Source: Caldilineaceae bacterium
Lineage (GTDB): Bacteria; Chloroflexota; Anaerolineae; Caldilineales; Caldilineaceae
Direction: 5' to 3'
Length of the DNA stretch: 64,000 nt
NCBI GenBank assembly: GCA_965214715.1
Contig: OZ243971.1
Span: 2,256,326 to 2,320,325 of the forward strand
Shown: piece by piece, positions 1-64,000 of the stretch
Layout: the number at the start of each line of letters is the position of its first letter
Position numbering within the stretch: position 1 is the stretch's first letter
Program-made: the position numbers and the translations under genes
The notes under the pieces: generated by a model
The model's input: the letters and a program-made list of their open reading frames with translations, nothing else
Databases searched by the model: none
Told to the model about the DNA's origin: nothing

Positions 1-163
1 CGATGGCCTGGGTAATGGGAACCATCAACCCAAAACTCATCAGAATGCGCAGCAGATCGATCGGGCTCTTGCCCACGACCACTGCCAGATCACCCACGGT
101 GATGGGCGCCTCTATACAGACGGTGTCCTGTTCCGGCATTTCTTCTGCAAACTCTTCTTCCAT
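1..163 (-). CDS. infB: translation initiation factor IF-2, N-terminal end only (gene runs off the left edge)
   Basis: Minus-strand ATG at 163 preceded by GAAGGA. Translation MEEEFAEEMPEQDTVCIEAPITVGDLAVVVGKSPIDLLRILMSFGLMVPITQAI resembles the IF2 N-terminal motif. Conserved nusA-ylxR-infB gene order. Too short (54 codons) for the ORF track. Confidence 0.6.
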   Translation of the reverse strand, partial: MEEEFAEEMPEQDTVCIEAPITVGDLAVVVGKSPIDLLRILMSFGLMVPITQAI

Positions 164-295
164 CAATCCTTCGCTCCTCGGCCCTCTCTGTGGCACCACA
201 CCTCGGCAACAGCAATCCGGAGCCCCCATACCGGCCGGCCCCCTGTCGCAAGACAGGTAAGTTCTATGCGGGTTCCGGGCTGGCCATCGTGTCCA

Positions 296-646
296 TCATG
301 AATTTCCGGGTTTGGGGGCTTCTCCCAGACCTTCAAGATAATTCTGCAGATACCCTTTTTCGGCGGCTGTCAACCTGGCTTTGAGTGCCTGCTCAAGGGG
401 CGGGGTACGGCGCCCGGGCTTGCCGGCCGGGGACAATCCCAAGCCAATGGCCCAGCAATCCCGGTTGGCATGCAGATAAGCGCCGCGCCCGGACATTTTG
501 GAGGTGGGATCCACCAGGATACCCCCCGGGCTTTTCACGATCCGAATCAGGGAGCGCTTGTCCTGTACCTGCCGACAGGCGACACAGGTGCGCTGCGGAG
601 AGCGGCGGGGCCGCCCTGTCTGGAACTTCGCCATGTGCTGTCTCAC
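296..646 (-). CDS. ylxR: YlxR/RnpM family (DUF448) RNA-binding protein
   Basis: RTCVACRQVQDKRSLIRIV...DPTSKMSGRGAYLHANRDC matches the DUF448 Cys/GRGAY pattern. Sits directly downstream of nusA, overlapping its stop. Start may be 634 instead. Confidence 0.85.
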   Translation of the reverse strand: MRQHMAKFQTGRPRRSPQRTCVACRQVQDKRSLIRIVKSPGGILVDPTSKMSGRGAYLHANRDCWAIGLGLSPAGKPGRRTPPLEQALKARLTAAEKGYLQNYLEGLGEAPKPGNS

Positions 647-2388
647 TCATCCAGCAGGTCGTCAAAGCGGGCCGCATTGGGAGAACTTTCACGTCGCTTC
701 GTCCTGGGACCCGCGGAACGGCGTTTGCTCTCGTCCTCGTCCGCCTCCTCTTCTGCGGACCGGTTGCCCCGTCCTGCATCCATTTCATAACCGGCCAACA
801 GCTCTGGCGGAATTTCCATGTCTGCCAGGCTCTGGGCATCGGTCCGAGTCGCATCCCGGCGGGCTCTGAGCATGTCTGCCGTGATGATGGCCGGCAGTTC
901 TTCTTCGGGCACGACCGCAGGGGCATCTTCCAAGGCTGCCGTCTCCGTCTCAGCTTCGTGCTGCTGCTGCAGACTCTCGGTATATTCCTCGTAGGACATT
1001 TGTTCCAGGGCTTTCTGGGCAGCTTCCCTGAACGCGTCATCCACGGATACGGCAGGCCCGATTTCTGCAGGCTGGGCACTTTCCTGTGCGGCCGATTGCC
1101 ACTTCTCCTCGGCCTCGGAGACAAGGGGCTTGCCCAGAGCATCCTGCAGCACATCACTGAGTGCATCCGGTTTGTCGGCACCCTCTGCCGATGCCTCGTC
1201 GCGATCGGCCAGAATGCGGGCGGCCCGCTGCAGCGAATCGACCGATGCGGCCTGGCTCCGTGCCAGGTGGCGACTCGCCACAGCCAGCTGGTCGTGTTTG
1301 ATCATGTTCTGTTGGAGTTCAAACAGATCAATGCCTTCGCTCCGGGCTTCGGACTCGCTCTTGATGTCGATCCGCCAGCCGGTCAAACGGGCGGTCAGGC
1401 GGGCATTTTGCCCTGATCGACCGATAGCCAGACTCAGCTGGTCATCGGCGGCGACCACGGTCGCCGTGCGGTTGGTGCCATCTTCATGCAGGATCACTCC
1501 GGTGGCCTTGGCCGGACTGATGGCATTCAGGATATAGGTGTGGGGCTCTTCACTCCACTCCACCACATCTATCCGTTCCCCCGCCAGCTCGCTGACAATG
1601 TTCTTGATCCGGACCCCGCGCAGGCCGACGCAGCTGCCCACCGGATCCACATTGTCTACCGTGGCGATGACCGCCACCTTGCTGCGGGCCCCGGGTTCGC
1701 GCACAATGTTCTTGATTTCCACGATGCCTTCCCGCAATTCCGGAATCTCCTGTTCCAGCAGTCGGCGCAGCAGGTTGCGGTGGGTGCGGCTCAGCTTGAC
1801 GTAGGGACCGCGGTTGTCCTTTTCGACCTTCTCCACATAGAGCTTGATGTAATCGCCGCGCCGCAAACGATCGTTGGGAATCTGCTCCTCGCGCTTGAGG
1901 ACAAATTCGGAGCGATCATTGACCGTGACGGTTACCGTGTTGGACATGGAGTCCACACTGCGCACCTGGGCACTGATGATTTCCCCGACCCGATCTTTGT
2001 ATGTTTGGTAAATGATGTTGCGTTCGGCTTCCCGGATATGCTGGATGATGACCTGCTTGGCCGTTTGCACGGCAATCCGCGTGATATCCTCCGGCTGGAT
2101 TTCAATCAGCACCAGATCCCCTTCTTCTGCGGCCGGATCCACGGTGTAGGCATCTTCAAAGTTGATCATGGTGCGGTCATCCAGCACCTCGTCCGTGACC
2201 TCCTTTTCCACGAAAAGGCTGGACTCGCCGGTCACGCGGTCCACTTTGGCGACCACATTGGACAACAAACCGTTGCGATTGCGGTAGGTGGAGGCCAAAG
2301 CGGCCTCGATAGCCTCAAAAATGACGTTGGTGTCCAAGGCCCGCTCGGCCGCGACAGCCTTGATGCCAACTACCAGTTCCTTGTTCAT
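643..2388 (-). CDS. nusA: transcription termination/antitermination factor NusA with a long acidic C-terminal tail
   Basis: [37 protein letters not shown]-terminus, then S1 and KH regions ([30 protein letters not shown]). Start trimmed from the ORF-track 2457 to the ATG at 2388. Confidence 0.95.
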
Positions 2389-2651
2389 TGCCTCATTTGC
2401 CTCAGCGGCTATGCCGCAATACGGCCCCTTAAATACACAAAAAGTGGGATTCCCCACTCTACGTTACAAACTCCGCATACCTCTAGTTTGCACCGGAGGG
2501 GGTTGCACACGGCCGAAGCCAGGATGCTTCCCAGCGCAAGGATTATAACCCATCGGGAGGTCTCCGTTTGTATGAGGAGATGGAAATTGCCAGACAGGTG
2601 CAGAATGCGGGCTGCCTGGCCCGGCGCGCCTGCAGGATCCGAGGTCCTGGA

Positions 2652-3503
2652 TCAGGCCCCGAAAGAGGCAAGGCGCAGATAGGAGAGCAGGCCCAGTCCC
2701 AGCATCAGGCAGTAGCCCGCGAAGGGCATCAAGCTGTGCCGACGCACGAAATGCATCAGGAACCGGATCGTCAGGACCCCGGTCAAGGCACTGGCCAGAA
2801 AGGAAACGGCCAGTGGCCAGCTCAGAGTGGCCAGCCCCAATGTCGGATCGGCCAAAACACGGCGGAATTCCAGCAGGCCGGCCCCCAGCATGATGGGCAG
2901 GCCCATGAGAAAGCTGAAGCGGGCCACGCCCGGCCGCTCCAGAGACTGCGCATGCCCCATCGCTATCGTGGCACCGCTGCGGCTTATGCCCGGGACCAGC
3001 GCCAGTGCCTGACCCAAGCCCATCCATACGGCATGCAGCCAGGTCATTTCCTCCATGTAACGATACTGTGCGCGCCAGTGGGCGATCAGTTCGCTCCCTC
3101 CCAAAAGCAAGGCGGTGATGCAAAGACCGTAGGCTGCCGTGACCGGACTGGACATGGCCGTGGCCAAAAATGGCTGCAGGTAATAACCGGCGGCCACGAC
3201 CGGGATTGCGGCCAGACAGATGAAATATCCTTCACGGGCCTGGTAACTGGCCCAGCGCCTGTGGGCCAGCGTTCGCCACATGTCGCGGGCCATCCCCTGC
3301 AGGTTCCGCCGGAACACCCAGACCACAGAGAGCAGAGTGCCCAGATGTACCACCATGGCCGTCAACAGCGAAGGCGGGGACCATTGCAGCAGCGTGGGCA
3401 GGATTACCAAATGACCGCTGGACGAAATGGGCAGGAATTCGGTCAGACCTTGCAGAATGCCCAATACCAGGGCCTGGTACAGCTCAGGCACATCCGCAAA
3501 CAT
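2652..3503 (-). CDS. uppP: undecaprenyl-diphosphate phosphatase
   Basis: ALVLGILQGLTEFLPISSSGHLVI signature and GISRSGATI motif, multi-TM protein. Start trimmed to the ATG at 3503 (MFADVPELYQ). Confidence 0.9.
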   Translation of the reverse strand: MFADVPELYQALVLGILQGLTEFLPISSSGHLVILPTLLQWSPPSLLTAMVVHLGTLLSVVWVFRRNLQGMARDMWRTLAHRRWASYQAREGYFICLAAIPVVAAGYYLQPFLATAMSSPVTAAYGLCITALLLGGSELIAHWRAQYRYMEEMTWLHAVWMGLGQALALVPGISRSGATIAMGHAQSLERPGVARFSFLMGLPIMLGAGLLEFRRVLADPTLGLATLSWPLAVSFLASALTGVLTIRFLMHFVRRHSLMPFAGYCLMLGLGLLSYLRLASFGA

Positions 3504-3511
3504 GATGAGTC

Positions 3512-4696
3512 TCAGCGGTCCGGTGCGGTGTTCTGGCGTTGGGATTTCATTCGGGGCTGCACTCTTTGGGCATGGCGGGCAGTCTGGTCCGGAATGCGGT
3601 ACCGCGCGTGGAATGCTTGCCGAAACTCGGTCCAGTGCTGGCTCTGAATCGCCTGTCGGATGTCCTGCATCAGGGTTTGCATGAAAGTCACATTGTGAAT
3701 CGTACACAGACGCAGGCCGGAAATCTCCTTGCAGCGGGTGAGATGGTGCAGATAGGCCCGCGAAAAGTGCTGACAGGTGTAGCAGCCGCAGTCGTGCTGC
3801 ACCGGGATTTCGGCTGTGGCATGGACCGCATTCCGCAGATTCAGGCGCCCGGTCGGGTGCAGCACGGCCCCATTGCGGGCGATGCGGGTGGGCATAACAC
3901 AGTCGAAGAGGTCTACCCCGTGGTGCACGGCTTCCACGATATCGTCCGGAGCACCTATCCCCATAAGGTATCTGGGGCTGTGTTCGGGCAGGACCGGGCA
4001 GGTAAAGGCCAGCGTGCGGTACATTTCCTGTTTCGTCTCGCCTACTGACAGCCCGCCAATGGCCAGGCCCGCAAAATCGAGTTGGGCCAGGAAGGTGGCA
4101 CTGGCGACGCGCAAGTCCTCATGAACCCCCCCCTGTACGATGCCAAACAGGGCCTGATCCGCCCGGGTGTGCACTTCACGGCATGCCGTGGCCCAGCGGT
4201 GGGTACGGGCCAGCGCCACCTGCAGGTAGTCACGGTCGTGCGGAGGCGCGCATTCATCCAGGACCATGGCGATGTCCGGGCCCAGACTCTCCTGAATTTC
4301 CATGGCCAAGGCAGGCGTGTACTGGTGCCAACTGCCATCCAGATGTGACTGAAACGTGATACCGGCATCGTCCAGGCGGCGCCGGTGGGCCAGACTGAAA
4401 ATCTGAAAGCCGCCCGAGTCGGTCAGGATGGGTCCGGGCCATTGCATGAATTCATGCAGCCCCCCTAAGGTCTGTATCAGACGATGACCCGGTCGCAGGT
4501 ACAGGTGATAGGCATTGGCCAAAATCAGGTTGCAGCCGGCCGCTTGCAAGTCCCGCGGCTCCAGTGTCTTGACGGTAGCCTGTGTGCCTACCGGGGCAAA
4601 GGCCGGGGTATGCAATGGACCATGCGCTGTCTGCAATGCGGCGTGGCGGGCCTGCCCCTGGCGGGCCAGAATATCAAACGTGCATGACGGGCGCAT
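3512..4696 (-). CDS. tgt: queuine tRNA-ribosyltransferase
   Basis: ARHAALQTAHGPLHTPAFAPVGTQATVKT, TDSGGFQIFSL, GLAIGGLSVGE and the C-terminal CxCxxC...H zinc motif (CGCYTCQHFSRAYLHHL). Start at ATG 4696. Confidence 0.95.
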   Translation of the reverse strand: MRPSCTFDILARQGQARHAALQTAHGPLHTPAFAPVGTQATVKTLEPRDLQAAGCNLILANAYHLYLRPGHRLIQTLGGLHEFMQWPGPILTDSGGFQIFSLAHRRRLDDAGITFQSHLDGSWHQYTPALAMEIQESLGPDIAMVLDECAPPHDRDYLQVALARTHRWATACREVHTRADQALFGIVQGGVHEDLRVASATFLAQLDFAGLAIGGLSVGETKQEMYRTLAFTCPVLPEHSPRYLMGIGAPDDIVEAVHHGVDLFDCVMPTRIARNGAVLHPTGRLNLRNAVHATAEIPVQHDCGCYTCQHFSRAYLHHLTRCKEISGLRLCTIHNVTFMQTLMQDIRQAIQSQHWTEFRQAFHARYRIPDQTARHAQRVQPRMKSQRQNTAPDR

Positions 4697-4800
4697 GAGC
4701 AAAAGGCGATTGTGGCAGCACTGGGAGAAGGCCAGCGATTTCGCGTGCAACCCCTACGAAATCTATAATCAAAGGGCCTTCATATGCGTCAAGACCAAGG

Positions 4801-5169
4801 ATGATGCACGGCATGGGCGAGGAAATACAGCGTCAACGCCGCCGATTCAATCGGGCCTGGGAAGTGTTGAGCGAGCTTCCTTTTCCAGAGGTTTCCTGCG
4901 AACGCCTGCGGGACCTGCACAACGACATCAGTCAATATGATGTCGAGACGGTCAAGTTCATTCAGCAGTGGCGCACAGCTCCCCCGCACGAATTGGAGGA
5001 AGACCAGGATCTGGGTCAGGCGCTGTCCGCTTTCAAGTCCCGTACTCCTCTGGAAGTGGAAGGTCGCAGATCCCTGCTCACCTACAAGAACAAGGTAGAC
5101 GCTCTGATTCGAGAATACAACCTGCTCACCCGACTCCTGCAGGGACGGTCCCCGGCAGAGATCGCCTAG
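4801..5169 (+). CDS. hypothetical protein (122 aa)
   Basis: Open frame with ordinary amino-acid composition, divergent from tgt. No family recognised. The 3' end overlaps the convergent tag gene by about 44 nt. Confidence 0.4.
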   Translation: MMHGMGEEIQRQRRRFNRAWEVLSELPFPEVSCERLRDLHNDISQYDVETVKFIQQWRTAPPHELEEDQDLGQALSAFKSRTPLEVEGRRSLLTYKNKVDALIREYNLLTRLLQGRSPAEIA

Positions 5170-5770
5170 TGCAGGGATATACCTGTAGCATATCCGTACA
5201 GGCCGCGGCCCGAAAGCACGCCGGGGCATGGTCCATCACGAATCCGGTAGCCTGCATAAAAGCGTAACAGACCACGGGGCCGGTGAACTGGAAACCGGCC
5301 TGTTTCAGGCCCAGGGCCATGGCTTGGGCCTCGGGCGAGGTGGTCGGGCCGGTGCCCCGGATGATGGGCCGGTAATCCACATACTGCAGCAGCCACTGTC
5401 GGAAACTGCCTTCGCGCCGACACAGGGCCAGATAGGCTTGGGCGTTGCTGATGGTGGCCCGGATCTTGGACTGGTTCCGCACGATGCCCGGATCGGACAT
5501 CAGGGTTTGCACCTTGTGTTCGTCGTACGCGGCCACGGCTACGGGATTCAAGCCGTCAAATGCGGCCAGGAAACGATCCCGTTTCTCCAGAATCATCCGC
5601 CAGGAAAGTCCGGCTTGAAACGTGTCCAGCACCAGCTTGGCCCAAAGGTCCGGATCCGATTCGACGGGCACCCCCCATTCCTGATCATGGTACGCTGCCA
5701 TGGCCGCCCCGGCGTAGGCCCAGGCACACCGGCACAACCCGTCTTTCCCGATTCGGACCGGATTCGGCAT
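5126..5770 (-). CDS. tag: DNA-3-methyladenine glycosylase I
   Basis: RCAWA...YHDQEWGVPVESDPDLWAKLVLDTFQAGLSWRMILEKRDRFLAAF is the Tag signature. Start at ATG 5770 inside the long ORF-track frame 5126..6562. Confidence 0.9.
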   Translation of the reverse strand: MPNPVRIGKDGLCRCAWAYAGAAMAAYHDQEWGVPVESDPDLWAKLVLDTFQAGLSWRMILEKRDRFLAAFDGLNPVAVAAYDEHKVQTLMSDPGIVRNQSKIRATISNAQAYLALCRREGSFRQWLLQYVDYRPIIRGTGPTTSPEAQAMALGLKQAGFQFTGPVVCYAFMQATGFVMDHAPACFRAAACTDMLQVYPCTRRSLPGTVPAGVG

Positions 5771-5787
5771 ATTGTGGCTTCCCGACT

Positions 5788-6642
5788 TCAGCGCACGACC
5801 AGCACGATGCCGGTCAGGGTCAGACCCACGCCCAGGAGAGTATAGCCGTTTGGCAGCTCGGCAAAGAGCGCCGCGCCGGCCAGCAACGCGATCATCACTT
5901 CCTGCATGGCCAGGAGATTGACCACGGTGGCGTTGAGGTAACGCAACGCGGCATTGTACAAGGTGTGCCCCAGGCCCATGGGAATGAGGCCGGCCCCTAC
6001 CACGCTCACGATCGACTTCCAGGTATATCCCTGCGGCGAGAAGGTAAGCAGCGCAAAGGGCAGCGTGCAGACCGCCCCCAGCAAATAGACCGTTCCCGCA
6101 TAGGCAAAGAGGTCCGTCTGTGCGCGTTGGTGCCGACCGGCCACGCTGTAGATGGCGAAAGTCAGGGCGCTGCCCAAAGCCAACAGGTCCCCCCACAGCA
6201 TGGACCGGGTCATGTTCGGTTCGAATCCTGTCAGCCACACCAGACCGGTCAAGGACAGAACCACGCCCGTCCACTGGCTGCGATTCAGATTTTCCCGCAG
6301 CGCGAACCGGGAGAGCAAGGCAATGAAAACGACCGAAGAGTACACCAGGGTCAAGGCATGCGCCAGCGTGGTAAAGCGAATCGCGGCGACATAGGCCAGA
6401 AAATGCAGGCTCAGAGTCAGACCCAGGAGCCCGTACAGGGCCGGACTCTGGCGCCAGGGCAACGGCGCGCGGCGCCATCCCGCCACGGCCAGCACGGCCA
6501 GTCCTCCGATGAAGAGGCGGCCAAACGCAATCTCGGAGGAAGTCAGCGTCTCGGTGGCCCACCGCGTAAAGACGGGACTGGAACCAAACAGCAAGGCTGC
6601 CAGACCCGCAAAAAGGTATCCCTTGCGCCTTGGGGCCACCAT
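5788..6642 (-). CDS. EamA/DMT-family transporter
   Basis: 284 aa with about 10 hydrophobic helices in two halves, typical of EamA repeats. Lies 17 nt upstream of tag. Confidence 0.85.
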   Translation of the reverse strand: MVAPRRKGYLFAGLAALLFGSSPVFTRWATETLTSSEIAFGRLFIGGLAVLAVAGWRRAPLPWRQSPALYGLLGLTLSLHFLAYVAAIRFTTLAHALTLVYSSVVFIALLSRFALRENLNRSQWTGVVLSLTGLVWLTGFEPNMTRSMLWGDLLALGSALTFAIYSVAGRHQRAQTDLFAYAGTVYLLGAVCTLPFALLTFSPQGYTWKSIVSVVGAGLIPMGLGHTLYNAALRYLNATVVNLLAMQEVMIALLAGAALFAELPNGYTLLGVGLTLTGIVLVVR

Positions 6643-6667
6643 GGCAAGAGACTACGCGCGGCGCCTG

Positions 6668-6793
6668 TTATTGAAAGACACCGCTGATCCCCCCCAGTAC
6701 CATACTCAGGATGATAAGGGAGCTGAACCCGATCACGACCCATTTGGTCGATCGGGAAAAACCTTGCTGGCTTTGCCTGTTTTTCTTGGCCAT
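6668..6793 (-). CDS. possible 41-aa single-pass membrane peptide
   Basis: Hand translation gives MAKKNRQSQQGFSRSTKWVVIGFSSLIILSMVLGGISGVFQ*. Basic N-terminus followed by one TM helix. Weak RBS. Below the ORF-track size cut-off. Confidence 0.3.
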   Translation of the reverse strand: MAKKNRQSQQGFSRSTKWVVIGFSSLIILSMVLGGISGVFQ

Positions 6794-7142
6794 GATCTCT
6801 GTCCACACTGAGCAAGACTGCACACCCGCGGCGCGGCATCCTGAACATTATCCATCATGGGGCCAGATTGCCGCATACAGGCCCAGACCAAGGCAAACGC
6901 AAGATGGGCTACCACCTCACCCCTGGAGCCTGCAGTCGAGGCCCGTTGGCGTTGGCCCGGGATGCACCCGCGGGTCGTTTTCGCCTGTGGCCGCCGATTG
7001 AGCGCCCCGCGGCGCGGGAGAGCCGGATGAGGCCGCTCCCGGACACCAAGCCATCTGTCCCACAGGGGATATCCCGTGTGGGACCGTCACGGAAAGCCAT
7101 GCGACTGTTTTGCCAGGCCGACAGAAGCGTCTGCCTCCCTAG

Positions 7143-8133
7143 TCAATGTGAAATGCCTATCATCTCAAAACATATACCAGGAGTATCAGCAAAATCAACA
7201 CCTAGGTTCTGTGCCCAATGTCGAGCCAAGTGATTGAGTTTGATCGAGTCACCGACACCGGCAACTTTGTCCCGCTGTTTTGCAGGACCAGGCCTGTCGC
7301 TATTCTCGGCCTGACTGATTGCATAGACTGCTTTGGCATATGTATACCAGACAAATCTCAAGCCAATGTGACCATCACAGGCCCATCTAACTTCAGTGGG
7401 GGATGATGCTTGTGCTACATCAAGCCAATGTGCAAATTGGCTTGCAAGGTTCTCGATAGTGTCCGCACTCAAGTTGCTATGCCTAGCCAAGGCCGCTTTC
7501 CAACAATCAGTGTTCCACAGAATTACAGAGGCTGAGAGTTCTATCGGTTCCCAATGGATGGTGCGACGCACAAGTGGCAGCTGACCCAACCGGTACGCAG
7601 CCAACCCCAGCGCACATGCGGTGCTGATTATCATTGGGAAGTTTTCCCGCAGACACTCCAGTGCTGTCTGTGCAATGCTGCCATCCAGCGAAAAGTCACT
7701 TAACGGTTTCCGAAAAACGTCAAAATCAAGCAAGTAATTTTCGATTGAGTGCCCGCGTGACCATACCAGTCTATCCATCTGACGCTGTGCACCCAAGGAA
7801 TCGACAATGGCATTGTCGATTCTGAATTCCCTGAATTCGCGGTCGACGAACCCAACGAATCTATCCCGAAATGGCGTGCCGGAGATCAATGCACTGACTT
7901 TTTCGACCTTCTCTCTATTGCCCTTCTCCCGGAGTTTCAGACTTTATGTATTCGGCAGTCCTGATTACTGCCTGTGACTGCGCAGCGTCGGGAAGACCCT
8001 TTGCTTCTCCCATGGCTTCAGAAAGGAGCATGAAGAATCTCTCGTCCTGACGCCCTTCCAACAAGATATGGGACTTCTGGGAAATCCGCACTTCAGTTGC
8101 GAACTCATCATAGGTTAACTGTAGGCCCGGCAT
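7143..8133 (-). pseudogene. Toprim/DUF4435-like nuclease (AriB-like), split by one frameshift near 7900-7940
   Basis: The N-fragment (8133..7915) has HILLEGRQDERFF. The C-fragment (open from about 7943 in another frame) has FVDREFREF and RGHSIENYLLD. I recall these as OLD/DUF4435 Toprim motifs. The two pieces are in different frames with no intact alternative. Confidence 0.6.
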
Positions 8134-8175
8134 TGTGCAGTACAGGCGGAAACAGCTGAATCCAACTCGCCTTCT

Positions 8176-9611
8176 TTAGTTGCTGACCAATTCGGAAATT
8201 GCGTTCACCGCTGATGGAGTCGACTCCGGGGATAATTCAATCATCCGCTCTTGATACTGGGCACCGATTATGGGTGAATGCGTACATACAATCAATTGTT
8301 TTGACGGGAGCTGCTTCTTCATGGCATCGATAATTTTGCGTTGCCAATCAATATGAAGTGACAGTTCGGGCTCATCTACAAGGATCGTGCTGCTCTTGTC
8401 AATGCGGGAGGCAGAGTAGATGAGTCCTGCAATCTGACGTTCCCCAGACGACAGTGTTTCCAGTGAGTTCAACTCGCCGTCACTGTGCCGGATCTGCAAT
8501 GAGGGTGTTGAATCAGTATCTTGCCGCAAAGCAGTCCCTAACTGCTTTCCTTCCAGAAAACAGTTGACTGCATCAATGTATGCACGAACTGCGTCAAACT
8601 CATGTATGAGGTTTTGGTAACGTTGATCAAGTATCTCTTCATATACACGCAGCACTCTGGTGGTCGTATCTTGCTCCTCCTGATTTAGCAGCTCCGTCGA
8701 ACCAAGCTGGGATTTCAGATCCTCGAATGTGGAATCACGGTCCAACAATCCGTACTCCTCTTGCGTTTGCTGGAGTTGTTCCAACATTTCCTCAATGCGC
8801 ATCCTGATGGTCTCTGGAGTTCTTGCATCTTGACCGGTCGGAATGGAATCCTGACTAATTGTTGCAAAAACTCTGTTGAAGGCTTCGGATAGAAGAGTTC
8901 TGTCGTCACGGGCCAGGCGGCTGACTGCCTTCTGTATATCTTGATCGAGAGTGCGTTGAATATCCCGAGGAGACGGGTAATCGATTGAAGGTACAAATTC
9001 GCCGAAAACCTCACGGGCAATTATGGTTTGGGAATCCAATTCTGCAGCCGCGCGGCGTGCAACATAAGGTTTGGCCAGTCGAGTTTGGGACCGGGCCTCT
9101 GCGAAAATCCGGGAATTCCGGAGACGCCCACTGCGGAGGAGGTCTGTGGGATCGATAAGGGACCAAGCCTCTTGCATGAAGCGAAAGGCTGGAAAATAGG
9201 TCGCCTTTATACTGTACTTTTTTTGTAGGACTCGATTAGCTCGACTGAAAAGTACCTTCGTGGCTCTATGCCATTGGACTCGAGAGGCAAGGCAGCAATC
9301 TGATCACCGTCTATTCGGAGTCTCACCGCGGAATCGCGGTCACGATCCAGTCTGCATGACTCATATTCGATGTATGGTCCGTCTGCAACATGCAGCTGGA
9401 TTGTCTTGAAAGACAATGCCGCAAATCGTTCCAGGTCCAGATTGGCCGCGTTCGTCAAAATATGGAGCAAGGTCGTTTTGCCAGAGCCGTTGACACCGTA
9501 AACGATATTGACTCCTTCAGAGAATGCTATGTCCAAGTCGAATTTCCCGTGGAGACCAACGACTTTTAGATGCTTCAGGTATTGGGACATATCTTCAGGA
9601 AGTGGACGCAT
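8176..9611 (-). pseudogene. ABC/SMC-type ATPase (AriA-like), split at an A7 run
   Basis: The N-fragment has Walker A GVNGSGKTTLLHIL. The C-fragment has LSSGERQ signature, ILVDEPELSLH Walker B and CTHSP H-loop. The frames differ by one nt at minus-strand AAAAAAA (9218-9224). Start is 9611 or 9590. Confidence 0.7.
9218..9224 (-). other. A7 run at the break point of the ATPase gene
   Basis: Zero frame reads TAC AAA AAA AGT ACA GTA TAA. The -1 frame reads AAG TAC AGT ATA AAG... and continues open into MQEAWSLIDP. Confidence 0.8.
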
Positions 9612-9997
9612 TATGCATTCAAAGCAAGCTCGCACTTCATTATAGGCTGGGTCCGCTATGGGCAAACGCGTGGGTGGGACATCGTGAGGACAACGACACA
9701 ATGGCCGCATCGGACAACCACAACGTGCCTAACCAAACAACCCATTGAAGCCCACGACTACCAAGACAAGAAGCGGCAACCGTCCGTGGGACTCGTACCG
9801 CCTGAAAACGACAGGGATTCGGCTACACTCAAGACTCTCACTGGACCCGCAGCTACAGTAGACTGGAAAATGGAACATACCTTCTTTGAGATGCCTACAG
9901 TGCCACTCCAGGTCCACGAGTGCATTAACCCCTATACCATTCAGACCGCACGAAAACAGTGGCTCTGTGCAGTGCAGCCAAGGCAATCGCAAAGTCA

Positions 9998-10300
9998 TCA
10001 AAAGCCCCGGATTTGCTCCCTGCAGGCCAGATTGCGGCCGGCCTTGAGACGCCGGTTTTCCATGCCCCAGTGACCGCAGAGGGCAGCCCGCAGGGAATTC
10101 GGCTCCCTCCGCCCGCAGGGTCTGCGTACTCTCTTTCCGGGTGCCCATGGCATCCAGCATGACGATGCAGCCCGCCAGCGGCGGGCGAGTCCAGACTCGC
10201 CACCCACCAGGCCAAGGGGACCTCCGGCCGTTGCGGATCCCGCATCTGCGAGACCCGATCGTAAGGTGTCGTGGGCAGGAATGCCATGCGGCAAGGCCAG
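9998..10300 (-). mobile_element. heavily deleted ISAs1-family transposase relic
   Basis: GIPAHDTL (compare GIPSHDTF), MLDAMGTRKE (compare DAMGCQ) and GHWGMEN (compare HWGIEN) are compressed into about 300 nt in mixed frames. Confidence 0.45.
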
Positions 10301-10649
10301 CCACGTGGCAACCCAGGCCTGAGGGTCACGCCCGAATTCCGCGATGCCGGCATCACGGAACTGACGCCGCCTATGCAGGCACAGACGGCAATGCTGGGCA
10401 TGTCCGACAGCAGATGCCGCTTGGGGCGTGGCGGAAGTCCTCGATTGCGGTGACCAGGAAATGCCCTGCGCTTTTGGGCTTATGTGTGCTCTTGGGTGTG
10501 TATGGAACTCCTGCCGACCTTGTCCCCTCCTGGGACTCCGATGCGCGACTTTGCGATTGCCCTGGACCGGCTGCCGTCCTGAATCGGTTCCGCCCAGCCT
10601 GTGCTAGACTGACTGAACGATACCCATTGCCTTCCGACCCTGCCAGGAT

Positions 10650-11042
10650 GTGCCGCTTTTGAACCGCCTGACTGACACCTTGGGTATCGTGATGTTCCTG
10701 GTCGGCTTGGGCATCTGTCTGTATCTGTTGCAGCAAGTGTCCCCCTTCCTGGAAAACGGACAGGACAATGTCGAAGCCATCACCCTGATGTTTCTGGGGC
10801 TGTTTCTGCTGGCCGGCGGCGGGTTCACCGTGGTCTCGCGCCAGCTGCAGAGCCGATGGCCGGTCCTGATGGGACGGACGCGGGAAAACACGGGGCTGCG
10901 TCAGGGCGTCTTGGCCGGCGTCGCGGCCTGCGTGCTGGCTTTGCTGGCCATTTACGACCTGCTGGATGCCGCCATGGCGCTGACCGTGGTCTTCCTGGCA
11001 CTTCTGGTGGAAACCTTCTTGCGCAACCGGCGACCCGTGTAA
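10650..11042 (+). CDS. small integral membrane protein (about 4 TM)
   Basis: Four clear hydrophobic helices. GTG start with poorly spaced SD. No family recognised. Confidence 0.45.
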   Translation: MPLLNRLTDTLGIVMFLVGLGICLYLLQQVSPFLENGQDNVEAITLMFLGLFLLAGGGFTVVSRQLQSRWPVLMGRTRENTGLRQGVLAGVAACVLALLAIYDLLDAAMALTVVFLALLVETFLRNRRPV

Positions 11043-11153
11043 CAGCAGTGCCAGCCGCTGTCGGCCAACCAATCGCGGCACGGATGGCAACTTCCCCCCT
11101 TCCATGCGCAGTACGGTTTCTCCCGACCAGTCCCGTTGCCACTCCGGAGCGCC

Positions 11154-12173
11154 ATGACTCTCTCGGGTCCAAACTGCCTGCAACCCGAAACCGCGCTGCA
11201 GTGTCTGGGACTGGCGGCGACAGCCTACCAAGTGGTACAGGCCGAGGTATTCCAGCATCGCTGGCACCCACCTACCGACGTGGCCCTGCCGCTCTTCATC
11301 GGGAACGTCACGGCAGCGCATCTGCAGGGGCTTGTCTCCTGTCTGGCACAGGCCTATCCGTCTGACCACGCAGTGCATTGGATAGCGTCTGACGACGGGC
11401 GGCCGGGCCAGAGGCTGGGGTTGTCGATTTTGACCACCGCTGGCATACCGGCAGGCAGCGACAGCCTGCTGGTACCGCCGCTGGCGGAAGAGGCCAGCAT
11501 TTACACACTGGCCAATATACTGGCCCGGCTGCGCGCTCCGGGAGGTTGTCCCTGGGATCAGGAGCAGACTCTGGCTTCGATGCGGATACAGATTCTCAGT
11601 GAGGTCCATGAGGTACTGGAAGCCATCGATCTGCAGGATGATGAAAATCTGCAAGAGGAGCTGGGCGATCTCATCATGGATGCCCTTTTCCTGATTCATA
11701 TTGCCCAGACAGAGAACAAATTTCAGTTGGCGGATGTCGTAACCGGGATCTGCCAAAAGATGGTACGGCGGCATCCTCATGTATACGGCGGGATCAGTCT
11801 GCCCAACAGCGACACCGTGCTGTCACACTGGGACGAGATCAAGAAGGCCGAAAAGGCCGCCCAGGAGCGACCATCGCATCCTTTGGAAGGCATTCCTGCC
11901 GGGTTGCCGGCCCTGGAAACGGCCCGGGAACTGCAATCCAAGGCCCACAAGCACGGCATTGCCTTGCCCGCATGGACCACAGCCGCGGATCCCCCGCCGC
12001 CTCACCCCTGGACCGAGGAAAGGCTGGGCCGGGCCCTGTGGCATCTGGTACAGGCGGCGACCGCCGCCGGCATCAATGCCGAGACCGCCCTGCGGCGGCA
12101 GAATTCGCTCATTCGGCACCATGGCCAGCCACTGCCGGATGCGCACGAATCCCCGTCCCACGCTGTCTCCTGA
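11154..12173 (+). CDS. mazG: MazG-family nucleoside triphosphate pyrophosphohydrolase (YabN-like, partial methylase-like N-terminal region)
   Basis: LRAPGGCPWDQEQTLASMRIQILSEVHEVLEAID...EELGDLIMDALF...VRRHPHVYG is the MazG core. First ATG at 11154. Confidence 0.85.
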   Translation: MTLSGPNCLQPETALQCLGLAATAYQVVQAEVFQHRWHPPTDVALPLFIGNVTAAHLQGLVSCLAQAYPSDHAVHWIASDDGRPGQRLGLSILTTAGIPAGSDSLLVPPLAEEASIYTLANILARLRAPGGCPWDQEQTLASMRIQILSEVHEVLEAIDLQDDENLQEELGDLIMDALFLIHIAQTENKFQLADVVTGICQKMVRRHPHVYGGISLPNSDTVLSHWDEIKKAEKAAQERPSHPLEGIPAGLPALETARELQSKAHKHGIALPAWTTAADPPPPHPWTEERLGRALWHLVQAATAAGINAETALRRQNSLIRHHGQPLPDAHESPSHAVS

Positions 12174-12237
12174 CCCCTGGGCCCTGCAGCATGGGAAGGC
12201 AGGGGCGGTTTCCGTCTGGTAAGATTCGGGGCCAGAG

Positions 12238-12311
12238 GCGCCTGTAGCTCAGCGGATTAGAGCACTGGTCTTCGGAACCAGGTGTCGGGGGTTCGAATCC
12301 CTCCAGGCGTA
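12238..12311 (+). tRNA. tRNA-Arg (anticodon TCG), no encoded CCA
   Basis: Cloverleaf folded by hand: acceptor GCGCCTG/CAGGCGT, D stem GCTC/GAGC, anticodon stem CTGGT/ACCAG with loop CTTCGGA, T arm GGGGG-TTCGAAT-CCCTC. Position 1:72 is G:T. Confidence 0.85.
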
Positions 12312-12452
12312 CTGCTTGCGGCGTTCCGCATACGCACGTCTTGCGTGAATCCGGGCTGCAGAATGTCAGGGCACGGGCCAGTCGGGTTGCTGACAGAAAC
12401 AGCCAGCGCGGAGCCCACTCGTTCTTCCACGTCGTCAGAAAGGCAGGATTGC

Positions 12453-13625
12453 ATGGGCGCCGAATTGAAAATCACGGCCGTGGAACCGATCCACGCCGAC
12501 GCCGCCTGGGCGGCCTATACTTTCGTCAAGGTGGAAACAGACGGAGGTGTGACCGGTTATGCCGAAGTGACGGATTGGCGCATGCCACAGGCAGTCGCCG
12601 GCGGTGTACGGGACCTGGCCACGATTCTGAGGAGCCAGAATGCCCTGGATATTCAGGCGCGGTGTCAGGACATGTACCGCCTGACCTGCCAGGGGCCTGG
12701 CGGCGTCATACAGAGGTCCATTGCCGGGGTGGAATGTGCGCTGTGGGACATCAAGGGCAAAGCACTGGGACAACCGGTGCATGCCCTGTTGGGTGGCAAG
12801 TTGCGGGACGAGATTCGGGTGTACTGGTCCCACTGCGGCACGTACAGAGCCCGGTTTCCCGAGCTGTACGGCCAGCCGTTGCGGTCCTATGCCGACATTG
12901 CGGCATTGGGCCGCGAGGTCAAGGAGCGCGGGTACACGGCACTCAAGACCAATGTAGTCGTCCCCGGCGAACCGGCCCGGACCTTGAGTGCGGCCGATGG
13001 GCAGGACCCGGACTACATCGTGGACAAGGCGGTGGCCGTCATTGGGGCCTTCAAGGAGGGCACAGGCCCGGATTTCGATATCGCGCTGGATCTGAACTTT
13101 CACTTTCAGACCCTTGAGGTGGTGCGGATCGCCAAGGCGCTGGAGCAGTTCAAGATGCTGTGGCTGGAGGTGGATTCATTCGATCCCGAGGTCATCCGGC
13201 ATATTACGGATTCCACTTCGCTGACAGTCTGCTCGGCGGAAAGCGTCAATACGGTGCGAGAGTACCAGCGCTTCCTGGACTTGCGGGCCATGGACATCGC
13301 CATGTTCGACCTGCCCTGGACCGGGTTGGGACAGAGCCTGCAGATTGCCCAGCAGGCGGCCTGGCGGGAAATCCAGGTGGCTCCGCACAATTACTACAGT
13401 CACCTGTCCACGTTCCAGAACGCCCATCTCTGTGCCGTGCTGCCCAATCTCAAGATCATGGAAACCGATGTGGACTCCTGTCCCTGGCGCGACGAATATG
13501 TCACGGCCTTGCCGGAGATCCGCAACGGCTATCTGCAAGTGCCTGCGGCACCGGGCTGGGGGGTGGAACTGAACGAAGAGGCCATAGCCCGACGCCCCTG
13601 GCAGGGCAACATACCGTTCGGATAG
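12453..13625 (+). CDS. enolase-superfamily enzyme (mandelate racemase/muconate lactonizing family, sugar-acid dehydratase-like)
   Basis: IKGKALGQPVHALLGGK, DIALDLNFHF, WLEVDSF, ICSAESV and VAPHNY motifs. Start moved to ATG 12453 (RBS AAAGGCAGGA), because the ORF-track start overlaps the tRNA. Confidence 0.9.
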   Translation: MGAELKITAVEPIHADAAWAAYTFVKVETDGGVTGYAEVTDWRMPQAVAGGVRDLATILRSQNALDIQARCQDMYRLTCQGPGGVIQRSIAGVECALWDIKGKALGQPVHALLGGKLRDEIRVYWSHCGTYRARFPELYGQPLRSYADIAALGREVKERGYTALKTNVVVPGEPARTLSAADGQDPDYIVDKAVAVIGAFKEGTGPDFDIALDLNFHFQTLEVVRIAKALEQFKMLWLEVDSFDPEVIRHITDSTSLTVCSAESVNTVREYQRFLDLRAMDIAMFDLPWTGLGQSLQIAQQAAWREIQVAPHNYYSHLSTFQNAHLCAVLPNLKIMETDVDSCPWRDEYVTALPEIRNGYLQVPAAPGWGVELNEEAIARRPWQGNIPFG

Positions 13626-13699
13626 GCAGGCCTTGGGCCAGTAACGTTGCTGCCGACCCCCACCGGGCATACAGGCGAGAGACGCAATTCGAAAATCCC

Positions 13700-14287
13700 A
13701 TGCCTTTGCTGATTCTGCTCAACGGGCCACCGTGCGCGGGCAAGACTCATCTGCGGGACTACATTGTCCAGACCTTCCGTGTGCCGGCCATGTCCAAGGA
13801 CATGCTGAAAGAGAGTCTGTATGCAACCATGGGCTGGTCCGATCGAGCCTGGTCCCGCAAGCTGGGTCGGGCCGCCGTGGCGCTGCTGTATGAATACGCG
13901 GCCAGTCTGTTATCTCAGGATCTGCCCTGTCTGCTGGAAAACAACTTCAGAGCCGACAGGGCCTTGCAGGACCTGAAGACCCTGGAGGCCAGATTGCAAT
14001 TCCAGACAGGGCAGATTTTCGTGTGGGCCCAGCCGGAAGTATTGCACATGCGCTTCCAAGACAGGGCCCGGATGGCCAGTCGGCATCCGGGCCATCTGGA
14101 CCCGGTTTTGCAGCACGAATACAGGGCCGACGCCATACCGCAGTCACAACTGCGACCGATCGAGACCGGAGGACCTGTTCTCCGCCTGGAGACAACGTAC
14201 ATGGATGCCGCCTTGGCCGCGGACCAACAGGTCCGCGTGCGCACGTGGCTGTCGGGACTGGGACTGCCTCTCAAGCATGGCCCTTGA
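13700..14287 (+). CDS. P-loop kinase-like protein (AAA_33/CPT-like)
   Basis: MPLLILLNGPPCAGKTHL Walker A at the extreme N-terminus, about 195 aa. ATG 13700 lies inside a longer spurious frame. Confidence 0.7.
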   Translation: MPLLILLNGPPCAGKTHLRDYIVQTFRVPAMSKDMLKESLYATMGWSDRAWSRKLGRAAVALLYEYAASLLSQDLPCLLENNFRADRALQDLKTLEARLQFQTGQIFVWAQPEVLHMRFQDRARMASRHPGHLDPVLQHEYRADAIPQSQLRPIETGGPVLRLETTYMDAALAADQQVRVRTWLSGLGLPLKHGP

Positions 14288-14617
14288 CGGCTTGCCCGAT
14301 GCAGCGCGGCAAGGAGGCCTGCAGGCCGGACAAGCCTCAAACCCGGCATTCTCCCTTTACCCGCCAGGACGGCACAGCTGCAGACAGGGGATCGGACAGG
14401 ACCGCCTGGTCGATCTGCGAAGAGAGGTCTGTATGGACATTCTCTACGGAGGTCGGATACGCGGCAAGCCGCACGATCCCGTCATCCCCATGCAACACCC
14501 ACGGTATCCGGGAGTGGTTGGCATTGGGGGAGAGCGATCCCAGGCCCGCTGCGATTGTGAAACCATGGTGTTGCGCCGGGGGGTTAGGGCCAGACGGGAA
14601 GGGAGAGGCGTCTAACC

Positions 14618-15832
14618 GTGGCCGCCTGGCGTCGCAAGGTCTACATCGTCTGCCTGGCCCAGTGCCTGACCAACGTGGGATTTACGGTCGTGTTGCCATT
14701 CCTACCGTTGTTTGTGCAGAACTTGTCGGTGGGTACCGCGGGCAGTCCTACCATGTGGATCGGATTCACGTTGGCCGCCCAGCCCCTCACGATGGCCGTC
14801 GCGTCGCCGCTCTGGGGACTGGCAGCCGACCGCTTCGGCCACAAACTGATGCTGCTACGCGCCACGCTGCTGGGCGGGCTCGTCATGTTTTCCATGTCCT
14901 TCGTGCAAACCGCTGAACAATTGTTTGCGCTAAGGCTCATTCAGGGATTTACCACAGGCGTAGCATCCGCTGCCAGCGCCTATGTATCCGCCAATGTCCC
15001 GCGTCAACATGTGGGAGAAGCCCTGGGCTGGATCGCCACTGCGCGCTGGATCGGCATCGCGGGCGGCCCCTTGCTCGGGGGCACACTCAGCGACCTTGTG
15101 GGCATAAGAACCAGTTTCTGGTTCAATGGTGCTTTCATGCTGGGAGCAGGCCTCTTGATTCTGTGCCGGCTTCCGGAGCAATGGGATTCCCGCCTGACGC
15201 CAGATCGCCCGGCGCTCCTGCAGAGTTTCAGATCGCTGCTTCATCGTGCCCGGGTACGGTACCTGTATCTCTTTGCCTTTCTCGTGCATATCCCCATGTC
15301 GTTCACATTGCCGGTGGCTGCACTGTACATGAGTGAATTGTCCGCCGTGTCCGGACGCCCGTTCTTGCCGCCGGCGACCGCAACCGGTCTCATGTTCGGT
15401 CTGTTTGCCGCCGCCGGCGCCGTTTCTTCTGTCAAAGCCGGTAAACTGTGTGACCGCTTTGGCGCCAGCGCAATTCTGATCCTGAGCGCTGGCGCTTCCT
15501 GCCTGGTGTTCCTGCCGCAGGCATTCGCAGGGCATGTCTGGCAGTTGCTGGTGCTGCAAGCCGTGGCCGGCATCACAATCGGCGGAGTCTTTCCGGCAAT
15601 GGCTGCGCTCCTGAGCAATGTATCCGCAGGCAGCCACCCAGGCGCCATATTTGGAATGGAGAACAGTGTCCGTTCTGTGGCGCGTGTCATTGCGCCTGTG
15701 GTGGGATCGGCTCTGGCGCTTGCATTCGGGCTCAGATCTGCCTATCTGGCCGCAGCCATGGCCTTTGCCTGTCTGACGCTGCTCGCCTGGTGGATTCTCG
15801 GCCTCAGGGAGAAACGACCGGTGCAAGTCTGA
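14618..15832 (+). CDS. MFS transporter
   Basis: 404 aa, 12 predicted helices, GLAADRFGHKLML loop 2-3 motif. Confidence 0.9.
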   Translation: MAAWRRKVYIVCLAQCLTNVGFTVVLPFLPLFVQNLSVGTAGSPTMWIGFTLAAQPLTMAVASPLWGLAADRFGHKLMLLRATLLGGLVMFSMSFVQTAEQLFALRLIQGFTTGVASAASAYVSANVPRQHVGEALGWIATARWIGIAGGPLLGGTLSDLVGIRTSFWFNGAFMLGAGLLILCRLPEQWDSRLTPDRPALLQSFRSLLHRARVRYLYLFAFLVHIPMSFTLPVAALYMSELSAVSGRPFLPPATATGLMFGLFAAAGAVSSVKAGKLCDRFGASAILILSAGASCLVFLPQAFAGHVWQLLVLQAVAGITIGGVFPAMAALLSNVSAGSHPGAIFGMENSVRSVARVIAPVVGSALALAFGLRSAYLAAAMAFACLTLLAWWILGLREKRPVQV

Positions 15833-16355
15833 CCGGGAGGCCTTGTTGCCCTTCGGCTGGTCCGCGCGGATGGCGGATACGTGGCCCAACAGCCAGGATC
15901 CTGCCCGCCGCATTGGCGAACGGCTCGCAACAGGGCGGGAAATCCGTTGGCCCCCCTGCGTTGTCTGCCGCATCCCCAGCGGGATCTGGGTTCAGAACTC
16001 GACAATTCCGGTTGCACCACCTGTCCCGCTTCCCAAGGCCTGGATGAATGCGCGGGACACGAGCGCCAGGTCATCCAGGCGGGGGGACGGATCGCGCCTG
16101 CGACGCAAGATGCCAGAAGATGCAAGAGGGCACGCCGCGATTTCGGTCCGTCCCATATACGATACTATAGACACTGCACAATATGGCAGAATGCACCAGC
16201 GGGCAGTTGAAGCAATGCCGCCGCATTGCCACGGCGGCAACCAACCGGCCATGTGTGGTCTGAGCTGCAAACCCGTTGCTGTATGTCCTGTGTGGATACA
16301 AGACCACTGAATCTGCGCCATTTTGTCCATATCCCAAGAGAGGTTTTGCAGAGAG

Positions 16356-17294
16356 ATGGCTCCTCAGTTTCCTGGCCCGCGCCAAGTACGGGTGACCAGT
16401 CTCAGCTTCCATGACCAACCTTTGGCGCGCATTGCCAGCTTGGTGGAGGCAGAAGGTGCACAGGGCACCGATCTCATTGTGCTGCCCGAAACCTTCAATG
16501 GGCAAAGCAAGAACACGCCCGAAACCTTGGACGGCATGGCGGTTTCGACCATGGCCACCTTGGCCCGGCGCTTCCAGATGTACATTGTCTGTCCTATCGA
16601 TCGGGTTCAGGACGGCTTTCGGCTGAATTCAGCGGTCTTGCTGGATCGCGACGGCCAGATTGCCCATGTATATGACAAGGCATACCCCTATTGGTCTGAA
16701 TTCAAACTCGCGCCCCCGGTTGATGTCATCCATTCGACACCCTCTGTCGTCGCCACGGACTTTGGCCGCGTAGGCATGGCCATTTGTTTCGACGTCAATT
16801 TTCCCGAGGTGTGGCAGGCGTTGGCAGACGAGGACGCGGAACTGGTGATTTGGCCCAGTGCCTATTCCGCAGGCCGGGCGCTGCAAGCGCATGCCATCAA
16901 TCATCACTACTACATCATGACGTCCACATACAATCGAGATTGCATTGTCTACGATATCACCGGCGAAGAAATTCTGTACGAGACGGCGGCGGACATCAAT
17001 ATCACCCGCACTGTGCTCGACCTGGATCGCGGCATCTATCACGAAAATTTCAATCTGGACAAGAAGGCACAGTTGCTGGCGGCCCATCCCGAGACAGTCG
17101 AAATGGAGCAGTGGCTGGACCGTGAGCAATGGTTTGTCCTGCGCAGCAAGCGACCGGAGGTTTCGGTCCGGGCCTTGGCCCACCAGTACGGACTGGAAGA
17201 ATTGCGGATCTACAAGAGACGCAGTCTGGCACAGCTGGACGCCCGCAGAATCGAAGGCCCGGTTGCCTGGCCGACGCCGGCCGTAGCAGCCTGA
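16356..17294 (+). CDS. carbon-nitrogen hydrolase family protein
   Basis: LIVLPETF (catalytic Glu), YDKAYPY (Lys) and GMAICFDVNFPE (Cys) triad motifs. Confidence 0.85.
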   Translation: MAPQFPGPRQVRVTSLSFHDQPLARIASLVEAEGAQGTDLIVLPETFNGQSKNTPETLDGMAVSTMATLARRFQMYIVCPIDRVQDGFRLNSAVLLDRDGQIAHVYDKAYPYWSEFKLAPPVDVIHSTPSVVATDFGRVGMAICFDVNFPEVWQALADEDAELVIWPSAYSAGRALQAHAINHHYYIMTSTYNRDCIVYDITGEEILYETAADINITRTVLDLDRGIYHENFNLDKKAQLLAAHPETVEMEQWLDREQWFVLRSKRPEVSVRALAHQYGLEELRIYKRRSLAQLDARRIEGPVAWPTPAVAA

Positions 17295-17364
17295 TGGACC
17301 GCGCTGGAGCGTGTCGGACAGCACACGATCTTTTGTTCCGGATTGCCGAAGGATGGAAGCAATT

Positions 17365-18447
17365 ATGAAAGCAGCGTTGATTGGTTTGGAGCACCCTCAT
17401 GCCCTGGCGCATCTGGCTACTTTGCAACAGCTGTCCGAAGTGGACTCCATAGTCTTGTGGGGAGAAACCGAGGCCGCCATACGGAAAGCCACCGCCTGCC
17501 AGGGGTTCAAAGTGACAGCCGGATACTCCGATCTGGACGCTTTGCTGCGCGACCACGACCCGTTTTTCGCCATTGTTGCGGTCCGCAACCGCCAGGGACC
17601 GGAAGTATTCGGCAAGGTGCTGGCAGCCGGTATCCATCTGATGGCGGAGAAACCGGTGGGCCGCCACGCCGGCGAAACGCAGGCCGTCATGGACACGGCC
17701 CAGCGGTGTCGACGGCAGTTGTCCGTTTGCTACCAGGGACGGAGAAATCCCGTCTACATGAAGATGCGGGACATTGTGCAACAGGGCTTGTTGGGCCCCC
17801 TCATTTCCATGGAAATCCGCGGCATCTATACCCAGGTCAGCAAACGGGATCCGCAGCACTGGCTTTTCAACCAAGAGATAGCCGGAGGCGGCATTGTCTC
17901 TTGGTTGGGGTGCCATGACATTGACCGCATTCGTTTCATCACAGGCGAAGAGATAACCACGGTAGCCGCGCAAGTGGCCACCCGGAGTGGGGAAGACATT
18001 GACGTTGAAGATACCGCCAGTCTCTCCATGACATTGGCATCCGGCGCCATCGCCTCCATGCATCTGGGATATATTCTGGCCCAAAGCGGCGAGGGATATC
18101 ACAACCCCGCAGGCAACGACGTGTATCTGGGTCTCAACGGACGATTGGGCCGACTCCACCTGCGCGGGTTTGGCAACAGTCCTGCATCCAGATTGCAGGT
18201 GGAAAGCCTGCATCCGGATTGGGCTGCAGCTCCCCGGCAGACATTCGACATTGAGGTGGCGCAGTCCCCCGCATATGGGGGGATTGGGGGCGAACAGTTC
18301 ATGCGGGAGTTCATCCAGGCTGCCCAGGGCCATGGCAGTCCTCCCACAGTCGGCCAGGATGCTGTGCAAGTGGCACGGGTGACGGATGCAGCCTATGCCT
18401 CCAGCGCCACCGGGCAGCGTATCGCCGTTGAGCTGCCGCCTCCCTGA
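17365..18447 (+). CDS. Gfo/Idh/MocA-family oxidoreductase
   Basis: MKAALIGLEHPH N-terminal Rossmann start, HLMAEKP motif. RBS GAAGGATGGAAG. Confidence 0.9.
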   Translation: MKAALIGLEHPHALAHLATLQQLSEVDSIVLWGETEAAIRKATACQGFKVTAGYSDLDALLRDHDPFFAIVAVRNRQGPEVFGKVLAAGIHLMAEKPVGRHAGETQAVMDTAQRCRRQLSVCYQGRRNPVYMKMRDIVQQGLLGPLISMEIRGIYTQVSKRDPQHWLFNQEIAGGGIVSWLGCHDIDRIRFITGEEITTVAAQVATRSGEDIDVEDTASLSMTLASGAIASMHLGYILAQSGEGYHNPAGNDVYLGLNGRLGRLHLRGFGNSPASRLQVESLHPDWAAAPRQTFDIEVAQSPAYGGIGGEQFMREFIQAAQGHGSPPTVGQDAVQVARVTDAAYASSATGQRIAVELPPP

Positions 18448-18856
18448 TCCACCCTGCACCCACGCAGCAATCACTACAGCGTTGCGGATCCGCAGGCCCG
18501 TCGTTTCCGGCCTTCTGGACCGGTCGCAGTGCGCACCCCGCGAGGACCTGCAGCACCGGGAAATCGGCTCACGCGCGGGCCGGTCGACATCTTCGTGACT
18601 TGCCCGCCCCGCAGGGCGGACCGGCGATGCCCTGCCGCCTCGGTCAGAGGCGCACAGAGTAGAGTCCACAGGGGCCTGGAATCTGGCAGGCACGCCCTGC
18701 CTCCTGCCGCAATCCGCGACGCCAAGCCGGTTGTTGCAAGGGGCCAGTTGCGTCTCCATCCTTGGGATGGCTGACAGAGACCGTCCCTTGATATCGTGAC
18801 CAGCGCCACCGGCCGACATGCCGTTTGGGAGCCTCGGGGGTTGGAGGAGGCCCAAA

Positions 18857-19840
18857 CTATGCATAGCGGCCCGTCACGAAAGCCACTCCTGCACCGGCCC
18901 GCACGGCAGGTGTATTGCGGAGCAATACCAGAATGCCGTCCCGATTGCTCTGCACAGTGCAGAGTTCCTGGCCCCATACATCCCGGATGACACCGATACG
19001 CTGTCCTTTTCCGATCTCTTCCAGCAGGGTCACCTCGCTTTCGAACAAGCCGGCACAGGGAGCGGATATGAGAAAGTCCAGGTTACCGTCGCCCCATAGA
19101 TGCAGTGCGGTCTCTGGGAATTCTTCTGCTCCAGAGCGCATTTCCAGCCAGGACATTACATTGGTCACCCCTTGGGCATAGCATTCAATGGCTGCAGGAC
19201 CTGCGCGCCCGCCTCCCGCAGTCTCTGTATACAAACTGGGAATTCCCGCTGCATGTGCTACGGAAATGGTGCGGCCGGGCGGTACTGGAGGGGGATGGCC
19301 CCAAATTACGGGCGCGCCAAAAGCCTTTGCGGCAGCCAGACTTTTCCGCCCGCCCGGCGACTCATCGTGCACATATCCCACCAATGTCGGCATGTCCATG
19401 TCCGGGCCGCCACTGTGCAGATCGATGTAAAAATCCGACTGCAGGATGAGTTGTCGACAGAGTACGTCGGCAATGCGTTGGGTCAGGGTGCCGTCGGGAT
19501 TTCCAGGACATTCACGCGCCAGGTTCAGACCGTCCACCGGACTGGTGCGGGAGTTGGCCTTGAAGGCGGGCATATGGGTTACGGGTACCATCACCACGGT
19601 ACCCTGCAGATGCCGAGGATCCAACCCCTGAAAGATTCGGAGGATGACCCTGACGCCTTCCCATTCATTGCCGTGAACCGCGGCGGTCACCACCAGGACG
19701 GGACTGCGCACACTGCCCGTGGCATGCAAGAGAGGTATCTGCCCGGCACCGCCGCCTGGACGCTCTGCTGGGGCCAGCACAGCACGTCCTTTGGAGCAGA
19801 GTGCCAGGTCGGCCAGGTCGAAGCGGGAAGTCGGGTCCAT
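18857..19840 (-). CDS. succinylglutamate desuccinylase/aspartoacylase (AstE/AspA, M14-like) family zinc hydrolase
   Basis: VVTAAVHGNEWEG zinc motif, NLARECPGNPDGTLTQRIA, DFYIDLHSGG. RBS AGGAGG. Co-oriented downstream of the 20161..21741 gene. Confidence 0.85.
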   Translation of the reverse strand: MDPTSRFDLADLALCSKGRAVLAPAERPGGGAGQIPLLHATGSVRSPVLVVTAAVHGNEWEGVRVILRIFQGLDPRHLQGTVVMVPVTHMPAFKANSRTSPVDGLNLARECPGNPDGTLTQRIADVLCRQLILQSDFYIDLHSGGPDMDMPTLVGYVHDESPGGRKSLAAAKAFGAPVIWGHPPPVPPGRTISVAHAAGIPSLYTETAGGGRAGPAAIECYAQGVTNVMSWLEMRSGAEEFPETALHLWGDGNLDFLISAPCAGLFESEVTLLEEIGKGQRIGVIRDVWGQELCTVQSNRDGILVLLRNTPAVRAGAGVAFVTGRYA

Positions 19841-20160
19841 CGCGTAGCCTCCTGTGGTGTCCAGACCGGGGCGTCAATGCCGACTGGCTCCGCTGCGTGT
19901 TGCCGGTGGGCAGTGAGCGTGCGTTACCGGGACAGAGCGGCCTGCCCTGGCGGACCCAGCCCCGCGGCTGTGCTCGGTGTGGGGCGTCACCCCAAGCAAC
20001 GCTGGCCGGACTGCAGAAACTCCCGGGTCTCTTCTGTCCAGGCGGTGGAAAGGCCTGCCAGGAGCTGGCTCCACAGCCCATGGCCGTCACAGGGCGCTCC
20101 GCTCTTTGGCCGCTGCACTCCCGGCGCCCTACCGCTTGCGCCAGGATGGCAGCGGCACCG

Positions 20161-21741
20161 TCACTCCCGCACCGCAAATTCCGCTTGCCAGAGGGTCCGT
20201 CGTTCGGCGGGGAGCCATTGACCGACGCGCATGCGCACAATCTCGTACTCCGGCAGCGGAATGATCACAAGGCACTGCCCGTCGGCGTGCATCCCGCCCG
20301 CCTCCCGGAAACGAAAATCCCGATTGTCGAAGCCGTATGCCCGCCGCGCCCGGGGCAGGCTGTCCAGATCGGCCGGCACCAGGTGCAGGACGAACGGCGC
20401 CTCGGTATCCGCCGGCGCACACGGCTCCCGGAAGTAGATCAACCGGTTGTCGCGGTGATAGACCGCAAATGCGGCGCGGACAACCGGCACCTGGGCCGCG
20501 AGCGCCTGAGAGGTCCTCTCGATGAAAGCCGCCGCAGTCGGGCGCACCGCAAATTCCGCTTGCCAGAGGGGTGGCTCGCCGGAGCGCCGTTGGCCGACGC
20601 GCATGCGCACAATCTCGTACTTCGGCAGCGGGATGATCACAAGGCACTGCCCGTCGGTGTGCATACCGCCCGCCTCCCGGAAACGAAAGTCCCAATTGTC
20701 GAAGCCGTATGCCCGCCGCGCCCGGGGCAGGCTGTCCGGATCGGCCGGCACCAGGTGCAGGATGAACGGCGCCTCGGTATCTGCCGGCACACACGGCTCC
20801 TTGAAGTAGGTCAACCGGTTGTCAATGAGATAGACCGCAAATGCGGCGCGGACGACCGGCTCCTGGGCCGCGAGCGCCGAGATGAAAGCCGCCTCGGTCC
20901 GGATCCTGACATACTGAAACCCCATCAACCCGACACTGGCCACCACGACTCCCGCGCACACCGTCCGCCAGGCCGGCCCCGCGGGCGCCGTGTTCCGGCC
21001 GCCCAGCCCCAGCCCCAGTTCCAGCGCATAGCCCAGGCAGAGAAAACCGAACAGATACTCCTGCGCTTCATTGATCTTCCCCTGGTGGGGATTGTACTCG
21101 TTCACATAGGAGACCGCCAGCACCAGCAGCCCCGTGGTGGCGATGAGCATGAACCACCCGGGTTGTCGGGCCAGCAGCGTGTAGCAGGCCAGCAGCAGCA
21201 ACAGATGTTTCCCGCGCCTGAAAAGGAAGTCCGGATCCAAGGCAACAAACGGGATGTCGGGATTCGCAGAGTAGGCCACCGTACTCGGATAGTAGGCCAG
21301 CATCACCAGAAAGCCCAGCAGCAGGGTGGCGTACCAGACGGTGTTTCTCACTACATTATTACCTCTGGAACCAATGTTGTGCACGTTGAATTCGCCCTGG
21401 AAGTTCACCGCCTGCAGGAAACCGGGCGTCGCGAAGCCGAAGAGCCGTTGCCCCCAACTGATTTCCTCGCCCGCACCGAACACCAGGGCGAGGCCCCCCA
21501 GCACATAGACGCCGCGCCGTCCCAGGCCCCGCTCCCTCCCGGCGGCGAACAACAGGACGAGACCGGCCAGACCCAGCCAGACCGCAGTGAGATTCTCCAC
21601 CACATTGTCTTCCTGCACCAGCGCCCTGTATTGCGGCGCGTCGGCCGCGAGAAGATAGCCCAGGCCAAGGACGTTCAGACACAGGCCCAGATAGCCCAGG
21701 AGGGCAACTTGCCCCCCCCCCCCCCCATTATGCGCCACCAT
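20161..21741 (-). CDS. polytopic membrane protein (about 8 TM, GAGEEISWGQRLFGF loop) with two tandem C-terminal copies of the family domain (paralogue A)
   Basis: 526-aa intact frame starting ATG GTG GCG CAT AAT + G15. About 90% identical to the inverted copy at 22287..23936. The opposite-strand ORF 19801..21819 is a GC shadow. Confidence 0.8.
   Translation of the reverse strand: MVAHNGGGGGQVALLGYLGLCLNVLGLGYLLAADAPQYRALVQEDNVVENLTAVWLGLAGLVLLFAAGRERGLGRRGVYVLGGLALVFGAGEEISWGQRLFGFATPGFLQAVNFQGEFNVHNIGSRGNNVVRNTVWYATLLLGFLVMLAYYPSTVAYSANPDIPFVALDPDFLFRRGKHLLLLLACYTLLARQPGWFMLIATTGLLVLAVSYVNEYNPHQGKINEAQEYLFGFLCLGYALELGLGLGGRNTAPAGPAWRTVCAGVVVASVGLMGFQYVRIRTEAAFISALAAQEPVVRAAFAVYLIDNRLTYFKEPCVPADTEAPFILHLVPADPDSLPRARRAYGFDNWDFRFREAGGMHTDGQCLVIIPLPKYEIVRMRVGQRRSGEPPLWQAEFAVRPTAAAFIERTSQALAAQVPVVRAAFAVYHRDNRLIYFREPCAPADTEAPFVLHLVPADLDSLPRARRAYGFDNRDFRFREAGGMHADGQCLVIIPLPEYEIVRMRVGQWLPAERRTLWQAEFAVRE
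20164..20905 (-). repeat. in-gene tandem duplication, two units of about 375 bp (about 125 aa) encoding the C-terminal domain
   Basis: CGCACCGCAAATTCCGCTTGCCAGAG recurs at 20168 and 20543, and the units align throughout at roughly 90% identity. Confidence 0.85.
21712..21726 (-). repeat. C15 (G15 on the coding strand) homopolymer, codons 6-10 of paralogue A
   Basis: Counted directly from the sequence. Encodes GGGGG. Confidence 0.95.
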
Positions 21742-21891
21742 GTTCTGCCCATGGCCCGCCCGGGTGCTCCGCAGGGAGCGTACCGTGATTCATTCTGCAT
21801 GGTCCCGCCTGTGGGGTGAGGCATCCAGTGCACCGGAGCCCATCATACCGCGGAAGCATCCACTCCCGGCACTGCAGCATTGTACCTGTAT

Positions 21892-22100
21892 CCCGATATC
21901 TCCATGGCCCAGACTGGATCCGCCGCGGTCCAGGGGCAGAGCCATCCGGGCCCGGATCGCCTGTACCTCTTTTTTGCCCCTGTACAGATCGATGTAAAAA
22001 TCCGACTGCAGGATGAGTGGCCAACTGAGTGGTCAACAAAGCATGGCGGCAATGCGTTGGGTCAGGGGACTGTCGGGATTTCCAGGACATTGTGCAGGTC
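21892..22100 (-). pseudogene. fragment of a second AstE/AspA-like gene in the inverted-repeat spacer
   Basis: The minus strand reads ...CPGNPDSPLTQRIAAMLC*..LILQSDFYIDL.., matching ECPGNPDGTLTQRIADVLCRQLILQSDFYIDL of the intact gene. A 33-nt stretch is identical to 19418-19450. Contains an in-frame stop and an internal deletion. Confidence 0.6.
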
Positions 22101-22286
22101 CTGGCATATACTGGAGGGCCGCGGCCCAGCGTCCGCGCTGCGGTGCCGGGAGTGGATGCCTCCACGGTATTGGACCGGTAGAACCGCGGGATGCCTCACC
22201 CCACAGGCGGGACCATGCAGAATGAATCACGGTACGCTCCCTGCGGAGCACCCGGGCGGGCCATGGGCAGAACATGGTGGCGCATA

Positions 22287-23936
22287 ATGGGGGGGGGGGG
22301 GGGGCAAGTTGCCCTCCTGGGCTATCTGGGCCTGTGTCTGAACGTCCTTGGCCTGGGCTATCTCTTCGCGGCCGACGCGCCGCAATACAGGATGCTGACG
22401 CAGGAAGACAGGGTGGTGGAGAATCTCACTGCGGTCTGGCTGGGTCTGGCCGGTCTCGTCCTGTTGTTCGCCGCCGGGAGGGAGCGGGGCCTGGGGCGGC
22501 GCGGCGTCTATGTGCTGGGGGGCCTCGCCCTGGTGTTCGGTGCGGGCGAGGAAATCAGTTGGGGGCAACGGCTCTTCGGCTTCGCGACGCCCGGTTTCCT
22601 GCAGGCGGTGAACTACCAGGACGAATTCAACGTGCACAACATCGTCATCGGTGCGCAGGATTGGAATAGAAGAGCCGTCTGGTACGCCACCCTGCTGCTG
22701 TGCACGGCCACCGGCGCCGCTTTCCTGTGCCGCAAGGATACCCTCTGCGGGCTCCCCTTGCCCTCCATGCCCCTGCTGCTGGGCTTTCTGGTGATGCTGG
22801 CCTACTATACGACTTCCCAAAGCGGATTTATTTTGGATCCGAACTTCCTTTTCATGCGCGGGAAACATCTGTTGCTGCTGCTGGCCTGCTACACGCTGTT
22901 TGCCCGACAACCCGGATGGTTCATGCTCATCGCCACCACGGTGGTGCTGGTGCTGGCGGTCTCGTATGTGAACCGGTACAACTCCCGGGCCATCGACCTT
23001 AACGCGATGGTGGAAGTGCAGGAGTATCTGTTCGGTTTTCTTTGCCTGGGCTATGCGCTGGAACTGGGGCTGGGGCCGGGCGGGCGGAACACGGCGCCCG
23101 CGGGTCTGGCCTGGCGGACGGTGTGCGCAGGAGTCGTGGTGGCCAGTGTCGGGTTGATGGGGTTTCAGTATGTCAGGATCCGGACTGAGGCGGCTTTCAT
23201 CGAGAGGACCTATCAGGCGCTCGCGGCCCAGGAGCCAGTCGTCCGCGCCGCATTTGCGGTCTATCTCCGCAAAAACCGGTTGACCTACTTCAAGGAGCCG
23301 TGTGTGCCGGCAGATACCGAGGCGCCGTTCATCCTGCATCTGGTGCCAGCTGATCTGGACAGCCTGCCCCGGGCGCGGCGGGCATACGGCTTCGACAATC
23401 GGGATTTTTACTTCCAGGGAGCGGGCGGTGTGCACGCCGACGGGAAGTGTTTTGTCATCATCCCGCTGCCGAAGTACGACATTGTGCGCATGCGCGTCGG
23501 CCAACGGCTCCCCGCCGAGCAACGGGCCCTCTGGCAAGCGGAATTTGCGGTGCGCCAGACTGCGGCGGCTTTCATCGAGAAGACATCTCAGGTGCTCGCG
23601 GCCCAGGTGCCGGTTGTCCGCGCCGCATTTGCGGTCTATCTCCGCGACAACCGGTTGATCTACTTCAAGGAGCCGTGTGCGCCGGCAGATACCGAGGCGC
23701 CGTTCGTCCTGCATCTGGTGCCGGCCGATCCGGACAGCCTGCCCAAGGCGCGGCGGGCATACGGCTTCGACAATCGGGATTTTCGTTTCCGGGAGGCGGG
23801 CGGGATGCACGCCGACGGGCAGTGCCTTGTGATCATCCCGCTGCCGAAGTACGAGATTGTGCGCATGCGCGTCGGCCAATGGCTCCCCGCCGAGCAACGG
23901 GCTCTCTGGCAAGCGGAATTTGCGGTGCGGGAGTGA
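22287..23936 (+). CDS. polytopic membrane protein with two C-terminal family domains (paralogue B)
   Basis: Intact frame. With G16 it is served by the ATG at 22287 (ATA-ATG-G15) or by in-frame ATGs back to 22191. The ATGGTG start used by paralogue A (22274) is out of frame here. Confidence 0.8.
   Translation: MGGGGGQVALLGYLGLCLNVLGLGYLFAADAPQYRMLTQEDRVVENLTAVWLGLAGLVLLFAAGRERGLGRRGVYVLGGLALVFGAGEEISWGQRLFGFATPGFLQAVNYQDEFNVHNIVIGAQDWNRRAVWYATLLLCTATGAAFLCRKDTLCGLPLPSMPLLLGFLVMLAYYTTSQSGFILDPNFLFMRGKHLLLLLACYTLFARQPGWFMLIATTVVLVLAVSYVNRYNSRAIDLNAMVEVQEYLFGFLCLGYALELGLGPGGRNTAPAGLAWRTVCAGVVVASVGLMGFQYVRIRTEAAFIERTYQALAAQEPVVRAAFAVYLRKNRLTYFKEPCVPADTEAPFILHLVPADLDSLPRARRAYGFDNRDFYFQGAGGVHADGKCFVIIPLPKYDIVRMRVGQRLPAEQRALWQAEFAVRQTAAAFIEKTSQVLAAQVPVVRAAFAVYLRDNRLIYFKEPCAPADTEAPFVLHLVPADPDSLPKARRAYGFDNRDFRFREAGGMHADGQCLVIIPLPKYEIVRMRVGQWLPAEQRALWQAEFAVRE
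22289..22304 (+). repeat. G16 homopolymer at the start of paralogue B
   Basis: Counted directly. One G longer than the mirror copy. Confidence 0.95.
23188..23933 (+). repeat. in-gene tandem duplication, two units of about 375 bp encoding the C-terminal domain
   Basis: AAFIERTYQALAAQEPVVRAAFAVY...AEFAVRQ is followed by TAAAFIEKTSQVLAAQVPVVRAAFAVY...AEFAVRE. Confidence 0.85.
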
Positions 23937-23946
23937 CGGTGCCGCT

Positions 23947-24146
23947 GGATCCTCAGCATCTGCAGGATACCATGGTGATCGTGGCGTAACCCATATGCCC
24001 GCCTTTAAGGCCAATCCCCGCACCAGTCCGGTGGAGACGCCTGCACCTGGCGCGGGCCCGATATCCCCATGGCCCAGACTGGATCCGCCGCGGCCCAAGG
24101 GAGAGCCACCCGGGCCCGGATCGCCTGCACCTCTCTTTGCCCCTGT
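23947..24146. pseudogene. mosaic AstE/AspA-like gene fragments
   Basis: 23947-24035 is the reverse complement of 19533-19622 of the intact gene (DPQHLQDTMVIVA*..HMPAFKANPRTSPV). 24057-24146 repeats the 21892-21983 piece in direct orientation. Confidence 0.55.
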
Positions 24147-24252
24147 GCTGAGAAGGAATACAGGGCCGGAACAGGGCGCGTACAGACTTCCGCGGCCTCT
24201 TGTCTCTCTGCGCGCCTTGCGGCGGGACCGGAACTCGCGGGTGCCGCCTGGG

Positions 24253-25857
24253 TCAGGTGGGTGCCAGCACTTTACCGGGCCGCTGTCCCGTATGTTGTCC
24301 CTGGCGTACCACCGGGATGCCATTCACCAGTACATGCGAGATGCCCATAGCAAATTGATGGGGCTCTTCAAAGGTCGCCCGATCCAGGACAGTATCCGGA
24401 TCGAACACTGCAATATCGGCTTTGCCGCCTGCTTGCAAACGCCCGCGGTCGGTCAGACCTAATCGGTCCGCCACCTGACCACTCATCTTGAAAACGGCTT
24501 CCTCCAGGGAAAGTACCGGTTCCTGACGTACATAGCGACCGAGCACCCTGGCATGCGCGCCATACGATCGCGGATGGGGTTTGCCGGTATGGAGGCGCGT
24601 GCCGGGCGTCAATGCATAACCGTCCGATCCCATCATGCCCAAGGGATGCCGCAGAAACGCCTTCATGTCCTCCTCGGTGCGGTAGAAGAAAATCACCCCC
24701 AGGCGGGCATCGTCCAGGTCCATCAAGGCCAAGGCTGCGTCTACCGGTTCCATGTCCAAGGCGTGGGCGACTTCCGCCATGGTCATCCCTTCGTAGGGCT
24801 TGGCCGCCTCGGTATGCGTGGTGCTGACCAACAGCCTGTCCCACAACCACGGCCACCCTCTGAACAGTCCTTCGTGCAGCATGTCATCACGGATTGTCCG
24901 CCGTGCCTGGGGATCCCGCAGGCGCTCCCGCAACGCCGCAGGCCCTCCGGACTGGGCCCAAGTGGGTATGCATTGGCTGAAACCGCTGCTGCTGGCAGCA
25001 TAGGGATATACATCGAAGGTAATGTCATGTCCGGCCGCCACGGCATCTTCACAGACACCCATGACTGTGTCTGCCTCTCCCCAATGGCGTGGGTCATTGA
25101 CGGCCATGTGGGCTACCTGTACGGGCGCCCCCGTGGCCATCCCAATGTCTATCGCTTCCTGCACGCCCTTTACATGGTAGCCAGCCCAGCCGCGTATGTG
25201 GCTTGTGTATATCCTGCCGGGCCAACGCGCCATCGCCCGAGTCAGAGAGATGATCTCAGCCGTATTGCCATACGCGCTGGGCGGCAGAGTCAGCCCGGTC
25301 GAGAGGCCCACCGCTCCCTGTTCCATGGCCCGTTCCACCTGATACTGCATGGCCCGGATCTCGTCAGCGGAAGCCGCCCGATCCGCAAAACCCACCACCA
25401 GGCCCCTGACCGCGCTGTGTCCCACCAGGGGCGCAATATTGAGACTCACCCCGATCTCCGCGACCGTCTCGCGATATCCCTCCAGATCCTGCCAGGTCCA
25501 CGGCACGGCATCCCCGAAAATGCTGCTCAGAGTCTGGCGCAGGGCCTCCGTGCGGGCCGGCGAAACGGGAAAGGGGCTGTACCCGCAATTGCCTGTCACT
25601 TCCGTGGTCACGCCCTGCATGACCTTGCTCATGCCCAGCGGTTCCGCCAACAAGGTGAGGTCCGAATGAGTGTGAATGTCAATGAAGCCGGGTGCCACTA
25701 CCTGTCCGTCGGCATGGATTACCTCAGCGGCAGTGGCGTCGGCCAACCGGCCCACTCTCGCAATTTTGCCATTCCGGATGCCCACATTGCCTGGGTAGGC
25801 TTTGGCACCGGTGCCGTCCACCAACAGCCCGTTTCGGATCAGCGTATCGAATGTCAT
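24253..25857 (-). CDS. N-acyl-D-amino-acid deacylase (D-aminoacylase) family amidohydrolase
   Basis: FDTLIRNGLLVDGTG...VVAPGFIDIHTHSDLTLL N-terminal metal motif. Start at ATG 25857 with RBS GGGAGAAAG. Confidence 0.9.
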   Translation of the reverse strand: MTFDTLIRNGLLVDGTGAKAYPGNVGIRNGKIARVGRLADATAAEVIHADGQVVAPGFIDIHTHSDLTLLAEPLGMSKVMQGVTTEVTGNCGYSPFPVSPARTEALRQTLSSIFGDAVPWTWQDLEGYRETVAEIGVSLNIAPLVGHSAVRGLVVGFADRAASADEIRAMQYQVERAMEQGAVGLSTGLTLPPSAYGNTAEIISLTRAMARWPGRIYTSHIRGWAGYHVKGVQEAIDIGMATGAPVQVAHMAVNDPRHWGEADTVMGVCEDAVAAGHDITFDVYPYAASSSGFSQCIPTWAQSGGPAALRERLRDPQARRTIRDDMLHEGLFRGWPWLWDRLLVSTTHTEAAKPYEGMTMAEVAHALDMEPVDAALALMDLDDARLGVIFFYRTEEDMKAFLRHPLGMMGSDGYALTPGTRLHTGKPHPRSYGAHARVLGRYVRQEPVLSLEEAVFKMSGQVADRLGLTDRGRLQAGGKADIAVFDPDTVLDRATFEEPHQFAMGISHVLVNGIPVVRQGQHTGQRPGKVLAPT

Positions 25858-26220
25858 GTCTGGTCTTTCTCCCTTGCCCCACACGTTGTCGCTGCAGTCT
25901 CGACCATGCATGACTTGTCCAGTGATCACAGCCACATGCATGGTCGATATGGACAACTGTACAGTCTTGTCATTGCTTATGTCAATCATACATTTCCGGC
26001 CCAGCAGAGTCAGGGAAAGTATAGGGGGGTTATAGATCTAGCTAATAATGCAGGGATGGCCGGCGCATTGACATCGTGAGGTGTGTGGTGTCTCTCTGGT
26101 CACAACGACCGCAGAGCGCCGTGCCGTTTCGGCCTGAGGGGACGCTCGCGTCCTCAGACTGGTATACGGCGGATGGTTGTTGTGGCAAGGCGCTATTCAG
26201 TTGCCACGGGAGGACACCTC

Positions 26221-26889
26221 ATGCGAAGTCGCTGGATTGCACTTTGTATTTGTTTTGTCTTGGTATCCGATCCGGTCCTGGCACATTTTTGCGACGCCAG
26301 CTATCCCACGGAACAGGACCGGGCAGATTGTCGGTGGAGATATTGGAATGGCGAGTCGACCGCAGCGGATAGACAGGGTCCTGCCGTGTCCCCGGCAGCC
26401 ACACCGGTCCCGGCCGGATCCCCGCCGGAGGCGCAGGAACAGGCTTTTATCAGGGACTGATATACCCAAACTCAGATATATCCTGTTCACGGGTCCGTGC
26501 GGTGCCCCCTGGCAACGCCGCGCGCCGAGCTGCATGGGCCGGGGGGCTACAGAGGGCCCCATGCGATCCGCACACCGCCAGGATAGCCCCAGCGGTGTGC
26601 CGCCCGCGGCAGTCCCGATGGTGACTTGGGTATATCAGTCCCTCTTATCACGCACACTGTGGTACGGGGCGAGTTTCTGAGTCTGCTCGCGGCCCGCTAC
26701 CACTGTACAGTCTCTGTATTGGCTGCCATAAATCACATTGCCGATCCCAGCCGGATTGCCGTGAATGACCTGCTGTGGATTCCGGCGAACTGTACCGGGG
26801 TCGGCACCGGCGTCCTCACTACCTACTACCTATGGAAGCTACATCCCCAGAAACATGAACTATGGCTGCCTCCGCCGCCGTTGCCGTGA
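26221..26889 (+). pseudogene. secreted LysM-domain protein gene interrupted by a MITE-like insertion
   Basis: Signal peptide MRSRWIALCICFVLVSDPVLA (RBS GGGAGG) runs to ...EAQEQAFI. The LysM domain (HTVVRGEFLSLLAARYHCTVSVLAAINHIADPSRIAVNDLLWIP) resumes in the same frame after the 190-bp element. Confidence 0.7.
26453..26642. mobile_element. MITE-like element, copy A (190 bp)
   Basis: Terminal inverted repeats GGGACTGATATACCCAA / TTGGGTATATCAGTCCC. Flanked by TTTTATCA / TCTTATCA (8 bp, 7/8). The internal block GATATATCCTGTTCACGGGTC...GGCAACGCC is shared with copy B. Confidence 0.7.
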
Positions 26890-27569
26890 CAAACTCGGCC
26901 AGCTCCCTCATCGCCGGTGTGGCGGTTTTCTCCATAACATATACACATCTACACATTTGGCATCGCGCCCGATTCGGGTAGCCAGCTTTCCTTCACGGAC
27001 TTTTCCCCTCAATCATCGACGATTGGGCTGGGGGATCCTGATTCCCTTCTTCTGTGGGCTCTCTATTCGTGGCAGCCTTCAGCTCCTGTTACAGTACCCT
27101 CGCGGGCGCCGTGTAGCCCCGTTGCGGTACGACCTTGGTTGGTTTTACCGAAAACCGCGCTGCCCTAATAGCCACAGACACCACTGTGGTCTTGGGAATT
27201 CCCTCGGCACCAAGTTTTACTGCCGTTGACCTTTTCTTCTGGGGACGGCCTTTTCTCAAGTGGGTCGACCGGATTGTCGGCTCGGGCGTTCGGGGTCGTG
27301 GCGGGCATCGGTGGCGCGGCCCTCATCGCATGGATGCTGCCTCACGGAGCCATACACTTGGGAAGGAAGGTACATGTCGGCAGCTGCAGTGACGGTGCTG
27401 ATCATTACGGTGGTTCTGAGAATGCGCCCCGCCCCGTAACGTATTCAAGGCCGCACAAGGAGGTCATTCCAGCGATTTCGGCAGTGGGCAGGGCACTGGC
27501 CCTACATCTGGAGCCGGAACAAACCAGGTGGTGCGACAGAGCGCAACCGCCCGGCATGGAGGACGGCGG

Positions 27570-28523
27570 TCAAGACTGTGGCCGGACTACCAGCACGGGA
27601 GCGCCGGCCCCCCTCACCAAGGCCTCCGCGACACTGCCCATCATCCATCGTGACAACCCGGAACGTCCGTGAGTGGTTGTCACGATGAGGTTCCGGGATG
27701 TCTCGTGGGCCAAGTCCAAAAGGGCTGGCGCCGGATCTCCGCGCAGTACCTGATGCCGGACAGACAGATTCTTGCGTTTAAGACCCTCAGAGACCCTTTC
27801 CAGATATCCTAGGGCTTCCCGGGCCATGTCCGCGGTGAAATGGGGTATCCTGGTGGCAAACTCCGCATAAGTGTAGTAGGACGGATACTCCACCCTGACC
27901 ACCCGGGTGAGCAAGATCTCCAGCGATAGAAGACGGGCCAGCTCCTCGACGCAGGGCAGCACACGTTCGGCGAGTTTGGATCCATCCAGAGGCACCACTA
28001 TCGTGGTCAGGGCCGCGTCCTCTTCCTCCTGGTACTTCTTCGCCTTGTCCGGCGTGATGGTCAGAACCGGCACACTGGAGGAATGGAGCACCTTGTTGGT
28101 CACACTGCCAAGGATGCTGCGGCCAATGAGATTTCGACCGTGGGTTGACATCGCGATCAGGCCACACTCCTCACCCGCGACACGCAGAATCTCCTCGGCC
28201 GGGTTTCCCACGGAGGCTCTTGTTTCCACTTTTAAGCCCTGATCCTGCAAACGGAGTGCGATGGCATTCAGGCTGTGCAGGGCATGCTCTTTTGAGCTCT
28301 CTTCAACCTGGTCCCTGTATAGGATCCCGGCTTCCCTGACCGCCGAGGGATAGAGGGGCGGGAGCGAAGTGGGGTAGTCAATGGCGCCAGGATCGACCAC
28401 AGCCAGCAACACCAAGGGGACATTCGCCTTCCTGGCAATCTCCGAAACATAAGGCAGGATGCCTTCCGCAACGTCGGTTCCATCCAGGGGCACCAGGATG
28501 GGTTGGGACAAGACATGGGTCAT
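27570..28523 (-). CDS. tandem-domain universal stress protein
   Basis: Two UspA-like halves (ILVPLDGT... and IVVPLDGS..., each ending in GS/GR...GSV motifs). Start at ATG 28523. Confidence 0.85.
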   Translation of the reverse strand: MTHVLSQPILVPLDGTDVAEGILPYVSEIARKANVPLVLLAVVDPGAIDYPTSLPPLYPSAVREAGILYRDQVEESSKEHALHSLNAIALRLQDQGLKVETRASVGNPAEEILRVAGEECGLIAMSTHGRNLIGRSILGSVTNKVLHSSSVPVLTITPDKAKKYQEEEDAALTTIVVPLDGSKLAERVLPCVEELARLLSLEILLTRVVRVEYPSYYTYAEFATRIPHFTADMAREALGYLERVSEGLKRKNLSVRHQVLRGDPAPALLDLAHETSRNLIVTTTHGRSGLSRWMMGSVAEALVRGAGAPVLVVRPQS

Positions 28524-28794
28524 TGTTCTTTCCTTGTTTTCCTGTGCAGCTATAGTCTCTCCGTTCCGTACTGGAGCATCTGCTTTCCTCCGGAGCCAGG
28601 AGATAGGGAGATCATACCTAAAAAGACCACGCCGGTAGGGATGGCCCCGTGCGGCGATCCCCGCACAGACCTTGGGACGCGGCATCAGGTGGGGATGGCA
28701 CACCTTGGCGGGCCGTGGCACGGCTGCCGGGAGGTGTGCGGGGTCAGGATCACGGTCGGTGTCCACTCCACAACCGGGAGTGGCTGACCTCCGC

Positions 28795-29931
28795 TCAGAC
28801 CTTCGTGTACAAGTTGCGTTCGGGACGCATGGCCAAGGTCCGGATGTCAAGTGGCAGGGTTTCTTCCAGGACCAGTTTCACTAGCAGCTCGCCGATGAAG
28901 GGCGTAAATTTGAAACCGTGTCCCGAAAATCCGGCGCCAATGATCACATTGGGTAGATCGGGGTGGTGATCCAGAATGAAATCTTCATCGGGCGTATTGG
29001 TATACAGACACGTCTCGGTATGGACATGTTCCCATGCATGGTGGGGGAACAGGGATTCGACCCAACGCGTCAGGTTGGCTTGCACCGTCGGATCGGGCTC
29101 CGGATCCACTGCATCCGGTTGCACGAAGTCGCCCCAGTTGTCGTCGGCCACGGTCAATTTGCCGCGCCACACCGGAAAACCATAGTAGCCCTTGTCGTAA
29201 TCGATATACACCGGCACACGTTCCGGATGCAGAACCGCGGCATCCGGACTCCGGAAGTGAAATTTCTGCTGGCGCGTGACTTTGAGATTCAAGGCCAGCG
29301 CTGGCAGCAGCGCGGCGGTCCAGGCACCGCCTGTACAAATCAGGCGCCGACACAGAATCCGGCGATCCTCGGTGGCCACCTCCAGACGATGGCCTTGAGG
29401 CTGCAGCCCTACCACCTTTTGCGACGCCCACACGGATGCGCCCGCCTTGCGGGCCTCGGCGATCAATATGGGCAGGGACCGGTCAGGTTCCAGAAATCCG
29501 GCTCGGGGAACCCAGCAGGCCACATGCCCCGGGGGCAACTGCAGCATAGGGAAGCGCCGGGACACCTGCGCAGGGGTCAGCATTTCATGGGCTTCCTGCA
29601 TCTGACGCAGAGTCGTCAGGCCTTCCTGGAGCAGGCTATTCTCGGGATTGGCCAGGATCAGTTGTCCACACAGTCTCAGCAACGTTGTATGGGCCCTTTG
29701 TTCCAGGTCCTGCCATTGCCGCTGCGCGGCACGGGCCATTTCAACATACAGCGGGTTGGCATAGAAAGAGCGAAACGCCCGGGTGGCGCCATGTGTGCTG
29801 CCCCGGTCATGTCCCAGGGAAAACTGTTCGATACCCAAGGCCGGTATGCCGCGCAAGGCCAGATGATACAGGGCTGCACAGCCCATGGCACCCAGTCCCA
29901 GGACGACCGTGTCAGTTTCGTGGCGGATCAT
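28795..29931 (-). CDS. FAD-dependent oxidoreductase, monomeric sarcosine oxidase / N-methyltryptophan oxidase-like
   Basis: VVLGLGAMGCAALYHLALRG dinucleotide fold and GSTHGATRAFR motif. RBS AAGGAGAAG before ATG 29931. Confidence 0.85.
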   Translation of the reverse strand: MIRHETDTVVLGLGAMGCAALYHLALRGIPALGIEQFSLGHDRGSTHGATRAFRSFYANPLYVEMARAAQRQWQDLEQRAHTTLLRLCGQLILANPENSLLQEGLTTLRQMQEAHEMLTPAQVSRRFPMLQLPPGHVACWVPRAGFLEPDRSLPILIAEARKAGASVWASQKVVGLQPQGHRLEVATEDRRILCRRLICTGGAWTAALLPALALNLKVTRQQKFHFRSPDAAVLHPERVPVYIDYDKGYYGFPVWRGKLTVADDNWGDFVQPDAVDPEPDPTVQANLTRWVESLFPHHAWEHVHTETCLYTNTPDEDFILDHHPDLPNVIIGAGFSGHGFKFTPFIGELLVKLVLEETLPLDIRTLAMRPERNLYTKV

Positions 29932-30131
29932 GTGTTCTTCTCCTTGAACAGCCCGTTGCATTCCAGTAGTGCTCGCGCTCTGCATCACGGTGTGCATGTC
30001 CCCGCGGCTCTCACGCTCCCGAATATCGGGCCGCGCGGTCGCGGCGGTCCGGTCTGGCTCTCGTGGCGGTCAACGGAAATCCCGCGCACGCGGCCATCAC
30101 GAAAATGCACATGCCGGGTCAGTGCACAAGG

Positions 30132-31139
30132 CTATGTCGGCAGGACAAGGACATAGACCAGGCACTCCCCCATCAGTACCCGGGGAAACGTGCGCAGGAA
30201 CATCACGCGTCCGGTTTCTTCCGCCCGCACTTCGGCCAATACCGTACCGTCGGGATGGCGTACCTGACCGAGCATATCCCCGGTGGCGACAGGCTCCCAG
30301 AGCTCTACGGCAGGCACGAAAAGTCCCGAATAGGGACTGGGATAATTCACCTGCAGGTGACCGGCCTCTTCGCCCAATGTCTGCAGGCTGAACTCGGGTT
30401 CGGCGGTGGGATAGGAGCCGTCCGTGATACCCAGGAAAGTCAGAATGTTGCGAATACCCTGTACGGCAGCAGTCCGCTGCGCGGGGCGCAATCGGCCTTC
30501 GCCCCGATTCTCGACGTAAATGGCAGGCACGCCCTTGATCCGGGCCGCGGACAGCGTGCGGCCGGACAGCGCCTCGGTGCCCCAGACCAGATCAAAGCCG
30601 AACGCGATGGCGGCCGCGTGCAAACGAGCCCCCACAGCACCGCCTTGGACCTGATAGCCCGCCAGCTCCTTGCAGGCATACAGGTTGCCGCCGGCATGCA
30701 TCTCAAGCAGGAAGTCAGCCTGGACCACCAGATGTTCCTGAAACACATGCGCGATGCGCTCGGTAGGAAACCCGTGGGCACTGCCCGGGAATATGCGAGC
30801 CAGATTCAAGTGATCCCAACCGCCTTCCCGGGTGCCCCGGGCAAAGGCAGGCCCGTTCACCATGGGAATACCGAAGAATGTGCCCTCCATGTGCACCGGG
30901 TCCAAGGCGGAGAATACATCCTGAATGGCCACCGGCCCTTCATATTCGTCGCCGTGTACCAGGCCCGTCACCATGCAGACGGGACCGGGCCGCGCGCCGC
31001 GGGCGAGCAGGACGGGACAATAGAGCGGTTCCCCCGAAGGCAAAACATTCAAAACCAGATGCAGGCGGGTCTTGGTGCCCAAGGCAAAATCGGCAACCCT
31101 GAATTCAGAATAGAGAACCTGTAAGGCATCTGTCAACAT
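30132..31139 (-). CDS. succinylglutamate desuccinylase/aspartoacylase (AstE/AspA) family zinc hydrolase, second intact paralogue
   Basis: GLVHGDEYEG zinc motif, NLARIFPG, LLEMHAGG. RBS AAGGAGAG before ATG 31139. Confidence 0.85.
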   Translation of the reverse strand: MLTDALQVLYSEFRVADFALGTKTRLHLVLNVLPSGEPLYCPVLLARGARPGPVCMVTGLVHGDEYEGPVAIQDVFSALDPVHMEGTFFGIPMVNGPAFARGTREGGWDHLNLARIFPGSAHGFPTERIAHVFQEHLVVQADFLLEMHAGGNLYACKELAGYQVQGGAVGARLHAAAIAFGFDLVWGTEALSGRTLSAARIKGVPAIYVENRGEGRLRPAQRTAAVQGIRNILTFLGITDGSYPTAEPEFSLQTLGEEAGHLQVNYPSPYSGLFVPAVELWEPVATGDMLGQVRHPDGTVLAEVRAEETGRVMFLRTFPRVLMGECLVYVLVLPT

Positions 31140-31271
31140 CAATCTCTCCTTGGCGGTGATTATTGGGCCCAGGCCCGGCGCCTTCCTGGGCCTGGGCGAC
31201 CGGCACATGCAGGGGGCAGGGTCCACACAGCGGCACAGGTTCCCGTAGTCTCCTCCCATTCGGCCATGACA

Positions 31272-32201
31272 CTATGGACTGACGCCTGGGCCCGCCAGGG
31301 TGGGATCCAGTACATCCCGCAAGGCATCCGCCACACTGTTGAGACCCAGGATGAGGGACGTGATGAAGAGCCCCGGGAAAAAACCGTACCACCACGCCCG
31401 GCGCAGATGACCGCGGCCACTCAACAACATGGCACCCCAGGACGCGTCGGGCGGTTGTGTGCCCAAACCCAGAAAACTGAGCGCGGCCTCAACCAGGATC
31501 GCAAAGGCAATGGCCAACGTGAATTGCACGATCAGCGGCGCCAGCGAGTTGGGCAGAATGGTTCTGAAAATGATCCGGCGGTCGGTGGCACCACCCGCGC
31601 GGGCCGCCAGCACAAAGTCCATTTCCTTTTGTACCAGTATGCTGGACCGGGCCAGGCGGGCAAATCCGGGCAGACCGACAATGGCGACCGCAATCATGGC
31701 ATTAATCGAGCCCGGCCCCAGCACGGCCACGATGGTCAGCGCCAGCAAAAGCGCCGGAAAGGCCAGCAGCGTGTCGATGCAGCGCATAATGATCGCATCA
31801 AGCCATCGGCCTGCATATCCGCTCACCAGGCCCAGAGGGACTCCCAGGGCAGCCGCCGTGAAGGCGGCGAAAGCCCCCGCCAGCAAGGATATGCGTCCGG
31901 CGTGCAAGGTGCGCGTGTAGATGTCGCGCCCGAATTCGTCGGTGCCAAAGAAATGGGTCGAGCTGGGAGGCAGGAACTGGTTGCCCTTGCTGATCACCAA
32001 AGGATCGTGGGGGGAGAGGAGGGGGGCCGCAACCGAAACAAAAAACATGGCCAAGACGACCAACAGACCGATCATGCCGCCGCGATGTTGCCGGAAACGA
32101 CGCCACAAACGAACATGCAGGGATTCGGCGGGTGTGGCCAGAGGATCGAATGTGCCCGCCTGCGGGAATTCGGCGTCAGGGTCAATGCGACTGTCCGGCA
32201 T
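31272..32201 (-). CDS. ABC transporter permease (DppC/OppC-like)
   Basis: Binding-protein-dependent permease layout with N-terminal FGTDEFGRDI motif. Confidence 0.9.
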   Translation of the reverse strand: MPDSRIDPDAEFPQAGTFDPLATPAESLHVRLWRRFRQHRGGMIGLLVVLAMFFVSVAAPLLSPHDPLVISKGNQFLPPSSTHFFGTDEFGRDIYTRTLHAGRISLLAGAFAAFTAAALGVPLGLVSGYAGRWLDAIIMRCIDTLLAFPALLLALTIVAVLGPGSINAMIAVAIVGLPGFARLARSSILVQKEMDFVLAARAGGATDRRIIFRTILPNSLAPLIVQFTLAIAFAILVEAALSFLGLGTQPPDASWGAMLLSGRGHLRRAWWYGFFPGLFITSLILGLNSVADALRDVLDPTLAGPGVSP

Positions 32202-32247
32202 GAGAACTGGCAGTGATGGCGGTGGCCCGGCTGCTGCCCGGGTGTAT

Positions 32248-33192
32248 TCACTGATATCGAATCCGCGGATCCAGGAATCCGTAGGCCAAATCCGTGATCA
32301 GGGTCACACACACGAACGTGACGACCACAAACAGCACGGCACCCTGCAGGACAGGATAGTCCCGGGTCCCGATTGCCTGCAGCATCAGTCTGCCCAGGCC
32401 GGGCCAGTCAAAGATCGACTCCGTGACCACTGCGCCGCCCAAAAACGCTCCCAGTTGCAGACCCAGTATGGTCACCACCGGAATCAGGGCATTCTTCAAG
32501 ACATGACGCGCCAGAATGCCGGATTCCGACAAGCCCTTGGTGCGGGCCGTGCGCACATAGTCCATCTCCAGCACTTCCAGCATGGAGCTCTTGAGAAACC
32601 GTGTCAGTACTGTGGCGGAGTAAAAACCAAGTGTGATGGAGGGCAGGATCATCAGGCGCAACGCCAATACCGGCTTCTGGCTGAATTCAACGCGGCCGGA
32701 GGGGGGCAGCCATTTGAGTTGCAGAGAAAACACCAGCACCAGCAGAATACCCAGCCAGAACGTAGGAATGGCCTGCCCCAGGGCCACTACCAGCGATGTC
32801 AGACGTTCAAACCAGCCGCCTCTCCGGACCGCCGACAATATGCCCAAGGGCAGCGACAGGCACAGGGCCACCAGCAATCCACCGGCCGTCAGTTGCAGGG
32901 TGGCCAGGAATTTCCGCCGGATCAGGTCAAAAACCGGATAGCCGTTGAGAATGGACACGCCCAGGTCGCCACGCACCACCTGACCCAGCCAGATCAGGTA
33001 CTGCACGTAAATGGGTTGGTCCAGACCCAGACGGGCACGGGCCGCCACGATCTGTTCCGGCAGGGCATCGGGTCCGGCGATCAACATGGCCGGATCGCCG
33101 GGAATGAAACGCACCAGACCGAAAACCAGAATGGAACTCAGGAAGAGGACGGGCAGGGTCTGGACCAGGCGGCGCAATACATAAGTGGCCAT
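32248..33192 (-). CDS. ABC transporter permease (DppB/OppB-like)
   Basis: MATYVLRRLVQTLPVLFLSSILVF N-terminus and YVRTARTKGL EAA-loop motif. Confidence 0.9.
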   Translation of the reverse strand: MATYVLRRLVQTLPVLFLSSILVFGLVRFIPGDPAMLIAGPDALPEQIVAARARLGLDQPIYVQYLIWLGQVVRGDLGVSILNGYPVFDLIRRKFLATLQLTAGGLLVALCLSLPLGILSAVRRGGWFERLTSLVVALGQAIPTFWLGILLVLVFSLQLKWLPPSGRVEFSQKPVLALRLMILPSITLGFYSATVLTRFLKSSMLEVLEMDYVRTARTKGLSESGILARHVLKNALIPVVTILGLQLGAFLGGAVVTESIFDWPGLGRLMLQAIGTRDYPVLQGAVLFVVVTFVCVTLITDLAYGFLDPRIRYQ

Positions 33193-33411
33193 ACGGTCTA
33201 ACGACAGGCTATGTTACAGATGGCGGCTCTCTGCCTTTGTCTTGGAAAACACAGCACCCAAGACAGCGTTGTGCAGCCCCGGTCTCTTCTTCACGGCCCG
33301 GGAAGAAAGAAACCGGGGCAGGTTGGTCAACCGGCAGTGGTTGCCTCGCACCGGACCCGCTGGCCGCTGGCCCTCAGAGGCTGCGACGTGGCCGCGGGCA
33401 ACAGCGGAGTG

Positions 33412-35070
33412 TTATTCGATCCACGCATTGCCTGCCATCAACTCGTCGTTGACGGTCCAATCCAGGCCATGCACATTGGACTGGCGGGCAAACAGCGTGT
33501 ACTTCCAGGAAAGCGGAATGTCGACGCAGGCATCCAGCATAATCTCGTTGACTTTTCGGAAGGCCTCGCGCCGGGTTTCCCGGTCAAACGTGGCACCGGC
33601 AATCTGCAGGTTTTCCACGTAGCCTTCCGGAAAGTCGCCGCGGGGGAAAATGGGACTGGAACGAGGACGATACGGGCTATTGTCAAACAGCCCCATCGGG
33701 TCCAGATGCTGTCTTCCCACAAAAGTAACATCCAGATCGAATACGGCACTGCCATCCGTCTCCGGTGTACCGAGGTGCCGCGGGCCATACGTGGCGCTGT
33801 CCAGCGGTTCGACATCGACTTCCACCCCTATCGTGGCCAGATCGGCCTGCAAGATGGTGCCGATGTCCGTGGTCTCGGGAAAAGCCTGGATCGTGATCGT
33901 ATTCAGGACCAGCTTGACTCCATCCTTGTCCCTGACACCATCGCCGTCGCTGTCCACCCAGCCCGCTTCGTCCAGCAAGGCCGCAGACTGTTCCAGATCG
34001 AAACTGTAGGCATCGGCCAGATCTTCGAAATAGGCCACGGAATAGTCGGGAAATGCCAGTACCGTGGCCCCGCCCACCCCGAACAAAGCCTGATCCACTA
34101 TAGCGTCGCGGTCAATGGCCCAACAAACGGCTTGGCGGACCCGCTTGTCGCTGAGAGCCCCCTCCGGCTGGTCGGGATCGGGCGGATTCACCGTGATGGA
34201 ATACAGCAGACCGCCTTGCCCGAACTCGACCTCAATGCCCGAGTCCAGCAGGCGCTGATAGTCCTTGGGCGGAACGGCGATGGCAGCATCTATGATGCCG
34301 GTTTCCAGCGCCGTTACCAAGGCTTCCAGATCATCGAACGGTTTGAAAGACACCTCGTCCAGATAGGGCCGACCCTCGTCCCAATAGTTTTCGTTGCGGG
34401 CGAAGGTCAGAATGTCGCCCGGGATCCATTCCTGCAACGCAAACGGTCCCGTGCCAATACAGGAATTGGCCAGGGAATCGAACGACTCGGGGGCCATGAT
34501 GCGCATCACGTTCAGGATGTCGAACATGTTGGGCGTGGGCGCGGAAAACTCGATCGTGACACTATGGTCCCCATGAGCCACGGCGCCCGTGACCGTCTGC
34601 ACCATGCCGTGCACATTGGAGCCTGTATCCGGAACCAGGGCCCGTTCAATGTTCTGCACCACATCGGCCGCCACGAAAGACCGCCCATTGTGCCAGACCA
34701 CATCGTCACGCAGGGTCAGCGTGACCGCGGTGCCGTCGTCGTTCGTCTCCCATGCCGTGGCCAAGCGCGGCAGAATGTTCAGTCTCTTGTCGTAGACAAT
34801 CAAGCTGTCATAGCACTGGTTCTGCATGGGATAGCTGACAAAACCGAGCGAAAACGCGTCAAAGTTAATAATGTCATCCGTAGTGCCCACGACCAGGGAG
34901 CCGCCTCTTTGGGGACCCCCTTCCATGGTCACGGCATCGGCTGCCGGAGCGGCACCGCTGGGCGGGGCCGGGGCGCAGGAGATACTGGCCACCGCCAGGA
35001 CCAGCAGCAAGGCCACCCACAAGCCCAGTCGAGTTATATACCTAGCACGGCAAAACATAGCCAACCTCAT
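33412..35070 (-). CDS. ABC transporter substrate-binding lipoprotein, family 5 (peptide/nickel type)
   Basis: Lipobox LAVASISC, 552 aa, family-5 SBP size and layout. First gene of the permease operon. Confidence 0.9.
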   Translation of the reverse strand: MRLAMFCRARYITRLGLWVALLLVLAVASISCAPAPPSGAAPAADAVTMEGGPQRGGSLVVGTTDDIINFDAFSLGFVSYPMQNQCYDSLIVYDKRLNILPRLATAWETNDDGTAVTLTLRDDVVWHNGRSFVAADVVQNIERALVPDTGSNVHGMVQTVTGAVAHGDHSVTIEFSAPTPNMFDILNVMRIMAPESFDSLANSCIGTGPFALQEWIPGDILTFARNENYWDEGRPYLDEVSFKPFDDLEALVTALETGIIDAAIAVPPKDYQRLLDSGIEVEFGQGGLLYSITVNPPDPDQPEGALSDKRVRQAVCWAIDRDAIVDQALFGVGGATVLAFPDYSVAYFEDLADAYSFDLEQSAALLDEAGWVDSDGDGVRDKDGVKLVLNTITIQAFPETTDIGTILQADLATIGVEVDVEPLDSATYGPRHLGTPETDGSAVFDLDVTFVGRQHLDPMGLFDNSPYRPRSSPIFPRGDFPEGYVENLQIAGATFDRETRREAFRKVNEIMLDACVDIPLSWKYTLFARQSNVHGLDWTVNDELMAGNAWIE

Positions 35071-35662
35071 TTCTGTTCAAGTCAAAGTCAAAACGCATCC
35101 GGTCAATACAACCCTCTCTCTGCGACCGGCCGCGCGGGCAGCCAAGCATACAGGGCAATAGGAAAAGGTGCACAGTGACAGACGAAGTTTCATTCTAACA
35201 CCTCCCTGATTCAAACGCCCTGCCTTCCCAGGCAATCGCCAGGTCACGAATTGAAGCCGCAAGGGACATACCGGAACAGGTGCCATACACAGCAAAAAGC
35301 CCATATGAATCCCAAAACGCCGGGAGGCTCCTGGCGGTGCTTGCGGTCGACATGCTCGGCCTCGCGGTCTGTGCCTGCATAGGCTGTCAATGCCATTGGT
35401 CAGCATCGCGGAGTTCAGACGTGATCTCCAAGCCGGGTTTGCAACCTGGCAGCTTTGCGACGAAATACCCGCACAAAATCGGGCAGGAAAAACAAATGCC
35501 TCCAGGCCGGTCATATTGCGGCTGGCCTGGAGGCAATCCTGCCTTTTTGACGACTTTGCGATGATTTGGGATTACTCGCAGTCAAATACCCTGACTTCCT
35601 GTTTTTAAGTGATAAAATTGGCATAAAATAACATAAACAGAAACAATATCAGGGAAAGTGGC

Positions 35663-36940
35663 ATGCTGATCGAATTTTCCGTAGCAAACTTCAAGTCCAT
35701 CAAGGAAGAGGCCTGCTTGAACATGACGGCCGGACCTGGAAGAGAGCACAGGAAAATACATCTGGTGGTGCCTACACTGACGGCGAGAAGTCAACCTTCC
35801 CCCTTGGTCCGTACGGCGGTGATTTTCGGCGCCAATGCAGCGGGAAAGTCAAATTTGCTGGATGCCTTGAGGGTCATGAAGAACATCGTCCGCACATCCA
35901 GCCAAGGTCCTGCGGAACTTCCCGTAATCCCCTTCAAGTTTGATTTTGACAGCAAGAACCAAAGCACTGTGTTTGAAGTCAAGTGTATTGTCCAGGGAAT
36001 CCGTTTTATCAATATGGTTTTAGTGTCACCAAGGACAGGGTGCATGACGAATGGCTCTTTGCCTGGCCGCGGGGAAGAGTGCAAACCTGGTTTGAACGCG
36101 ACGGTCCCCACTGGAAATTGGGAGACAAGCTGACCGGCGACAAGGAGCTCTGGAAACGCACTACCCGCCCGGATGCCTTGTTCCTTTTCCACGGCCGTGT
36201 CTCTGAACAGCGAACAGTTGCGGCCACTGTATGACTGGTTTCACCATACAGTGCAGTATCCCACACCCCACGGCTGGACAGATGCGCTCTCACTTAAATT
36301 CTCACTTAAATATTGTCAAGACGAGCGCAAGCAGGCAGTCATTGATTTCTTGCATTCTGCAGATCTGGGCATTGCAGACCTGCGCATTACAAAAAAAGAA
36401 TTTTCGCCTGACATGCTCCCTGCTACCATATCCGTGGAAATGAAGGAAGAACTGACAAGAGGACTGGCGAGCAAGATGATCGTGGAGGATCTTTTTCTAA
36501 GACATGACACGGGCCTTGGCTACTCCACGGAACTGGATATGAAAGCGGAGTCGGCCGGCACGCAAAAGATCTTTTCGCTGGCGGGTCCTTGGCTTGAGGG
36601 CTTAAGCAATGGAAATGTGCTTGTAATCGACGAATTGGACAACAGCCTGCATCCCCAGCTGGTCGCGTTTTTGGTGGAGCGGTTCCACGACCCGGCAGTG
36701 AATACAAAAGGAGCCCAGCTCATATTTTCCACTCACGACGCTGCCCTCCTGAGTCAGGACAGATTCCGCAGAGATCAGATCTGGTTTTGTGAACGCAACA
36801 CATGACAGGAAACCCATCTGTATCCCTTGACGGATTTCCGTCCTCGCAAGGATCTGGAAAATCTTGAGCGCTCCTGTCTGGCAGGGCGATACGGAGCTCT
36901 GCCTTACACGCGACCGACAACCGTCCTGCATAGCCATTGA
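35663..36940 (+). pseudogene. AAA_21/abortive-infection-type ATPase: two frameshifts and one in-frame TGA
   Basis: Walker A IFGANAAGKSNLLDAL, YQYGFSVTKDRVHDEWLF in a second frame, VLVIDELDNSLHP...IFSTHD back in the first frame. TGA at 36803-36805 precedes the conserved tail LAGRYGALPY. Confidence 0.75.
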
Positions 36941-36943
36941 ACT

Positions 36944-37108
36944 ATGGCGAGACGCCCACCCCGTCCCCAGAGCAGAAGGCGGCAACCAGTCCGCGAAGCA
37001 TACGCACGCGTCCTCATTCTCTGCGAAGGGAAGAAAACCGAGGTGACCTATTTCAATGATCTCGTGGCACATTACAGTCTGAGCACAGCCAGCATAATAA
37101 GAGTGTAA
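36944..37108 (+). pseudogene. RloB-like protein, N-terminal 54 codons only
   Basis: ARVLILCEGKKTEVTYFNDL matches the RloB-like (Toprim-type) N-terminal motif. The frame ends at ...ASIIRV*, where high-G+C DNA begins. Confidence 0.6.
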
Positions 37109-37153
37109 AATAGGGATACTCCGGTAGTCCGGGGTTGGCCTGGCACCTATCCG

Positions 37154-37230
37154 GGGCGGATAGCTCAGTTGGTTAGAGCACTTCGTTTACACCGAAGGGG
37201 CCGGGGGTTCAAGTCCCTCTCTGCCCACCA
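37154..37230 (+). tRNA. tRNA-Val (anticodon TAC), CCA encoded
   Basis: Acceptor GGGCGGA/TCTGCCC, D stem GCTC/GAGC, anticodon stem CTTCG/CGAAG with loop TTTACAC, T arm GGGGG-TTCAAGT-CCCTC, then A-CCA. Confidence 0.9.
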
Positions 37231-37641
37231 GGCCATACACAAGCCAGCACCTTCGCGTCCAGACTCAAGTTAGGGGGGCCGGACTGAGCGCTTCCCCTGC
37301 ACTACTCCCGAATGTCCCCGTCATGCGGGGGAAGCTTTGATCTCCACTCTGCGCCCGCAGAATGTCTGCAGGGCTTCCTTCCCAAGTCGGCGGCGCGGCC
37401 GGGAAATTCAGAAATCCAGTCACGAACACGTACACTGTCGTATAGCCTGCATATACGTAGTGCCAGGCGCAACGATCAGCCATGAAGCCAAAGCGGACCT
37501 TACCATGGACGCCGAGTTGCCAAGCGGTATGCCTACGCAAACAGGCGCTCAGGGAGGCAGTGGAAAAGGGCCGCAGGCAAAGTCTGACATGAGTGCACCG
37601 CATCGTCTTTGGCGTTTATTTGCGTCCATATATTCTGATGA

Positions 37642-37652
37642 GGGGGGGGGGG
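37642..37652 (+). repeat. G11 homopolymer immediately after an ATG (37638), 100 nt upstream of the annotated start of paralogue C
   Basis: Counted directly. Context CTG ATG A G11 ATATGCGC. Confidence 0.95.
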
Positions 37653-37752
37653 ATATGCGCTCTCCCCGGCTGCACAATGCCCTGTTCGTCCTGTTTGTGG
37701 GCAGCATTCTGGTGTACAGACGCCGGCCAGCGGTCGCCACCCCGGACGGGAT

Positions 37753-39942
37753 ATGGCGCTGGGCCTGGCCTGCGTACCCTGGCTGGCCCTGCTGGGCTGG
37801 ATGACCGCCCTGACCTGGTTTCTGACGGATGATGCCTTCATCAGTTTCCGGTACGTGCGCAACCTGCTGGAAGGCCACGGTCTCGTCTTCAACCCCGGCG
37901 AGCGCGTCGAGGGGTACTCCAACTTTCTGTGGATCCTGGAACTGGCCGCCATCTGGCGGGTGGGGGGCGTGGAGCCCGAAGTTGCATCCCGGTGGCTGTC
38001 GGTCGTCTGCACCGTGGGCACCCTCGGCACCCTGCTGTGGTGGATGGCGCACCAGCCTGCGGTGGGACACCGCGGGCTGGTGATCTGGATGGCGCTGGGA
38101 CTGGTGTGCAGCAGCGCGACGTTCGCCGTGTGGACCTCGGGAGGCGGCCTGGAAACGCGGCAGTTCAGCCTGTTTGTGGTGGTGGCCGTGGTGTGCCTGG
38201 GCCTCTACCGTCACCACCCCGCGGGGCTGCTGGCCGCGTCGCTCAGTCTGGCGGGGGCGGCCCTGACCCGGCCCGAGGGGCCGCTGCTGGCTCTCTGCTG
38301 TTTTGGCTGGTTCCTCGGCCAACGGATGGCGGTGGCCGGCCGGGAGGGGCTGCACCGGGAGGGCCGGCGGGCCCTCCTCTGTCTGGTCGGACCGTGCGTG
38401 GCCCTGGTCGGGGCCCATTTCCTGTTCCGGTATGCGTACTATGGCGAGTGGCTGCCCAACACCTACCATGCCAAGCACGTCCGGGCGTGGTACGAGTCCG
38501 GCTTCCGCTACCTGTGGGCGGCGGCCCTGGAGACGGGGCTGTACCTGTGGCTGCCCCTGGCCTACATGGCCGCGCGGGCGCAGTGGCGCCAGCACCGGGA
38601 TGGCACGTTCGCGCTGGGGCTGGGGCTGGTGGGTACGCACATGGCCTATGTGATGCACATGGGGGGCGACCATTTCGAGTACCGTCCGCTGGACTTCTAC
38701 TGGCCCCTGCTGGCCTTCCCCGCCGCCACGGGTCTGGCGGGCCTGGCCGCGCGGATTGTGACCCGGGACCCGGGGCGGCCCCGCGCGCCCTTCCGGCGTT
38801 GGGGGGGGAGTGTGGACACAGGCGCCCGGGCCATGATGCTGATGCTCTTCGCGCCGGTCTGGTTCTATGCCAGTGCCCTGCAGGGGCTCCTGTTATATGA
38901 GGGGAGCCGGATCCATGAGTACATTCCGAGACTGCACATTGAGCTCGATCATGCAAATGCCCGGTGGTTACGGGTCGCCCCCGGCATGCCCATGCTGACC
39001 GCGGTTTCCAACGATCTGCGCCGCTTGATGGCGGTGCATAAGGTCGCCTCCCCTTTCACGCTACACCGCGCGTTCGCCAACCAGCAGATCCGAAGATGGA
39101 AGCCATACTACGTGCATATGGAGAGGGGCGTGATGCCGGATGATGCCCTGATGGCCGGCGGTGCCCTCGGCATTCGCTTCTACTACCTGCCGGACCTGGC
39201 GGTCATTGATCTCCACGGCTTGACCGACGCGACGATCGCGCGCCATCCGGTCACGATCCCCAACCACCAGCGCGCCATGGCCCATGACCGCAGCCCACCG
39301 GCCGGGTACCTGGAGGCCCGGGGCGTCAATTTCACGGTATACCCGGCGGCGGCCAGCGCCTCGGCCGCGTTGCGCCGCGCGGAGTACGCCCTGCCCGTGG
39401 GACCCGACCTGTGGATGCCGTTCGATGCCCCGGAGCGACAGTGGGTCCTCGATCGCTTTGCCCGCCAGAACCTGGTGACCTATATATGCCTGACAGGCCC
39501 TCCGGACCCGGCCGCGGGGAGCGCGTGGGGTGTGGACTGTGCGCCAGAGGACCGGATCGTGTGGGCCGGGGCGGACGCCTGGCGATCCCGTCTGCTCCGG
39601 GACCGCCGGCCCGTCATCCAGTCCGCCTGGGACGTGTATCACCTGGGCGACCGTCTGGTCTACGTCAGGGAACCCTGCGGACCGGCAGATGTGGCTGCCT
39701 CCCCCTTCTTCCTGCATGTGGTCCCGGTCCATCCCCAGGACCTCCCCGTCCCGCGCCGGTCCTATGGCTTTGACAACCTTGACTTCCACTTCCCGCAATA
39801 CGGCGTGATGTTCCGCGGATGGTGCCTGGCGGAGGTCCCGCTCCCGGCCTACCGGATCCGGAGCCTCCGCACCGGCCAGTATGTACGCCGGGAGGACAGT
39901 TTCCAGCATGTCTGGGAAGGCGAATTCCGCCATGTCCCATAG
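37753..39942 (+). CDS. GT-C-like polytopic membrane protein (DDAFISFRY...NPGERVEGYSNFLW loop) with one C-terminal family domain (paralogue C)
   Basis: 729-aa intact frame from the internal ATG at 37753. The frame stays open upstream to the TGA at 37639-37641. 96-97% identical to the next copy by eye. Glycosyltransferase assignment rests on a recalled motif only. Confidence 0.8.
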   Translation: MALGLACVPWLALLGWMTALTWFLTDDAFISFRYVRNLLEGHGLVFNPGERVEGYSNFLWILELAAIWRVGGVEPEVASRWLSVVCTVGTLGTLLWWMAHQPAVGHRGLVIWMALGLVCSSATFAVWTSGGGLETRQFSLFVVVAVVCLGLYRHHPAGLLAASLSLAGAALTRPEGPLLALCCFGWFLGQRMAVAGREGLHREGRRALLCLVGPCVALVGAHFLFRYAYYGEWLPNTYHAKHVRAWYESGFRYLWAAALETGLYLWLPLAYMAARAQWRQHRDGTFALGLGLVGTHMAYVMHMGGDHFEYRPLDFYWPLLAFPAATGLAGLAARIVTRDPGRPRAPFRRWGGSVDTGARAMMLMLFAPVWFYASALQGLLLYEGSRIHEYIPRLHIELDHANARWLRVAPGMPMLTAVSNDLRRLMAVHKVASPFTLHRAFANQQIRRWKPYYVHMERGVMPDDALMAGGALGIRFYYLPDLAVIDLHGLTDATIARHPVTIPNHQRAMAHDRSPPAGYLEARGVNFTVYPAAASASAALRRAEYALPVGPDLWMPFDAPERQWVLDRFARQNLVTYICLTGPPDPAAGSAWGVDCAPEDRIVWAGADAWRSRLLRDRRPVIQSAWDVYHLGDRLVYVREPCGPADVAASPFFLHVVPVHPQDLPVPRRSYGFDNLDFHFPQYGVMFRGWCLAEVPLPAYRIRSLRTGQYVRREDSFQHVWEGEFRHVP

Positions 39943-42188
39943 CCAGCGAGGCGTACAGACGCCGACCAGCGGTCGCCACCCCGGACGGGGCCTGGTGCTG
40001 GGCCTGGCCTGCGTACCCTGGCTGGCCCTGCTGGGCTGGATGACCGCCCTGACCTGGTTTCTGACCGATGATGCCTTCATCAGCTTCCGGTACGTGCGCA
40101 ACCTGCTGGAAGGCCACGGTCTCGTCTTCAACCCCGGCGAGCGCGTCGAGGGGTACTCCAACTTTCTGTGGATCCTGGAACTGGCCGCCATCTGGCGGGT
40201 GGGGGGTGTGGGGCCCGAAGTTGCGTCCCGGTGGCTGTCGGTCGTCTGCACCGTGGGCACCCTCGGCACCCTGCTGTGGTGGATGGCGCGCCAGCCCGCG
40301 GTGCCCCACCGCAGGCTGGTGACCTGGATGGCGCTGGGACTGGTGTGCAGCAGCGCGACGTTCGCCGTGTGGACCTCGGGGGGCGGCCTGGAAACGCGGC
40401 AGTTCAGCCTGTTTGTGGTGGTGGCCGTGGTGTGCCTGGGCCTCTACCGGCACCACCCCGCGGGGCTGCTGGCCGCGTCGCTCAGTCTGGCGGGGGCGGC
40501 CCTGACCCGGCCCGAGGGGCCGCTGCTGGCTCTCTGCTGTTTTGGCTGGTTCCTCGGCCAACGGATGGCGGTGGCCGGCCGGGAGGGGCTGCACCGGGAG
40601 GGCTGGCGGGCCCTCCTCTGTCTGGTTGGACCGTGCGTGGCCCTGGTCGGGGCCCATTTCCTGTTCCGGTATGCGTACTATGGCGAGTGGCTGCCCAACA
40701 CCTACCATGCCAAGCACGTCCGGGCGTGGTACGAGTCCGGCTTCCGCTACCTGTGGGCGGCGGCCCTGGAGACGGGGCTGTACCTGTGGCTGCCCCTGGC
40801 CTACATGGCCGCGCGGGCGCAGTGGCGCCAGCACCGGGATGGCACGTTCGCGCTGGTGCTGCTTCTGCTTGGTACGCACATGGCGTATGTGATGCACATG
40901 GGGGGCGACCATTTCGAGTACCGTCCGCTGGACTTCTACTGGCCCCTGCTGGCCTTCCCCGCCGCCACGGGTCTGGCGGGCCTGGCCGCGCGGATTGTGA
41001 CCCGGGACCCGGGGCGGCCCCGCGCGCCCTTCCGGCGTTGGGGGGGGAGTGTGGACACAGGCACCCGGGCCATGATGCTGATGCTCTTCGCGCCGGTCTG
41101 GTTCTATGCCAGTGCCCTGCAGGGGCTCCTGTTATATGAGGGGAGCCGGATCCATGAGTACATTCCGAGACTGCACATTGAGCTCGATCATGCAAATGCC
41201 CGGTGGTTACGGGTCGCCCCCGGCATGCCCATGCTGACTGCGGTTTCCAACGATCTGCGCCGCCTGATGGCGGCGCATCAGGTCGCCGCCCCTTTCACGC
41301 TACACCGCGCGTTGGCCAACCAGCAGATCCGAAGATGGAAGCCATACTACGTGCATATGGAGAGGGGCGTGATGCCAGATGATGCCCTGATGGCCGGCGG
41401 TGCCCTCGGCATTCGCTTCTACTACCTGCCGGACCTGGCGGCCATTGATCGGTTCGGCTTGACCGACGCGACGATCGCGCGCCATCCGGTCACGACCCCC
41501 AACCACCAGCGCAGGATGGCCCATGACCGCAGCCCACCGGCCGGGTACCTGGAGGCCCGGGGCGTCAATATCACGGTATACCCGGCGGCGGCCAGCGCCT
41601 CGGCCGCGTTGCGCCGCGCGGAGTACGCCCTGTCCGTGGGGCCCGACCTGTGGATGCCGTTCGATGCCCCGGAGCGACAGTGGGTCCTCGATCGCTTTGC
41701 CCGCCAGAACCTGGTGACCTATATATGCCTGACAGGCCCTCCGGACCCGGCCGCGGGGAGCGCGTGGGGCGTGGACTGTGCACCTGAGGACCGCATCGTG
41801 TGGTCCGGGGCGGACGCCTGGCGGTCCCGTCTGCTCCGGGACCGCCGGCCCGTCATCCAGTCCGCCTGGGACGTGTATCACCTGGGCGACCGTCTGGTCT
41901 ACGTCAGGGAACCCTGCGGACCGGCAGATGTGGCTACCCCCCCCCCCATTCTTCCTGCATGTGGTCCCGGTCCACCCCCAGGACCTCCCTGCCCCGCGCC
42001 GGGCCTATGGCTTTGACAACCGCGACTTCCGCTTCCCGCAATACGGCATGATGTTCCCCGGGGGGTGCCTGGCGGAGGTCCCGCTCCCGGCCTACCGGAT
42101 CCGGAGCCTCCGCACCGGCCAGTATGTACGCCGGGAGGACGACGGTTTCCAGCATGTCTGGGAAGGCGAATTCCGCCCTGCCCCATAG
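39932..42188 (+). pseudogene. GT-C-like membrane protein, paralogue D, frame broken at a C11 run (phase-OFF state or pseudogene)
   Basis: ATG 39932 overlaps the stop of paralogue C (ATGTCCCATAG). The frame runs to 42016. The C-terminal domain (FFLHVVPVHPQDLPAPRRAYGFDNRDF...EGEFRPAP*) continues in the +1 frame to 42188. Confidence 0.75.
41937..41947 (+). repeat. C11 homopolymer inside paralogue D
   Basis: GCT A C11 A TTC TTC CTG, compared with GCT GCC TCC CCC TTC TTC CTG in paralogue C. Confidence 0.95.
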
Positions 42189-42259
42189 GCAGCGAGGAGG
42201 AAGGAAGCCGGCCAGCGGTCGCCATCCCGGACGGGGCCTGGCGCTGGGCCTGGCCTGCG

Positions 42260-42596
42260 GGCCCTGGGAGGTGGTGCACGGCGGTCCTGCACCCAAAGCG
42301 CTGGTGCAAAAGGCCAGGCAATTGCGCAAGCAGGAAACCCGCCGGGGAGAACAATACGACAGAGTCTATTGCGTTTTTGATCGCGACGACCATGAAAGCT
42401 TTGAGGCCGCCAGTGCCTTCCTGATTATTGCAAAGGGATGCAGGGACTGTTCAAGACCCTCAACAGCAGCCTGGAAAGGGCCCTGCGGAATGCCGTCAAC
42501 GTGGCAAAAGACGCAAGCACAACAGGTGATCCCAACCCCTCCACGGAAGTCCACGAGCTGGTGAGATTTCTGCAGTCCCTTAAACCTGCTGCATGA
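42260..42596 (+). pseudogene. RloB-like protein, remaining fragments (internal deletion and frameshift)
   Basis: EVVHGGPAPKALVQKARQL...YDRVYCVFDRDDHESFEAA, then in another frame (42438..42596) ...DPNPSTEVHELVRFLQSL*, resembling the RloB-like middle and C-terminal motifs. Confidence 0.55.
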
Positions 42597-42940
42597 AGAA
42601 AAATACACTCATCGAAAACAGGAATTTGCGGTATTCCTGTAAAGGGGGACAACCCAGTTCCTCTGTTTCAGAAGAATGGCGGGACCGGAGTTGTTTTGGC
42701 CAGGACCTGTGACAAATCCACGGCATCAGGGGATTGATACAGGGTTGCTGCACCTACAATCATGGCTGTAGGTCTGCGACTGACCGGTGCCATGGCACCC
42801 ACCTGGAAGCCGTGCAGAGCGCAAGCTGTTCCCTGACAGGGACAGATACGTTAATATCGGCATCAGGTATGGCTGATATGAAATCACATGATTGATAACA
42901 AAGCGCGACTTTGTGCCAAGTCGCGCCAGGAGGAAGACCT

Positions 42941-44677
42941 ATGCAGACCACACGACCCCCTGTTTGCAGCCGGGGCTACCTCATATCCACCGATCACTAT
43001 CTGGCCACGATGGCGGGATTCAAAATCCTGGAACAGGGCGGCAACGCCGCAGACGCAGGCGTGGCTGCCGGTCTATGCCTCAATGTAGTAGTGCCGGAAT
43101 CTGCCCACTTTGGCGGTGTGGCACCCATCATTTACGGATCTGGCGACGGCGGGCCTGTCGAAACCATCAGCGGCCTGGGTCGCTGGCCCAAGGCGGCCAG
43201 CATCCGGCACTTCATGCAGCATCACGGCGGGGACATGCCCGAGGGCATTCCGCGGACGGTCACGCCGGCAGCACCCGATGCATGGCTGAGCGCCTTGGCC
43301 CGATGGGGCACCATGACCTTTGAGGAGGTCGTACAGCCCGCCCTGAAACTGGCGCAGGACGGCCGGCCTGTAGATGACCGATTTCACCGGGCCCTGCAGG
43401 CACCGTCCATTCGGGCCTATCCCACCACTGCTGCCACCTTTCTGCCTGCCGGAGTGCCCCTGCCACCGGGCCAACTCTTCATGCAGCCCGACTTGGCCAA
43501 CACGTTCCAGCGCATGATCGAGGCCGAGCACCGGAGTTGGGGCAACCGTAGGCAAGGAATTCGAGGGGCCCGCGACCTGATCTACCGGGGCGAGATTGCA
43601 CGGGAAATCGCTGCCTTTCATGCGCAGGCAGGGAGCCTGTTGACCTATGAGGATCTGTGCCATTTCACAGTGCTGGTGGAAGCGCCGGAGATTATTCGCT
43701 ACCGAGATCTCGATGTGCTCAGCTGTGGTCCCTGGTGCCAGGGGCCTTCGCTCCTGATGGCGCTGCGCATATTGGAGCATCTGGAACTCAGGACAATGGG
43801 GCACAATTCCGCCGATTATCTGCATGTGCTGCTGGAGACGCTCAAGTTGGTATTTGCAGACCGTGAGGCCTATTTTGGGGATCCCGGTTTTGTCAGGGTG
43901 CCTATGCAGGGCCTGCTGCATCCAGACTATGCACAGACGCGCCGGAGTCGCATTGATCGGCACGCAGCGGCGCCCCGCATGCCTGCCTGCGGGGAACCTG
44001 GACCTTTCGAGTCCAATCAGTCCGGTCCTCACGACCGCGTATCGCAGGGTGTCGCAGATTCTCCCCTTGACGCGCGGAAAACCCCATGGGAGAGCGACAC
44101 CAGTTATCTTTGCGTGGTTGACGGGGAAGGCAATGCCTTCTCCGCCACACCTTCCGACGGCATTGGAGGGGGGGCTGTCGTACCCGGTCTAGGCTTCCCT
44201 ATTTCACATAGGGGAACCCAAAGCTGGCTGGATCCAGACCATGCTTCTGCTCTTCAACCCGGAAAACGACCTCGACTGACCCCCAATCCGGCCTTGGTCA
44301 TGCAGAACGGTCAGCCATACATGCCGTTTGGGTGTCCCGGGGGCGATGCACAGGTACAGGGCATGCTCCAGGTTTTTCTGAACGTCGTGGAGTTCGGCAT
44401 GGATATTCAAAGCGCGATTGAGGCGCCGCGGGTCATCTCGCACAGTTTCCCCAATTCATTTTGGCCCCATATCAGCCTGGACGGTGCAGTTACGGTGGAG
44501 ACGCGCATCCCCGAAAACGTCAGGTCCAACCTGCAAGGCAAGGGACACATCTTGAATGAAGATGGAGACTGGAGTGGGCAGGTGAGCCGAGTGTGCGCCA
44601 TCACCATCGATCCCAAGTCGCGATTGCGCACAGGAGGTGCGGATCCTCGCACCACTGCATATGCAGCAGGATGGTGA
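42941..44677 (+). CDS. ggt: gamma-glutamyltranspeptidase family protein
   Basis: Autoprocessing/catalytic Thr context DTSYLCVVDGEGNAFSATPS and C-terminal GADPRTTAYAAGW. RBS AGGAGGAAG before ATG 42941. Confidence 0.9.
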   Translation: MQTTRPPVCSRGYLISTDHYLATMAGFKILEQGGNAADAGVAAGLCLNVVVPESAHFGGVAPIIYGSGDGGPVETISGLGRWPKAASIRHFMQHHGGDMPEGIPRTVTPAAPDAWLSALARWGTMTFEEVVQPALKLAQDGRPVDDRFHRALQAPSIRAYPTTAATFLPAGVPLPPGQLFMQPDLANTFQRMIEAEHRSWGNRRQGIRGARDLIYRGEIAREIAAFHAQAGSLLTYEDLCHFTVLVEAPEIIRYRDLDVLSCGPWCQGPSLLMALRILEHLELRTMGHNSADYLHVLLETLKLVFADREAYFGDPGFVRVPMQGLLHPDYAQTRRSRIDRHAAAPRMPACGEPGPFESNQSGPHDRVSQGVADSPLDARKTPWESDTSYLCVVDGEGNAFSATPSDGIGGGAVVPGLGFPISHRGTQSWLDPDHASALQPGKRPRLTPNPALVMQNGQPYMPFGCPGGDAQVQGMLQVFLNVVEFGMDIQSAIEAPRVISHSFPNSFWPHISLDGAVTVETRIPENVRSNLQGKGHILNEDGDWSGQVSRVCAITIDPKSRLRTGGADPRTTAYAAGW

Positions 44678-44867
44678 CTCTCTGCCACGGCAATAAGGCT
44701 CGCGTGATCTTGAAAGAGCGAGGGGAGAGAGCGCAGAACGGTAGAGTTGCCTGAGAGTGCTACGCTTTTCGTCTGTTTGACACTCTAGAATTTGCAGGAC
44801 TAATGTGGCCTGACCGAAGTCAAGTCGTACCTCTTCGGAATCCTAAAGATTGAGGAGTAACGCACTA

Positions 44868-45806
44868 ATGACCGCCGGACATTGCGCCGCCGCGATCCCC
44901 GGCTGAAGCCCCGAGCACGGGACCGGGTGGAAATTGTCGGTTCTTTGCCTAGGGCTGGACCGTACCCGCCGGGCCGCGCCTCTGGATATCTGTCTGGCCA
45001 CGGTGCGCCGTTGGATCCACTAGTGGATAGTTAAAAACTGCAAAGTCCCACATTTTGGAGGACAAGCCGCGCCTGTGAGCTGCTGCTGGGACTCCTCATT
45101 TCCCCTGGCAGCGCGAATCGCCTCCTGCACTCTGGCGTCATCGTGCAACCTACCCTTGCGAGCCGGCAGGCGACAGTGGCCTATCCGCGCGCTCCCCAGT
45201 AGCACGTCTGGCACTGCGCCATCGTACTGGCCACGGCCGAGGGCGTGGGCCCGCAGGCCCTCATGCGCCGCACCGGCAAGGCCAAGCAGAGGTGTGGTGC
45301 TGGCAGGAACGGTTCATGCAGGCGAGCGGGGACGGCAGGCTGCGCGATGCCCCGCGGCCTCTGGACAACCTCCCACGCCGGAGGGCCAGGTGCAGATGAT
45401 GCTGATCCGGACCTTGGGACCACCCCCCGCCGGCGCGTCCCAGTGGACTACCCGCTGCATGGCGCAGGAGTTTCGGGCCTTTCGGACTCACCTGGCCCTA
45501 CAGGTCCCCCAGCAGCCGGTGCACCTGATCCTGGACAACTATTCCACGTACAAGACCCAGAGTGTCCCCGAAGGGCTGGCAGCGCACCCGCGCTGGCACT
45601 TTCATTTCACGTCTTCTCCCGTTCCTGGAGGAACGCCGTGGAGAGCCTTTGCGCGCAGCCTGACGTGGGGTTGCTGTCGCCTCCCTGGAGACCTTGGCGC
45701 ATGCCATGCATCAGTGTCTGGCGGCCCATAACATCCAGACCGCGCGCCCGTTCGTGTGGCATCGGGATCCCGAGACGACCATTGCGGCTCGCAAAAGAGG
45801 ATACCC
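44868..45806 (+). mobile_element. degraded IS630-family transposase gene (frameshifts and a large internal deletion)
   Basis: PAGASQWTTRCMAQEF, HLILDNYSTYKTQ...HPRWHFHFT, SWRNAVESL and HNIQTARPFVWHRDPE occur in three different frames. Confidence 0.6.
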
Positions 45807-45813
45807 TTGGTTA

Positions 45814-45982
45814 GGGACTTATATACCTAAGTACACAGACTCGGATATATCCTGTTCACGGGTCATCAGGGTGCCCAACGGCAACGCCCTTCGCCGTCCC
45901 ATGGGCCGTGGAGTACCATGTTGCACTCCGGTACAGCGGAGGTGTACCACACATGCCGCGTGTACTTAGGTATGTAATTCCC
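45814..45982. mobile_element. MITE-like element, copy B (169 bp)
   Basis: Terminal inverted repeats GGGACTTATATACCTAAGTACAC / GTGTACTTAGGTATGTAATTCCC. Perfect 8-bp direct repeat CTTGGTTA on both sides. Confidence 0.7.
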
Positions 45983-46355
45983 CTTGGTTACAAACAATCC
46001 ACTAGGGGAGGCCTAGGGTCTGAAGTCCCTGCGCCCCTGATGGACCGGTCACCCGCCCGCGAGCCGCAGCCTTGTCCCAGCAGGGGCTGGCGATGCGGCC
46101 GCGCACGGTGCGCAAGTATCTGCACCTTATGGGGCCCGCTACCGGCGCACTCATGCGTGTCGGCGGCACACACAGTACGTACTTGGCCGGCAACCATGAC
46201 CTGCTCAGGATGTTCCTGATAGCGAAGACAAGGGTTGGCATCGTTGTGGAAGCTCAGGCAAGAACACGGCACTATGCGGCACAGCGCGGAGTCTGGCGCC
46301 AGATCCTGCAGACAGTAGAGCACGCGCACTTGCTTTGCCTTCCATCTGCGAAACG

Positions 46356-48407
46356 TCATTCCGACTGTCGCTCCGTCGCTCCGTCGGCAAAGAACGGACC
46401 GGGCGTCTCGCCCCGCAACAGCTTCGCCAGATCATCCAGGAACTCCAGGTAGGTGCCCTGCCAGCCAAAGTGATCCCAGAACCAGCCGTCGTATGGCGAT
46501 CCCACAGTCGCCTCTCCCTTCGGCACGTCGGCGTAGCGCTCGCGCATTGCCTCGATCTGCGTCGCCTCCAGCCGTCCGAGTTTGTAGTCCAGGTACAGCC
46601 CGAAGCAATCCACAAGTATCCTGACGTCGTTCACGTTGGCTTCCAGCAGCCTGGTGACATGCGCATGATCCTGTGCAACCTTACCCTCCAACGCGCGCCA
46701 AGCTGCCAACACACTTTCCATATGGCCGATGGCCTCTCGCTTCTCGTCCATCAGCTCGGCGGCATAGGCGTCGGTCAATGGCATCCGGTTGAAAATAAGT
46801 TGGTAGCGCGGGTCGTTTCGCAGCGCCGCGCGCTGCTCCTCAGGATAAGCATCCAATGGAAACTCCAGACCGAGGACGTTCTCGCCGACCCGGTCCATCC
46901 CTGGATGCAAGAGATCCGTCCACACGCGCCACGGTCCATTGAGCCGCGTATCAAGGTAGTTGTAGCGCGCAACGTAACTGTGGCACTGGGTCAAGCCACT
47001 GCGGCTGAACAGCACACCGCTGGTGGCGGGATAGGTGTCCCTGAGGGCCGGCAGAAACGCGACCGCATCCGCTCCGTACTCCATCGTTAGCCATTCAGAC
47101 AAGATGTCGTCCGGGTCGAGGTAGGGGTTCCAGCACAGCTTGCCGTAGGTGTACCAGTTGGAGAGATTGAGCGGATGGTCTACATACTCGGGGTGCACGG
47201 CCATGTTGGCGTCACATCCCTCGTATCCTTTGTCTGCCGCCGTGCGAAAGTCCTCGTACCAGTGGTGCGCCATCGAGCACGGCAAGAAGTTCATCCCAGC
47301 TGAATCGCCCACCAGTGCGACCTGAAGCACATATGGCGAACGTTCTCCGGGCCAATTGCCGGAATGGTTCCAGATCGGGTGCGGCGGATAAGGTGGGCGG
47401 TAGTCCCAGTAGCGGTGGCAATGTCCGATCCACACGTTCCCGGGAAAATCATCTCCCCAGTCGCCATACATTGCTGCCTCCGCTTTCGCATGGGCGGCTT
47501 GGTCCGTGCCGGCGAGCCACAGCACATCGCCGCCGAGGGTGGCTACGGCGTCGCTGACCACGCGTATGCCCGCTAGAACACGCTCGCGCAGCGGCGTCGC
47601 GGCACAGCGGTAGCAGTCGTCTTCATGGGGACCAGGCGCCTCTTCGCCCGCGCCTCTCAGCCTAAAATCGCGCACCGTCGGCATGGCAACGGCCATACGT
47701 GCCACAAAGTCTTGCCACTGCTCACGGATATGATCCGAGTACGGACACAATGTCACATAATGGCCATTTTCGTCGGGAGAGGCATAGTGGAGGGCCAGAC
47801 GTACCGAGACGCCAAAGCGATCCATAAACTGCGCGAACTGCTCGACCGGCTCGGCGTGGGAGAGCCAGCGGTCGAACAGTGAGCCCCTAGCCGCGTATTG
47901 CGAGAACAGGATGAGGTTGTTAACGCGCATGGCCAGCAGCCGCCGCGCCAGCTCCAGGTACTTCGGGATCTCCTCGGGGCGCAGCATCTTGTCATAGTCC
48001 AGAATGCTGTCGAACGGCAGACACCACACCATGTTCGATGGCGTCTCCCACATGTCTGCGCCGCGCAGCGCAAAGTGCGGGCCATCGGTCATTGCCGTGA
48101 TGGCTCGGCCAAGACGGGCACGGTCGATGCACTCCTGCACCCCATACAACACGCCGCGTCCATCGCCGCCCGTGATGTGCAGCGTTGTGGCGTTCTCCAC
48201 GTCGATGCGAAAGTGCTCCTGCTCCAAGTCGGTCCCGCTTGTGCTTAACACCGCTGTGACATCCCCTACCTCTGTCCCAATGGTTGGCTTCCTCGCACCC
48301 GATCTGTCGATCCAACGCGCCAGCTCGTCGGCTGCGGTCCGCACGCGACGGCCGGCGTCGCGCGGAAGTCGGATCGTATCAATCGCCTCAATCTGCATCT
48401 GTGTCAT
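46356..48407 (-). CDS. putative glycoside hydrolase (GH20b/GH67N-like N-terminal domain plus large catalytic region)
   Basis: 683-aa clean frame, start ATG 48407. N-terminal ...HITGGDGRGVLYGVQECIDR resembles the beta-sandwich that precedes TIM barrels in several GH families. Function uncertain. Confidence 0.5.
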   Translation of the reverse strand: MTQMQIEAIDTIRLPRDAGRRVRTAADELARWIDRSGARKPTIGTEVGDVTAVLSTSGTDLEQEHFRIDVENATTLHITGGDGRGVLYGVQECIDRARLGRAITAMTDGPHFALRGADMWETPSNMVWCLPFDSILDYDKMLRPEEIPKYLELARRLLAMRVNNLILFSQYAARGSLFDRWLSHAEPVEQFAQFMDRFGVSVRLALHYASPDENGHYVTLCPYSDHIREQWQDFVARMAVAMPTVRDFRLRGAGEEAPGPHEDDCYRCAATPLRERVLAGIRVVSDAVATLGGDVLWLAGTDQAAHAKAEAAMYGDWGDDFPGNVWIGHCHRYWDYRPPYPPHPIWNHSGNWPGERSPYVLQVALVGDSAGMNFLPCSMAHHWYEDFRTAADKGYEGCDANMAVHPEYVDHPLNLSNWYTYGKLCWNPYLDPDDILSEWLTMEYGADAVAFLPALRDTYPATSGVLFSRSGLTQCHSYVARYNYLDTRLNGPWRVWTDLLHPGMDRVGENVLGLEFPLDAYPEEQRAALRNDPRYQLIFNRMPLTDAYAAELMDEKREAIGHMESVLAAWRALEGKVAQDHAHVTRLLEANVNDVRILVDCFGLYLDYKLGRLEATQIEAMRERYADVPKGEATVGSPYDGWFWDHFGWQGTYLEFLDDLAKLLRGETPGPFFADGATERQSE

Positions 48408-48436
48408 GGCTCGGCTCCCGGCCGGTTTTCTCGATG

Positions 48437-49870
48437 TCAAGATTCGTTGACGGCATAGATCCGCGCGTCGCGCAGGTAGAAGCGCAGACACACGTCACGT
48501 CCCACCAAGCCCGTTGTGTCCTTCGCACCCCAGCGCAGAGGCAACGCCGTGCCATCCACATCAATGAACACACATTTTTCGCGCTCATAGCCCTCGATCA
48601 CGTGACCATCCGGTTGCCGCACCTCCACCATCACGTAGGCCTGATCGGGCAGCAGCGTCCCGGTGCCGCTCTCGAGGTTGACCGTCAGGGGGCGCTCCGG
48701 CACCGCAAACAGACGCGAGGAAAACTCGGCGTTCGCCTGTGACCCGACCCAGATGATGCGGTCGATCGGCGTGCTGTAGCGCCGCATGGTGTTGTACTCG
48801 AGAAAGCACAAGCGGTCATCGACGACAAAGGGAGTACAGGTGGTAAAGACACCCACGTGCATGTCGCGCGCCGGGCGCTGCCAGCGGAGTCCATCGTGGC
48901 TGACCCACCATTCGTAGGAAATATGAGGGCCATGTTCGCCCATCAGGAGTGGACTGCGGGCATAGTTGCGCATCAGACCGACGAACCGGTCCCGATAGGG
49001 AAACACGGTAAACATATAGAGCTCGAGCTCCGGCGGATCATCTGCGTCGGGTTCGATAAAGTTCTCCAGCCGCGACCAGTGGGCACCGTCGTCGCTGCTG
49101 CGGATCGCCAGCACGCGTCGTTGCCCTCGGGGATCGTTCGCCTTGATGCTGTCGGGGTACTCAAACCGAAATGGCCGCAGTACAGCCTGATAGCAGAGAT
49201 ATTGCTTGGTGCGGGGGTCATAGATCGCCGAAAATGCGTCGTTTCCATCCCGGAACACCGGGCTATGCTCCCACTCTTGCCAGTGCAGACCATCTGGGGA
49301 AAAGGCAACACCAGCGTTGTGAACCGGATGAAAACCCGGCAACAGCTCCCCAGCCAGCGCAGGCCCCCAGCCAGTGTGGACCATCGCGTAGCACCGATCG
49401 GGATCGGCGGCCCCGTCATTCCTCATGACCGAAAAGATGCCGCCATTGTCAATCAATACATTGGGCGATTGTGCGTCGGGCACGATGCCCAGATCCGGCC
49501 GCTCGAAGTGAATCCCATCGCGTGTCCGTGCATAGCAGACCTGCCATTTCATCTTGGTGGGATCCCAGCCGCTGCGTGTTACGCTAAACGTTTTCGAGCT
49601 TTCAGAATGACTGCGCGCGCTCGCCTGTTCCGCGTCCGCGTCCTCGACGAGGAATCTCTCGGGGCTGCGCCGCAGACTATACCAGACGTGGATGGCGCCA
49701 TCGCACTCCTGAAGGGTGGTGAAAGCCAGATCTTGTGAGAATTCATTCAGATCCTCCTCCAGTCCTTGGGGGGAGTCAGGATCCTTGAAGAGGGTGCAGC
49801 CGCCGGTGAGCAGCCGGCCGCGCGGTTCGTGCATGTCCTCGAGAGACATGAAAAGCAGGTTGCACGTCAT
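48437..49870 (-). CDS. BNR/Asp-box-like beta-propeller protein, probable glycosidase
   Basis: Recurrent SxDGxxW-type motifs (RTRDGIHF, SPDGLHW, SSDDGAHW, SHDGLRW). RBS AAGGAGGA before ATG 49870. Confidence 0.55.
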   Translation of the reverse strand: MTCNLLFMSLEDMHEPRGRLLTGGCTLFKDPDSPQGLEEDLNEFSQDLAFTTLQECDGAIHVWYSLRRSPERFLVEDADAEQASARSHSESSKTFSVTRSGWDPTKMKWQVCYARTRDGIHFERPDLGIVPDAQSPNVLIDNGGIFSVMRNDGAADPDRCYAMVHTGWGPALAGELLPGFHPVHNAGVAFSPDGLHWQEWEHSPVFRDGNDAFSAIYDPRTKQYLCYQAVLRPFRFEYPDSIKANDPRGQRRVLAIRSSDDGAHWSRLENFIEPDADDPPELELYMFTVFPYRDRFVGLMRNYARSPLLMGEHGPHISYEWWVSHDGLRWQRPARDMHVGVFTTCTPFVVDDRLCFLEYNTMRRYSTPIDRIIWVGSQANAEFSSRLFAVPERPLTVNLESGTGTLLPDQAYVMVEVRQPDGHVIEGYEREKCVFIDVDGTALPLRWGAKDTTGLVGRDVCLRFYLRDARIYAVNES

Positions 49871-49930
49871 TGCTCGTCCTCCTTGCAACGAGTTGTCCCT
49901 CTAGAGGAGTGTTTTACGAGGTCAGGCAGC

Positions 49931-50761
49931 TTATGCCAGCTCCAGTGATTTGAAAGCTTCCACTTGCCCTCGGATGGCGCGCTCGGTGGGCAACCGCTCG
50001 ATCGACGAAGCGCCAAAAAAGCCGACCACCCCGGGCATCTTGGGTAGCGCTATGCCGACGTTCTGCGGCTCATCCAACGGCCCGCCGTGACAGATCACCA
50101 ATACGTCGTCGCGGACTGTGCGCGCGGCGTCCGCAATGTCGAGCACCCTCCCGATGGCCTCATCCAACGTCATCGCCACCGCCGCCCCGATGGTGCCTGA
50201 GGTGGTCAAGCCCACGTGGGCGACCAACTGGTCGGCGCCGGCCTGTGCCATCTCCCTGGCCTGCTCCTCGTCAAAGACGTAAGGTGAGGTGAACAGATTC
50301 AGCTCGTGCGCGATGCGGATCACCTCCACCTCTTTGTCATATCCCATACCCGTGGCCTCCAGGTTGGCGCGAAAGCTCCCATCGATCAGCCCCACAGTGG
50401 GAAAGTTCTGCACGCCTGAAAAGCCGATCTCTTGTAGTTGCTTGAGAAACACGGGCATCAGGCGAAACGGGTCGGTGCCACACACCCCCGCCAACACCGG
50501 CGTGTCCTTCACCACCGGCAGCACCTCGGAGGCCATCTCGACGACGATCCCGTTGGCGTCGCCGTAGGGCATCAGCCCTGCCAGCGAGCCCCGGCCCGCC
50601 ATGCGATAACGCCCGGAGTTGTAGATGATGATGATGTCCGCTCCGCCGGCCTCGGCGAATTTGGCGGAGATACCGGTGCCCGCGCCGCATCCGACGATGG
50701 GCCTGCCGGTATCGATCTGGGCGCCAAGTCTGCTCAAGATCCCTTCCCGTGGAATAGACAT
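49931..50761 (-). CDS. phosphoenolpyruvate-hydrolase-like TIM-barrel protein (TIM-br_sig_trns family)
   Basis: [39 protein letters not shown]...[13 protein letters not shown] is the family hallmark as I recall it. Paired with a UPF0261 gene. Confidence 0.75.
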
Positions 50762-50774
50762 GGCTCAGTCCCTC

Positions 50775-52004
50775 CTATCCTGTCTGCAACATATCCAGCA
50801 AGAGCTGCGTTGCCTTGTCCACGAACTCGGGGTCGTTGATGTTGTTGTCTATCTCGATCACGGGGATGCCTGGCTTTAGATTGCTCTTGATCGCGTCGTA
50901 GCAGGCCTGGTCAGCCTCGGGGTCCCAGAATGCGCCCGCCTCGCCATCGGGACTCACGCTGTCGAGCATCGAGACACCCTTGAGCGGCAGCAGTATCGCC
51001 ACCGACGCCGTCGCCGCGTTCGCAGCCGCGGCGATTATCTCGCCCATGCGGGTGTTCTCCTCCACGTTCGTGCGCAGCAATGTGACGTTGGGGTTCCACT
51101 GATAGAGGTTGCGGTCCAGATACTTTTCCGGGATCGTCTCGATCCCCCCAAAGTTGGCCATGTCCACGCAGCCGGGGACAAGAACTGCCGGGATGCCGGC
51201 CCGCGCGGCGGCCAGGCAGCGCTCCGGCCCTGCACTGAACACGCCGCCGCACACCTCGTCAGCCAACTCGGTCGTCGTGGTGTCCAGCGAGGCGGCGATA
51301 TAGCCGTCGGCGATCAGGCTCTCCATCGTCCTGCCGCCGGTGCCAGTGGCGTGAAAGACCAGGACCTCGTAGCCGTTCTGCTCCAAGATGCCGCGTGCGC
51401 GGTCCACACAGGGGGTCGTGTTGCCGAACATCGAGGCCGTGATGAGCGGTTTCTCCTCGCGGACCGGGGGTTTCTCAACCGATACCATGCCGGCGATCGC
51501 GCCTGCGGCGTTGGCATAGATGCCGCGACTGATGCGGTTGATGCCGGCGACATCCACGATGGAGGGAACAAAGGTGATATCGCGCGTCCCGGCGTAGGCG
51601 CTGACGTCACCACCGCCTACCGTCGAGACCATCACCTTGGGCACACCCACCGGCAGCGTGCGCATTCCTGTCGAAGCGACAGACGTGCCACCGGTACCCC
51701 CCATGGCGATGACGCCGTCCAGCTTGCCTTCGTCGTACAGGCGGCGCGCGACGACGGCCAACCCCTTGGCCATCACGCTCATCGCCACGTCCTTGTGCTC
51801 GCCCGAGCTCAGGTAGGCCAGGTCACCGCCTCCCGCTGCTGCGACGGCCTGCCGCGGGACATCGGGCTCTATCGCGGGCTCTCCCATGACACCAAAATCG
51901 ACCACCAGCGTCTCGAGCCCCTGTTTTTCAATCAGCTCCTTGACAAAGGCGTATTCCTCTCCCTTCGTGTCAAGTGCGCCAAGCATGACGACTGTCCTTG
52001 CCAT
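50775..52004 (-). CDS. UPF0261 / Tm-1-like ATP-binding protein
   Basis: MARTVVMLGALDTKGEEYAFVKELIE N-terminus and GGTGGTSV motif. RBS GGAGGG before ATG 52004. Confidence 0.75.
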   Translation of the reverse strand: MARTVVMLGALDTKGEEYAFVKELIEKQGLETLVVDFGVMGEPAIEPDVPRQAVAAAGGGDLAYLSSGEHKDVAMSVMAKGLAVVARRLYDEGKLDGVIAMGGTGGTSVASTGMRTLPVGVPKVMVSTVGGGDVSAYAGTRDITFVPSIVDVAGINRISRGIYANAAGAIAGMVSVEKPPVREEKPLITASMFGNTTPCVDRARGILEQNGYEVLVFHATGTGGRTMESLIADGYIAASLDTTTTELADEVCGGVFSAGPERCLAAARAGIPAVLVPGCVDMANFGGIETIPEKYLDRNLYQWNPNVTLLRTNVEENTRMGEIIAAAANAATASVAILLPLKGVSMLDSVSPDGEAGAFWDPEADQACYDAIKSNLKPGIPVIEIDNNINDPEFVDKATQLLLDMLQTG

Positions 52005-52041
52005 TGTGCCCTCCTCTCTCGCGTAGCACGCGTGTAGGGCC

Positions 52042-52992
52042 TTACTCCCAAACAAACACCGTGCCAGACAATTCATGAGGGTCGTCGCGCAGTGTGTCAT
52101 AGATGCGCTGGGCGTCCGTTACCGGCACCACGTCTTGCAGCAGCGGAGTGATATCGACCAACCCCCGGCGAATGAGCCGACACAGATTCGCCAGATCATC
52201 GCGGTCATAGCCCGTGTTCTGTCTGATGGTGATCTCGTGCGCTTGACCCAGATTGAAGGTATACTTGACGTCAAAGCGGCCGGCGATGAGCAGCAGCCTG
52301 CCCCGGCTCTTGAGCGCGCGAATCAACTGGTTCTCCATCCCCTTGACGCCCGCCACGTCGATGAGTGCATCGCAGGTGCCATCGGCGACGTGTTTCTCCC
52401 ATCCGTCCCCTGTGACGTCGAACACCTCCTCAGCAGCGCCGATCAGTCGTGCCAATGCCAGCCGACGCGGGTCGATTTCGCAGACCGCGACGCGCGCACC
52501 CATCACGTTGGCGATCTGAGCCGCCATCTGGCCGATAAAGCCCTGACCGACGACGAGAACGCGTTCGCCCATGCGCAGATCAGCGTGCCGACAGGACCGC
52601 ATTGCCACACCGGACATGCCAAAGAGCGCGGCGTGCTTGGGGTCCACGTCCTCTGGCAGTTTGATGAGCAGCCCATCTTCACGCGCCACCACATATTCCC
52701 TGTGGTCGGCGTTGATGTACAACAGGTCGCCGACGGCAAGCTCCGCAACGTCCGGGCCAGTTTCGATCACGCGCCCCACGTGTTGATAGCCCCACCCGGC
52801 CGGCAGCGCGTCGTCAGGGTGCGCATGGTTGCCGCCGACCAGGTCGTTGTGCTCGGTCCCGTTTGTGATGCCCGAATACATCGTCCGGGTCTTGACCTGC
52901 TTGCCGGTGGGTCCTTCTGGCGCCGGCCAGTCGCTCACCAGGACCTTCTCGCGTGTCTTGTCGGGCCCAAGTCTTGTCACCAACGCACGCAT
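52042..52992 (-). CDS. zinc-type alcohol dehydrogenase (MDR family)
   Basis: GYQHVGRVIETG and VLVVGQGFIGQMAAQIA Rossmann motifs. Confidence 0.85.
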   Translation of the reverse strand: MRALVTRLGPDKTREKVLVSDWPAPEGPTGKQVKTRTMYSGITNGTEHNDLVGGNHAHPDDALPAGWGYQHVGRVIETGPDVAELAVGDLLYINADHREYVVAREDGLLIKLPEDVDPKHAALFGMSGVAMRSCRHADLRMGERVLVVGQGFIGQMAAQIANVMGARVAVCEIDPRRLALARLIGAAEEVFDVTGDGWEKHVADGTCDALIDVAGVKGMENQLIRALKSRGRLLLIAGRFDVKYTFNLGQAHEITIRQNTGYDRDDLANLCRLIRRGLVDITPLLQDVVPVTDAQRIYDTLRDDPHELSGTVFVWE

Positions 52993-53020
52993 GCAGCCGT
53001 CTCCGGGATTAAGGTCACGC

Positions 53021-53743
53021 CTACATTCTTTGGGCTACCCACTGGATCCCCCGGGATACGATCTCGCCAAAATTGGGGTTTGACCATGTCAGGTTGTCGT
53101 GCCCCGATTGGAAGCAAAAGACGCGCGCACGCTTGTGCAACCTCGTCCAGGCGATGGCGCTCATGCTCTTGGGATGGTCCGCTGTCAACAGGATGTCGCT
53201 GTCTGCACCTGGTTCGTCCATCATGTATGTCTCGTCCGCCATCTCCCAGGTATTCAGGCCCGTGGTGATCGGATGTTCAGAATTGGCGATCTCGACGCGC
53301 AGGGTCTGCTCGGGATGATGGCCGAAGCTGCGATCCCGGATACCCACCATTTCGTTCCACACTGGCCACTGCGGGTAGGCGAGGATGGCGTGGTGCAGGA
53401 CGACGATGCCTTGCTCCGTCTCGCCCAAGTGCTCCAATGCAGTCTTGGGTCTCCCCGCGTACCATGACCCTCCGTCGTCAGTGGGGCCATCCATCAACAT
53501 CGTGTAAAAGAGAACCACGTCATAGCCGTCCCGCGCACTTGCGCGTGAGGAGGCAAAGTCATCCATGTGCTGGATATAAGCATCAACGCCTGGCAAGCCA
53601 CGAAAGAACCGGTGAAGGTTCAGCACGTCATAGCCGTGACCACCGGTGATCACTGCGCATTGGATCGGGTCCGTTGTCGTCTTGCCTGTGACCACGTTAT
53701 AGACCTCTTGGGTTCGCGATGGATGTGAGCCCGCCGCAGCCAT
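53021..53743 (-). CDS. ThuA-domain protein
   Basis: AVITGGHGYDV...YDVVLFYTM...VVLHHAILAY pattern of ThuA-like class-I glutamine-amidotransferase folds. Start uncertain (53743 chosen). Confidence 0.75.
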   Translation of the reverse strand: MAAAGSHPSRTQEVYNVVTGKTTTDPIQCAVITGGHGYDVLNLHRFFRGLPGVDAYIQHMDDFASSRASARDGYDVVLFYTMLMDGPTDDGGSWYAGRPKTALEHLGETEQGIVVLHHAILAYPQWPVWNEMVGIRDRSFGHHPEQTLRVEIANSEHPITTGLNTWEMADETYMMDEPGADSDILLTADHPKSMSAIAWTRLHKRARVFCFQSGHDNLTWSNPNFGEIVSRGIQWVAQRM

Positions 53744-53972
53744 CCCATGGTATCCTCGCTGTCGATTGTGATGCGTGATGGTGGGGTGAGCTTGGACCTG
53801 GTTATCGACTCGCTCTTGATGCGGACTGCTGGTCAGCCACGATATGCTCCGAAGCTCGCTTTGGGAAGGGAACGCGGGGGACGGCACATCCCTCCGTCCC
53901 CCGCGTTTTGGTCATTGGACAGCGTGCGGTTTGGGTCCGTACACCGGTCAGATTGGGCGCGTTGCAGCCACT

Positions 53973-55634
53973 CTACTGCACGCGCGCCAGAGCGGCATTG
54001 TAAGCATCCACTATGTCCTGGGCACCCATGCTTTCGATCGTGGACGTGAGTTCGCCCCACGTGTCGTCATTGATGTCGATCTGATCCTCTACCATCTGCT
54101 GGAACGTTTCAAGCAGATAGGTGTCGATCGGAGCACCGAGACTGGCCGCTATCTCCGCCTCCTCTTCATTCAAAAGGATTGAGGGCAGAGGATCTCCGTA
54201 GGAGCCGCTGGGATTGATGAAATGATCGTCAATCCATCTCCATCCGTCCGGGAACTCCGGTGCGGGCCAGTCTGCCATCAGGCCCCAGTGTGGTTCAGCC
54301 TCTGGCCACCATACGCGGGCGAGGGAGCCGATGTCATTAATAAATGCCGCTTCGTTGGTCAGGGCGGGCGGGGACTCGGGGATCTCGCCGCTGCAATAGT
54401 GCCTTTCCTTGAGGCTTGAATGGCGCAGAATGGTGTCCGTATAACACTTGGTCCCATCCTCGCGATAGTCCCAATCCACGCCTTCCTTGCCTTGGTATAT
54501 CAGGAAGCGGCCTTCCATGCTGAACAGGTAATCCATGAGCCACACGGCCGCTTCGATCTCTTCGGGAGAGGACGAGGCGGAGATGACCAAGGGGTTGCCC
54601 AGCCATACATTCGAAGGAGCGGGCCAGAGTATCTTTTCGTCGTCGATCGTCAGCGACATGACGGGATAGAACTTGCCCTGGTCAATGCCGGCATTCTGGA
54701 CGCACGAATAAAAGTGCCAGCCCGTGTTCTCGAGTATGGCTCCCGCCTCACAGGTGCCGCGCGCCAGCGCCTCCCAGTCTGGGTCACTCATGGTCGCATA
54801 CTCCGGATGCAGGATACCGTTTTCCCACATCCAATTCATGAACTCGACCATGGTGCGGAAGCGGGCCATCAGCGGGCCATACTCGTATTGGTTGGTGTAA
54901 GGGTTAAAGTAAACGGTCAGGTCGGTCCCAAACCACTTGGCCCAGTTGCCCGCATGGCCTGTGAAGCCGCTGCGACTGGAGATGACGGGGTTGCCGCCCA
55001 GTTGCGCCTGCAGGCACGACATCGCCCCCTGGAGATCTTCCAAGGTCAGGATGGCATCCCAGTTACCGTTCCACCTGTCCTCGATGATCCCACACTGCTC
55101 GAGCAAATCCGCCCGCAATTGCAGCCACGGCCTGAGCTGGCGTAACCGCCTGACCTGGGGCACACCGTAAATATTGCCGTCAGGGGAAGTCATCAATTTT
55201 TCCATATCGGGCTGATTGTCCATCTCAGCCACGAGATTGGGCATCTTGCCTGCCTCGATGAACTCGTTGAGCGGCACGAACAGCCCTTGCGGACCAAACT
55301 CGTGCGCGATATCCATCGGGGTCCCGGTCGCGTCGGCCGGCAGGCCGAGCTGCATGATGTCTGGCAGATCGCCCGAGGCCAGGGTCGTGGCGATCCTCTC
55401 GCCAAGGAACTCGCGCGGGATCTGGCGGAATACAAGGTCAAAGCCGGTCTGTTCTGCCAACAACTGCATCGAGTACGTCTCAGGCGTGATGTCTCCAAAA
55501 ACACCTTCCGGCGCGATCATCAGCTCCAGCTCGACGGTTTCGGCGGCCCCAGGTTCCTGTGGAACGCAGCTCGCTAACAGAATGCTCAAAACAATGAGCA
55601 AGCACACAGATAGCAACAAGCTAAATTTCTTCAT
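53973..55634 (-). CDS. extracellular solute-binding lipoprotein (large sugar-type SBP)
   Basis: MKKFSLLLSVCLLIVLSILLASC lipobox, 553 aa, followed by two permease genes. Confidence 0.9.
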   Translation of the reverse strand: MKKFSLLLSVCLLIVLSILLASCVPQEPGAAETVELELMIAPEGVFGDITPETYSMQLLAEQTGFDLVFRQIPREFLGERIATTLASGDLPDIMQLGLPADATGTPMDIAHEFGPQGLFVPLNEFIEAGKMPNLVAEMDNQPDMEKLMTSPDGNIYGVPQVRRLRQLRPWLQLRADLLEQCGIIEDRWNGNWDAILTLEDLQGAMSCLQAQLGGNPVISSRSGFTGHAGNWAKWFGTDLTVYFNPYTNQYEYGPLMARFRTMVEFMNWMWENGILHPEYATMSDPDWEALARGTCEAGAILENTGWHFYSCVQNAGIDQGKFYPVMSLTIDDEKILWPAPSNVWLGNPLVISASSSPEEIEAAVWLMDYLFSMEGRFLIYQGKEGVDWDYREDGTKCYTDTILRHSSLKERHYCSGEIPESPPALTNEAAFINDIGSLARVWWPEAEPHWGLMADWPAPEFPDGWRWIDDHFINPSGSYGDPLPSILLNEEEAEIAASLGAPIDTYLLETFQQMVEDQIDINDDTWGELTSTIESMGAQDIVDAYNAALARVQ

Positions 55635-55764
55635 TGCTCTCTCCTCTATTGTGTATACAGGACAAACGCAAAGTCATGCCATGGGCAGATCCGGCTGCAG
55701 GGGAACAATAGCCGGACCGGGTTCTGACTACACAAGGAAGCATACCATTGGACTATAGCGCGGT

Positions 55765-56643
55765 TTACCCCTTGATTGCGCCGACCAGAGTGCCCTTCAC
55801 AAAGTACTTTTGGACAAAAGGATATACCAGCAGAATCGGCCCCAGCGTCACGATGACGGTTGCCATCTTTACCTGTCTGAAAAAGGCCTTCGCTTGCAAT
55901 GTATCGGCATAATTTCCCTGCACCACGTCCCCGGTAGCGCCCCTGACCAGCATCCGTCGCAACATGATGGTCAGGGGAAACTTCTCAGAATTGTTGAGAT
56001 AGATCAGCGGGTTGAAAAAGTCGTTCCAGATTGCCACCGCAACAAACAGCGCGATGGTCGCCAAGATCGGCTTGGACAGTGGCATGATGATCTGCAACAG
56101 GATACGAAAGTCGCTGGCGCCGTCCACCCGGGCCGCTTCCTTTAGCTCCCGGGGTATCGTTGAGATATTGGCCCTCACCAGTATGACAAACCAGAAGTTA
56201 AAGGCAACCGGCAAGGTAATGACCCAAATAGTATTCAGCAGTCCATAACTCTGGTAGGTCAGGTAGGTGGGAATCAGGCCGGCAGAAAAAAAGAGCGTCA
56301 GCCCAAGGATCAGGCTGATCGGGCCACGCCAGCGAAAGCGTGGCTCGGAGAGCGGATAAGCCGCCAGCAGGCAGACCATGAGTGTGAACGTGGTGCCCAG
56401 GACCGTGTACATGACAGAGTTGCGGTACGCACGCACGATCGCATTCGAGCGCGCGATCGCCTCGTATGGCTCCAGGTTGAAGCCGATGGGAAATAACGTC
56501 ACGGATTGCTTCCACACCGCTTCGCCGTCGCTCACCGAGAGGGAAAAGACGTACAGCAGTGGGTATATCATCAAACAGCTGAACCCTATCAAGAACAGGT
56601 AGTTCAAGTAATCGAACAGCTGCATCTTTCTCAGGGTATGCAC
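55765..56643 (-). CDS. carbohydrate ABC transporter permease
   Basis: Six-helix permease with EAA loop ELKEAARVDGAS. Confidence 0.9.
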   Translation of the reverse strand: MHTLRKMQLFDYLNYLFLIGFSCLMIYPLLYVFSLSVSDGEAVWKQSVTLFPIGFNLEPYEAIARSNAIVRAYRNSVMYTVLGTTFTLMVCLLAAYPLSEPRFRWRGPISLILGLTLFFSAGLIPTYLTYQSYGLLNTIWVITLPVAFNFWFVILVRANISTIPRELKEAARVDGASDFRILLQIIMPLSKPILATIALFVAVAIWNDFFNPLIYLNNSEKFPLTIMLRRMLVRGATGDVVQGNYADTLQAKAFFRQVKMATVIVTLGPILLVYPFVQKYFVKGTLVGAIKG

Positions 56644-56656
56644 AGTCTATACCTCG

Positions 56657-57646
56657 CTACCACAACCCTTCGCGGTCCTCATTGGTTCTTTTTACGATAA
56701 AGTTGGCCACGACCACCACAACAAATGCCACGATGGCGTCAAACAACCCTATCGCCGCGCCATAGCTAAAGTCGAACTTTATCAGTCCGCGCCGATACAC
56801 ATAGGTCGCAATGACATCCGAAACATTGTATGTGGCCGGTTGCTGCAGCAAAAACGCTCTCTCGAATCCCACCGAAACGATCGTGGACACCGAGAGGATC
56901 AGCGTGACACTGATCACCGGCAGCAGTCCGGGCAGCGTGACGTACCGGATGCGTTGCCAGCGCGACGCACCGTCCACGATCGCCGCTTCATACTGTGCCG
57001 GCGGAATGCCTGTCAGTGCCGCCAGGTAGATGATCGAACCCCAGCCGATGCCTTGCCACACGACAGAGCCAACGTAGAGCGGGCGAAACCACGTCGATGT
57101 GCCCAGGATGCGCACCGTGTCGCCGGTCAGGGCCACCGCGATCTGGTTGACGATGCCATCGAAGCTGAAAAAGTCATATATCAGACCGACGATCACCACC
57201 ACGGCGATAAAGTGTGGCAGATAGCTGATCGACTGGGTCACACGCTTGAATAGGCCGTGCTGCTGTTTGACCTCGTTGAGCAGCACCGCGAACACGATCG
57301 GCAGCGGATACGAGATCACCAGCGTCCAGAAACCCAGCACGACCGTATTCTTTACCACGCGGAAGAAAAAGGGATCCTCAACGAACTTGCGAAAGTTCTC
57401 CAACCCCACCCACTCACTGCCTCCGATCCCGGCCACAATGTTGTAGTCCTTGAAGGCGATCTGCAGGCCATACATCGGAAAAAACCGAAAAAGGAAAAAA
57501 CCGACCAGCACGGGCAGCATCATCACATAGAGCTGCCCGTTATTGCGGATTTCCTTCGCCAGCCACACACGCCCGGCGTGCAGGCGTGTGCGGGGATCGG
57601 AAAGTTCCGGAACCAGCGCAGCATCGATTGTCACATCTTCGCTCAT
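56657..57646 (-). CDS. sugar ABC transporter permease (LplB-like)
   Basis: EAA loop YEAAIVDGASRWQRIRYVTLP. First gene of the operon. Confidence 0.9.
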   Translation of the reverse strand: MSEDVTIDAALVPELSDPRTRLHAGRVWLAKEIRNNGQLYVMMLPVLVGFFLFRFFPMYGLQIAFKDYNIVAGIGGSEWVGLENFRKFVEDPFFFRVVKNTVVLGFWTLVISYPLPIVFAVLLNEVKQQHGLFKRVTQSISYLPHFIAVVVIVGLIYDFFSFDGIVNQIAVALTGDTVRILGTSTWFRPLYVGSVVWQGIGWGSIIYLAALTGIPPAQYEAAIVDGASRWQRIRYVTLPGLLPVISVTLILSVSTIVSVGFERAFLLQQPATYNVSDVIATYVYRRGLIKFDFSYGAAIGLFDAIVAFVVVVVANFIVKRTNEDREGLW

Positions 57647-58180
57647 GGTGCCACCTTGAGATGCGTGGTGAGCATATAACTCTTGACATGCTCCTGCAGG
57701 GCTGTGCGGAGGGCCGGACCTCGTGCAGGGAATGCCATCAGAGTGGTTTCCACGCTTCCGCTCCTGTGAGCCTGACCTCTATGGGCCATGCATGTTGCAG
57801 CGCTATCAGATATTCATTATGAGTGCAATGGGAAAGCAGGAGAGTTGCACAATCTGGATGGAGTTCCAATTTGGGCCATAGACGCGCGACAAAGCTGTTG
57901 TGGGATGTATGGTGAGGCCCAATGTCAAGACCACAAAACGTTTGCAATGATGTGGTCATTCATGAACTCACTCCCTTTTCAGGTTGATGAACGCACTATC
58001 CTAACAGACCGTTATGACCGTTCTTTACCCAAATTGAAATGCGATTGCCCGGTGTGTACGGCACTATACACGCAGCGATGGGCGGATCAGCTCTGTATCG
58101 AATTGGGGTACCAAGTGTTTCATGCGCGTCCCGCATATCAACGCATGTCAAAGGGAGCAAAGAGACGCCAATATGGAAAT

Positions 58181-58423
58181 TCAGATCCGTTGGGCGGAGC
58201 GGTAGGCCCGCAACATGAGCGGCTCTAGATACGCGCCGCCGCCCCTGGCAAATTGGCCGCTTTCGCTGTAAGGGTAGCGTGCCCTGATCTCGTTCGGTAT
58301 GACGATGTGGTCGGGGACATCGACGATGCCGAAGCCAAGCTCCTCCCCGCAGCGCACCCGTGTCCTTAACGTTTCCGGGCGGGTCATCGGCCCGCTGGTG
58401 GGTACACCGAGCCCGAATTTCAT
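58181..58423 (-). pseudogene. N-terminal stump (about 75 aa) of an LLM-class luciferase-like oxidoreductase
   Basis: MKFGLGVPTSGP...CGEELGFGIVDVPDHIVIP...YLEPLMLRAY matches the first quarter of LLM-family proteins and then stops. No continuation in any frame. Confidence 0.5.
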
Positions 58424-58478
58424 AACGCTGGTTTTCTTGCGGCTGTCAAATGTTTATGGCATTCGCTGCGTAGTGCGT

Positions 58479-59531
58479 TTAGCCTTGATTTGTATCCCAC
58501 TCAATCAGCACGCCGAGGAAATCTCTCGGGTGCTCAACGAGCATCGCATACATCTCTCCAACGTCGTCTGGCTGAACTCGGTGACTGATCAGCCCCTCGC
58601 CCAGCAGCGAGCCGTCCGCGAACAAACGCAAAACCAGATCAAGGTTGCGCTCACGGGTCCACGGATCGCGAAGTGTGTACGGATGCCCGGATACGCGAGC
58701 ATGCGCGCCAATCAGCGAGATTCCTTTGTGGTGGACAGCCCTGTATGGATCGATTTCGACTGTGCCACGCGGGCTGCCCAGCAGCACCACACGCCCGCCG
58801 TCGCCTGCCAGGTCCAGGGCTTGCGGTAGTACACGGGGATTGCCGGTCGCTTCGATCACCACCTCCGCCATGTGTCCCCCGGTGATATCGTACACTGTCT
58901 GCGCGATGTCCGACTTGTCCGGATTGAGAGCGCGGATACCGCTGGCTTCTGCGATCCCCACGCGATGGGGGAAAAGATCGACCCCAATCACGGGCCGCGC
59001 GCCGGACAGGCGAGATAATTGCGCCGCAAACTGGCCAATCAGCCCCAGACCCAAGACCACCACCGTTTCGCCCAGCGCGACTTTGCCCTGACGCACACCC
59101 ACCACGCTGATGCCACCCAGCACAGCCAATGCGCCCTGCTCCATCGTAACGTCTGGTGGCAAACGCCACATTCTGGTTGTGCGTACATCACACACGGCCC
59201 AGTCGCCATGCGCTGCGTAGACGACCACCCGGTCGCCTGTCGCCCATTCTGCCACCTCGCGGCCAACCGCCTGTACGGTGCCTGCCAAGGCATAGCCCAT
59301 ATCGATGGGAAATGGTGGCGGATTTGGCCGTGAGAAACCGCTGTGTGCACCACTGTACATCGCGATCTCTGTGCCCGCGCTGATGAGCGAGCGGGCTGAC
59401 TTGACGACAACCTCATGTGGGGCGGATACCTCTGCGATTTCGAAAGTTTCCCATTCAATCTGGCGAATGGCCTTACAGACCAGGCGTCTGGCTTGCACGG
59501 TGTTTTTCCTCTTGGATTGCTGTGTCGTCAT
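58479..59531 (-). CDS. zinc-type alcohol/polyol dehydrogenase (MDR family)
   Basis: SLISAGTE, VVVLGLGLIGQFAAQL. ATG 59531 overlaps the upstream gene by 59 nt, so a GTG at 59498 is an alternative start. Confidence 0.85.
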   Translation of the reverse strand: MTTQQSKRKNTVQARRLVCKAIRQIEWETFEIAEVSAPHEVVVKSARSLISAGTEIAMYSGAHSGFSRPNPPPFPIDMGYALAGTVQAVGREVAEWATGDRVVVYAAHGDWAVCDVRTTRMWRLPPDVTMEQGALAVLGGISVVGVRQGKVALGETVVVLGLGLIGQFAAQLSRLSGARPVIGVDLFPHRVGIAEASGIRALNPDKSDIAQTVYDITGGHMAEVVIEATGNPRVLPQALDLAGDGGRVVLLGSPRGTVEIDPYRAVHHKGISLIGAHARVSGHPYTLRDPWTRERNLDLVLRLFADGSLLGEGLISHRVQPDDVGEMYAMLVEHPRDFLGVLIEWDTNQG

Positions 59532-60561
59532 CCACCAAAGGCAACTTGATGGACTGCGCACTCGCTGCCGAACGGTAGATGGCGCGGATGATCTCAACTG
59601 CCTTGCGCCCCTCGGACCCTTCGACCGCGGGTGGTCGATCCTCGCGCAGTGCTGCGATCAGATCCACGATCTGGCGACGGTGATTCTCATAGCCGATGGC
59701 GGCTGGATCCTGCGAGCCACTCCCTGGACTTATCTCTAGACTCAGCATCTTCGCTTCCTCATCCGGCACTGCGTCTGCTAGTTGCCAGGTGACGATCTGC
59801 CCCTCCTCCAACGCGATCGTCCCTCCGTCGCCGTGCAATTCGATCCGTGCCGGGTCGCCCGGCCAACAACTGGTCGCCCCTTGGATCACCCCCAGCGCAC
59901 CGGTGTCGAACACCAGCACTGCCGATGCCGTGTCCTCAGTCTCCATCTCGTGGCTCAACGTGGCCGTGCGCGCGAACACGCTCTCCACCGGACCGGCCAA
60001 CCATTGCAACAGATCAATGCTGTGGATCGACTGGTTCATCAACGCACCCCCGCCGTCCAATGCCCGTGTTCCGCGCCAGTTCACGCCGTAATATTCTTGT
60101 GGACGATACCATTTGACGTATACATCGGCCATGGTCAGCCGTCCCAGCCGCCCGGCCTCAAGTGCGGCCTTGGCTTTGCGCACCCCTGCCATAAAGCGCA
60201 GCGGAAAGACACTCGCCAGCGTCACACCGGCCTGGCGGGCCGCGGATATGATTTGGTCCACACGCGGCAACGTGATGTCGAGTGGCTTCTCTACCAGCAA
60301 GTGCTTGCCGGCAGCCGCCGCAGCGACGGCAATCTCGGCATGGTTACCGCTGGGGGTGCAAACAGAGACGACGTCTACGTCGGGGCGGACCACCGCCTCT
60401 TCGTAGTTGGGCGTCCAATCGGCACCGTGGGTCTGCGCCAGGCGTCGGCCCACTTCTGCACCGCGATTACAGACAACTGTCACGCGCGCCTCGGGAATAT
60501 GGGCAATGGCTTCAGCGTGAATGTGGCCAATGTTCCCGGCGCCAATGATAGCGATATTCAT
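59473..60561 (-). CDS. Gfo/Idh/MocA-family oxidoreductase
   Basis: MNIAIIGAGNIGHIHAEAI and HLLVEKP motifs. Confidence 0.9.
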   Translation of the reverse strand: MNIAIIGAGNIGHIHAEAIAHIPEARVTVVCNRGAEVGRRLAQTHGADWTPNYEEAVVRPDVDVVSVCTPSGNHAEIAVAAAAAGKHLLVEKPLDITLPRVDQIISAARQAGVTLASVFPLRFMAGVRKAKAALEAGRLGRLTMADVYVKWYRPQEYYGVNWRGTRALDGGGALMNQSIHSIDLLQWLAGPVESVFARTATLSHEMETEDTASAVLVFDTGALGVIQGATSCWPGDPARIELHGDGGTIALEEGQIVTWQLADAVPDEEAKMLSLEISPGSGSQDPAAIGYENHRRQIVDLIAALREDRPPAVEGSEGRKAVEIIRAIYRSAASAQSIKLPLVDDDTAIQEEKHRASQTPGL

Positions 60562-60651
60562 AAGGTGTTGTTTCTCAACTCCTCGAATTGGCGATTCGAA
60601 AACGGTATTGAGCAAGCGGCGTCATGATTCGACTGAAGGTTGGTTCGGTGC

Positions 60652-61668
60652 CTACAAGCTCAATCCATACGAGCCAGTGTCAGCCGCTTGTTGCATGGTC
60701 AACGTGGTCCTCGTGGCTTGCAGGACGCTCTCGGTACACACCGCATCCGCGGCCGGTTGCCCATGAACATCGCGGAGAAATGACTTTACATAGCCTCCCG
60801 GATTGCCATCTGGCAAAGGCTCTGACCTCAGTTGTTTTTCGCCGTTTTGGTCCAGAGTAATTTCATCCGCCGTAAGCGAGGTCTCAAGCACCCCTTGGCG
60901 GCCCCAAAGCGTCATGCGCCAATAGTGCGGCAGCGAATAACCAAAGCTGTCGGGCATGAAATACGACACATCCACAAGTACCCTACAGCCGTTGTCCATT
61001 GTCAGCATCAATTGAGCGGCATCCTTGAAGTGGGGCAGATGCGAAGCAAAGGCATTCCAGCAGCGGGCGGCATTGACCGTTGTGAACCGGAGTCCCGTGA
61101 TCCAGGGAATGGCATCTATGGCGTGGACAGCAATATCGTTGATCGTTCTCCCATGTTGGCCCGGCTCGAAATACCCACGATGGGCGGCTACCGAGCATCA
61201 AAGGGTGCTGACCGCCGAAGGCAATGGCGTGAATCTCTCCAATCACGCCCCCGCGCACCATTTTCCTGAGCCAATGCATTGCGGGGCGTCGCGATGATCC
61301 AACATACAGCCGATTTTTAGTCCCTGCCGGGTGGACAATTGCTCAAGCCGATTCAATTCGTCCAGGCTGGTGCAGAGCGGTTTGTCACTGATCACATGCT
61401 TGCCTTGGGACAGCGCCTTGATGATGAGGCCGCCCCGTTTGGCATAGCAATCACCGATCGCAACAACATCACAGTCTGCCTCGGCCAGCATAGCGTCGAA
61501 ATCGTCGTGCGTGATTGCCGCCGAGCCTTGCGCCACAAGCTTTTCCCGTACCGTTGGGTCCGCCTCACAGGCGGCCACGATCTCGGTATCCTCCATGGCA
61601 ATGACCCGGCGGTAAAGGTCAAAGATGTGAAAATGTCTAAATCCGGCCACCGCTACTTTGATTTTCAT
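60652..61668 (-). pseudogene. Gfo/Idh/MocA-family oxidoreductase broken into at least three frames
   Basis: MKIKVAVAGFRHFH...HVISDKPL (61668..61243), MHWLRKMVRGGVIGEIHAI (a second frame), MLTMDNGCRVLVDVSYF... (60652..61011). Confidence 0.7.
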
Positions 61669-62333
61669 GACCAATCCCTTTTGTGTGCCTGTGTATCCCG
61701 ATGTCCAGTTCACTGTGCCTGACAAAATGCCATTTCTCTGCGCAAGCGACCGGTCGCCTCCGCTGTGCCTGCCCCGTAGGGCAGAAAGTCCGTGTTGGAC
61801 CGGATCCCCACGACCTCGTCGCCACGCCACATCAAGCGATATGCCACACCATCGGTGGGTTCCTCCAGCGTAGTGACAGGCAGGTCACACTGAATTTTGC
61901 ACGTCTTGTTCTTGCACCGGCACCACGATAGATGGGCCTACCCAGGCCGGGCGAGCTGATACCCGTTGCCGGCGTCCACCCAGGCATGCGAACGAACAGG
62001 TTTTGCGCAATCTTCGGTCGCAGGGCGAGAAGGCCAACTTGGGTCCGGCTTGTCTCTATACACAAGCGCGCATCCCCGTATTCGAAATGGAAATTGACCA
62101 ACGTACCCAAGGGCGTGCATGAGGTACGCCCTCAACTGACCGTCCCACGTTCCATCATCGCGGCTATACCGGTCGAGAGCGCGGACCATGCGGGAGTCCT
62201 GGCTGGCTCCCCAACCTGCATGTGGCGCGCTTCTCTCGGTCGATCATGGCGCTCCAGTATGGCTGCTAGCCGTGAGACGGTGAGAGGATATTGAGCATAT
62301 TCCTCCCCGCCAATTCTATGGATTGCTTGAACG

Positions 62334-64000
62334 TCAACATGCTTTGTTTCCCCATTGTGTTTTGCCATCTATCCATGTACGCATCGACGACCTGCTGTCA
62401 CGATTTGCCCACGCATAGTACGGAATGAACGTCGTCATACCATCCGGTTCGTCGCATGCCCCGCCGTATCCTTGTAGAGCAATAACCCCACCGAGAAGAT
62501 CCTGCCTGAAATCTGCCTCAAATTCGTTCAACAACGCTGACTGCCGATAGTGCCCTATGAGCGCGCGGCCGTCACCCGCCTCATTCCTGGCCGGCAATGC
62601 AACACCCACGTCCCACATATCCATAGCGGGATTGTCCGTACTCTCGACGCAATACACAAGCGGACCGCGACATAGTGCAACCTTGCCCTCATAGAACCTG
62701 GCACGCGGATCGGCAGTCACGGCAACAACGGGCATCGGCAGCTGCAGTGTGACCATATCCCCTTTGCGCCATTCTCTGTTGATGCGACAGTAGGTTCCCG
62801 ATGCGATGGCGCCTTCGAAAGGTTGTCCATTCACCTGCACAGCGGGATTGCGGCACCATCCAGGTATTCTCACGTTCAGGTCAAAAGTGGAAGGCCGTTC
62901 AGGATCAAGCGTGATGTTTACTGTACTGTCCCATGGATACCTCGCGTCCTGAGCCAGGCGGAGTTTCGCCCCATCGGCCAGGTGCCAGTCCAGCGTACAA
63001 CCATCATACAGGTGAACCCACACCCCATCCTGTGAAGTGCTGAACACGTATCCCGGCAATGATGCGATCATGCGCAGCGCGTTGGGCGAGCAGCAACTCG
63101 TGGAGGTTGATGACCAGGGAGTGCGTTGCCAGTGGTTGCCGTTGGATGAGAGAGGACACATATAGTGGAACTTGCCGCCGTCAAGGGATACGTGCGCCAG
63201 GAAGCCGTTGTACAGCGTCCTTTCCATCAGATCGGCGTACCTGGCATCGCCCGTCAGGGCCAGCATGCGCCAATTCCAACCCGCGTTTCCAATCGCTTCG
63301 CACGTTTCCAAACCAGTGCGCAGCAACACCCGAAAGACCCCCGTATGCAGATCGAAGGCGTCTTTGCAGATGAGTTCGCAGTTCTCAGAGTCCACAGCCA
63401 ATTGGCCAGTGAGATGCAGCTTCCCGGTTGTCATGTCATCCCAGATGGCTGTGAGCTTGTCCATGAATTCCGGGTCGCCGGTTTCCGCACAATAGTCGGC
63501 CCCGGCGCACAGGAGGTATGTTTGACGTACAACGTGCCTGCTCACGTAGCCGCGGAAATCGGAGCCGACAATCGGAGGCTGTCGCAGCAGTGGGGTGAGG
63601 AAATGTCTGGCGCCGGCGAGATAGCGTTCTTGGCCCGTGGTGCGGTAGAGTTCGACCAATGCCATTTCGATGACGCTGTGCCCAGCAAAATTCTCGCCCC
63701 GAAACTGCTCGCATACTGTGTCAGCAACACGCTCCGCGCATTCCAGAAACTCGGTCGACCCAGTTGCACGATGGTGGGCAATGGCAGCCTGGATCAGATG
63801 TCCTGGAGTGCCCAGTCCGTATGATCGTTCGAAATCGTCACCATAGTAGACAGTCCAGAATTGATTGTCTTGATGTGCATTGGCAACGCCGGTCACAAAC
63901 ACATCGAGCAAGGCACGCGTGTCCGGATCGTCTCCGGACTGTATGACATATGCACAGGCTTCCAGCCATTTTTGAAAATTCGCGCGCCAGGAATGCCCGT
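62334..64000 (-). CDS. GH127 (DUF1680) beta-L-arabinofuranosidase-like glycoside hydrolase, 5' end beyond the window
   Basis: The frame stays open to position 64000 (GHSWRANFQKWLEACAYV...). HLIQAAIAHHRATG, HSVIEMALVELY, RIPGW and GPLVYCVE are motifs typical of DUF1680. Confidence 0.85.
   Translation of the reverse strand, partial: GHSWRANFQKWLEACAYVIQSGDDPDTRALLDVFVTGVANAHQDNQFWTVYYGDDFERSYGLGTPGHLIQAAIAHHRATGSTEFLECAERVADTVCEQFRGENFAGHSVIEMALVELYRTTGQERYLAGARHFLTPLLRQPPIVGSDFRGYVSRHVVRQTYLLCAGADYCAETGDPEFMDKLTAIWDDMTTGKLHLTGQLAVDSENCELICKDAFDLHTGVFRVLLRTGLETCEAIGNAGWNWRMLALTGDARYADLMERTLYNGFLAHVSLDGGKFHYMCPLSSNGNHWQRTPWSSTSTSCCSPNALRMIASLPGYVFSTSQDGVWVHLYDGCTLDWHLADGAKLRLAQDARYPWDSTVNITLDPERPSTFDLNVRIPGWCRNPAVQVNGQPFEGAIASGTYCRINREWRKGDMVTLQLPMPVVAVTADPRARFYEGKVALCRGPLVYCVESTDNPAMDMWDVGVALPARNEAGDGRALIGHYRQSALLNEFEADFRQDLLGGVIALQGYGGACDEPDGMTTFIPYYAWANRDSRSSMRTWIDGKTQWGNKAC

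Follow-up and report, generated by a model that had tools for sequence, protein, structure and literature searches.

The runs of 15 and 16 guanines that follow the start codons of two paralogous genes, here called A and B, are probably simple-sequence contingency loci: hypermutable homopolymers within the 5' coding region of genes for a multicopy family of envelope membrane proteins. The first-pass annotation had proposed a contingency locus, and our comparisons support it, as the position of the tract is conserved, its length varies, and out-of-frame copies keep full-length open reading frames (ORFs). Both genes lie within the 64,000-nt stretch of DNA that was analyzed (the window), and the features concerned are the following.

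Positions 21712-21726, minus strand: tract of gene A, G15 (C15 on the plus strand), coding for five glycines in frame with the ATG at 21741.
Positions 21727-21741, minus strand: leader of gene A, ATGGTGGCGCATAAT, whose last AT, joined to the G that opens the tract, makes a further ATG in a different frame.
Positions 20161..21741, minus strand: gene A, 526 amino acids (aa), with a membrane domain (Ndom) and two beta-sandwich repeats (Cdom).
Positions 22289-22304, plus strand: tract of gene B, G16.
Positions 22274-22288, plus strand: leader of gene B, the same as that of A, with its ATG at 22274 out of frame at G16.
Positions 22287..23936, plus strand: long frame of gene B, 549 aa from the ATG at 22287, with a complete Ndom and two Cdom repeats.
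Positions 22274..22669, plus strand: dead-end frame in B, 131 codons, opened by ATGGTG at G16.
Positions 19533..24035, no strand assigned: inverted duplication carrying A and B (arms 19533-21878 and 22137-24035, separated by about 258 nt of unique sequence).
Positions 22137..22273, plus strand: conserved noncoding leader preceding B, about 140 nt long, with its mirror copy for A at 21742-21878.
Positions 22084..22112, plus strand: promoter-like site of B, AGGACA-17-TATACT, a consensus match only.

Both runs were confirmed at these positions. Gene A begins with ATG GTG GCG CAT AAT, followed by G15 and CAA GTT, and continues as an open ORF of 526 aa. In B the same ATGGTG start enters the dead end, with its stop seen at 22669, and the long frame is served by the ATG at 22287 (ATA-ATG-G; 22287-22289) or by the upstream ATGs at 22263, 22215, and 22191, all found in frame, as had been read from the start. 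Each gene has start codons in two of the three frames (the ATG at -15, and the ATG at -2 plus others upstream) and a third frame closed by TAA, so the earlier statement that tract length picks the start codon holds. The tracts separate the start codon from the main part of the ORF and directly adjoin the first membrane helix, and translation in all frames showed that a change of one base shifts the frame. No convincing Shine-Dalgarno sequence was found at either start codon. Both runs are uninterrupted and exceed the approximately 8 G/C taken as the length for slippage. Given the composition of the window, 0.0015 G/C runs of at least 15 nt are expected and 2 are observed, in agreement with the order of 10^-3 estimated at first, and for runs of at least 11 nt the values are 0.17 and 4. 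The difference between G15 and G16 could be a long-read consensus error, as one base in 15 to 16 nt is within the error range.

In the switch that we propose, slipped-strand mispairing during replication would add or remove Gs, and the length of the tract would determine which start codons are in frame with the first transmembrane helix (TM1). At a length of 3n (G15, gene A), the ATG at -15 would be used to produce MVAHN-Gly(n)-TM1, while a length of 3n+1 (G16, gene B) would bring into use the ATG at -2, or those at -26, -74, and -98, with M-Gly(n)-TM1 as the product. A length of 3n+2 would leave no start codon, because TAA stands directly before the tract, and would be the off state. Since a homopolymer yields one and the same residue whichever frame is read, the product would change only in its short cytoplasmic tail. 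From the sequence we infer reversible switching at a high rate within the population, as well as use of the ATG at -2. On and off alleles are both present in the family, the off alleles being otherwise intact.

The head-to-head pair of paralogs described initially stands, with the correction that A and B are the inner ends of an inverted duplication of about 2.3 kb, with arms 90 to 100% identical, and that A lacks a 27-aa helix-loop membrane segment that B and all other homologs have. Gene A, whose canonical start is in frame, is missing one membrane helix and may be nonfunctional. The leaders, previously noted as base-for-base identical, are 100% identical over 115 nt including the sequence upstream (21712-21826 versus 22189-22303), the adjoining 353 nt are 97% identical, and the extra G in B is the sole indel. 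In the leader of about 140 nt, the nucleotides are kept in 8 copies from 4 assemblies, unlike the frames in which the upstream ATGs stand; the TATACT block of the promoter-like site of B is kept in the related assemblies L080 and L052. A promoter-spacer switch was considered and rejected, as a promoter-like site was seen solely at about 165 nt upstream, and the tract comes after the start codons and also, in relatives, after a conserved leader peptide.

The tract seems to be a trait of the whole gene family, which we compared in 45 genes from metagenome-assembled genomes (MAGs) representing six or more phyla. In 26 of the 45, a G or C homopolymer of 9 to 26 nt without interruption lies no more than 40 nt from the first membrane helix, and distant homologs from several phyla carry the run in the same place. 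The 79 related loci compared (689 kb) contain 34 runs of at least 12 nt versus 0.66 expected, and 24 of the 51 runs of at least 9 nt fall within 40 nt 5' of the start of a membrane domain (binomial P of about 5e-56). Most lineages have poly-C (Pro) and some Chloroflexota poly-G (Gly), always uninterrupted. As GGG makes up 20% of the Gly codons in the window, five consecutive GGG codons would have a probability of about 4e-4 under codon choice for protein reasons. The constraint appears to act on the DNA and not on the protein, since the homopolymer is kept while the residue differs. Conserved start codons precede the tract, as does a conserved leader peptide in the Chloroflexota relatives, and the first membrane helix follows it immediately, so it is translated. 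The closest relatives of A and B have the leader ATG(G/A)TGGCGCATAAT with either G11, five times (three copies on a short-read style contig in L080 and two in L081), or G6 (L052). Neither a lack of the tract in orthologs nor an assembly artifact fits this recurrence at the same position in independent assemblies, one of them of short-read style. The G11 copies are in the dead frame, and gene callers start them downstream. The other two paralogs in the same genome imply tracts of about G15 and G22. An exact search of a metagenome collection for the leader followed by G9 gave no match.

The length of the tract is far from fixed. Among A, B, and close relatives, the same leader type is followed by 6, 11, 15, or 16 Gs, and all seven pairs of copies from long-read MAGs with 40-nt flanks at least 85% identical differ in length (13/17, 13/12, 19/15, 9/10, 15/25, 11/23, and 15/16). 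The tract, to judge from these pairs, mutates faster than its flanks. Among the 25 scorable tracts of at least 9 nt, an upstream ATG or GTG is in frame for 13 and a TTG alone for 1, leaving 11 out of frame, as against 10 of 10 in frame for tracts of 5 to 7 nt (Fisher P of 0.007 to 0.015); as the related MAGs look like long-read assemblies, in which the consensus length of runs of at least 13 nt can be off by one, part of this out-of-frame fraction and the G15/G16 difference could be technical. Intact ORFs of 420 to 539 codons were found in all 15 complete out-of-frame copies (these 11 plus four of the G11 copies), those of the 11 spanning 428 to 539 codons, and paralogs have dN/dS values of 0.42 to 0.78 with dS up to 0.79, an indication that the out-of-frame copies are not old pseudogenes. 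A further related locus (L023) has three tandem paralogs with the same leader, one in frame (G9) and two out of frame (G10 and G13). The equal length of all five G11 copies in L080 and L081 speaks against independent rapid slippage there, and could be explained by gene conversion between copies or by an effect of the assembler.

The tract could also be read as a low-complexity poly-Gly or poly-Pro linker in the cytoplasmic tail, all copies being in frame and the frameshifts, G16 included, being consensus errors. Such an error is plausible for one base in a run of 15 to 16 nt, and any out-of-frame state is by definition one base from an in-frame one, but errors would be required in 11 of 25 tracts, and differences of 4, 10, and 12 nt between identical flanks cannot have this origin; neither would it account for dead-frame G11 in three copies of a short-read style assembly and in two of a second one. 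The tail does tolerate any length (5 to about 9 residues seen), yet a linker selected as protein would not be expected to use solely GGG or CCC over up to 51 nt, with GGG at 20% of Gly codons, nor to retain the homopolymer where lineages differ in the residue, and we consider this explanation unlikely. We hold it just as unlikely that the tracts are unstable without being adaptive, as hot spots in a redundant, decaying family whose out-of-frame copies are recent pseudogenes. An unselected homopolymer would soon be broken by point mutation, and here it persists without interruption, in one and the same place, across at least six phyla, as well as in paralogs with dS up to 0.79. Decay would fit the dN/dS values, which are above those typical of core genes, the membrane helix lost from gene A, the further frameshifts in L052 and in gene C2 (described below), and the many paralogs per genome; against it, none of the 15 complete out-of-frame copies has a second lesion in its 420 to 539 codons, and starts are retained in two frames with a stop in the third.

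Expression might instead be independent of the frame, through RNA polymerase slippage or ribosomal frameshifting on the long G/C run; transcripts of mixed length would let each copy make some protein, and the tract would tune the amount of product rather than turn it on and off. Runs of 13 to 51 nt far exceed what replication slippage needs, and the out-of-frame copies remain intact over long divergence. Transcriptional slippage at homopolymers is established (reviewed in PMC3711429, which cites Wernegreen 2010), and such tuning of the amount has been proposed for poly(A) frameshifts in insect endosymbionts. The documented bacterial cases are A or T runs (PMC3711429), G/C runs not being among the established ones. 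This alternative seems to us improbable, more so than the two above, although it would leave the same traces in the sequence as switching at the DNA level and both may coexist. The least probable, to the point of being hardly credible, is a tract acting on DNA or transcription, as a G-quadruplex or recombination element driving gene conversion, a promoter spacer, or part of a shared promoter that flips. An intramolecular quadruplex made only of G needs at least fifteen Gs, a minimum that the tract of 15 in A reaches and the many family tracts of 9 to 13 nt do not. Identity is 100% over the 115 nt that surround the tract versus 90 to 97% for the rest of the repeat, which suggests recent gene conversion, and the CATAAT that immediately precedes the tract looks like a -10 box. 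However, the tract is downstream of conserved starts and abuts the first membrane helix, so it is translated, and each arm of the repeat has its own leader and -10-like element; the inverted repeats, which might have flanked an invertible promoter, are here the two genes themselves with their own conserved leaders.

Hypermutable contingency tracts, our preferred reading, have several described counterparts. As in the poly-G/C contingency genes of Campylobacter jejuni, the G/C runs are uninterrupted and in the 5' part of the ORF, many loci occur per genome, on and off states with intact ORFs are mixed, and envelope glycosylation genes are among the targets, which in C. jejuni are capsule, lipooligosaccharide, and flagellar glycosylation (PMC8355987). 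Unlike the tracts of about 8 to 13 nt in C. jejuni (PMC8355987), those described here reach 26 nt in the A/B family and 51 nt in neighboring genes, in uncultivated Chloroflexota and other phyla with about 60% G+C, and their main target is an uncharacterized membrane protein family. The Neisseria genes lgtA/C/D and pgtA, surface-glycan transferases with experimentally shown function and switching, likewise have a poly-G in the coding region that sets the frame, and paralogs side by side (PMC2192423, PMC2193922). Here, unlike in Neisseria, only genes C1 and C2 (below) are recognizable as glycosyltransferases, which are AftB-like. The lic loci of Haemophilus influenzae have tetranucleotide repeats behind alternative start codons, with products that differ in translation efficiency. 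Starts in two of three frames upstream of the repeat would make A and B a similar three-state switch (two products or levels plus off), with a homopolymer in place of the tetranucleotide unit. In Listeria inlA (poly-A), 5' homopolymeric tracts were described as a general inactivation device, with a measured hypermutability of about 1,000 times the point mutation rate (PMC2831843); the 5' location, by which a frameshift yields a very short product, is shared, and the tracts here differ in being G/C and of 9 to 51 nt.

The first-pass annotation had taken the design to be undescribed in a high-G+C, Chloroflexota-like background. The high-G+C part has to be given up, since phase variation at the 7C tract of glpK (bioRxiv 10.1101/717272) and a genome-wide survey (bioRxiv 10.1101/2022.06.10.495637) are available for the Mycobacterium tuberculosis complex, where G/C homopolymer frameshifts are reversible, so the design is not confined to low-G+C pathogens. 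Those tracts are of about 7 nt, at varied positions, and in single-copy metabolic genes, unlike the conserved 5' family module found here. For the Chloroflexota, or for sponge symbionts, our literature search found no report of homopolymer phase variation, and the novelty is one of lineage and gene family, not of G+C content.

All four window runs of at least 11 nt are in genes that share one C-terminal domain, which in the genes with G11 and C11 is fused to an AftB-like glycosyltransferase. These features are the following.

Positions 37638..37652, plus strand: ATG-A-G11 at the 5' end of C1; at G11 the ATG at 37638 opens a 64-codon overlapping ORF.
Positions 37753..39942, plus strand: gene C1, 729 aa from an internal ATG, AftB-like GT-C glycosyltransferase plus one Cdom.
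Positions 39881..42188, plus strand: gene C2, tandem paralog of C1, in two frames split by a C11 in its Cdom.
Positions 41937..41947, plus strand: the C11 tract within the Cdom of C2; the frame would be open again at C10 or C13.

The ATG at 37638 is in frame with the long ORF of C1 only at G10 or G13. The C1/C2 profile (A4) matched AftB (9dlf_C) with an E value of 4e-6 over positions 12 to 263, the N-terminal membrane core, and the loop motif DDAFISFRY is conserved. We assign both genes to the AftB-like GT-C glycosyltransferases on these profile and motif matches, the structure model being too poor to add support. Tracts of C17 to C34 also stand at the beginning of genes for GT2 glycosyltransferases and arylsulfotransferases in related loci.

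The A/B proteins are probably envelope membrane proteins and would presumably act at the cell surface. The predicted structure of B (pLDDT of 89) has about nine membrane helices and two beta-sandwich domains with conserved cysteines, and dN/dS between A and B is 0.78, near neutral. For their membrane domain there was no match in Pfam, NCBIfam, or PDB, and nothing significant in Foldseek or PDB profile searches. The C-terminal beta-sandwich domain is common to AftB-like and PMT_2 GT-C glycosyltransferases (as fusions). A GT-C assignment of the A/B membrane domain itself (PMT_2 or AftB-like) was discarded, as there was no family or fold match and hhalign aligned the C-terminal domain only.

We suggest tentatively that phase-variable 5' homopolymer modules could be shared across the whole community of a host-associated microbiome, the host probably being a marine sponge. 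The shared design may consist of a start codon, a G/C run of 9 to 51 nt, and the first membrane helix, and its carriers may include the membrane domain plus beta-sandwich proteins, beta-sandwich AftB-like and PMT_2 GT-C glycosyltransferases, GT2 glycosyltransferases, and arylsulfotransferases. If true, stochastic surface variation would be a general strategy of mutualistic symbionts, beyond pathogens.

The design was seen in Chloroflexota, Acidobacteriota, Nitrospirota, Alpha- and Gammaproteobacteria, Spirochaetota, and Binatia, a spread that would imply that the gene was exchanged horizontally along with its switch, or else that convergence occurred repeatedly.

The two longest homopolymers in the window lie near the 5' ends of genes A and B, two paralogous membrane-protein genes arranged head-to-head, and the account that the first-pass annotation gave of their tracts, frames and start codons was borne out as written. 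In gene A (minus strand, 20161..21741), ATG GTG GCG CAT AAT is followed by G15 and then CAA GTT, and 526 codons are open. The leader of gene B is identical and begins at 22274, but under G16 this frame ends at the stop at 22669; the long frame is entered at ATG 22287, which takes its G from the first position of the tract, or at the in-frame ATGs 22263, 22215 and 22191. The features at the 5' ends of both genes are as follows.

21712-21726, plus strand: C15, which is the G15 of gene A (minus strand), read from the sequence
22289-22304, plus strand: G16 of gene B, read from the sequence
21742-21878 (A) and 22137-22273 (B): leader of about 140 nt, recognized by nucleotide conservation and also found in the related loci L080, L081, and L052
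22084-22112: putative promoter-like site for gene B, AGGACA-17-TATACT

Frame bookkeeping for A and B shows that tract lengths of 3n start from the ATG 15 nt upstream of the tract (ATG -15), while lengths of 3n+1 can start from ATG -2, -26, -74, or -98. At lengths of 3n+2, the TAA inside CATAAT precedes the tract in frame and leaves no start. As start codons exist in two frames, the design has three states. The estimate that such runs are rare by chance also held, with 0.0015 G or C runs of at least 15 nt expected from the window composition and two seen, and with four runs of at least 11 nt seen where 0.17 were expected.

A profile scan over one genome per species recovered 570 relatives, from which we kept 79 loci, all from metagenome-assembled genomes (MAGs) of Chloroflexota, Acidobacteriota, Nitrospirota, Alpha- and Gammaproteobacteria, Latescibacteria, Spirochaetota, Gemmatimonadota, and Binatia. 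These 689 kb contain 34 G or C runs of at least 12 nt versus 0.66 expected, and 26 of at least 15 nt versus 0.019 expected. Nearly half of the runs of at least 9 nt (24 of 51) sit no more than 40 nt 5' of the start of the membrane domain (P about 5e-56), and most of the others are found about 1.0 or 1.6 kb upstream of the beta-sandwich domain, where they open genes whose N-terminal domain is a different one. Absence from orthologues had been named as a sign of a strain-specific accident; a tract of 9 to 26 nt is present at this position in 26 of the 45 genes with the membrane domain, those of the window included. The tract is poly-C, coding for poly-Pro, in most lineages and poly-G, coding for poly-Gly, in Caldilineaceae and some Dehalococcoidia, and it is uninterrupted without exception. 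GGG makes up only 20% of the Gly codons in the window. As a negative control, 80 distant relatives from other metagenomes (L082-L161) lack such 5' tracts; they consist of the membrane domain alone (230 to 280 aa, with the motif AGEEISWGQR and about 47% G+C), without the beta-sandwich. Position, purity, the exchange of Pro for Gly, the rarity of GGG, and the tract-free distant relatives together argue that the constraint acts on the DNA homopolymer and not on the peptide.

The flanks of the runs of at least 9 nt in L001-L079 are also biased, with TA before 21 of 37 C-tracts and G after 28 of 37. For several G-tracts the flanks are the reverse complement of these (C-Gn-TA), so that one frame meets a stop codon right behind the tract. 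The bias is partly explained by common ancestry but is present in different gene families.

Comparison of tract length among relatives, which the first-pass annotation regarded as able to speak against switching, gave variation: in all seven pairs of copies from long-read MAGs that share at least 85% identity in their 40-nt flanks, the two tracts are of unequal length (13/17, 13/12, 19/15, 9/10, 15/25, 11/23, and, in the window, 15/16), with the reservation that one-base calls in runs of at least 13 nt are uncertain in a long-read consensus. Genome notes of comparable projects describe assembly with metaMDBG on HiFi reads. For 13 of the tracts of at least 9 nt, the frame agrees with that of an upstream ATG or GTG; one more agrees with a TTG only, and 11 others are out of frame. 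The ten tracts of 5 to 7 nt are all in frame (Fisher P 0.007-0.015). In L023, three tandem paralogues share one leader, with G9 in frame and G10 and G13 out of frame. An exact search of a metagenome collection for TGGCGCATAAT followed by G9 found nothing, and by profile the same collection yielded only distant relatives, which have the membrane domain alone and no 5' tracts.

The closest relatives of A and B are three tandem copies in L080, on a contig with a short-read assembler name, and two in L081. All five carry the leader ATG(G/A)TGGCGCATAAT followed by G11, a dead frame, and accordingly gene callers start their proteins (P0005-P0007) downstream. Five equal G11 tracts would need either gene conversion or an assembler effect. 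The Caldilineaceae MAG L052 has a copy whose G6 puts ATG -2 in frame, with a frameshift farther on. Two more paralogues in the genome of the window correspond to about G15 (P0004) and about G22 (P0002), lengths deduced from the protein only. P0002 shares with the Dehalococcoidia poly-G loci a common leader peptide, ...(Y/H)(S/G)QN(I/M)..-Gly(n), and in this group the tract lies some 20 to 25 codons into the ORF; the longer leader was lost in A and B via a 1-nt indel.

The best reading of A and B, judged from sequence, is that they are translational contingency loci of the classical kind. The tract could instead be a coding linker whose length differences are consensus errors, or the family could be redundant and in nonadaptive decay. 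As regards decay, the ORF is intact (420 to 539 codons) in all out-of-frame copies; the paralogues have dS of up to 0.79 and dN/dS of 0.42 to 0.78, and long-lasting silence of the out-of-frame copies is excluded. Transcriptional slippage could make expression independent of frame, or the tract could have a role at the DNA level or in the promoter. The tract is conserved, pure, and variable in length, and the out-of-frame ORFs are intact; none of these four explanations accounts for all of this at once, and we prefer a translational contingency switch. A promoter spacer, a quadruplex or recombination role, and an invertible promoter were also considered and set aside.

Phase variation via slipped-strand mispairing is textbook knowledge for a handful of cultured pathogens and, to our knowledge, has barely been explored in uncultivated, nonpathogenic, host-associated bacteria. 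The design found here resembles the Haemophilus lic loci in its logic of alternative starts. It also matches the poly-G genes of Campylobacter and Neisseria (PMC8355987, PMC2192423, PMC2193922) and the 5' homopolymer inactivation in Listeria (PMC2831843). The claim of novelty for a high-G+C, Chloroflexota-like background stood in part: the literature searched contained no such report for Chloroflexota or sponge symbionts, but there is high-G+C precedent in the M. tuberculosis complex (bioRxiv 10.1101/717272, 10.1101/2022.06.10.495637). A sponge origin of the related MAGs is suggested by record style, taxon mix, and Aquatic Symbiosis Genomics genome notes. If the tracts switch, many symbiont lineages would maintain a large stock of envelope proteins and glycan-modifying enzymes whose expression is stochastic, with a bearing on symbiont escape from host phagocytosis or phage attack. 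The putative switch accompanies an uncharacterized and greatly expanded gene family across phyla of uncultivated, apparently host-associated bacteria. As gene callers truncate or mis-start its members (P0003, P0005-P0008), and the signal may be lost in short-read assemblies and under homopolymer-tolerant polishing, both family and switches are easily missed.

An inverted duplication of about 2.3 kb (19533-21878 versus 22137-24035) has A and B at its inner ends. The arms are 100% identical over 115 nt comprising tract, leader, and upstream sequence, versus 90 to 97% elsewhere, and near the 5' ends of both genes the extra G is the sole indel. About 90 nt right after the stop of B (23946-24035) are homologous to an internal piece (19533-19623) of the AstE/AspA-like gene downstream of A, and about 527 nt on the A side (19624-20150) are missing from the B side; this arrangement looks like a relic of inverted duplication followed by deletion. 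Eight copies, drawn from four assemblies, keep the nucleotides of the roughly 140 nt upstream of the start codon, better than those of the coding sequence. Among these copies, an 11-nt and a 1-nt indel shift the upstream ATGs into other frames, and an untranslated leader is therefore the most likely nature of this stretch. One variant of an internal segment of about 30 nt is common to A and L052, and another to B, L080, and L081. The leader had no match in Rfam and RNAalifold gave no meaningful covariation, as only eight closely related sequences are available, and we do not claim it as an RNA element.

Neither protein matches Pfam or NCBIfam. The AlphaFold model of B, built with 75 homologues, is confident (pLDDT 89) and places two beta-sandwich domains behind about nine membrane helices; Foldseek gave weak Ig/FN3-like similarity for the sandwiches only, a PDB sequence profile search gave zero matches, and the membrane domain is left unassigned by all four resources. 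It has no model in Pfam or NCBIfam and is widespread in unrelated metagenomes, with the motif AGEEISWGQR invariant and an E-D pair in the first loop. The beta-sandwich domain (about 115 aa) has two conserved Cys and also terminates PMT_2 GT-C transferases elsewhere. By the positive-inside rule, the N-terminal tail with the Gly run would be cytoplasmic and the sandwich repeats outside the cytoplasm. In B, P0002, P0004, and all distant homologues, 27 residues (LLLCTATGAAFLCRKDTLCGIPLPSMP) form a membrane helix-loop that is missing from gene A, whose ORF is intact despite this loss; the topology of its product may therefore be disturbed, and could be inverted downstream of the missing segment.

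A second family with the beta-sandwich domain lies at 37638-42600, where two tandem AftB-like GT-C glycosyltransferase genes, C1 and C2, are accompanied by a remnant third start at 42124.

37753..39942: C1, in tandem with C2, terminated by the beta-sandwich domain

By profile, the N-terminal part of C1 and C2 matches AftB, an arabinosyltransferase of mycobacteria (E = 4e-6), and hhalign of the A/B family against the C1/C2 family found the beta-sandwich domain as the sole common part. The structure model of C1 was poor (pLDDT 61), and its fold search was excluded from the evidence. At the 5' end of C1, ATG 37638 and one A are followed by G11 (37642-37652). From this tract to ATG 37753, the encoded peptide shows homology to the N termini annotated for C1 homologues, and therefore the full ORF is in frame only at G10 or G13. 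The beta-sandwich domain of C2 is split by C11 (41937-41947), which C10 or C13 would repair, and both genes have an in-frame G8 at the equal position (38801 and 41040). Two stretches of the window, 7000-10000 and 35000-37230, are low in G+C (0.48 to 0.53 versus about 0.61). A tRNA gene (37154-37227) closes the second stretch and immediately precedes the C1/C2 array; an island inserted at this gene may have a boundary here.

Tracts also open other genes in the related loci. GT2 glycosyltransferase genes open with C34 (L011, 2699-2732) and C17 (L076, 2134-2150), both out of frame with a nearby ATG, and an arylsulfotransferase gene opens with C25 (L026, 7257-7281); all three adjoin genes of the A/B family. 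PMT_2 transferase genes open with C15 and C25, and a beta-sandwich gene in L021, which has a PMT_2-like N-terminal motif and no significant Pfam match, opens with G13. In the window, the C8 at 4126-4133 was rejected as a contingency tract, being an ordinary in-frame Gly-Gly-Val in a tgt-like (queuine tRNA-ribosyltransferase) housekeeping gene on the minus strand; 8-mers are thus not confined to contingency loci. Among the related loci, an 887-aa beta-sandwich gene has C51 at its 5' end (L039, 2378-2428). Last, G21 within a membrane domain (L060, 4181-4201) and G23 within a beta-sandwich domain (L064, 4622-4644) are both apparently in frame.

Follow-up and report, generated by a model that had tools for sequence, protein, structure and literature searches.

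An undescribed domain on envelope enzymes, predicted to be extracytoplasmic and proposed to bind a ligand, whose genes often have slippage-prone 5' G/C runs

We found that two membrane scaffolds encoded in a 64,000-nt stretch of a Caldilineaceae genome (hereafter the window) end in copies of the same domain, which we interpret as an undescribed extracytoplasmic β-sandwich module of envelope enzymes that would bind or position a ligand, and whose genes would be switched by slippage. For this explanation as a whole, we consider the odds slightly better than even (probability about 0.55). The genes and domain copies are as follows.

20161..21741, minus strand: gene A, 526 aa, scaffold 1 with two domain copies
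20539-20898, minus strand: domain copy A1, linker helix and β-sandwich (HMM E 1e-44)
20164-20538, minus strand: domain copy A2 (HMM E 3e-46)
21827..22188, no strand: unique A/B spacer of 362 nt between the arms of an inverted duplication, the shared divergent upstream region
22191..23936, plus strand: gene B, longest open reading frame 581 aa, 9-TM scaffold 1 with two domain copies
23184-23558, plus strand: domain copy B1 (HMM scan)
23559-23933, plus strand: domain copy B2 (HMM scan; modelled with AlphaFold2)
37753..39942, plus strand: gene C, 729 aa, AftB-like GT-C glycosyltransferase that also has a soluble region and a single domain copy
39568-39939, plus strand: domain copy C (HMM E 9e-47)
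39881..42188, plus strand: gene D, tandem duplicate of C in two reading frames
41807-42185, plus strand: domain copy D, read in two frames, one for HMM positions 8-45 and the other for 45-120
41937-41947, plus strand: C11 run inside the domain copy of D
42137..42282, plus strand: third GT-C unit, truncated to its start and joined to the 3' portion of an RloB-like gene

Scanning the window with the HMM in all six frames returned exactly six domain copies, two each in A and B as an earlier note on this DNA had counted, and zero additional remnants. The five intact copies have domain E-values of 1e-44 to 3e-47, and the halves of copy D score 7e-8 and 4e-34. The six are true repeats of one domain, with chance excluded. 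The interval given for them in the earlier note (20161-23936) holds A and B, while C and D fall outside it. The second copies of A and B are 93% identical (95% at the DNA level), and the second copy of P0267, a third scaffold-1 paralogue, is 89% identical to each. The first copies, A1 and B1, are 84% identical and are thus no closer than A1 is to A2 (83%) or B2 (85%), so the pairing of like with like that had been proposed holds for second copies only. Because these second copies group together, the internal duplication predates the paralogue split, as previously concluded, although on this narrower basis rather than as argued then.

The earlier note had left the domain unassigned, and our searches agree. 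In Pfam-A (2025), NCBIfam (20.0, 2026), PADLOC and PHROGs, no curated family matched at or near its gathering score. When 34 members were run against Pfam-A at E≤10, the best families were Subtilosin_A (3/34, E 0.007) and DUF7054 (1/34, E 0.25). Nothing in PADLOC or PHROGs spans the domain, with B giving one short match, over 24 residues of copy B1, to a PHROG whose function is unknown (E 2.7e-5). The best profile match among PDB sequences was at E 0.62, and Foldseek found 0 matches at E≤0.001 in either the PDB (best E 0.016, TM 0.43) or BFVD. Among the matches listed, the relatives come from unannotated ENA, NCBI, JGI and Logan assemblies and carry neither a name nor a UniRef entry. The earlier note's suggestion of similar C-termini on cyanobacterial GT39-like proteins was not confirmed. 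That the domain is a diverged member of a described family, its link missed by these tools, would have to be reconciled with all of these empty searches, and we think it very improbable.

The AlphaFold2 model of copy B2 (pLDDT 92.9, pTM 0.85) predicts a core of ~113 aa folded as a β-sandwich, with 7-8 strands assigned by DSSP, preceded by a linker helix of ~12 residues. The top Foldseek matches are the FnIII domains of cytokine receptors and the Ig-like domains of LacZ (E 0.016-0.08, TM 0.41-0.46, 6-16% identity), none of them significant. Ig-like and FnIII accessory domains, such as those of the Amuc_1438 glycopeptidase (8df2) and LacZ, resemble the model in being 7-8-stranded β-sandwiches of ~110 residues, whereas the FFLH, GFDNLDF and IRTGQ motifs and a cysteine pair are specific to the new family. 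At fold level the domain may belong to this class, which is defined by two-sheet sandwiches of 7-9 strands in a matching topology. Across 737 unique copies, Asp35, Gly96 and Gln97 are kept in 91-98%, Thr95 in 84%, and His43, Arg56, Asn63 and Asp65 in 71-76%. Both cysteines are present in 99.3% of these copies, with exactly two cysteines in 726, and the pair probably forms one disulfide, judging from this conservation.

Four computational lines of evidence, the cysteine pair being the first, place the domain outside the cytoplasmic membrane, in agreement with the location first suggested. Second, soluble forms begin with N-termini that look like signal or lipobox sequences (P0190, ...ALAYA, and P0154, ...LLAC, are examples), and anchored forms occur as well. 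The third line is the homology of C to AftB, in which the DD motif of C falls on the catalytic DD. Finally, the nine TM helices of B have Lys/Arg-rich loops on alternating sides, which by the positive-inside rule places the N-terminus in the cytoplasm and the C-terminus beyond the membrane.

Scaffold 1 had been described as an eight-helix protein. This is true of A only, with nine TM helices found in B, P0267 and the aligned homologues. Gene A is without 26 residues (CTATGAAFLCRKDTLCGLPLPSMPLL) of the TM4/TM5 hairpin that are present in B and the aligned homologues and that include nearly invariant positions, and for this reason it counts only eight helices. As half a TM hairpin is missing, the domains of A would sit in the cytoplasm, and the gene may be a decaying copy. 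Gene B has two alternative possible starts, at 22215 and 22287. Scaffold 1 has no Pfam or NCBIfam match, the full B model gave 0 Foldseek matches at E≤0.001, and hhalign probabilities to six GT-C-like groups are 0.6-6%; it is a new 9-TM family whose outer face bears a cluster of invariant residues, acidic and polar. Between the two scaffolds the hhalign probability is 0.6%, and they are unrelated, as had been claimed.

Scaffold 2, proposed to be GT-C-like, is a GT-C enzyme and matches AftB (9dlf) at E 1.4e-5. GT-C enzymes of this type carry an acidic DD/DxD motif at the tip of the first extracytoplasmic loop after TM1. The DD of C (residues 26-27) aligns with AftB ADDGLIVLRTVRNLLAGNGPVFNAGERVEANTS, and the AftB paper names this DD motif and gives Asp62 as catalytic. 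AftB, a terminal β-(1→2)-arabinofuranosyltransferase (9dlf, NF041481), aligns with the first 270 residues of both C and D across DDxxIxxRxVRNLLxGxGxVFNxGERVE, including the catalytic DD, and in both AftB and C/D the C-terminal part is outside the membrane. In contrast, the alignment in C/D is limited to the first half of the TM domain, and AftB itself is without a copy of the new domain. The AftB NCBIfam profile, of which positions 10-283 of 633 are matched, scores C at 32.6 bits. The equivalog cut-off is 1050, and C thus falls short of the similarity that would imply the same reaction. It is a relative within the superfamily and not an AftB orthologue. The C/D duplication has a unit of 2239 nt with 97% nucleotide identity. 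Where D has its C11 run, C carries GCCTCCCCC; owing to this run, the domain copy of D is split over two frames, continuing in the other frame until the stop at 42186-42188, and C10 would restore the frame.

Beyond the window, an exhaustive search returned 2,482 cluster representatives (50% identity) at E≤1e-3, of which 947 were at E≤1e-30. Among the top 150 representatives, the copies are C-terminal and tandem, and follow 5-15 predicted TM segments or a single N-terminal anchor; copy number is 1-10, and the position is nearly always C-terminal. The host scaffolds are PMT/PMT_2, GtrII, DUF2079, AftB-like GT-C and the 9-TM family of A and B, with Wzy_C, arylsulfotransferase (ASST), a GDSL-like protein and simple membrane anchors in addition. 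The earlier idea that envelope-modifying enzymes carry the domain is supported by this range. In hhalign, five scaffold groups, including that of C, join one GT-C-like superfamily at 85-94% probability, and a sixth is linked through one of the five at 86%. Arrays of 2-8 paralogues, of one scaffold or mixed, occur in MAGs from about eight phyla, a phylum mix that would fit a sponge-symbiont community, and non-Chloroflexi phyla are interleaved in the scaffold-1 tree. The domain travels together with its scaffold: the best match of a copy shares its scaffold group in 199 of 228 cases. The genes form a large family that is shared horizontally and amplified in tandem. These ~2,500 clusters have neither name, profile nor structure, and defining the family would annotate thousands of large, now blank membrane proteins as well as the new 9-TM family.

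On the proposed explanation, the domain is fused to membrane enzymes that act on the cell envelope, for the most part GT-C glycosyltransferases such as the AftB-like C and D. The domain would be the ligand-binding or positioning module that keeps the enzyme at its acceptor polymer, a wall or periplasmic glycan or glycoprotein, and tandem copies would add reach or avidity. A close known analogue is the C-terminal domain of EmbC (PMC3044687), a carbohydrate-binding module of a mycobacterial GT-C arabinosyltransferase. Like the new domain, it is an extracytoplasmic soluble module that follows the membrane part of a polytopic GT-C enzyme at its C-terminal end, and in both the module would hold the acceptor polymer. 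The two have no detectable sequence or fold similarity. The new domain is the smaller one, with an invariant cysteine pair and up to 10 tandem copies, and is also found on non-GT-C scaffolds. Glycan or envelope binding, which the earlier note had put forward, stays a proposal. Against it, no similarity of the domain to any lectin or CBM was found, and no neighbouring gene is conserved that would indicate a pathway.

Three other functions bear on the same observations. The clustering of genes that differ in scaffold but share the domain would suit a protein-protein docking or self-association module, which assembles the enzymes of an array or ties them to a wall or S-layer protein instead of binding glycan, as would the greater likeness of copies on different scaffolds within one genome (median identity 54.9%) than between genomes (46.2%) and the Ig/FnIII-like receptor domains that are the nearest, if weak, folds. 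We nonetheless judge docking unlikely, since those Foldseek matches are not significant, many arrays have a single scaffold, and no neighbouring gene is conserved that would be a partner. A passive stalk, in which Ig-like filler sets the distance from enzyme to wall and has no ligand of its own, would account for the generic fold, the range of copy number and the helix that begins every copy, which in the B model extends straight out of TM9 (H298-337); the conservation of several polar residues over 737 copies goes beyond the needs of a spacer, and we find a stalk distinctly improbable. Least easily accommodated is a domain that serves as acceptor or carrier, glycosylated or otherwise modified by the attached enzyme in cis or trans. 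Proteins are what PMT-like scaffolds modify, and the domain is always joined covalently to an enzyme or anchored beside the membrane, but the consensus of the 737 copies holds no conserved Ser/Thr-rich or sequon-like stretch and scaffolds other than glycosyltransferases, such as ASST and the GDSL-like protein, carry the domain too, so we give this very little credence. A ligand-binding or positioning module is our preferred reading.

Contingency loci are known from poly-G/C tracts in surface-glycan genes of Neisseria, Haemophilus, Campylobacter and Helicobacter, and classical surface-glycan phase variation from a few small-genome pathogens. A new finding is that many of the genes described here have similar runs, which suggests that they are randomly switched on and off. 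Four lie in the window, the C11 run in D listed above and the following three.

21712..21726, minus strand: G15 run in A, read on its coding strand, immediately after MVAHN, encoding GGGGG
22289..22304, plus strand: G16 run at the 5' end of B
37642..37652, plus strand: G11 run ~100 nt upstream of the start of C

At G15, the MVAHN start of A is in frame with the gene body. The run of B is one base longer between flanks that are 97-100% identical, so that its MVAHN start falls out of frame and the MQNESRY/RIM starts are the ones in frame. Of the 51 G/C runs of at least 9 nt in related loci, 31 lie in the 5' zones of these genes, which make up 10.6% of the sequence (p 5e-18), and 31 of the 167 genes carry such a run. 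As MAG consensus homopolymer lengths are error-prone, individual ON/OFF calls and the frameshift of D may be artefacts; the runs could also merely encode poly-Gly or poly-Pro linkers.

As in contingency loci, where a homopolymer of at least 8-9 nt lies in the 5' coding or promoter region, these are pure runs of G or C, 9-33 nt long, that sit upstream of envelope-modifying genes or in their 5' coding region, and their length sets the frame. By comparison, the runs described here occur in uncultured bacteria of about 2-6 Mb genome size (Chloroflexota, Binatia, Gammaproteobacteria and Latescibacteria), in genes for polytopic GT-C or 9-TM proteins rather than for cytoplasmic GT-A or GT-B enzymes. 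With slippage-prone 5' runs in many of its genes, the system probably switches envelope modifications at random, and the domain marks the cross-phylum arrays bearing these tracts. If so, surface-glycan phase variation extends to uncultured Chloroflexota, Binatia and other symbionts, with a testable handle on within-host surface variation by such bacteria. More tentatively, and with considerable doubt, we propose a hitherto unrecognised envelope-diversification system of dozens of paralogous membrane enzymes per genome, of GT-C types and the new 9-TM family, in which transfer between unrelated phyla within a host-associated (probably sponge) community, tandem arrays and individual 5' poly-G/C switching combine, with the domain as the shared outer-face module. 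Every cell would then differ from the others in its surface modifications, in a combination that is reversible, and this could aid escape from phages or host phagocytes. The lengths, read here solely from assembled sequence, differ between near-identical paralogues and between assemblies: they vary between adjacent paralogues, shifting the reading frame, and two further assemblies, from close relatives, have G11 at the same site.

A profile HMM built from 34 family members and run on the six-frame translation of the window recovered exactly six copies of the domain and nothing further, the number that the earlier note had read from the sequence, with E-values of 1e-44 to 3e-47 for the five intact copies. 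The genes carrying them, in window positions, are as follows.

20161–21741, minus strand: gene A, 526 aa, ending in two tandem domain units
22191–23936, plus strand: gene B, 581 aa, ending in two tandem domain units
37753–39942, plus strand: gene C, 729 aa, ending in one domain unit
from 39881, plus strand: gene D, with one domain copy split over two frames

The units in A and B are 120–125 aa each. The copy in D begins in the long ORF's frame, breaks in a C11 run at 41937–41947 and continues in a different frame to the stop at 42186–42188. Identity among the four A and B copies is 83–93%; against those of C and D it is 43–50%, and the C and D copies share 90%. The internal duplication had been proposed to predate the split between A and B, and this order holds because of the second copies only: A2 and B2 are 93% identical, and copy 2 of P0267, a third scaffold-1 paralogue in the same genome, is 89% identical to each. 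The first copies, on which the original argument drew, do not support this order; they are equidistant from the others, at 80–85% identity.

The domain defines a genuine, large family that has no assignment, and the earlier note's failure to name it was borne out across Pfam-A, NCBIfam, PADLOC, PHROGs, PDB sequences and Foldseek. Searching the domain and A–D against Pfam-A gave no domain match, including with the 34 members at E ≤ 10, and NCBIfam, PADLOC and PHROGs gave no family match to the domain. The same four collections, scanned with A–D, returned only AftB-like (C and D), AbiLi (a neighbouring split ATPase) and one short PHROG match of unknown function inside B. Against PDB sequences, the domain profile had no match (best E 0.62) and three unassigned scaffolds no useful match, and the relatives drawn from a 5.8-billion-protein collection carried no name, Pfam domain or UniRef source. 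Short matches to the Pfam family Subtilosin_A, 16–17 residues where positions are given, occurred in the proteins P0135 (E down to 3e-11) and P0137 and in 3 of the 34 members of the broad family alignment; these are probably low-complexity artefacts. AlphaFold2, supplied with the 34-sequence alignment, predicted a β-sandwich with confidence (pLDDT 92.9, pTM 0.85), comprising an N-terminal helix followed by seven to eight strands. With this model, neither the PDB nor BFVD gave a Foldseek match at E ≤ 0.001; the best results were generic, non-significant Ig/FnIII-like sandwiches with a TM of about 0.4. Full-length B against the PDB likewise gave generic, non-significant β-sandwiches, and none for its transmembrane part.

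Searched exhaustively with the HMM, 1.84 billion cluster representatives yielded 2,482 proteins at E ≤ 1e-3, with 947 at E ≤ 1e-30. Among the best 150 of the 2,482, the domain is C-terminal in all except two, occurs in 2–10 tandem copies, and follows either 5–15 predicted transmembrane segments or a single N-terminal hydrophobic segment. The hosts fall into several groups of N-terminal parts, and those that Pfam names are PMT/PMT_2, GtrII, DUF2079, Wzy_C, arylsulfotransferase and, by a weak match, GDSL. Profile–profile comparison with hhalign joined five scaffold groups, including that of C, into one GT-C-like superfamily (85–94% probability over 230–440 columns), with a sixth joining via one of the five at 86% and scaffold 1 standing apart. 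By these host assignments, the domain is fused to membrane enzymes that act on the envelope.

Scaffold 2, that of C and D, had been called GT-C-like and unrelated to scaffold 1, and both statements were upheld, the two scaffolds having a profile–profile probability of 0.6%. Its match to the NCBIfam AftB model is weak (E 2e-8; 32.6 bits, the cut-off being 1050), and residues 3–270 of C align with the solved AftB structure (chain 9dlf, E 1.4e-5), placing the 33-residue segment after the first helix of C on ADDGLIVLRTVRNLLAGNGPVFNAGERVEANTS of AftB. According to its paper, AftB has 11 transmembrane helices and a periplasmic domain at the C-terminus, and its catalytic DD motif sits in the first periplasmic loop. 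Scaffold 2 is thus assigned by homology as a GT-C glycosyltransferase.

Scaffold 1 matches no Pfam or NCBIfam model, and the Foldseek search with full-length B found no PDB relative by fold. The eight helices described earlier hold for A only; B, P0267 and 45 further aligned homologues have nine. The count of eight in A results from an in-frame gap of 26 residues (around residues 143–170) that takes out half of the TM4/TM5 hairpin seen in the aligned homologues, and the topology of A would therefore be inverted downstream of the gap. The missing segment includes the nearly invariant C163, A169, G179, P181, P183 and S184 (numbering of P0269), and A, despite its open frame, may be a decaying copy. 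All invariant residues of the scaffold (E64, D65 and E69; G111, E112, E113, W116, G117, Q118 and R119; H141 and N142; E267 and E270) map to the predicted outer face, suggesting an enzyme active site there. Stand-alone core proteins of 220–270 aa, annotated solely as hypothetical, occur in Cesiribacter, Cribrihabitans and Anaerolineales/Chloroflexota; P0346, P0350, P0369 and P0374, 240–270 aa long, share the core EDGxVENLT ... GAGEEISWGQR ... HNL and lack the C-terminal domain.

The side of the membrane on which the domain lies, raised as a check in the earlier note, was addressed by four independent lines of computed evidence, which together place it outside the cytoplasm. First, both cysteines of a pair are present in 99.3% of 737 unique copies and exactly two cysteines in 726, the pattern of a structural disulfide, which the domain probably forms. 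Second, domain proteins without a polytopic scaffold begin with a positive and then a hydrophobic stretch, ending in signal-peptidase-like (ALAYA) or lipobox-like (LLAC) motifs. Third, homology with AftB makes the C-terminal part of C periplasmic. Fourth, Lys/Arg-rich loops alternate along the scaffold-1 alignment, putting the N-terminus inside and the C-terminus outside after nine helices; in the full-length model of B, TM9 runs as one helix (298–337) into the first linker.

We consider it somewhat better than an even bet (about 0.55) that the domain is a binding or positioning module on envelope enzymes, where it would bind or position the acceptor polymer. The alternatives are that the domain serves for docking, that it acts as a spacer, or that it is itself the acceptor. 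The domain belongs to no known family; accessory sandwiches on the outer face of GT-C-type enzymes are, as a kind, already known. Of particular note are the size of the family, its new nine-helix partner, the arrays across phyla and the tracts at the 5′ ends of its genes.

When one genome per GTDB species was scanned by pattern, 449 stretches were confirmed. All of the 64 best loci come from metagenome-assembled genomes (MAGs), often several per genome, of Caldilineaceae, Dehalococcoidia, Binatia, Latescibacteria, Gammaproteobacteria, Bryobacterales, Candidatus Entotheonella and Nitrospirales. We infer a sponge-symbiont community as their habitat because of this mix of taxa (including Candidatus Entotheonella), the contiguous block of accessions, and one paper in which a circular MAG set of the same type was obtained from a sponge; a literature search for GT39 enrichment or phase variation in sponge symbionts found nothing relevant. 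JGI metagenomes (241 million records) held only eight distant loci, at least two of them from bioreactor or fermentation samples. Within L068–L073 of this set, a single domain copy ends proteins of about 320–610 aa, and several lack the two cysteines, with YGFDNLDF and the TGxY motif kept.

The related loci are co-directional arrays of 2–8 paralogues with one scaffold or a mixture. The domain stays with its scaffold, the best match outside its own gene being in the same scaffold group for 199 of 228. The neighbour-joining tree of scaffold 1 interleaves Gammaproteobacteria, Entotheonella, Nitrospirales, Binatia, Latescibacteria and Bryobacterales, whereas Chloroflexi form lineage-specific bursts, a pattern suggestive of transfer between phyla with subsequent local amplification. 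The neighbourhood survey that had been called for covered 140 flanking ORFs and found no conserved partner gene; class I methyltransferases (7/140) and GT2 (2/140) were too few to count, and the neighbours within the window are ordinary metabolic genes.

The inverted duplication formed by A and B is large (20150–23947); its arms, 90–100% complementary, enclose a unique 362-nt spacer (21827–22188). By contrast, the close relatives L074 and L075 carry scaffold-1 paralogues in direct tandem. P0267, with two domain copies, lies outside the window on the same 4.34-Mb contig. At the syntenic locus L001/L002 of the nearest GTDB genome (Caldilineaceae MAG OZ243985.1), only remnants are present, P0001 (177 aa) and P0274 (354 aa), with one copy each.

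The window has seven runs of at least eight identical bases, six of them in or adjoining A–D.

21712–21726, minus strand (coding strand of A): G15, right after MVAHN
22289–22304, plus strand: G16 in B, at the same place as G15 in A
37642–37652, plus strand: G11, about 100 nt upstream of C
41937–41947, plus strand: C11, inside the domain of D
in both C and D: G8

The arms 21712–21826/22189–22303 are 100% complementary and 21374–21726/22290–22642 are 97% complementary, and the one-base shift in register between these pairs is the tract. With G15, the MVAHN start of A is in frame; with G16 in B it is out of frame, and second-frame starts (MQNESRY..., RIM) are in frame. Two other assemblies of close relatives have G11 at this site in five paralogues, a length at which the body is reached from neither start; there, gene callers placed the protein starts downstream. 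The 63 related loci (1.03 Mb) contain 51 G/C runs of at least 9 nt, and 31 of these fall in the 5′ zones of domain genes, which make up 10.6% of the sequence (binomial p 5e-18). The carriers are 31 of 167 genes, with tracts of 9–33 nt, from six scaffold groups in Dehalococcoidia, Binatia, Caldilineaceae, Gammaproteobacteria and Latescibacteria (L004, L005, L016, L022, L026, L028, L042, L045, L052, L058, L064 and others). Adjacent paralogues have unequal runs (G16/G18; G12/G19/G15; C25/C20/C28; C10/C11), and run length decides whether each is in frame. This looks like the signature of slipped-strand phase variation, by which the tracts may switch the domain genes, with the caveat that MAG consensus lengths of long homopolymers are unreliable.

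C and D form a 2239-nt tandem duplication (96–97% nucleotide identity) within 37711–42282, which also contains a third unit truncated after its first ~146 nt, an arrangement consistent with array growth by unequal crossing-over. The array has a GC content of 0.69 versus 0.60. A broken defence gene pair lies on either side of it (35663–37230 and 42283–42560): an AbiLi/AAA_21 ATPase is split into ORFs at 35663–36133 and 36173–36805, and an RloB-like gene is divided into an N-terminal part (RVLILCEGKKTEVTYFNDL), located before 37.1 kb, and a C-terminal part (YDRVYCVFDRDDHESFEAA), located after 42283, with tRNA-Val(tac) at 37154–37230 and then the C/D array between them.

What the first reader, a model, noticed from the sequence alone, without database searches (positions are those of the whole stretch)
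36944..42596. A 5.15-kb block (tRNA-Val plus the tandem membrane-gene array) sits inside an rloB-like gene with almost no loss of target sequence
- The RloB-like frame stops at ...YSLSTASIIRV* (37108), where lower-G+C DNA gives way to high-G+C DNA.
- The frame resumes at about 42266 as EVVHGGPAPKALVQKARQLRKQ...YDRVYCVFDRDD in the same orientation. At most a few codons are missing across the junction.
- In between lie tRNA-Val, about 480 bp of unique leader with the G11 tract, two 2.24-kb gene units, and the first about 65 bp of a third unit.
- The reading frame of that third unit is fused in frame to the rloB remainder (GRGLALGLAC|GPWEVVHGG).
- No transposase, integrase or terminal inverted repeats are visible. 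The only shared junction sequence I see is GGCCTGGC (37133-37140 and 42247-42259).
- Together with the AstE locus, this is the second case where this gene family sits in the wreck of another gene.
- Possible explanations: the cassette is mobile by an unrecognised route, or it is a hot spot for illegitimate recombination.
Basis: partly seen in the sequence, partly recalled or inferred. Interest (0 to 1): 0.7.

Follow-up and report, generated by a model that had tools for sequence, protein, structure and literature searches.

The report
Chromosomal fragment inserted in dead defence gene
A spare copy of a tRNA-Val gene with a cell-envelope glycosyltransferase gene sits exactly between two codons of a decaying anti-phage gene in a Caldilineaceae bacterium, and the junctions look like ordinary illegitimate recombination rather than a new mobile element.

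Summary
An AbiL-type defence operon (abiLi AAA_21 ATPase plus abiLii/RloB Toprim gene) is split between codons 51 and 52 of rloB by 5,171 bp (37097-42267). No target codon is lost.

The insert is a patchwork copy of the lineage's native tRNA-Val/type-A/GT-C neighbourhood. In order it holds:
- 57 bp of tRNA-Val upstream sequence
- tRNA-Val(TAC)
- about 358 bp of intergenic DNA
- a 42-codon stub of a "type-A" membrane gene
- two AftB-like GT-C glycosyltransferase units
- a 72-bp stub of a further unit (42196-42267)

A second genome about 96% identical (L042) has identical junctions but only one unit. The junctions are therefore not assembly joins. The window's tandem copy arose later, by unequal crossing-over between about 82-bp repeats.

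A more distant relative (L043) lacks the whole island. Two contigs of the same species (L087, L088) carry a 4.39-kb microhomology deletion that removes abiLi, the rloB 5' piece and the tRNA.

I found no transposase, integrase, terminal repeats, target duplication or att repeats.

Best reading: a one-off illegitimate insertion followed by decay. One thing stays unexplained. An independent rearrangement in another genome (L086) breaks at almost the same point upstream of tRNA-Val.

Interest is low to moderate.

The parts
35213..35662 (.). Left flank of the accessory island. It has no counterpart in the empty-site relative L043. It contains position 35392, the left breakpoint of the 4.39-kb deletion seen in L087 and L088.
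35663..36940 (+). abiLi (AAA_21 ABC-ATPase) pseudogene. It has a +2 frameshift near 35995, a +1 frameshift near 36180 and a TGA at 36803-36805. The L042 orthologue is intact (423 aa).
   Evidence: Pfam AAA_21; PADLOC AbiLi 3.5e-98 on the L042 orthologue; frames; L042 sequence
36944..37096 (+). abiLii/rloB 5' fragment, codons 1-51 (...YSLSTASI). The ORF runs on into the insert to the stop at 37106-37108.
37097..37153 (+). Left end of the insert: 57 bp of tRNA-Val upstream sequence. It is about 60% identical to the native tRNA-Val upstream region and has a conserved -10-like box (TAAAAT, 37106-37111).
37154..37230 (+). Second-copy tRNA-Val(TAC). It matches the native-locus tRNA-Val of the sister genome at 74 of 77 bases, and all 3 differences are at unpaired positions. 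It is deleted in L087 and L088, so it is dispensable.
37231..37588 (+). Intergenic leader. Its length matches the native tRNA-Val to type-A gene spacer (358 bp here, 350 bp in L086). No sequence similarity is detectable beyond the first 22 or so bp.
37589..37710 (+). 5' stub of about 42 codons of a 'type-A' membrane gene (MSAPHRLWR...LHNALFVLFVGSILVY), joined to repeat r1. It contains the G11 tract at 37642-37652, which lies in a 32-bp stretch absent from L042.
37711..39949 (+). Unit 1: repeat r1 (about 37701-37782) plus an intact 729-aa AftB-like GT-C glycosyltransferase gene (37753-39942) with a C-terminal domain of about 115 aa.
39950..42195 (+). Unit 2, 96.8% identical to unit 1. Its repeat r2 is an r3/r1 hybrid. 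The gene is frameshifted at a C11 tract (41937-41947), which puts the C-terminal domain (41946-42188) out of frame.
42196..42267 (+). Stub r3: the inter-unit spacer plus the first 30 nt of a further, more diverged unit. It ends exactly where rloB resumes. The orthologous stub is present in L042.
42268..42596 (+). abiLii/rloB 3' remainder. It starts at codon 52 (EVVHGGPAPKALV...), has an out-of-frame internal deletion of about 50 codons near 42410-42430, and then continues as LPDYCKGMQGLF...SLKPAA*.
42597..42924 (.). Right flank of the island. Homology to the empty-site relative L043 resumes at 42925, just upstream of ggt (42941-44677).

Best explanation
Between the ABC-transporter SBP gene and ggt, this Caldilineaceae lineage carries a 7.7-kb accessory island. 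It began as an AbiL-type defence operon (abiLi ATPase plus abiLii/RloB Toprim).

Insertion (inferred mechanism). Before the window and L042 lineages split, a fragment of about 2.9 kb was inserted between codons 51 and 52 of rloB. The junctions have no repeats, no target duplication and no loss, which fits end-joining-type capture of a linear fragment at a break. The fragment came from a paralogous copy of the lineage's own tRNA-Val / type-A / GT-C cell-envelope glycan neighbourhood.

Structure of the fragment (shown). It already bore internal deletion scars: a type-A 5' stub joined to the inter-unit repeat, and a 72-bp stub (spacer plus the first 30 nt) of the next GT-C unit at its right end.

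Later history.
- The operon decayed: an internal rloB deletion in both genomes, and frameshifts plus a nonsense codon in the window's abiLi (shown).
- In the window lineage the GT-C gene was duplicated in tandem by unequal crossing-over between the about 82-bp repeats on either side of it (shown by the hybrid repeat).
- The copies exchange sequence with other array copies in the genome by gene conversion (inferred).
- In some strains a 4.39-kb microhomology deletion removed abiLi, the rloB 5' piece, the tRNA and most of unit 1 (shown).

The block is ordinary chromosomal DNA caught in a recombination-prone, dispensable locus. It is not a dedicated mobile cassette.
For: - Zero-codon split of rloB against 11 intact homologues.
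- AbiLi/AbiLii identity.
- L042 is about 96% identical and an independent assembly. It has identical junctions, one unit and the same stub, an intact abiLi, and the same internal rloB deletion.
- The window's r2 is an r3/r1 hybrid, as unequal crossing-over predicts.
- L043 has SBP and ggt about 560 bp apart, with no island and no tRNA.
- Native loci L082 and L086 read FtsK, tRNA-Val(TAC), (island), type-A, GT-C, UbiA, DprE2-like, DprE1-like. The insert keeps the same order and orientation, the same spacing between the tRNA and the type-A start (358 vs 350 bp), 74/77 tRNA identity, a homologous type-A N-terminus, and a homologous junction from C-terminal domain through the repeat to the GT-C start.
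- No TIR, TSD or att repeats. The insert has no room for a mobility gene.
- L087 and L088 are 99.6-99.9% identical in the flank and join 35392 to 39782 at a TG microhomology.
- The window genome's copies are 95-97% identical to each other over the first ~420 alignment columns (lower in the C-terminal part) but 92-93% to the L042 orthologue there. The unit is 93.7% identical between the two genomes, while the adjacent rloB pieces are 99-100%.
- dN/dS is about 0.4-0.5, so the GT-C genes are not simply neutral junk.
Against: - The joining mechanism itself is not shown. No donor locus and no intact target allele with close DNA identity could be retrieved.
- Loss-free insertion is more typical of site-specific or transposase chemistry than of random end joining.
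- In L086 an independent duplication junction lies within 0-4 nt of the same position (-53) upstream of tRNA-Val. Its other breakpoint is also in the 5' part of a GT-C gene, and both partner sites carry GTGGTGC next to the break. This recurrence is unexpected for random breaks.
- Whether this lineage has Ku/LigD was not checked.
Confidence: 0.62

Rival explanations
1. The block is a non-autonomous mobile module with a defined left end about 53 nt upstream of tRNA-Val and a variable right end in the GT-C gene. A recombinase or transposase encoded elsewhere moves it, by an unrecognised or one-ended route. Integration is conservative, which would explain the loss-free junctions.
For: - Loss-free insertion exactly between two codons.
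- L086 carries a module of the same composition (tRNA-Val, type-A, GT-C 5' fragment) whose junction to the next tRNA-Val copy starts at the same AGAGTGTA(A/C)AAT sequence.
- Both partner sites contain GTGGTGC next to the break.
- The insert's GT-C is richer in G+C (68%) than the native paralogue (61%) and the genome (60%), which is compatible with foreign origin.
Against: - Only one insertion event is documented. The window and L042 share it by descent.
- The right ends differ: +30 nt in the window and roughly +450 nt in L086.
- The ends show no inverted repeats, hairpins or direct repeats above chance.
- The module is visibly a patchwork of truncated genes.
- The L086 structure is equally well explained by a tandem duplication followed by island insertion.
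- A minimal promoter requirement for a functional tRNA copy would push any retained left breakpoint towards the same place.
- The tRNA pattern has no hit in the viral or metagenome collections.
Confidence: 0.2
2. A tRNA-targeting tyrosine integrase, from one of the islands that sit at the native tRNA-Val locus, excised tRNA-Val plus downstream genes aberrantly as a circle. It then integrated the circle at a secondary site in rloB.
For: - The native tRNA-Val loci are island integration sites. L082 has a PIN/PhdYeFM pair and a DDE fragment directly after the tRNA, and L086 has a partial third tRNA copy typical of an att repeat.
- Conservative site-specific recombination gives loss-free junctions.
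Against: - No copy of the tRNA 3' end or any core repeat lies at either junction.
- The junctions are 57 nt upstream of the tRNA and inside a GT-C coding sequence, not in the tRNA.
- No integrase is present in the island or in the native loci examined.
Confidence: 0.07
3. The junctions or the tandem array are assembly artefacts (chimeric joins or a mis-expanded repeat).
For: Repeats and homopolymer tracts (G11, C11) are error-prone. The short-read contigs L087 and L088 break inside the repeat.
Against: - L042, a different genome (about 4% divergent) and an independent assembly, has both junctions base for base.
- Units 1 and 2 differ at 3.2% of sites and carry different repeat variants, so they are two real copies.
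- After the deletion junction L088 matches the unit 1 to unit 2 transition of the window at 100%.
Confidence: 0.02
4. The insertion was selected for function. For example, a variant tRNA-Val could buffer cells against a tRNA-cleaving Toprim effector, by analogy with the phage tRNA that neutralises PARIS. Or inactivating a toxic rloB could have been favoured.
For: - AbiL belongs with PARIS among ABC-ATPase plus TOPRIM defence systems (PMC11464382).
- AbiLi also hits AriA.
- The insert tRNA differs from the native copy only at 3 unpaired positions.
- abiLi stays intact in L042 although rloB is broken.
Against: - No evidence that RloB nucleases cut tRNA-Val.
- Strains of the same species have deleted the tRNA.
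- The operon is decaying as a whole.
- A gene-disrupting position adds nothing to a tRNA's function.
Confidence: 0.04

Closest known systems
AbiL abortive-infection system (AbiLi AAA_21 ABC-ATPase plus AbiLii/RloB Toprim), an OLD/PARIS-related defence module
   Same: - Two-gene order, ATPase then RloB.
- PADLOC AbiLi 3.5e-98 on the L042 orthologue, and AbiLii 3.3e-14 on the rejoined rloB.
- Pfam AAA_21 and RloB.
- The closest intact pair (L084) sits beside an MmeI-type restriction-modification gene in a defence island.
   Different: Here it is a wreck. rloB is split by 5.17 kb and has an internal out-of-frame deletion. abiLi has two frameshifts and a stop codon, although it is intact in L042.
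AftB-like GT-C arabinofuranosyltransferases that use polyprenyl-phospho-arabinose (mycobacterial AftB, PDB 9dlf)
   Same: - N-terminal membrane domain with the DDxF..F.Y motif (DDAFISFRY).
- Weak but specific hits to AftB (NCBIfam NF041481 at 2.3e-8; PDB 9dlf at 1.7e-5 over residues 3-270).
- Paralogues sit beside UbiA, GtrA, DprE1-like and DprE2-like genes.
   Different: - The score is far below the equivalog cut-off (32.6 vs 1050 bits) and there is no Pfam model.
- A C-terminal domain of about 115 aa, with no Pfam match, is shared with other membrane proteins.
- The family occurs in tandem arrays of up to 9 genes in these Caldilineaceae genomes.
- This copy is not next to the donor-sugar genes.
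tRNA-linked genomic islands and integrative elements
   Same: A tRNA gene lies at one end of a block of accessory DNA. The native tRNA-Val of this lineage is indeed an island integration site.
   Different: - The tRNA is inside the inserted segment, 57 nt from its end.
- There is no integrase.
- There is no duplicated tRNA 3' end.
- The target is a protein-coding gene.
Gene amplification by unequal crossing-over between flanking direct repeats, with concerted evolution of tandem paralogues
   Same: - The single-copy relative has the layout r, gene, r. The window has r, gene, r(hybrid), gene, r.
- Copies within one genome are more alike than orthologues are.
   Different: Nothing unusual. This explains the copy number, not the original insertion.
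Illegitimate (end-joining or microhomology) capture of chromosomal fragments, and microhomology deletions
   Same: - Junctions without repeats.
- A patchwork of truncated genes.
- A 2-nt microhomology deletion in sister strains.
- A duplication plus inversion at the astE locus.
   Different: Complete preservation of the target sequence is uncommon for such events. A near-identical breakpoint recurs in L086.

Membership tests
AbiL defence system | AbiLi-type AAA_21 ABC-ATPase gene | tested here: met
   Pfam AAA_21 on both halves. PADLOC AbiLi 3.5e-98 on the 93%-identical L042 orthologue. By homology only: the window copy is a pseudogene.
AbiL defence system | Adjacent intact AbiLii/RloB (Toprim) gene | tested here: not met
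   Homology is present. The gene is split by a 5,171-bp insert and carries an out-of-frame internal deletion.
AbiL defence system | Protection against phage | not testable with these tools
   Needs an experiment. The gene state predicts no activity.
AftB-like GT-C arabinofuranosyltransferase | Sequence membership in the curated AftB family | tested here: not met
   NF041481 scores 32.6 bits against a cut-off of 1050. PDB AftB matches at E 1.7e-5 over the N-terminal 270 aa only. A distant relative, not an equivalog.
AftB-like GT-C arabinofuranosyltransferase | Conserved acidic DD motif in the first extracytoplasmic loop of a polytopic N-terminal domain | tested here: met
   DDAFISFRY at residues 26-34, conserved in all homologues inspected. 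Topology was not modelled.
AftB-like GT-C arabinofuranosyltransferase | Linkage to synthesis of the polyprenyl-phospho-arabinose donor (UbiA, DprE1 and DprE2 types) | tested here: inconclusive
   Met for the paralogues in L002, L082, L085 and L086. Not met for the copy in the window.
tRNA-targeting integrative island | Integrase gene in the element | tested here: not met
   The insert holds only the tRNA, about 480 bp of leader and the GT-C units.
tRNA-targeting integrative island | Direct repeat of the tRNA 3' end (attL/attR) at the element borders | tested here: not met
   With up to 3 mismatches, the 28-nt tRNA 3'-end probe matches only the tRNA itself. The 17-nt probe gives two further 3-mismatch hits (10197, 31816), at chance level and far from the borders.
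IS element or transposon (including MITE-like and IS200/IS605-, IS91-, IS110-like elements) | Transposase, or defined terminal inverted repeats or subterminal structures | tested here: not met
   No transposase ORF. The best inverted match between the ends scores 7, against a shuffle 95th percentile of 9.
IS element or transposon (including MITE-like and IS200/IS605-, IS91-, IS110-like elements) | Target-site duplication | tested here: not met
   The target reads ATA|GAG with nothing duplicated.
Tandem duplication by unequal crossing-over | Direct repeats flank the unit in the single-copy state, and the new junction carries a hybrid repeat | tested here: met
   L042 has r1, gene, r3. The window's r2 has the r3-type 5' part and the r1-type 3' part.

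The most novel reading that the evidence does not exclude
The tRNA-Val-led segment is a member of an unrecognised class of non-autonomous modules in Caldilineaceae. It would have a fixed left end about 53 nt upstream of tRNA-Val (AGAGTGTAnAAT) and would integrate conservatively, perhaps next to GTGGTGC-containing sites. In this way it would spread cell-surface glycosyltransferase genes together with a spare tRNA.
Probability: 0.12. Interest if true: 0.7.

Novelty: new member of a known kind. Interest (0 to 1): 0.3.

Why it matters
The main value is as a worked example of how an accessory defence locus dies in an uncultured Caldilineaceae lineage whose relatives are MAGs of sponge-symbiont type. 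Four states of one locus are now in hand: empty, inserted, amplified and deleted.

The example also shows how surface-glycan glycosyltransferase genes are copied, amplified and homogenised.

It flags a very large, unannotated AftB-like GT-C family. The family has more than 4,000 database relatives, no Pfam model and arrays of up to nine genes. It is probably a major source of cell-envelope variation in these bacteria.

Only if the recurrent breakpoint upstream of tRNA-Val proved to be a true recombination site would this point to a new mobility mechanism.

Tried and rejected
1. Terminal inverted or direct repeats at the insert ends: none above shuffle level.
2. att-like copies of the tRNA 3' end in the window: none beyond chance.
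3. A 21-nt imperfect inverted repeat flanking the abiL operon (35585-35605 and 42615-42635). It is not significant: 19 of 300 shuffles score as well.
4. Exact look-ups of window proteins. The window genome is not retrievable, so the other GT-C copies in the same genome (P0168, P0165) could not be inspected.
5. Searches for the tRNA-Val sequence, full and core patterns, in metagenome and viral contigs: 0 hits.
6. Search for a close intact rloB allele. The best hit in 5.8 billion proteins is 48% identical overall, or 60% over aligned columns. No pre-insertion allele exists in the databases.
7. Defining the island borders against L043. Only weak homology reaches 35212, and it resumes at 42925. 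The intergenic DNA is too diverged for base-level borders.
8. The idea that the two rloB pieces come from two truncated operon copies. Rejected, because the pieces abut at the same codon boundary with nothing lost or duplicated.
9. Rfam scan of 35-43 kb: only the tRNA passes threshold.
10. A template-switch model with microhomology at both junctions: no usable microhomology at the right junction.
Full report
**Observation.**
The region was read directly.
- An AAA_21 ATPase gene starts at 35663. In the window it is broken by a +2 frameshift near 35995, a +1 frameshift near 36180, and a TGA at 36803-36805. These were defined by comparison with the intact orthologue in L042.
- An RloB-like ORF follows at 36944 and stops at 37108.
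- ARAGORN and Rfam find tRNA-Val(TAC) at 37154-37230.
- BLAST of the region on itself gives two units, 37711-39949 and 39950-42195. They are 96-97% identical. A third-unit stub runs to 42267 (BLAST similarity from 42204).
- Pfam places the three RloB pieces at profile positions 1-24, 41-81 and 158-195.

**The split of rloB.**
I searched the rejoined pieces against 5.8 billion proteins and aligned 11 intact homologues of 207-215 aa.
- The homologues read ...STAN(V/I) followed directly by (E/K/V)VV(H/G)GG.
- The window reads ...STASI, then the insert, then EVVHGG. A codon-by-codon comparison with the closest intact gene (L084) confirms this.
- So the insert is 37097-42267 (5,171 bp) and not one target codon is missing.
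- rloB has a second lesion, an out-of-frame deletion of about 50 codons near 42410-42430.
- PADLOC identifies the pair as AbiLi/AbiLii. AbiL is grouped with PARIS and OLD among ABC-ATPase plus TOPRIM defence systems (PMC11464382).

**What the cargo is.**
The 729-aa protein has no Pfam match. It shows weak, specific similarity to AftB arabinofuranosyltransferase (NCBIfam 2.3e-8, far below cut-off; PDB 9dlf 1.7e-5). It has more than 4,000 database relatives.
- Relatives form arrays of six (L001) to nine (L083) tandem genes.
- Others sit with UbiA, GtrA, DprE1-like and DprE2-like genes.
- It is therefore a distant AftB-like GT-C glycosyltransferase of the cell envelope, not an AftB equivalog.

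**Organism and comparative states of the locus.**
A scan with the neighbouring GGT protein shows a Caldilineaceae (Chloroflexota) lineage. Its relatives are uncultured MAGs recovered alongside Poribacteria and Latescibacterota.

*L042* (OZ243985.1) is about 96% identical across 30.6-48 kb. It has the same island with base-identical junctions, but with these differences:
- abiLi is intact.
- There is a single GT-C unit flanked by r1 and the same diverged stub.
- The 32 bp that hold the G11 tract are missing.

This rules out assembly joins. It also shows that the insertion and the internal rloB deletion predate the split of the two lineages.

*The window's tandem copy.* The window's middle repeat r2 has the r3-type 5' part and the r1-type 3' part. 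That is the signature of unequal crossing-over between the flanking repeats.

*L043* (SBP 94% identical in protein) has SBP and ggt about 560 bp apart, with no island and no tRNA.

*L087 and L088* are short-read contigs from two other samples that carry the identical SBP protein. They are 99.6% and 99.94% identical to the window up to 35392. They then continue at 39782 across a TG microhomology, and L088 is 100% identical to the window for the next 328 bp. This is a 4.39-kb deletion of abiLi, the rloB 5' piece, tRNA-Val, the leader and most of unit 1. The insert-borne tRNA is therefore dispensable, and the island is being eroded by illegitimate deletions.

**Origin of the insert.**
The L042 genome has a second tRNA-Val(TAC) at its native locus (L082). 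The order there is FtsK, tRNA-Val, a small island (PIN/PhdYeFM, DDE fragment), a 'type-A' membrane gene, a GT-C gene (P0052, 68-70% identical to unit 1), UbiA, DprE2-like and DprE1-like.
- The two tRNAs differ at 3 of 77 positions, all unpaired.
- Flanking similarity is 60-70% and runs from about -53 to +25, including a -10-like box.
- In L086, the orthologous locus of another Caldilineaceae, the type-A gene starts 350 bp after the tRNA. In the window, an ORF with the same N-terminus (PHRLWR...LHNALFVLFxGxILxY) starts 358 bp after the tRNA and breaks off after about 42 codons at repeat r1.
- The junction from unit 1's C-terminal domain through the repeat to the GT-C start is also collinear with the native junction between type-A and GT-C (72% identity).

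The insert is thus a condensed, scarred paralogue of the native neighbourhood of tRNA-Val, type-A and GT-C. It is ordinary chromosomal DNA.

**Evolution of the copies.**
- Within the window genome the family has at least two further copies of 90% identity or more (P0168, P0165). Each is preceded by the end of another unit, so they lie in at least one other array.
- Over the first ~420 alignment columns, copies within this genome are 95-97% identical but only 92-93% identical to the L042 orthologue; C-terminal identities are lower.
- The unit is 93.7% identical between the two genomes, while the adjacent rloB pieces are 99-100%.
- This indicates gene conversion among copies.
- dN/dS of 0.4-0.5 shows some purifying selection.

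**Mechanism.**
- No transposase or integrase fits in the insert.
- The ends have no inverted or direct repeats above chance.
- No tRNA 3' repeat lies at the insert borders.
- The inverted repeat flanking the operon is not significant.
- The region shows several other illegitimate events (the internal rloB deletion, the join of the type-A stub to r1, the 4.39-kb microhomology deletion) plus the unequal crossover between the repeats. Nearby, the astE locus carries an inverted segmental duplication.

I therefore favour a single capture of a chromosomal fragment at a break in rloB, followed by decay. The joining chemistry is inferred, not shown.

**Unexplained.**
L086 contains a recent duplication (the copies are 91-98% identical). 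Its junction joins a GT-C 5' fragment to a second tRNA-Val copy beginning at AGAGTGTACAAT, 53 nt upstream of the tRNA. The window's insert begins ATA-AGAGTGTAAAAT at -57/-53. Both partner sites carry GTGGTGC beside the break.

This could reflect a preferred recombination site. It could instead reflect retention of only those copies that keep a minimal tRNA promoter. It could also be coincidence. It keeps the 'mobile module' reading alive at low probability.

**Verdict.**
The 'illegitimate recombination hot spot' interpretation is supported. The 'mobile cassette' interpretation is not supported, but it is not excluded. The comparison with the AstE locus is not apt. Novelty is modest.

Noticed in passing
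window 18857-24150: The astE locus holds an intact astE (18857-19840, minus strand) followed by two inverted, 80-90% identical membrane-protein genes (20161-21741 minus strand; 22191-23936 plus strand). Each ends in two copies of the same C-terminal domain of about 115 aa that the GT-C units carry. Fragments of a second astE lie at 21976-22091 (minus strand) and 23946-24054 (plus strand). They correspond to adjacent parts of astE (19409-19512 and 19515-19623). This points to a segmental duplication of astE plus the membrane gene followed by an inversion, not to an insertion into astE.
   Followed up: partly
window 37642-37652 (G11), 41937-41947 (C11), G8 run near 38870; L042 about 8998-9010 (C12); L082 about 8400 (poly-C, PPPPPPP); L087 gene 851-2080: Long G or C homopolymer tracts sit inside or just upstream of these glycosyltransferase genes. 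Their lengths differ between copies and strains, and this switches the C-terminal domain or the whole distal half out of frame. Unit 2, the L042 copy, P0165 and the L087 copy are frameshifted; unit 1 and P0168 are in frame. This could be phase variation of surface glycans or homopolymer assembly error.
   Followed up: partly
L001 5351-18668; L083 1-22970; window 37753-42188: A very large family of AftB-like GT-C membrane proteins (more than 4,000 relatives at E of 1e-5 or better) has no Pfam model. It occurs in arrays of 6-9 tandem genes in these Caldilineaceae genomes. In L001 the array alternates with a second 'type-A' GT-C-like family (DDSFYYF motif). Both families end in the same C-terminal domain of about 115 aa, which has no Pfam match.
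   Followed up: partly
window 42941-44677 vs L042 10001-11734: The ggt gene is far more diverged between the window and L042 (88% nucleotide identity, dS 0.43) than the genes on the other side of the island (SBP 98.7%, dS 0.03). The rloB pieces are 99-100% identical. This suggests a recombination boundary, or allelic replacement of ggt, right at the edge of the island.
   Followed up: partly
L086 1174-10510: The native locus of another Caldilineaceae carries two full copies of tRNA-Val(TAC) and one partial copy. It also has a duplicated module of type-A gene plus GT-C 5' fragment. The partial tRNA (5391-5531) looks like an att repeat of an island that now lacks an integrase.
   Followed up: partly
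window 45075-45814; L042 12014-12884: A weak remnant of a DDE_3 (IS630-type) transposase (E 0.0013) lies downstream of ggt. At the same place there is a difference between the two genomes: about 870 bp in L042 against about 130 bp in the window.
   Followed up: no
window 35498-35534: A near-perfect 37-nt palindrome (ctccaggccggtcatattgcggctggcctggag) lies about 130 nt upstream of abiLi and is conserved in L042. Function unknown. Its Rfam hits are far below threshold.
   Followed up: no
window 30150-31109: A second, intact astE/aspA-family paralogue (36% identical to the one at 18857-19840) lies next to the ABC-transporter genes.
   Followed up: no

Follow-up and report, generated by a model that had tools for sequence, protein, structure and literature searches.

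Does the run of eleven guanines (G11) in front of a glycosyltransferase-like gene form part of that gene's own start, acting as a switch that slips it in and out of frame, or did the run come from somewhere else? The gene, here called C, lies in a 64,000-nucleotide stretch of Caldilineaceae DNA, which we refer to as the window. The initial annotation took the ATG at 37638 to be the authentic start of C, kept out of frame by the adjoining tract. Our main result for the tract is a correction of this reading. The G11 run probably sits in the remnant 5' end of a membrane-protein gene of another, related family, F, that became fused out of frame onto C, and would be a relic of that fusion instead of C's own start. 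The features on which the argument turns are these:

37589-37716, plus strand: 5' fragment of an F-family gene in frame 2, running from ATG 37589 through a cytoplasmic N-tail and the G tract, read as GGG, halfway into the first membrane helix (MSAPHRLWRLFASIYSDEGGGDMRSPRLHNALFVLFVGSILVY), recognized by profile and DNA matches
37630-37661, plus strand: 32-nt segment, ATATTCTGATGAG11ATATGCGCT, holding ATG 37638, the tract and ATG 37655; missing from the syntenic orthologue in the sister genome L001
37638-37640, plus strand: ATG in frame 0 first proposed as the start of C; the A at 37641 comes next
37642-37652, plus strand: uninterrupted G11 homopolymer, a candidate slipped-strand (hypermutable) tract
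37655-37804, plus strand: open reading frame of 49 codons in frame 2, MRSPRLHNALFVLFVGSILVY..., with its stop at 37802-37804; its length is independent of the tract and it overlaps the start of C
37706-37725, plus strand: recombination junction at which the F-type fragment meets the C-type unit and both partners read GG(C/T)(C/G)TAC..CGCCG
37711-37752, plus strand: 14 codons of C-type N-tail in frame 1, GVQTPASGRHPGRD, unreachable from any canonical start at G11
37753-39942, plus strand: gene C, 729 aa, identical to P0001, whose N-terminal ~270 residues resemble GT-C fold glycosyltransferases

The geometry of the locus was described exactly in the initial annotation, from ATG 37638-37640, the A and the eleven guanines to the TGA (37639-37641) that overlaps the ATG. 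A second TGA lies 5' of it in the same frame (37636-37638), and the frame of C is open back to these two stops with no ATG, GTG or TTG upstream of 37753. Editing the tract in silico from G8 to G15 also bore out the predicted frames: G10 or G13 fuses ATG 37638 to C (767 or 768 aa, MRGGGYALSPAAQCPVRPVCGQHSGVQTPASGRHPGRDMALGLAC...), G11 leads it to a dead end at 37832 after 64 aa, and G12 yields a peptide of 55 aa (MRGGGDMRSPRLHNALFVLFVGSILVY...), within the 50-plus residues foreseen. A second upstream start had been overlooked, ATG 37589, which joins C at G9, G12 and G15 (783-785 aa). At G8, G11 and G14 neither ATG reads into C, and at G11 translation from ATG 37589 or ATG 37655 would give a relic peptide of 71 or 49 aa that ends at 37804. 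A one-base slip in either direction would link C to an upstream start codon.

The tract shows two features of a contingency locus: it is a long uninterrupted mononucleotide run in 5' coding sequence (37642-37652), and a change in its length, in silico, switches the frame between a start codon and an intact gene. G runs of this length are far more frequent in the window than chance predicts. The G11 pattern has 13 matches, in 4 tracts, across the whole window; dinucleotide shuffles contained a mean of 0.24 matches and reached 13 in 0 of 100 cases. All 4 tracts lie in or beside genes of one set of related membrane-protein families. The conserved left flank of the G11 tract had 0 exact matches in the metagenome collection, which therefore supplied no further alleles.

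To which gene, then, does the DNA around the tract belong? We searched the six-frame translation of the window with a profile of 35 F-family N-tails. The profile matches 37589-37716 in frame 2 with E = 1.6e-10 for the aligned stretch and 9.5e-11 for the whole segment (next best window match, E = 0.2), in a single alignment that stays in one frame from MSAP to ILVY across the tract. A profile of the helix only gives E = 3.9e-8. A search with the 43-aa frame-2 peptide itself yielded no candidate with sufficient word matches. The DNA 3' of the tract resembles the 5' ends of F-family/arylsulfotransferase-like genes in L005, L003, L045, L006 and L072, and in other phyla, and in L028 a G10 run is located 8 nt before the same TCC.CCCGG. 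F proteins are unnamed, ~800 aa long, carry the motif DDAFYYFQIARNLAEGKFSTFDG and have no Pfam match. Their N-termini usually read M..GRWRALAARCLNP-G(1-5)-VTLSSRLRNALFVLFIGGILAYG, and 120 of them show an indel-rich, glycine-rich, variable stretch at exactly the position of the tract. The fragment in the window has the leader pattern of this family (..RWRAL..Gn..S.RL.NALFVLF.GGILAY.) in frame 2 from 37589 to 37716 and follows it collinearly, with the Gly/G tract in the equivalent place. Unlike full F genes, it consists of the first ~43 codons only: the window has no F body with the DDAFYYFQIARNLAEGKFSTFDG motif, and frame 2 enters C-type sequence and stops at 37804. A paralogue that served as donor would be expected to have the N-tail MSAPHRLWRLFASIYSDEGGGDMRSPRLHNALF.

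This assignment speaks against the claim that C begins at ATG 37638 with the 5' end ATG-A-Gn-ATATGCGCTCTCCCCGG... in its own frame. Because 37589-37716 is F-type in frame 2, YALSPAAQCPVRPVCGQHS would be an out-of-frame reading of helix codons. ATG 37638 shares the frame of the F-type helix at G9, G12 and G15, and that of C only at G10 and G13. Two F-family proteins, P0164 and P0204, have their annotated starts at the position equivalent to ATG 37655 (MTLSSRL..). A caveat is that homology to F is only suggestive for the part 5' of the tract (MSAPHRLWRLFASIYSDE), which scores +7.5 bits over the other frames and has E = 2 alone, so that placing G11 in frame for F rests partly on a 1-in-3 chance. 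As sequenced, G11 appears to keep ATG 37589 in phase with the F-type fragment, an assignment that a one-base consensus error would alter.

Several other resemblances were considered and set aside. The frame-2 reading past the junction (AVATPDGIWR) gains no support as a second F N-tail (E = 87), the likeness of GGGATATGCGCT after the tract to GGGATATGGCGCT at the start of C is statistically indistinguishable from chance and so gives no support to a templated copy, and the leader of L007 aligns with the window's leader or the F type no better than background top matches do.

The C side of the junction preserves a tail that has lost its start. C aligns over residues 3-270 with the mycobacterial arabinofuranosyltransferase AftB (GT-C fold, PDB 9dlf; E = 1.7e-5), and the alignment takes in the aspartate motif that follows the first helix. 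The resemblance is very remote, and C differs in its C-terminal half, which includes a family-specific C-terminal module of ~90 aa. C has no Pfam match and scores 32.6 bits against NCBIfam NF041481, far under the cutoff of 1050; exact-protein context look-ups for C and its paralogue P0124 had nothing on record. Other paralogues in the source genome begin MSGKANSAM(S/P)H(S/R)QRGVQ..., and more distant C-type homologues have ..SRRGVQ or ..RRGVP tails, which upholds the earlier proposal that the GVQTPxSGRHPGR tail is coding in the family. In C the tail codons are present, and the native 5' end (MSGKANSAM.HSQRGVQ..GR before the first helix) is not. Of the 112 homologues whose first helix is recognizable, all but three carry a Lys or Arg ahead of it, the exceptions being C, its orthologue and one 4-residue call; the annotated tail-less start of C is thus atypical for the family. 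That start, ATG 37753, derives from GAT ATG GCG at a site that reads GGC CTG GTG in the paralogues; clustered changes created it, and both the window and L001 retain it.

Gene C is followed by further copies of the same unit, and the surrounding genes are damaged:

37154-37230, plus strand: tRNA-Val (anticodon TAC), found by ARAGORN and by the Rfam tRNA model (69.9 bits)
39908-42016, plus strand: gene D, the second tandem unit, identical to P0123, with the family's own start MSGKANSAMSHSQRGVQTP
41937-41947: C11 tract in D, which frameshifts the C-terminal module of D
42196-42267, plus strand: third unit, truncated to 72 nt from the 5' end of the gene, which abuts the remainder of an RloB-like gene

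The tRNA, the only Rfam match in 36900-37900, lies upstream of the feature and separates the halves of the split RloB-like gene; the neighboring AAA_21 and RloB genes are both broken. Self-BLAST aligns 37711-40021 with 39950-42267 at 96%, and the homology with the second unit begins at 37711, within the junction. Both D and the truncated third unit do keep the N-terminal tail, as first noted, but its presence there is not independent evidence of constraint, because these units are 96% identical tandem DNA repeats. The tract of D shows in an alignment of C, D and L001, and shortening it to C10 restores ..PPPFFLHVVPVH.. in that gene.

The sister genome L001 offers a second view of the same junction. 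Besides the 32-nt indel, it differs from the window by 2 substitutions in ~630 nt upstream, and it has the same F/C junction. Its ATG 3869, the equivalent of ATG 37589, is in frame with the C-type gene. An insertion of the 32 nt in the window was ruled out: the window is collinear with most F N-tails, and L001 therefore carries a deletion. That this deletion restores the frame could be luck, at one chance in three. Conservation in orthologues of the upstream ATG and tract had been named as a check on the start at 37638, and here the answer is divided. Both are absent from L001, which counts against that start; upstream similarity as such is not lost, since the flanks agree at ~99.7% and another upstream ATG there shares the frame of C.

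From copy to copy and from genome to genome, related tracts are of unequal length, which makes slippage-driven phase variation at the G11 tract plausible. The inverted pair of genes A and B has G15 and G16. A single site reads CCTCCCCC in C, C11 in D and C12 in L001. With flanks otherwise identical, L079 carries G7AG4 in frame and L007 carries G15 out of frame (12 versus 17 nt). Tandem paralogues in L010 have C12 in frame and C10 out of frame, and the paralogue P0121 is frameshifted directly after a G8 tract.

Taken together, these observations lead us to favor a fusion model. The G11 run would have been a slippage-prone homopolymer within the first ~43 codons of an F-family envelope-protein gene, as its homology indicates, and the remainder of that gene would have been lost. 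Recombination at the short sequence shared around ~37706-37725 presumably joined the fragment to a C-type N-tail; the junction is visible in the DNA, and the mechanism is our proposal. The join, out of frame by one base and common to the sister genome, would have removed C's own start (MSGKANSAM-HSQR). In the G11 state, ATG 37753 would then be the sole start left to C, giving an atypical tail-less protein, while in the sister genome the 32-nt deletion would have taken out the tract and fixed an ATG 37589-type fusion in frame. The tract would be a contingency tract inherited from a lost gene, acting at most as an accidental three-phase switch on the N-terminus of C and perhaps on its yield. Whether the organism puts such a switch to use is a separate matter, and we lean somewhat against it.

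The alternative from which we started, that the tract is C's own phase-variable switch (OFF at G11, ON at G10 or G13) behind an authentic ATG 37638, draws on real features of these families besides its sound frame arithmetic and the atypical tail-less start of C. Starts of the M-(R)-poly-Gly type are a genuine design: a start codon, poly-G, tail and first helix follow one another in frame in C-type relatives (two cases in L014, P0060 and P0088/L079) and in P0159 ('MRGGGGGVTLSARLHNALF'), an F-family protein with an M-R-polyGly start. We nevertheless consider this model improbable for C, given that the 58 nt from tract to tail are F-type helix codons in another frame, that the orthologue has neither ATG 37638 nor the tract and still has the gene with another upstream ATG in frame, that the native C-type start in the source genome is MSGKANSAM.., and that no Shine-Dalgarno-like sequence lies ahead of 37638. 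An equally improbable reading gives the G run a non-coding role, as a Shine-Dalgarno mimic or a promoter/leader element for the ATG 37655 frame or for transcription into C, with length tuning strength, not frame. GGGGG can pair with the CCUCC anti-Shine-Dalgarno sequence, the run stops 2 nt 5' of ATG 37655, L070 has G10 6 nt ahead of its ATG, and CATAAT stands directly ahead of the tracts in L049 and in genes A and B. Yet the F-family tract is clearly translated as Gly codons, and a promoter/terminator scan found no sigma-70-like promoter near the tract, its sole element there being a weak terminator-like hairpin at 37611-37626.

The G11 count itself could be wrong. Consensus from long reads is least reliable in long homopolymers, the related records are chromosome-level MAGs, and of the three length classes G11 alone leaves C unfused; with a true tract of G10 or G12, C would be constitutively fused to an upstream start and the OFF state an artefact of the assembly consensus. 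The C11 of D and the C12 of L001 likewise break the frame of their own genes, in the C-terminal module. We consider such an error unlikely, as a tract of G11 leaves the F-type fragment in phase with ATG 37589, a C8 run (4126-4133) falls inside a single long ORF on the minus strand (3512-4750), and C and D read through their G8 tracts, at 38801 and 41040, in frame. The between-genome differences in tract length noted above, moreover, exceed one base and include interrupted forms, which points to real sequence variation and not to miscounting alone. Somewhat more credible, though still on the unlikely side, is an inert relic, in which the tract has no present role and C is expressed from ATG 37753 only, or is decaying. 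The orthologue shares the out-of-frame chimera and simply deleted the tract, frame-breaking tracts occur in the C-terminal modules of D and the L001 gene, and the adjacent AAA_21 and RloB genes are broken. The dN/dS of C against its orthologue is 0.44-0.50 (0.11 for a neighboring gene), which is clearly below 1 and counts against this reading, yet also fits relaxed constraint on a decaying gene. Against it, too, the 729-codon ORF of C is complete and includes the conserved DDAFISFRY motif, the clustered changes that made ATG 37753 persist in both genomes, and the deletion in L001 happens to put an upstream start back in frame.

Poly-G and poly-C tracts are well known from phase-variable glycosyltransferase genes, including lgtA, lgtC, lgtD and lgtG of Neisseria, cgtA, wlaN and other poly-G contingency genes of Campylobacter jejuni, and futA and futB of Helicobacter pylori. 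The present locus is like them in that an envelope glycosyltransferase-type gene carries a long G/C homopolymer early in its coding sequence, in the way a one-base slip shifts the frame between start codon and enzyme body, and in the differing tract lengths of paralogues and orthologues. It differs in that the tract of C originated elsewhere, in a gene whose 5' end became joined to C, and is known from one assembled length; in its hosts, uncultured Chloroflexota (Caldilineaceae) MAGs; and in its enzymes, which are polytopic and GT-C-like where theirs are soluble Leloir-type enzymes of GT-A or GT-B fold. In Haemophilus influenzae, lic1A and lic2A combine tracts of tetranucleotide repeats with alternative start codons that lie in different frames, and expression levels have been measured. 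Similarly, the two upstream ATGs here (37589 and 37638) lie in two frames, repeat number picks the start, and one class has none, giving three states; genes A and B, with G15 and G16, are further parallels in the window. Here, by comparison, the tract is mononucleotide and the states are all in silico.

If the tracts truly slip, uncultured bacteria would vary envelope-modifying enzymes stochastically, a strategy known mainly from host-adapted pathogens. There is also a consequence for annotation: gene callers put starts past such tracts, as in C, P0066 and ~17 of 120 F proteins, whose annotated start lies beyond the first helix, and so hide chimeric 5' ends and possible phase states. A bolder view, which we regard as quite unlikely, is that the shared poly-G N-terminal leader is a portable phase-variation module, exchanged by recombination and horizontal transfer among the AftB-like C, F, A/B and arylsulfotransferase types, and that it forms here a true three-state switch, derived from F, with two alternative starts of C or none. 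The families in question occur in MAGs from more than eight phyla, a taxonomic mix that resembles sponge-associated communities; literature searches on phase variation or homopolymeric tracts in sponge symbionts yielded nothing relevant. These families have no Pfam annotation and many copies per genome, and their 55-62% amino-acid identity across phyla points to horizontal spread of a surface-variation toolkit.

The 32 nt at 37630-37661, 5' of the glycosyltransferase-type gene C, read ATATTCTG-ATG-A-G11-ATATGCGCT, with the ATG at 37638 in frame 0 and C (37753-39942) in frame 1. The frame of C is open upstream to a TGA TGA at 37636-41 and contains no ATG, GTG or TTG before 37753. The ATG followed by A and G11, and the frame relations given in the initial annotation, are borne out by the sequence, and in-silico editing reproduced all of its readings at each tract length.

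Predicted products at edited tract lengths
G8, G11, G14: ATG 37589 gives a relic peptide of 70-72 aa (71 at G11, stop 37804); ATG 37638 gives a peptide of 63-65 aa (64 at G11); C is read from ATG 37753 only
G9, G12, G15: ATG 37589 is fused to C (783-785 aa); ATG 37638 gives the relic helix peptide; C is extended
G10, G13: ATG 37589 gives a peptide of 80-81 aa; ATG 37638 is fused to C (767-768 aa); C is extended

A further ATG at 37655, directly 3' of the G run, yields a relic peptide of 49 aa at every edited length. The G11 pattern has 13 matches, in 4 tracts, in the window compared to 0.24 expected from dinucleotide shuffles, and chance is excluded for tracts of this length. All four lie in or adjoining genes from a single group of related membrane-protein families.

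Translated in frame 2, this part of the window gives MSAPHRLWRLFASIYSDE-GGG-DMRSPRLHNALFVLFVGSILVY. At both the DNA and the protein level, the segment 3' of the tract matches the first membrane helix of the F family, envelope proteins of ~800 aa with the motif DDAFYYFQIARNLAEGKFSTFDG, a C-terminal module in common with C and no Pfam match. Arylsulfotransferase-domain genes use the same first helix. A profile of nine N-termini found this segment in the six-frame window with E = 3.9e-8 (next best, E = 2.2), and a profile of 35 long F N-tails aligned it from MSAP to ILVY in one frame (E = 1.6e-10). G11 is predicted to be in frame for an F-type gene; the sequence 5' of the tract contributes another 7.5 bits to the frame-2 match and is not significant alone. 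YALSPAAQCPVRPVCGQHS consists of helix codons read out of frame. The tract position corresponds to a glycine-rich spot at which indels cluster in 120 F proteins (..CLNP-GG-VTLSS.., ..NEL-GGG-TLSS.., MRGGGGGVTLSARLHNALF, MSRGGGITLSS.., MGGGGYSS...), some of which lack the entire stretch, and another locus (L028) has G10 8 nt 5' of the same TCC.CCCGG. Together, the profile matches, the indel spot and this G10 identify the tract as a family-typical F N-tail tract. About 17 of the 120 F proteins (P0125-P0244) have an annotated start, MLARFDL.., only after the first helix, which suggests either that gene calling overlooked their N-tail and helix or that these are out of frame in the assemblies concerned.

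C itself has lost its own family start. Same-genome paralogues start MSGKANSAM(S/P)H(S/R)QRGVQ(T/K)P..GR..GRGLVLGLACVPW, and more distant members start MLHSRRGVQ.. or ..SRRGVP... Homology between C and unit 2 begins with the G of GVQTP, precisely at 37711, and 5' of that point the sequences are unrelated. At ATG 37753, C has GAT ATG GCG compared to GGC CTG GTG in paralogues. In 112 homologues with a recognizable first helix, tails have a median length of 19 residues and are devoid of Lys and Arg in just three cases (C, its orthologue and a 4-residue call), so that the tail-less start is abnormal for the family. The tail GVQTP..GR is indeed coding in the family, as the paralogue starts show, but the agreement among C, D and the truncated unit 3 is not independent evidence, because these are recent DNA repeats.

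A syntenic orthologue locus (L001; Caldilineaceae MAG OZ243985.1), whose flanks are 96-99% identical, contains a single unit and shares both the 72-nt partial unit and the left junction with the window. It is without exactly the 32 nt 37630-37661, which include ATG 37638, the tract and ATG 37655, so neither the upstream ATG nor the tract is conserved there; ~630 nt around the indel differ at only 2 positions. The arrangement in the window is the ancestral one, so the difference is a deletion in L001. The L001 counterpart of ATG 37589 reads in frame into the gene (MSAPHRLWRLFASISPAAQCPVRPVCGQHSGVQTPASGRHPRRD-MVLVLAC..), and its fixed state is thus a fusion from ATG 37589 rather than from ATG 37638. 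The block 36956-37710 compared with L001 3236-3958 has 2 substitutions in ~720 nt plus the 32-nt indel, and the adjoining C gene has a synonymous divergence of 0.10, as against 0.43 for a GGT-like gene (42911-44677). Recent recombination or an unexplained constraint could account for this block.

The best-supported account is that a relic contingency tract was carried in on a fused 5' F fragment, and from sequence comparison this origin is very probable. The fragment meets the C-type tail at ~37706-37725, out of frame, where both partners have GG(C/T)(C/G)TAC..CGCCG. The initial annotation, which placed the authentic start of C at 37638, is partly supported in kind but mistaken about which gene the start and tract belong to. 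G10 or G13 would fuse ATG 37638 to C; paralogues have the native MSGKANSAM.. start, and that version is quite improbable.

Poly-G and poly-C tracts undergo slipped-strand switching in Neisseria lgt, Campylobacter contingency and H. pylori fut genes, and H. influenzae lic1A and lic2A have alternative ATGs in different frames. The C locus resembles the former in its tract and frame logic, as read in silico, and the latter in its ATGs; of the marks of a phase-variable locus, the tract and the frame logic are present at the sequence level. The tract may now be a used switch gating C, although this is less likely than not. That it is an inert relic is also rather unlikely. That an error in consensus length hides a constitutive fusion to C is unlikely, and G11 fits the F frame as sequenced. 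C is under moderate constraint (dN/dS 0.44 against L001 and 0.50 against D; 0.11 in the neighboring GGT-like gene). A literature search found no paper on such tracts in these organisms or gene families. The importance is moderate for C's tract and greater for the family-wide pattern.

Related tracts vary in length. Inverted duplicates A and B, each with two copies of C's C-terminal module, have G15 and G16, respectively, and B is in frame only from a tract-overlapping ATG (AAT+G) or from farther-upstream ATGs.

20161-21741, minus strand: A, G15 at 21712-21726, right after the start, in frame from ATGGTG..AAT-G15
22191-23936, plus strand: B, G16 at 22289-22304, right after the start
~39697-39705 (C), 41937-41947 (D), L001 5949-5960: one site in the C-terminal module

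At this module site, C has CCTCCCCC in frame, D has C11 (+1) and L001 has C12 (+2), so the last ~80 residues of the latter two are lost as sequenced. A G8 tract within C (38801-38808) and D (41040-41047; ..FRRWGGSVD..) is directly followed by a frameshift in the same-genome paralogue P0121 (..FRRWGGGHRHPGHD..), and in L001 6 nt are deleted at this position. A C-like gene at L079 has G7AG4 (~1552-1563) with its upstream ATG in frame (ATG..MQILRGGGELYPP.. / MQILRGGGELYPPVVQRA..); its orthologue at L007, with otherwise identical flanks, has G15 (3943-3957) out of frame, and its annotated start is therefore a downstream GTG. Tandem paralogues at L010 have C12 in frame versus C10 out of frame, a gene at L049 is split at G10, L014 has two G9 tracts in N-tails, both in frame, and L070 has G10 6 nt before an ATG. 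In family genes, the 330 nt that precede the DDAF motif show a ~4-fold enrichment of G or C runs of at least 8. Tracts of 10-17 nt also occur inside neighboring membrane-protein genes, some in frame and others splitting the gene.

Long G/C tracts: L010 2934-2945 and 7529-7538; L039 5080-5096; L049 4648-4657; L059 3507-3522 and 9912-9926

No Pfam domains were found in C, and its score against an NCBIfam model is far below cutoff, but residues 1 to ~270 match the GT-C arabinosyltransferase AftB (PDB 9dlf, E = 1.7e-5). The family exceeds 2300 proteins, from MAGs of Caldilineaceae, Dehalococcoidia, Latescibacterota, Nitrospirales, Binatia, Acidobacteriota, Alpha- and Gammaproteobacteria and others (50-62% identity), a mix that to us resembles sponge-associated communities. 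The ~90-aa C-terminal module (..IRSDWDVYL..L.Y.KE.C...D....FFLH..PVD..DLP..R..YGFDNLDF..) is common to four architectures, namely the AftB-like C type, the F type, the A/B type and an arylsulfotransferase-domain protein (PF05935, E = 2.7e-23; L028 1848-3908). Genes with this module occur as tandem clusters across MAGs from many phyla (50-62% identity; loci L001-L078), which suggests horizontal spread.

The tandem array of C and D (37711-42267) comprises 2.03 units of ~2239 nt with 96% identity, and its G+C is 68-70% versus 52-60% in the surroundings. Together with ~600 nt containing tRNA-Val, it lies between two halves of a split RloB-like gene, with Pfam positions 1-24 before the tRNA-Val(TAC) gene and 41-81 after the array.

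35663-37108, 37154-37230 (tRNA-Val(TAC)) and 42270-42564: split RloB-like region

An AAA_21 ATPase gene adjoining the RloB-like gene is frameshifted in the window and intact (423 aa) in L001; at L079, an AAA_15/AAA_21 ATPase gene and a 207-aa gene are likewise directly upstream of the C-like gene. G+C dips to 48-53% at 7001-10000 and 35001-37000 versus ~60% elsewhere, the latter dip being the AAA_21/RloB region.
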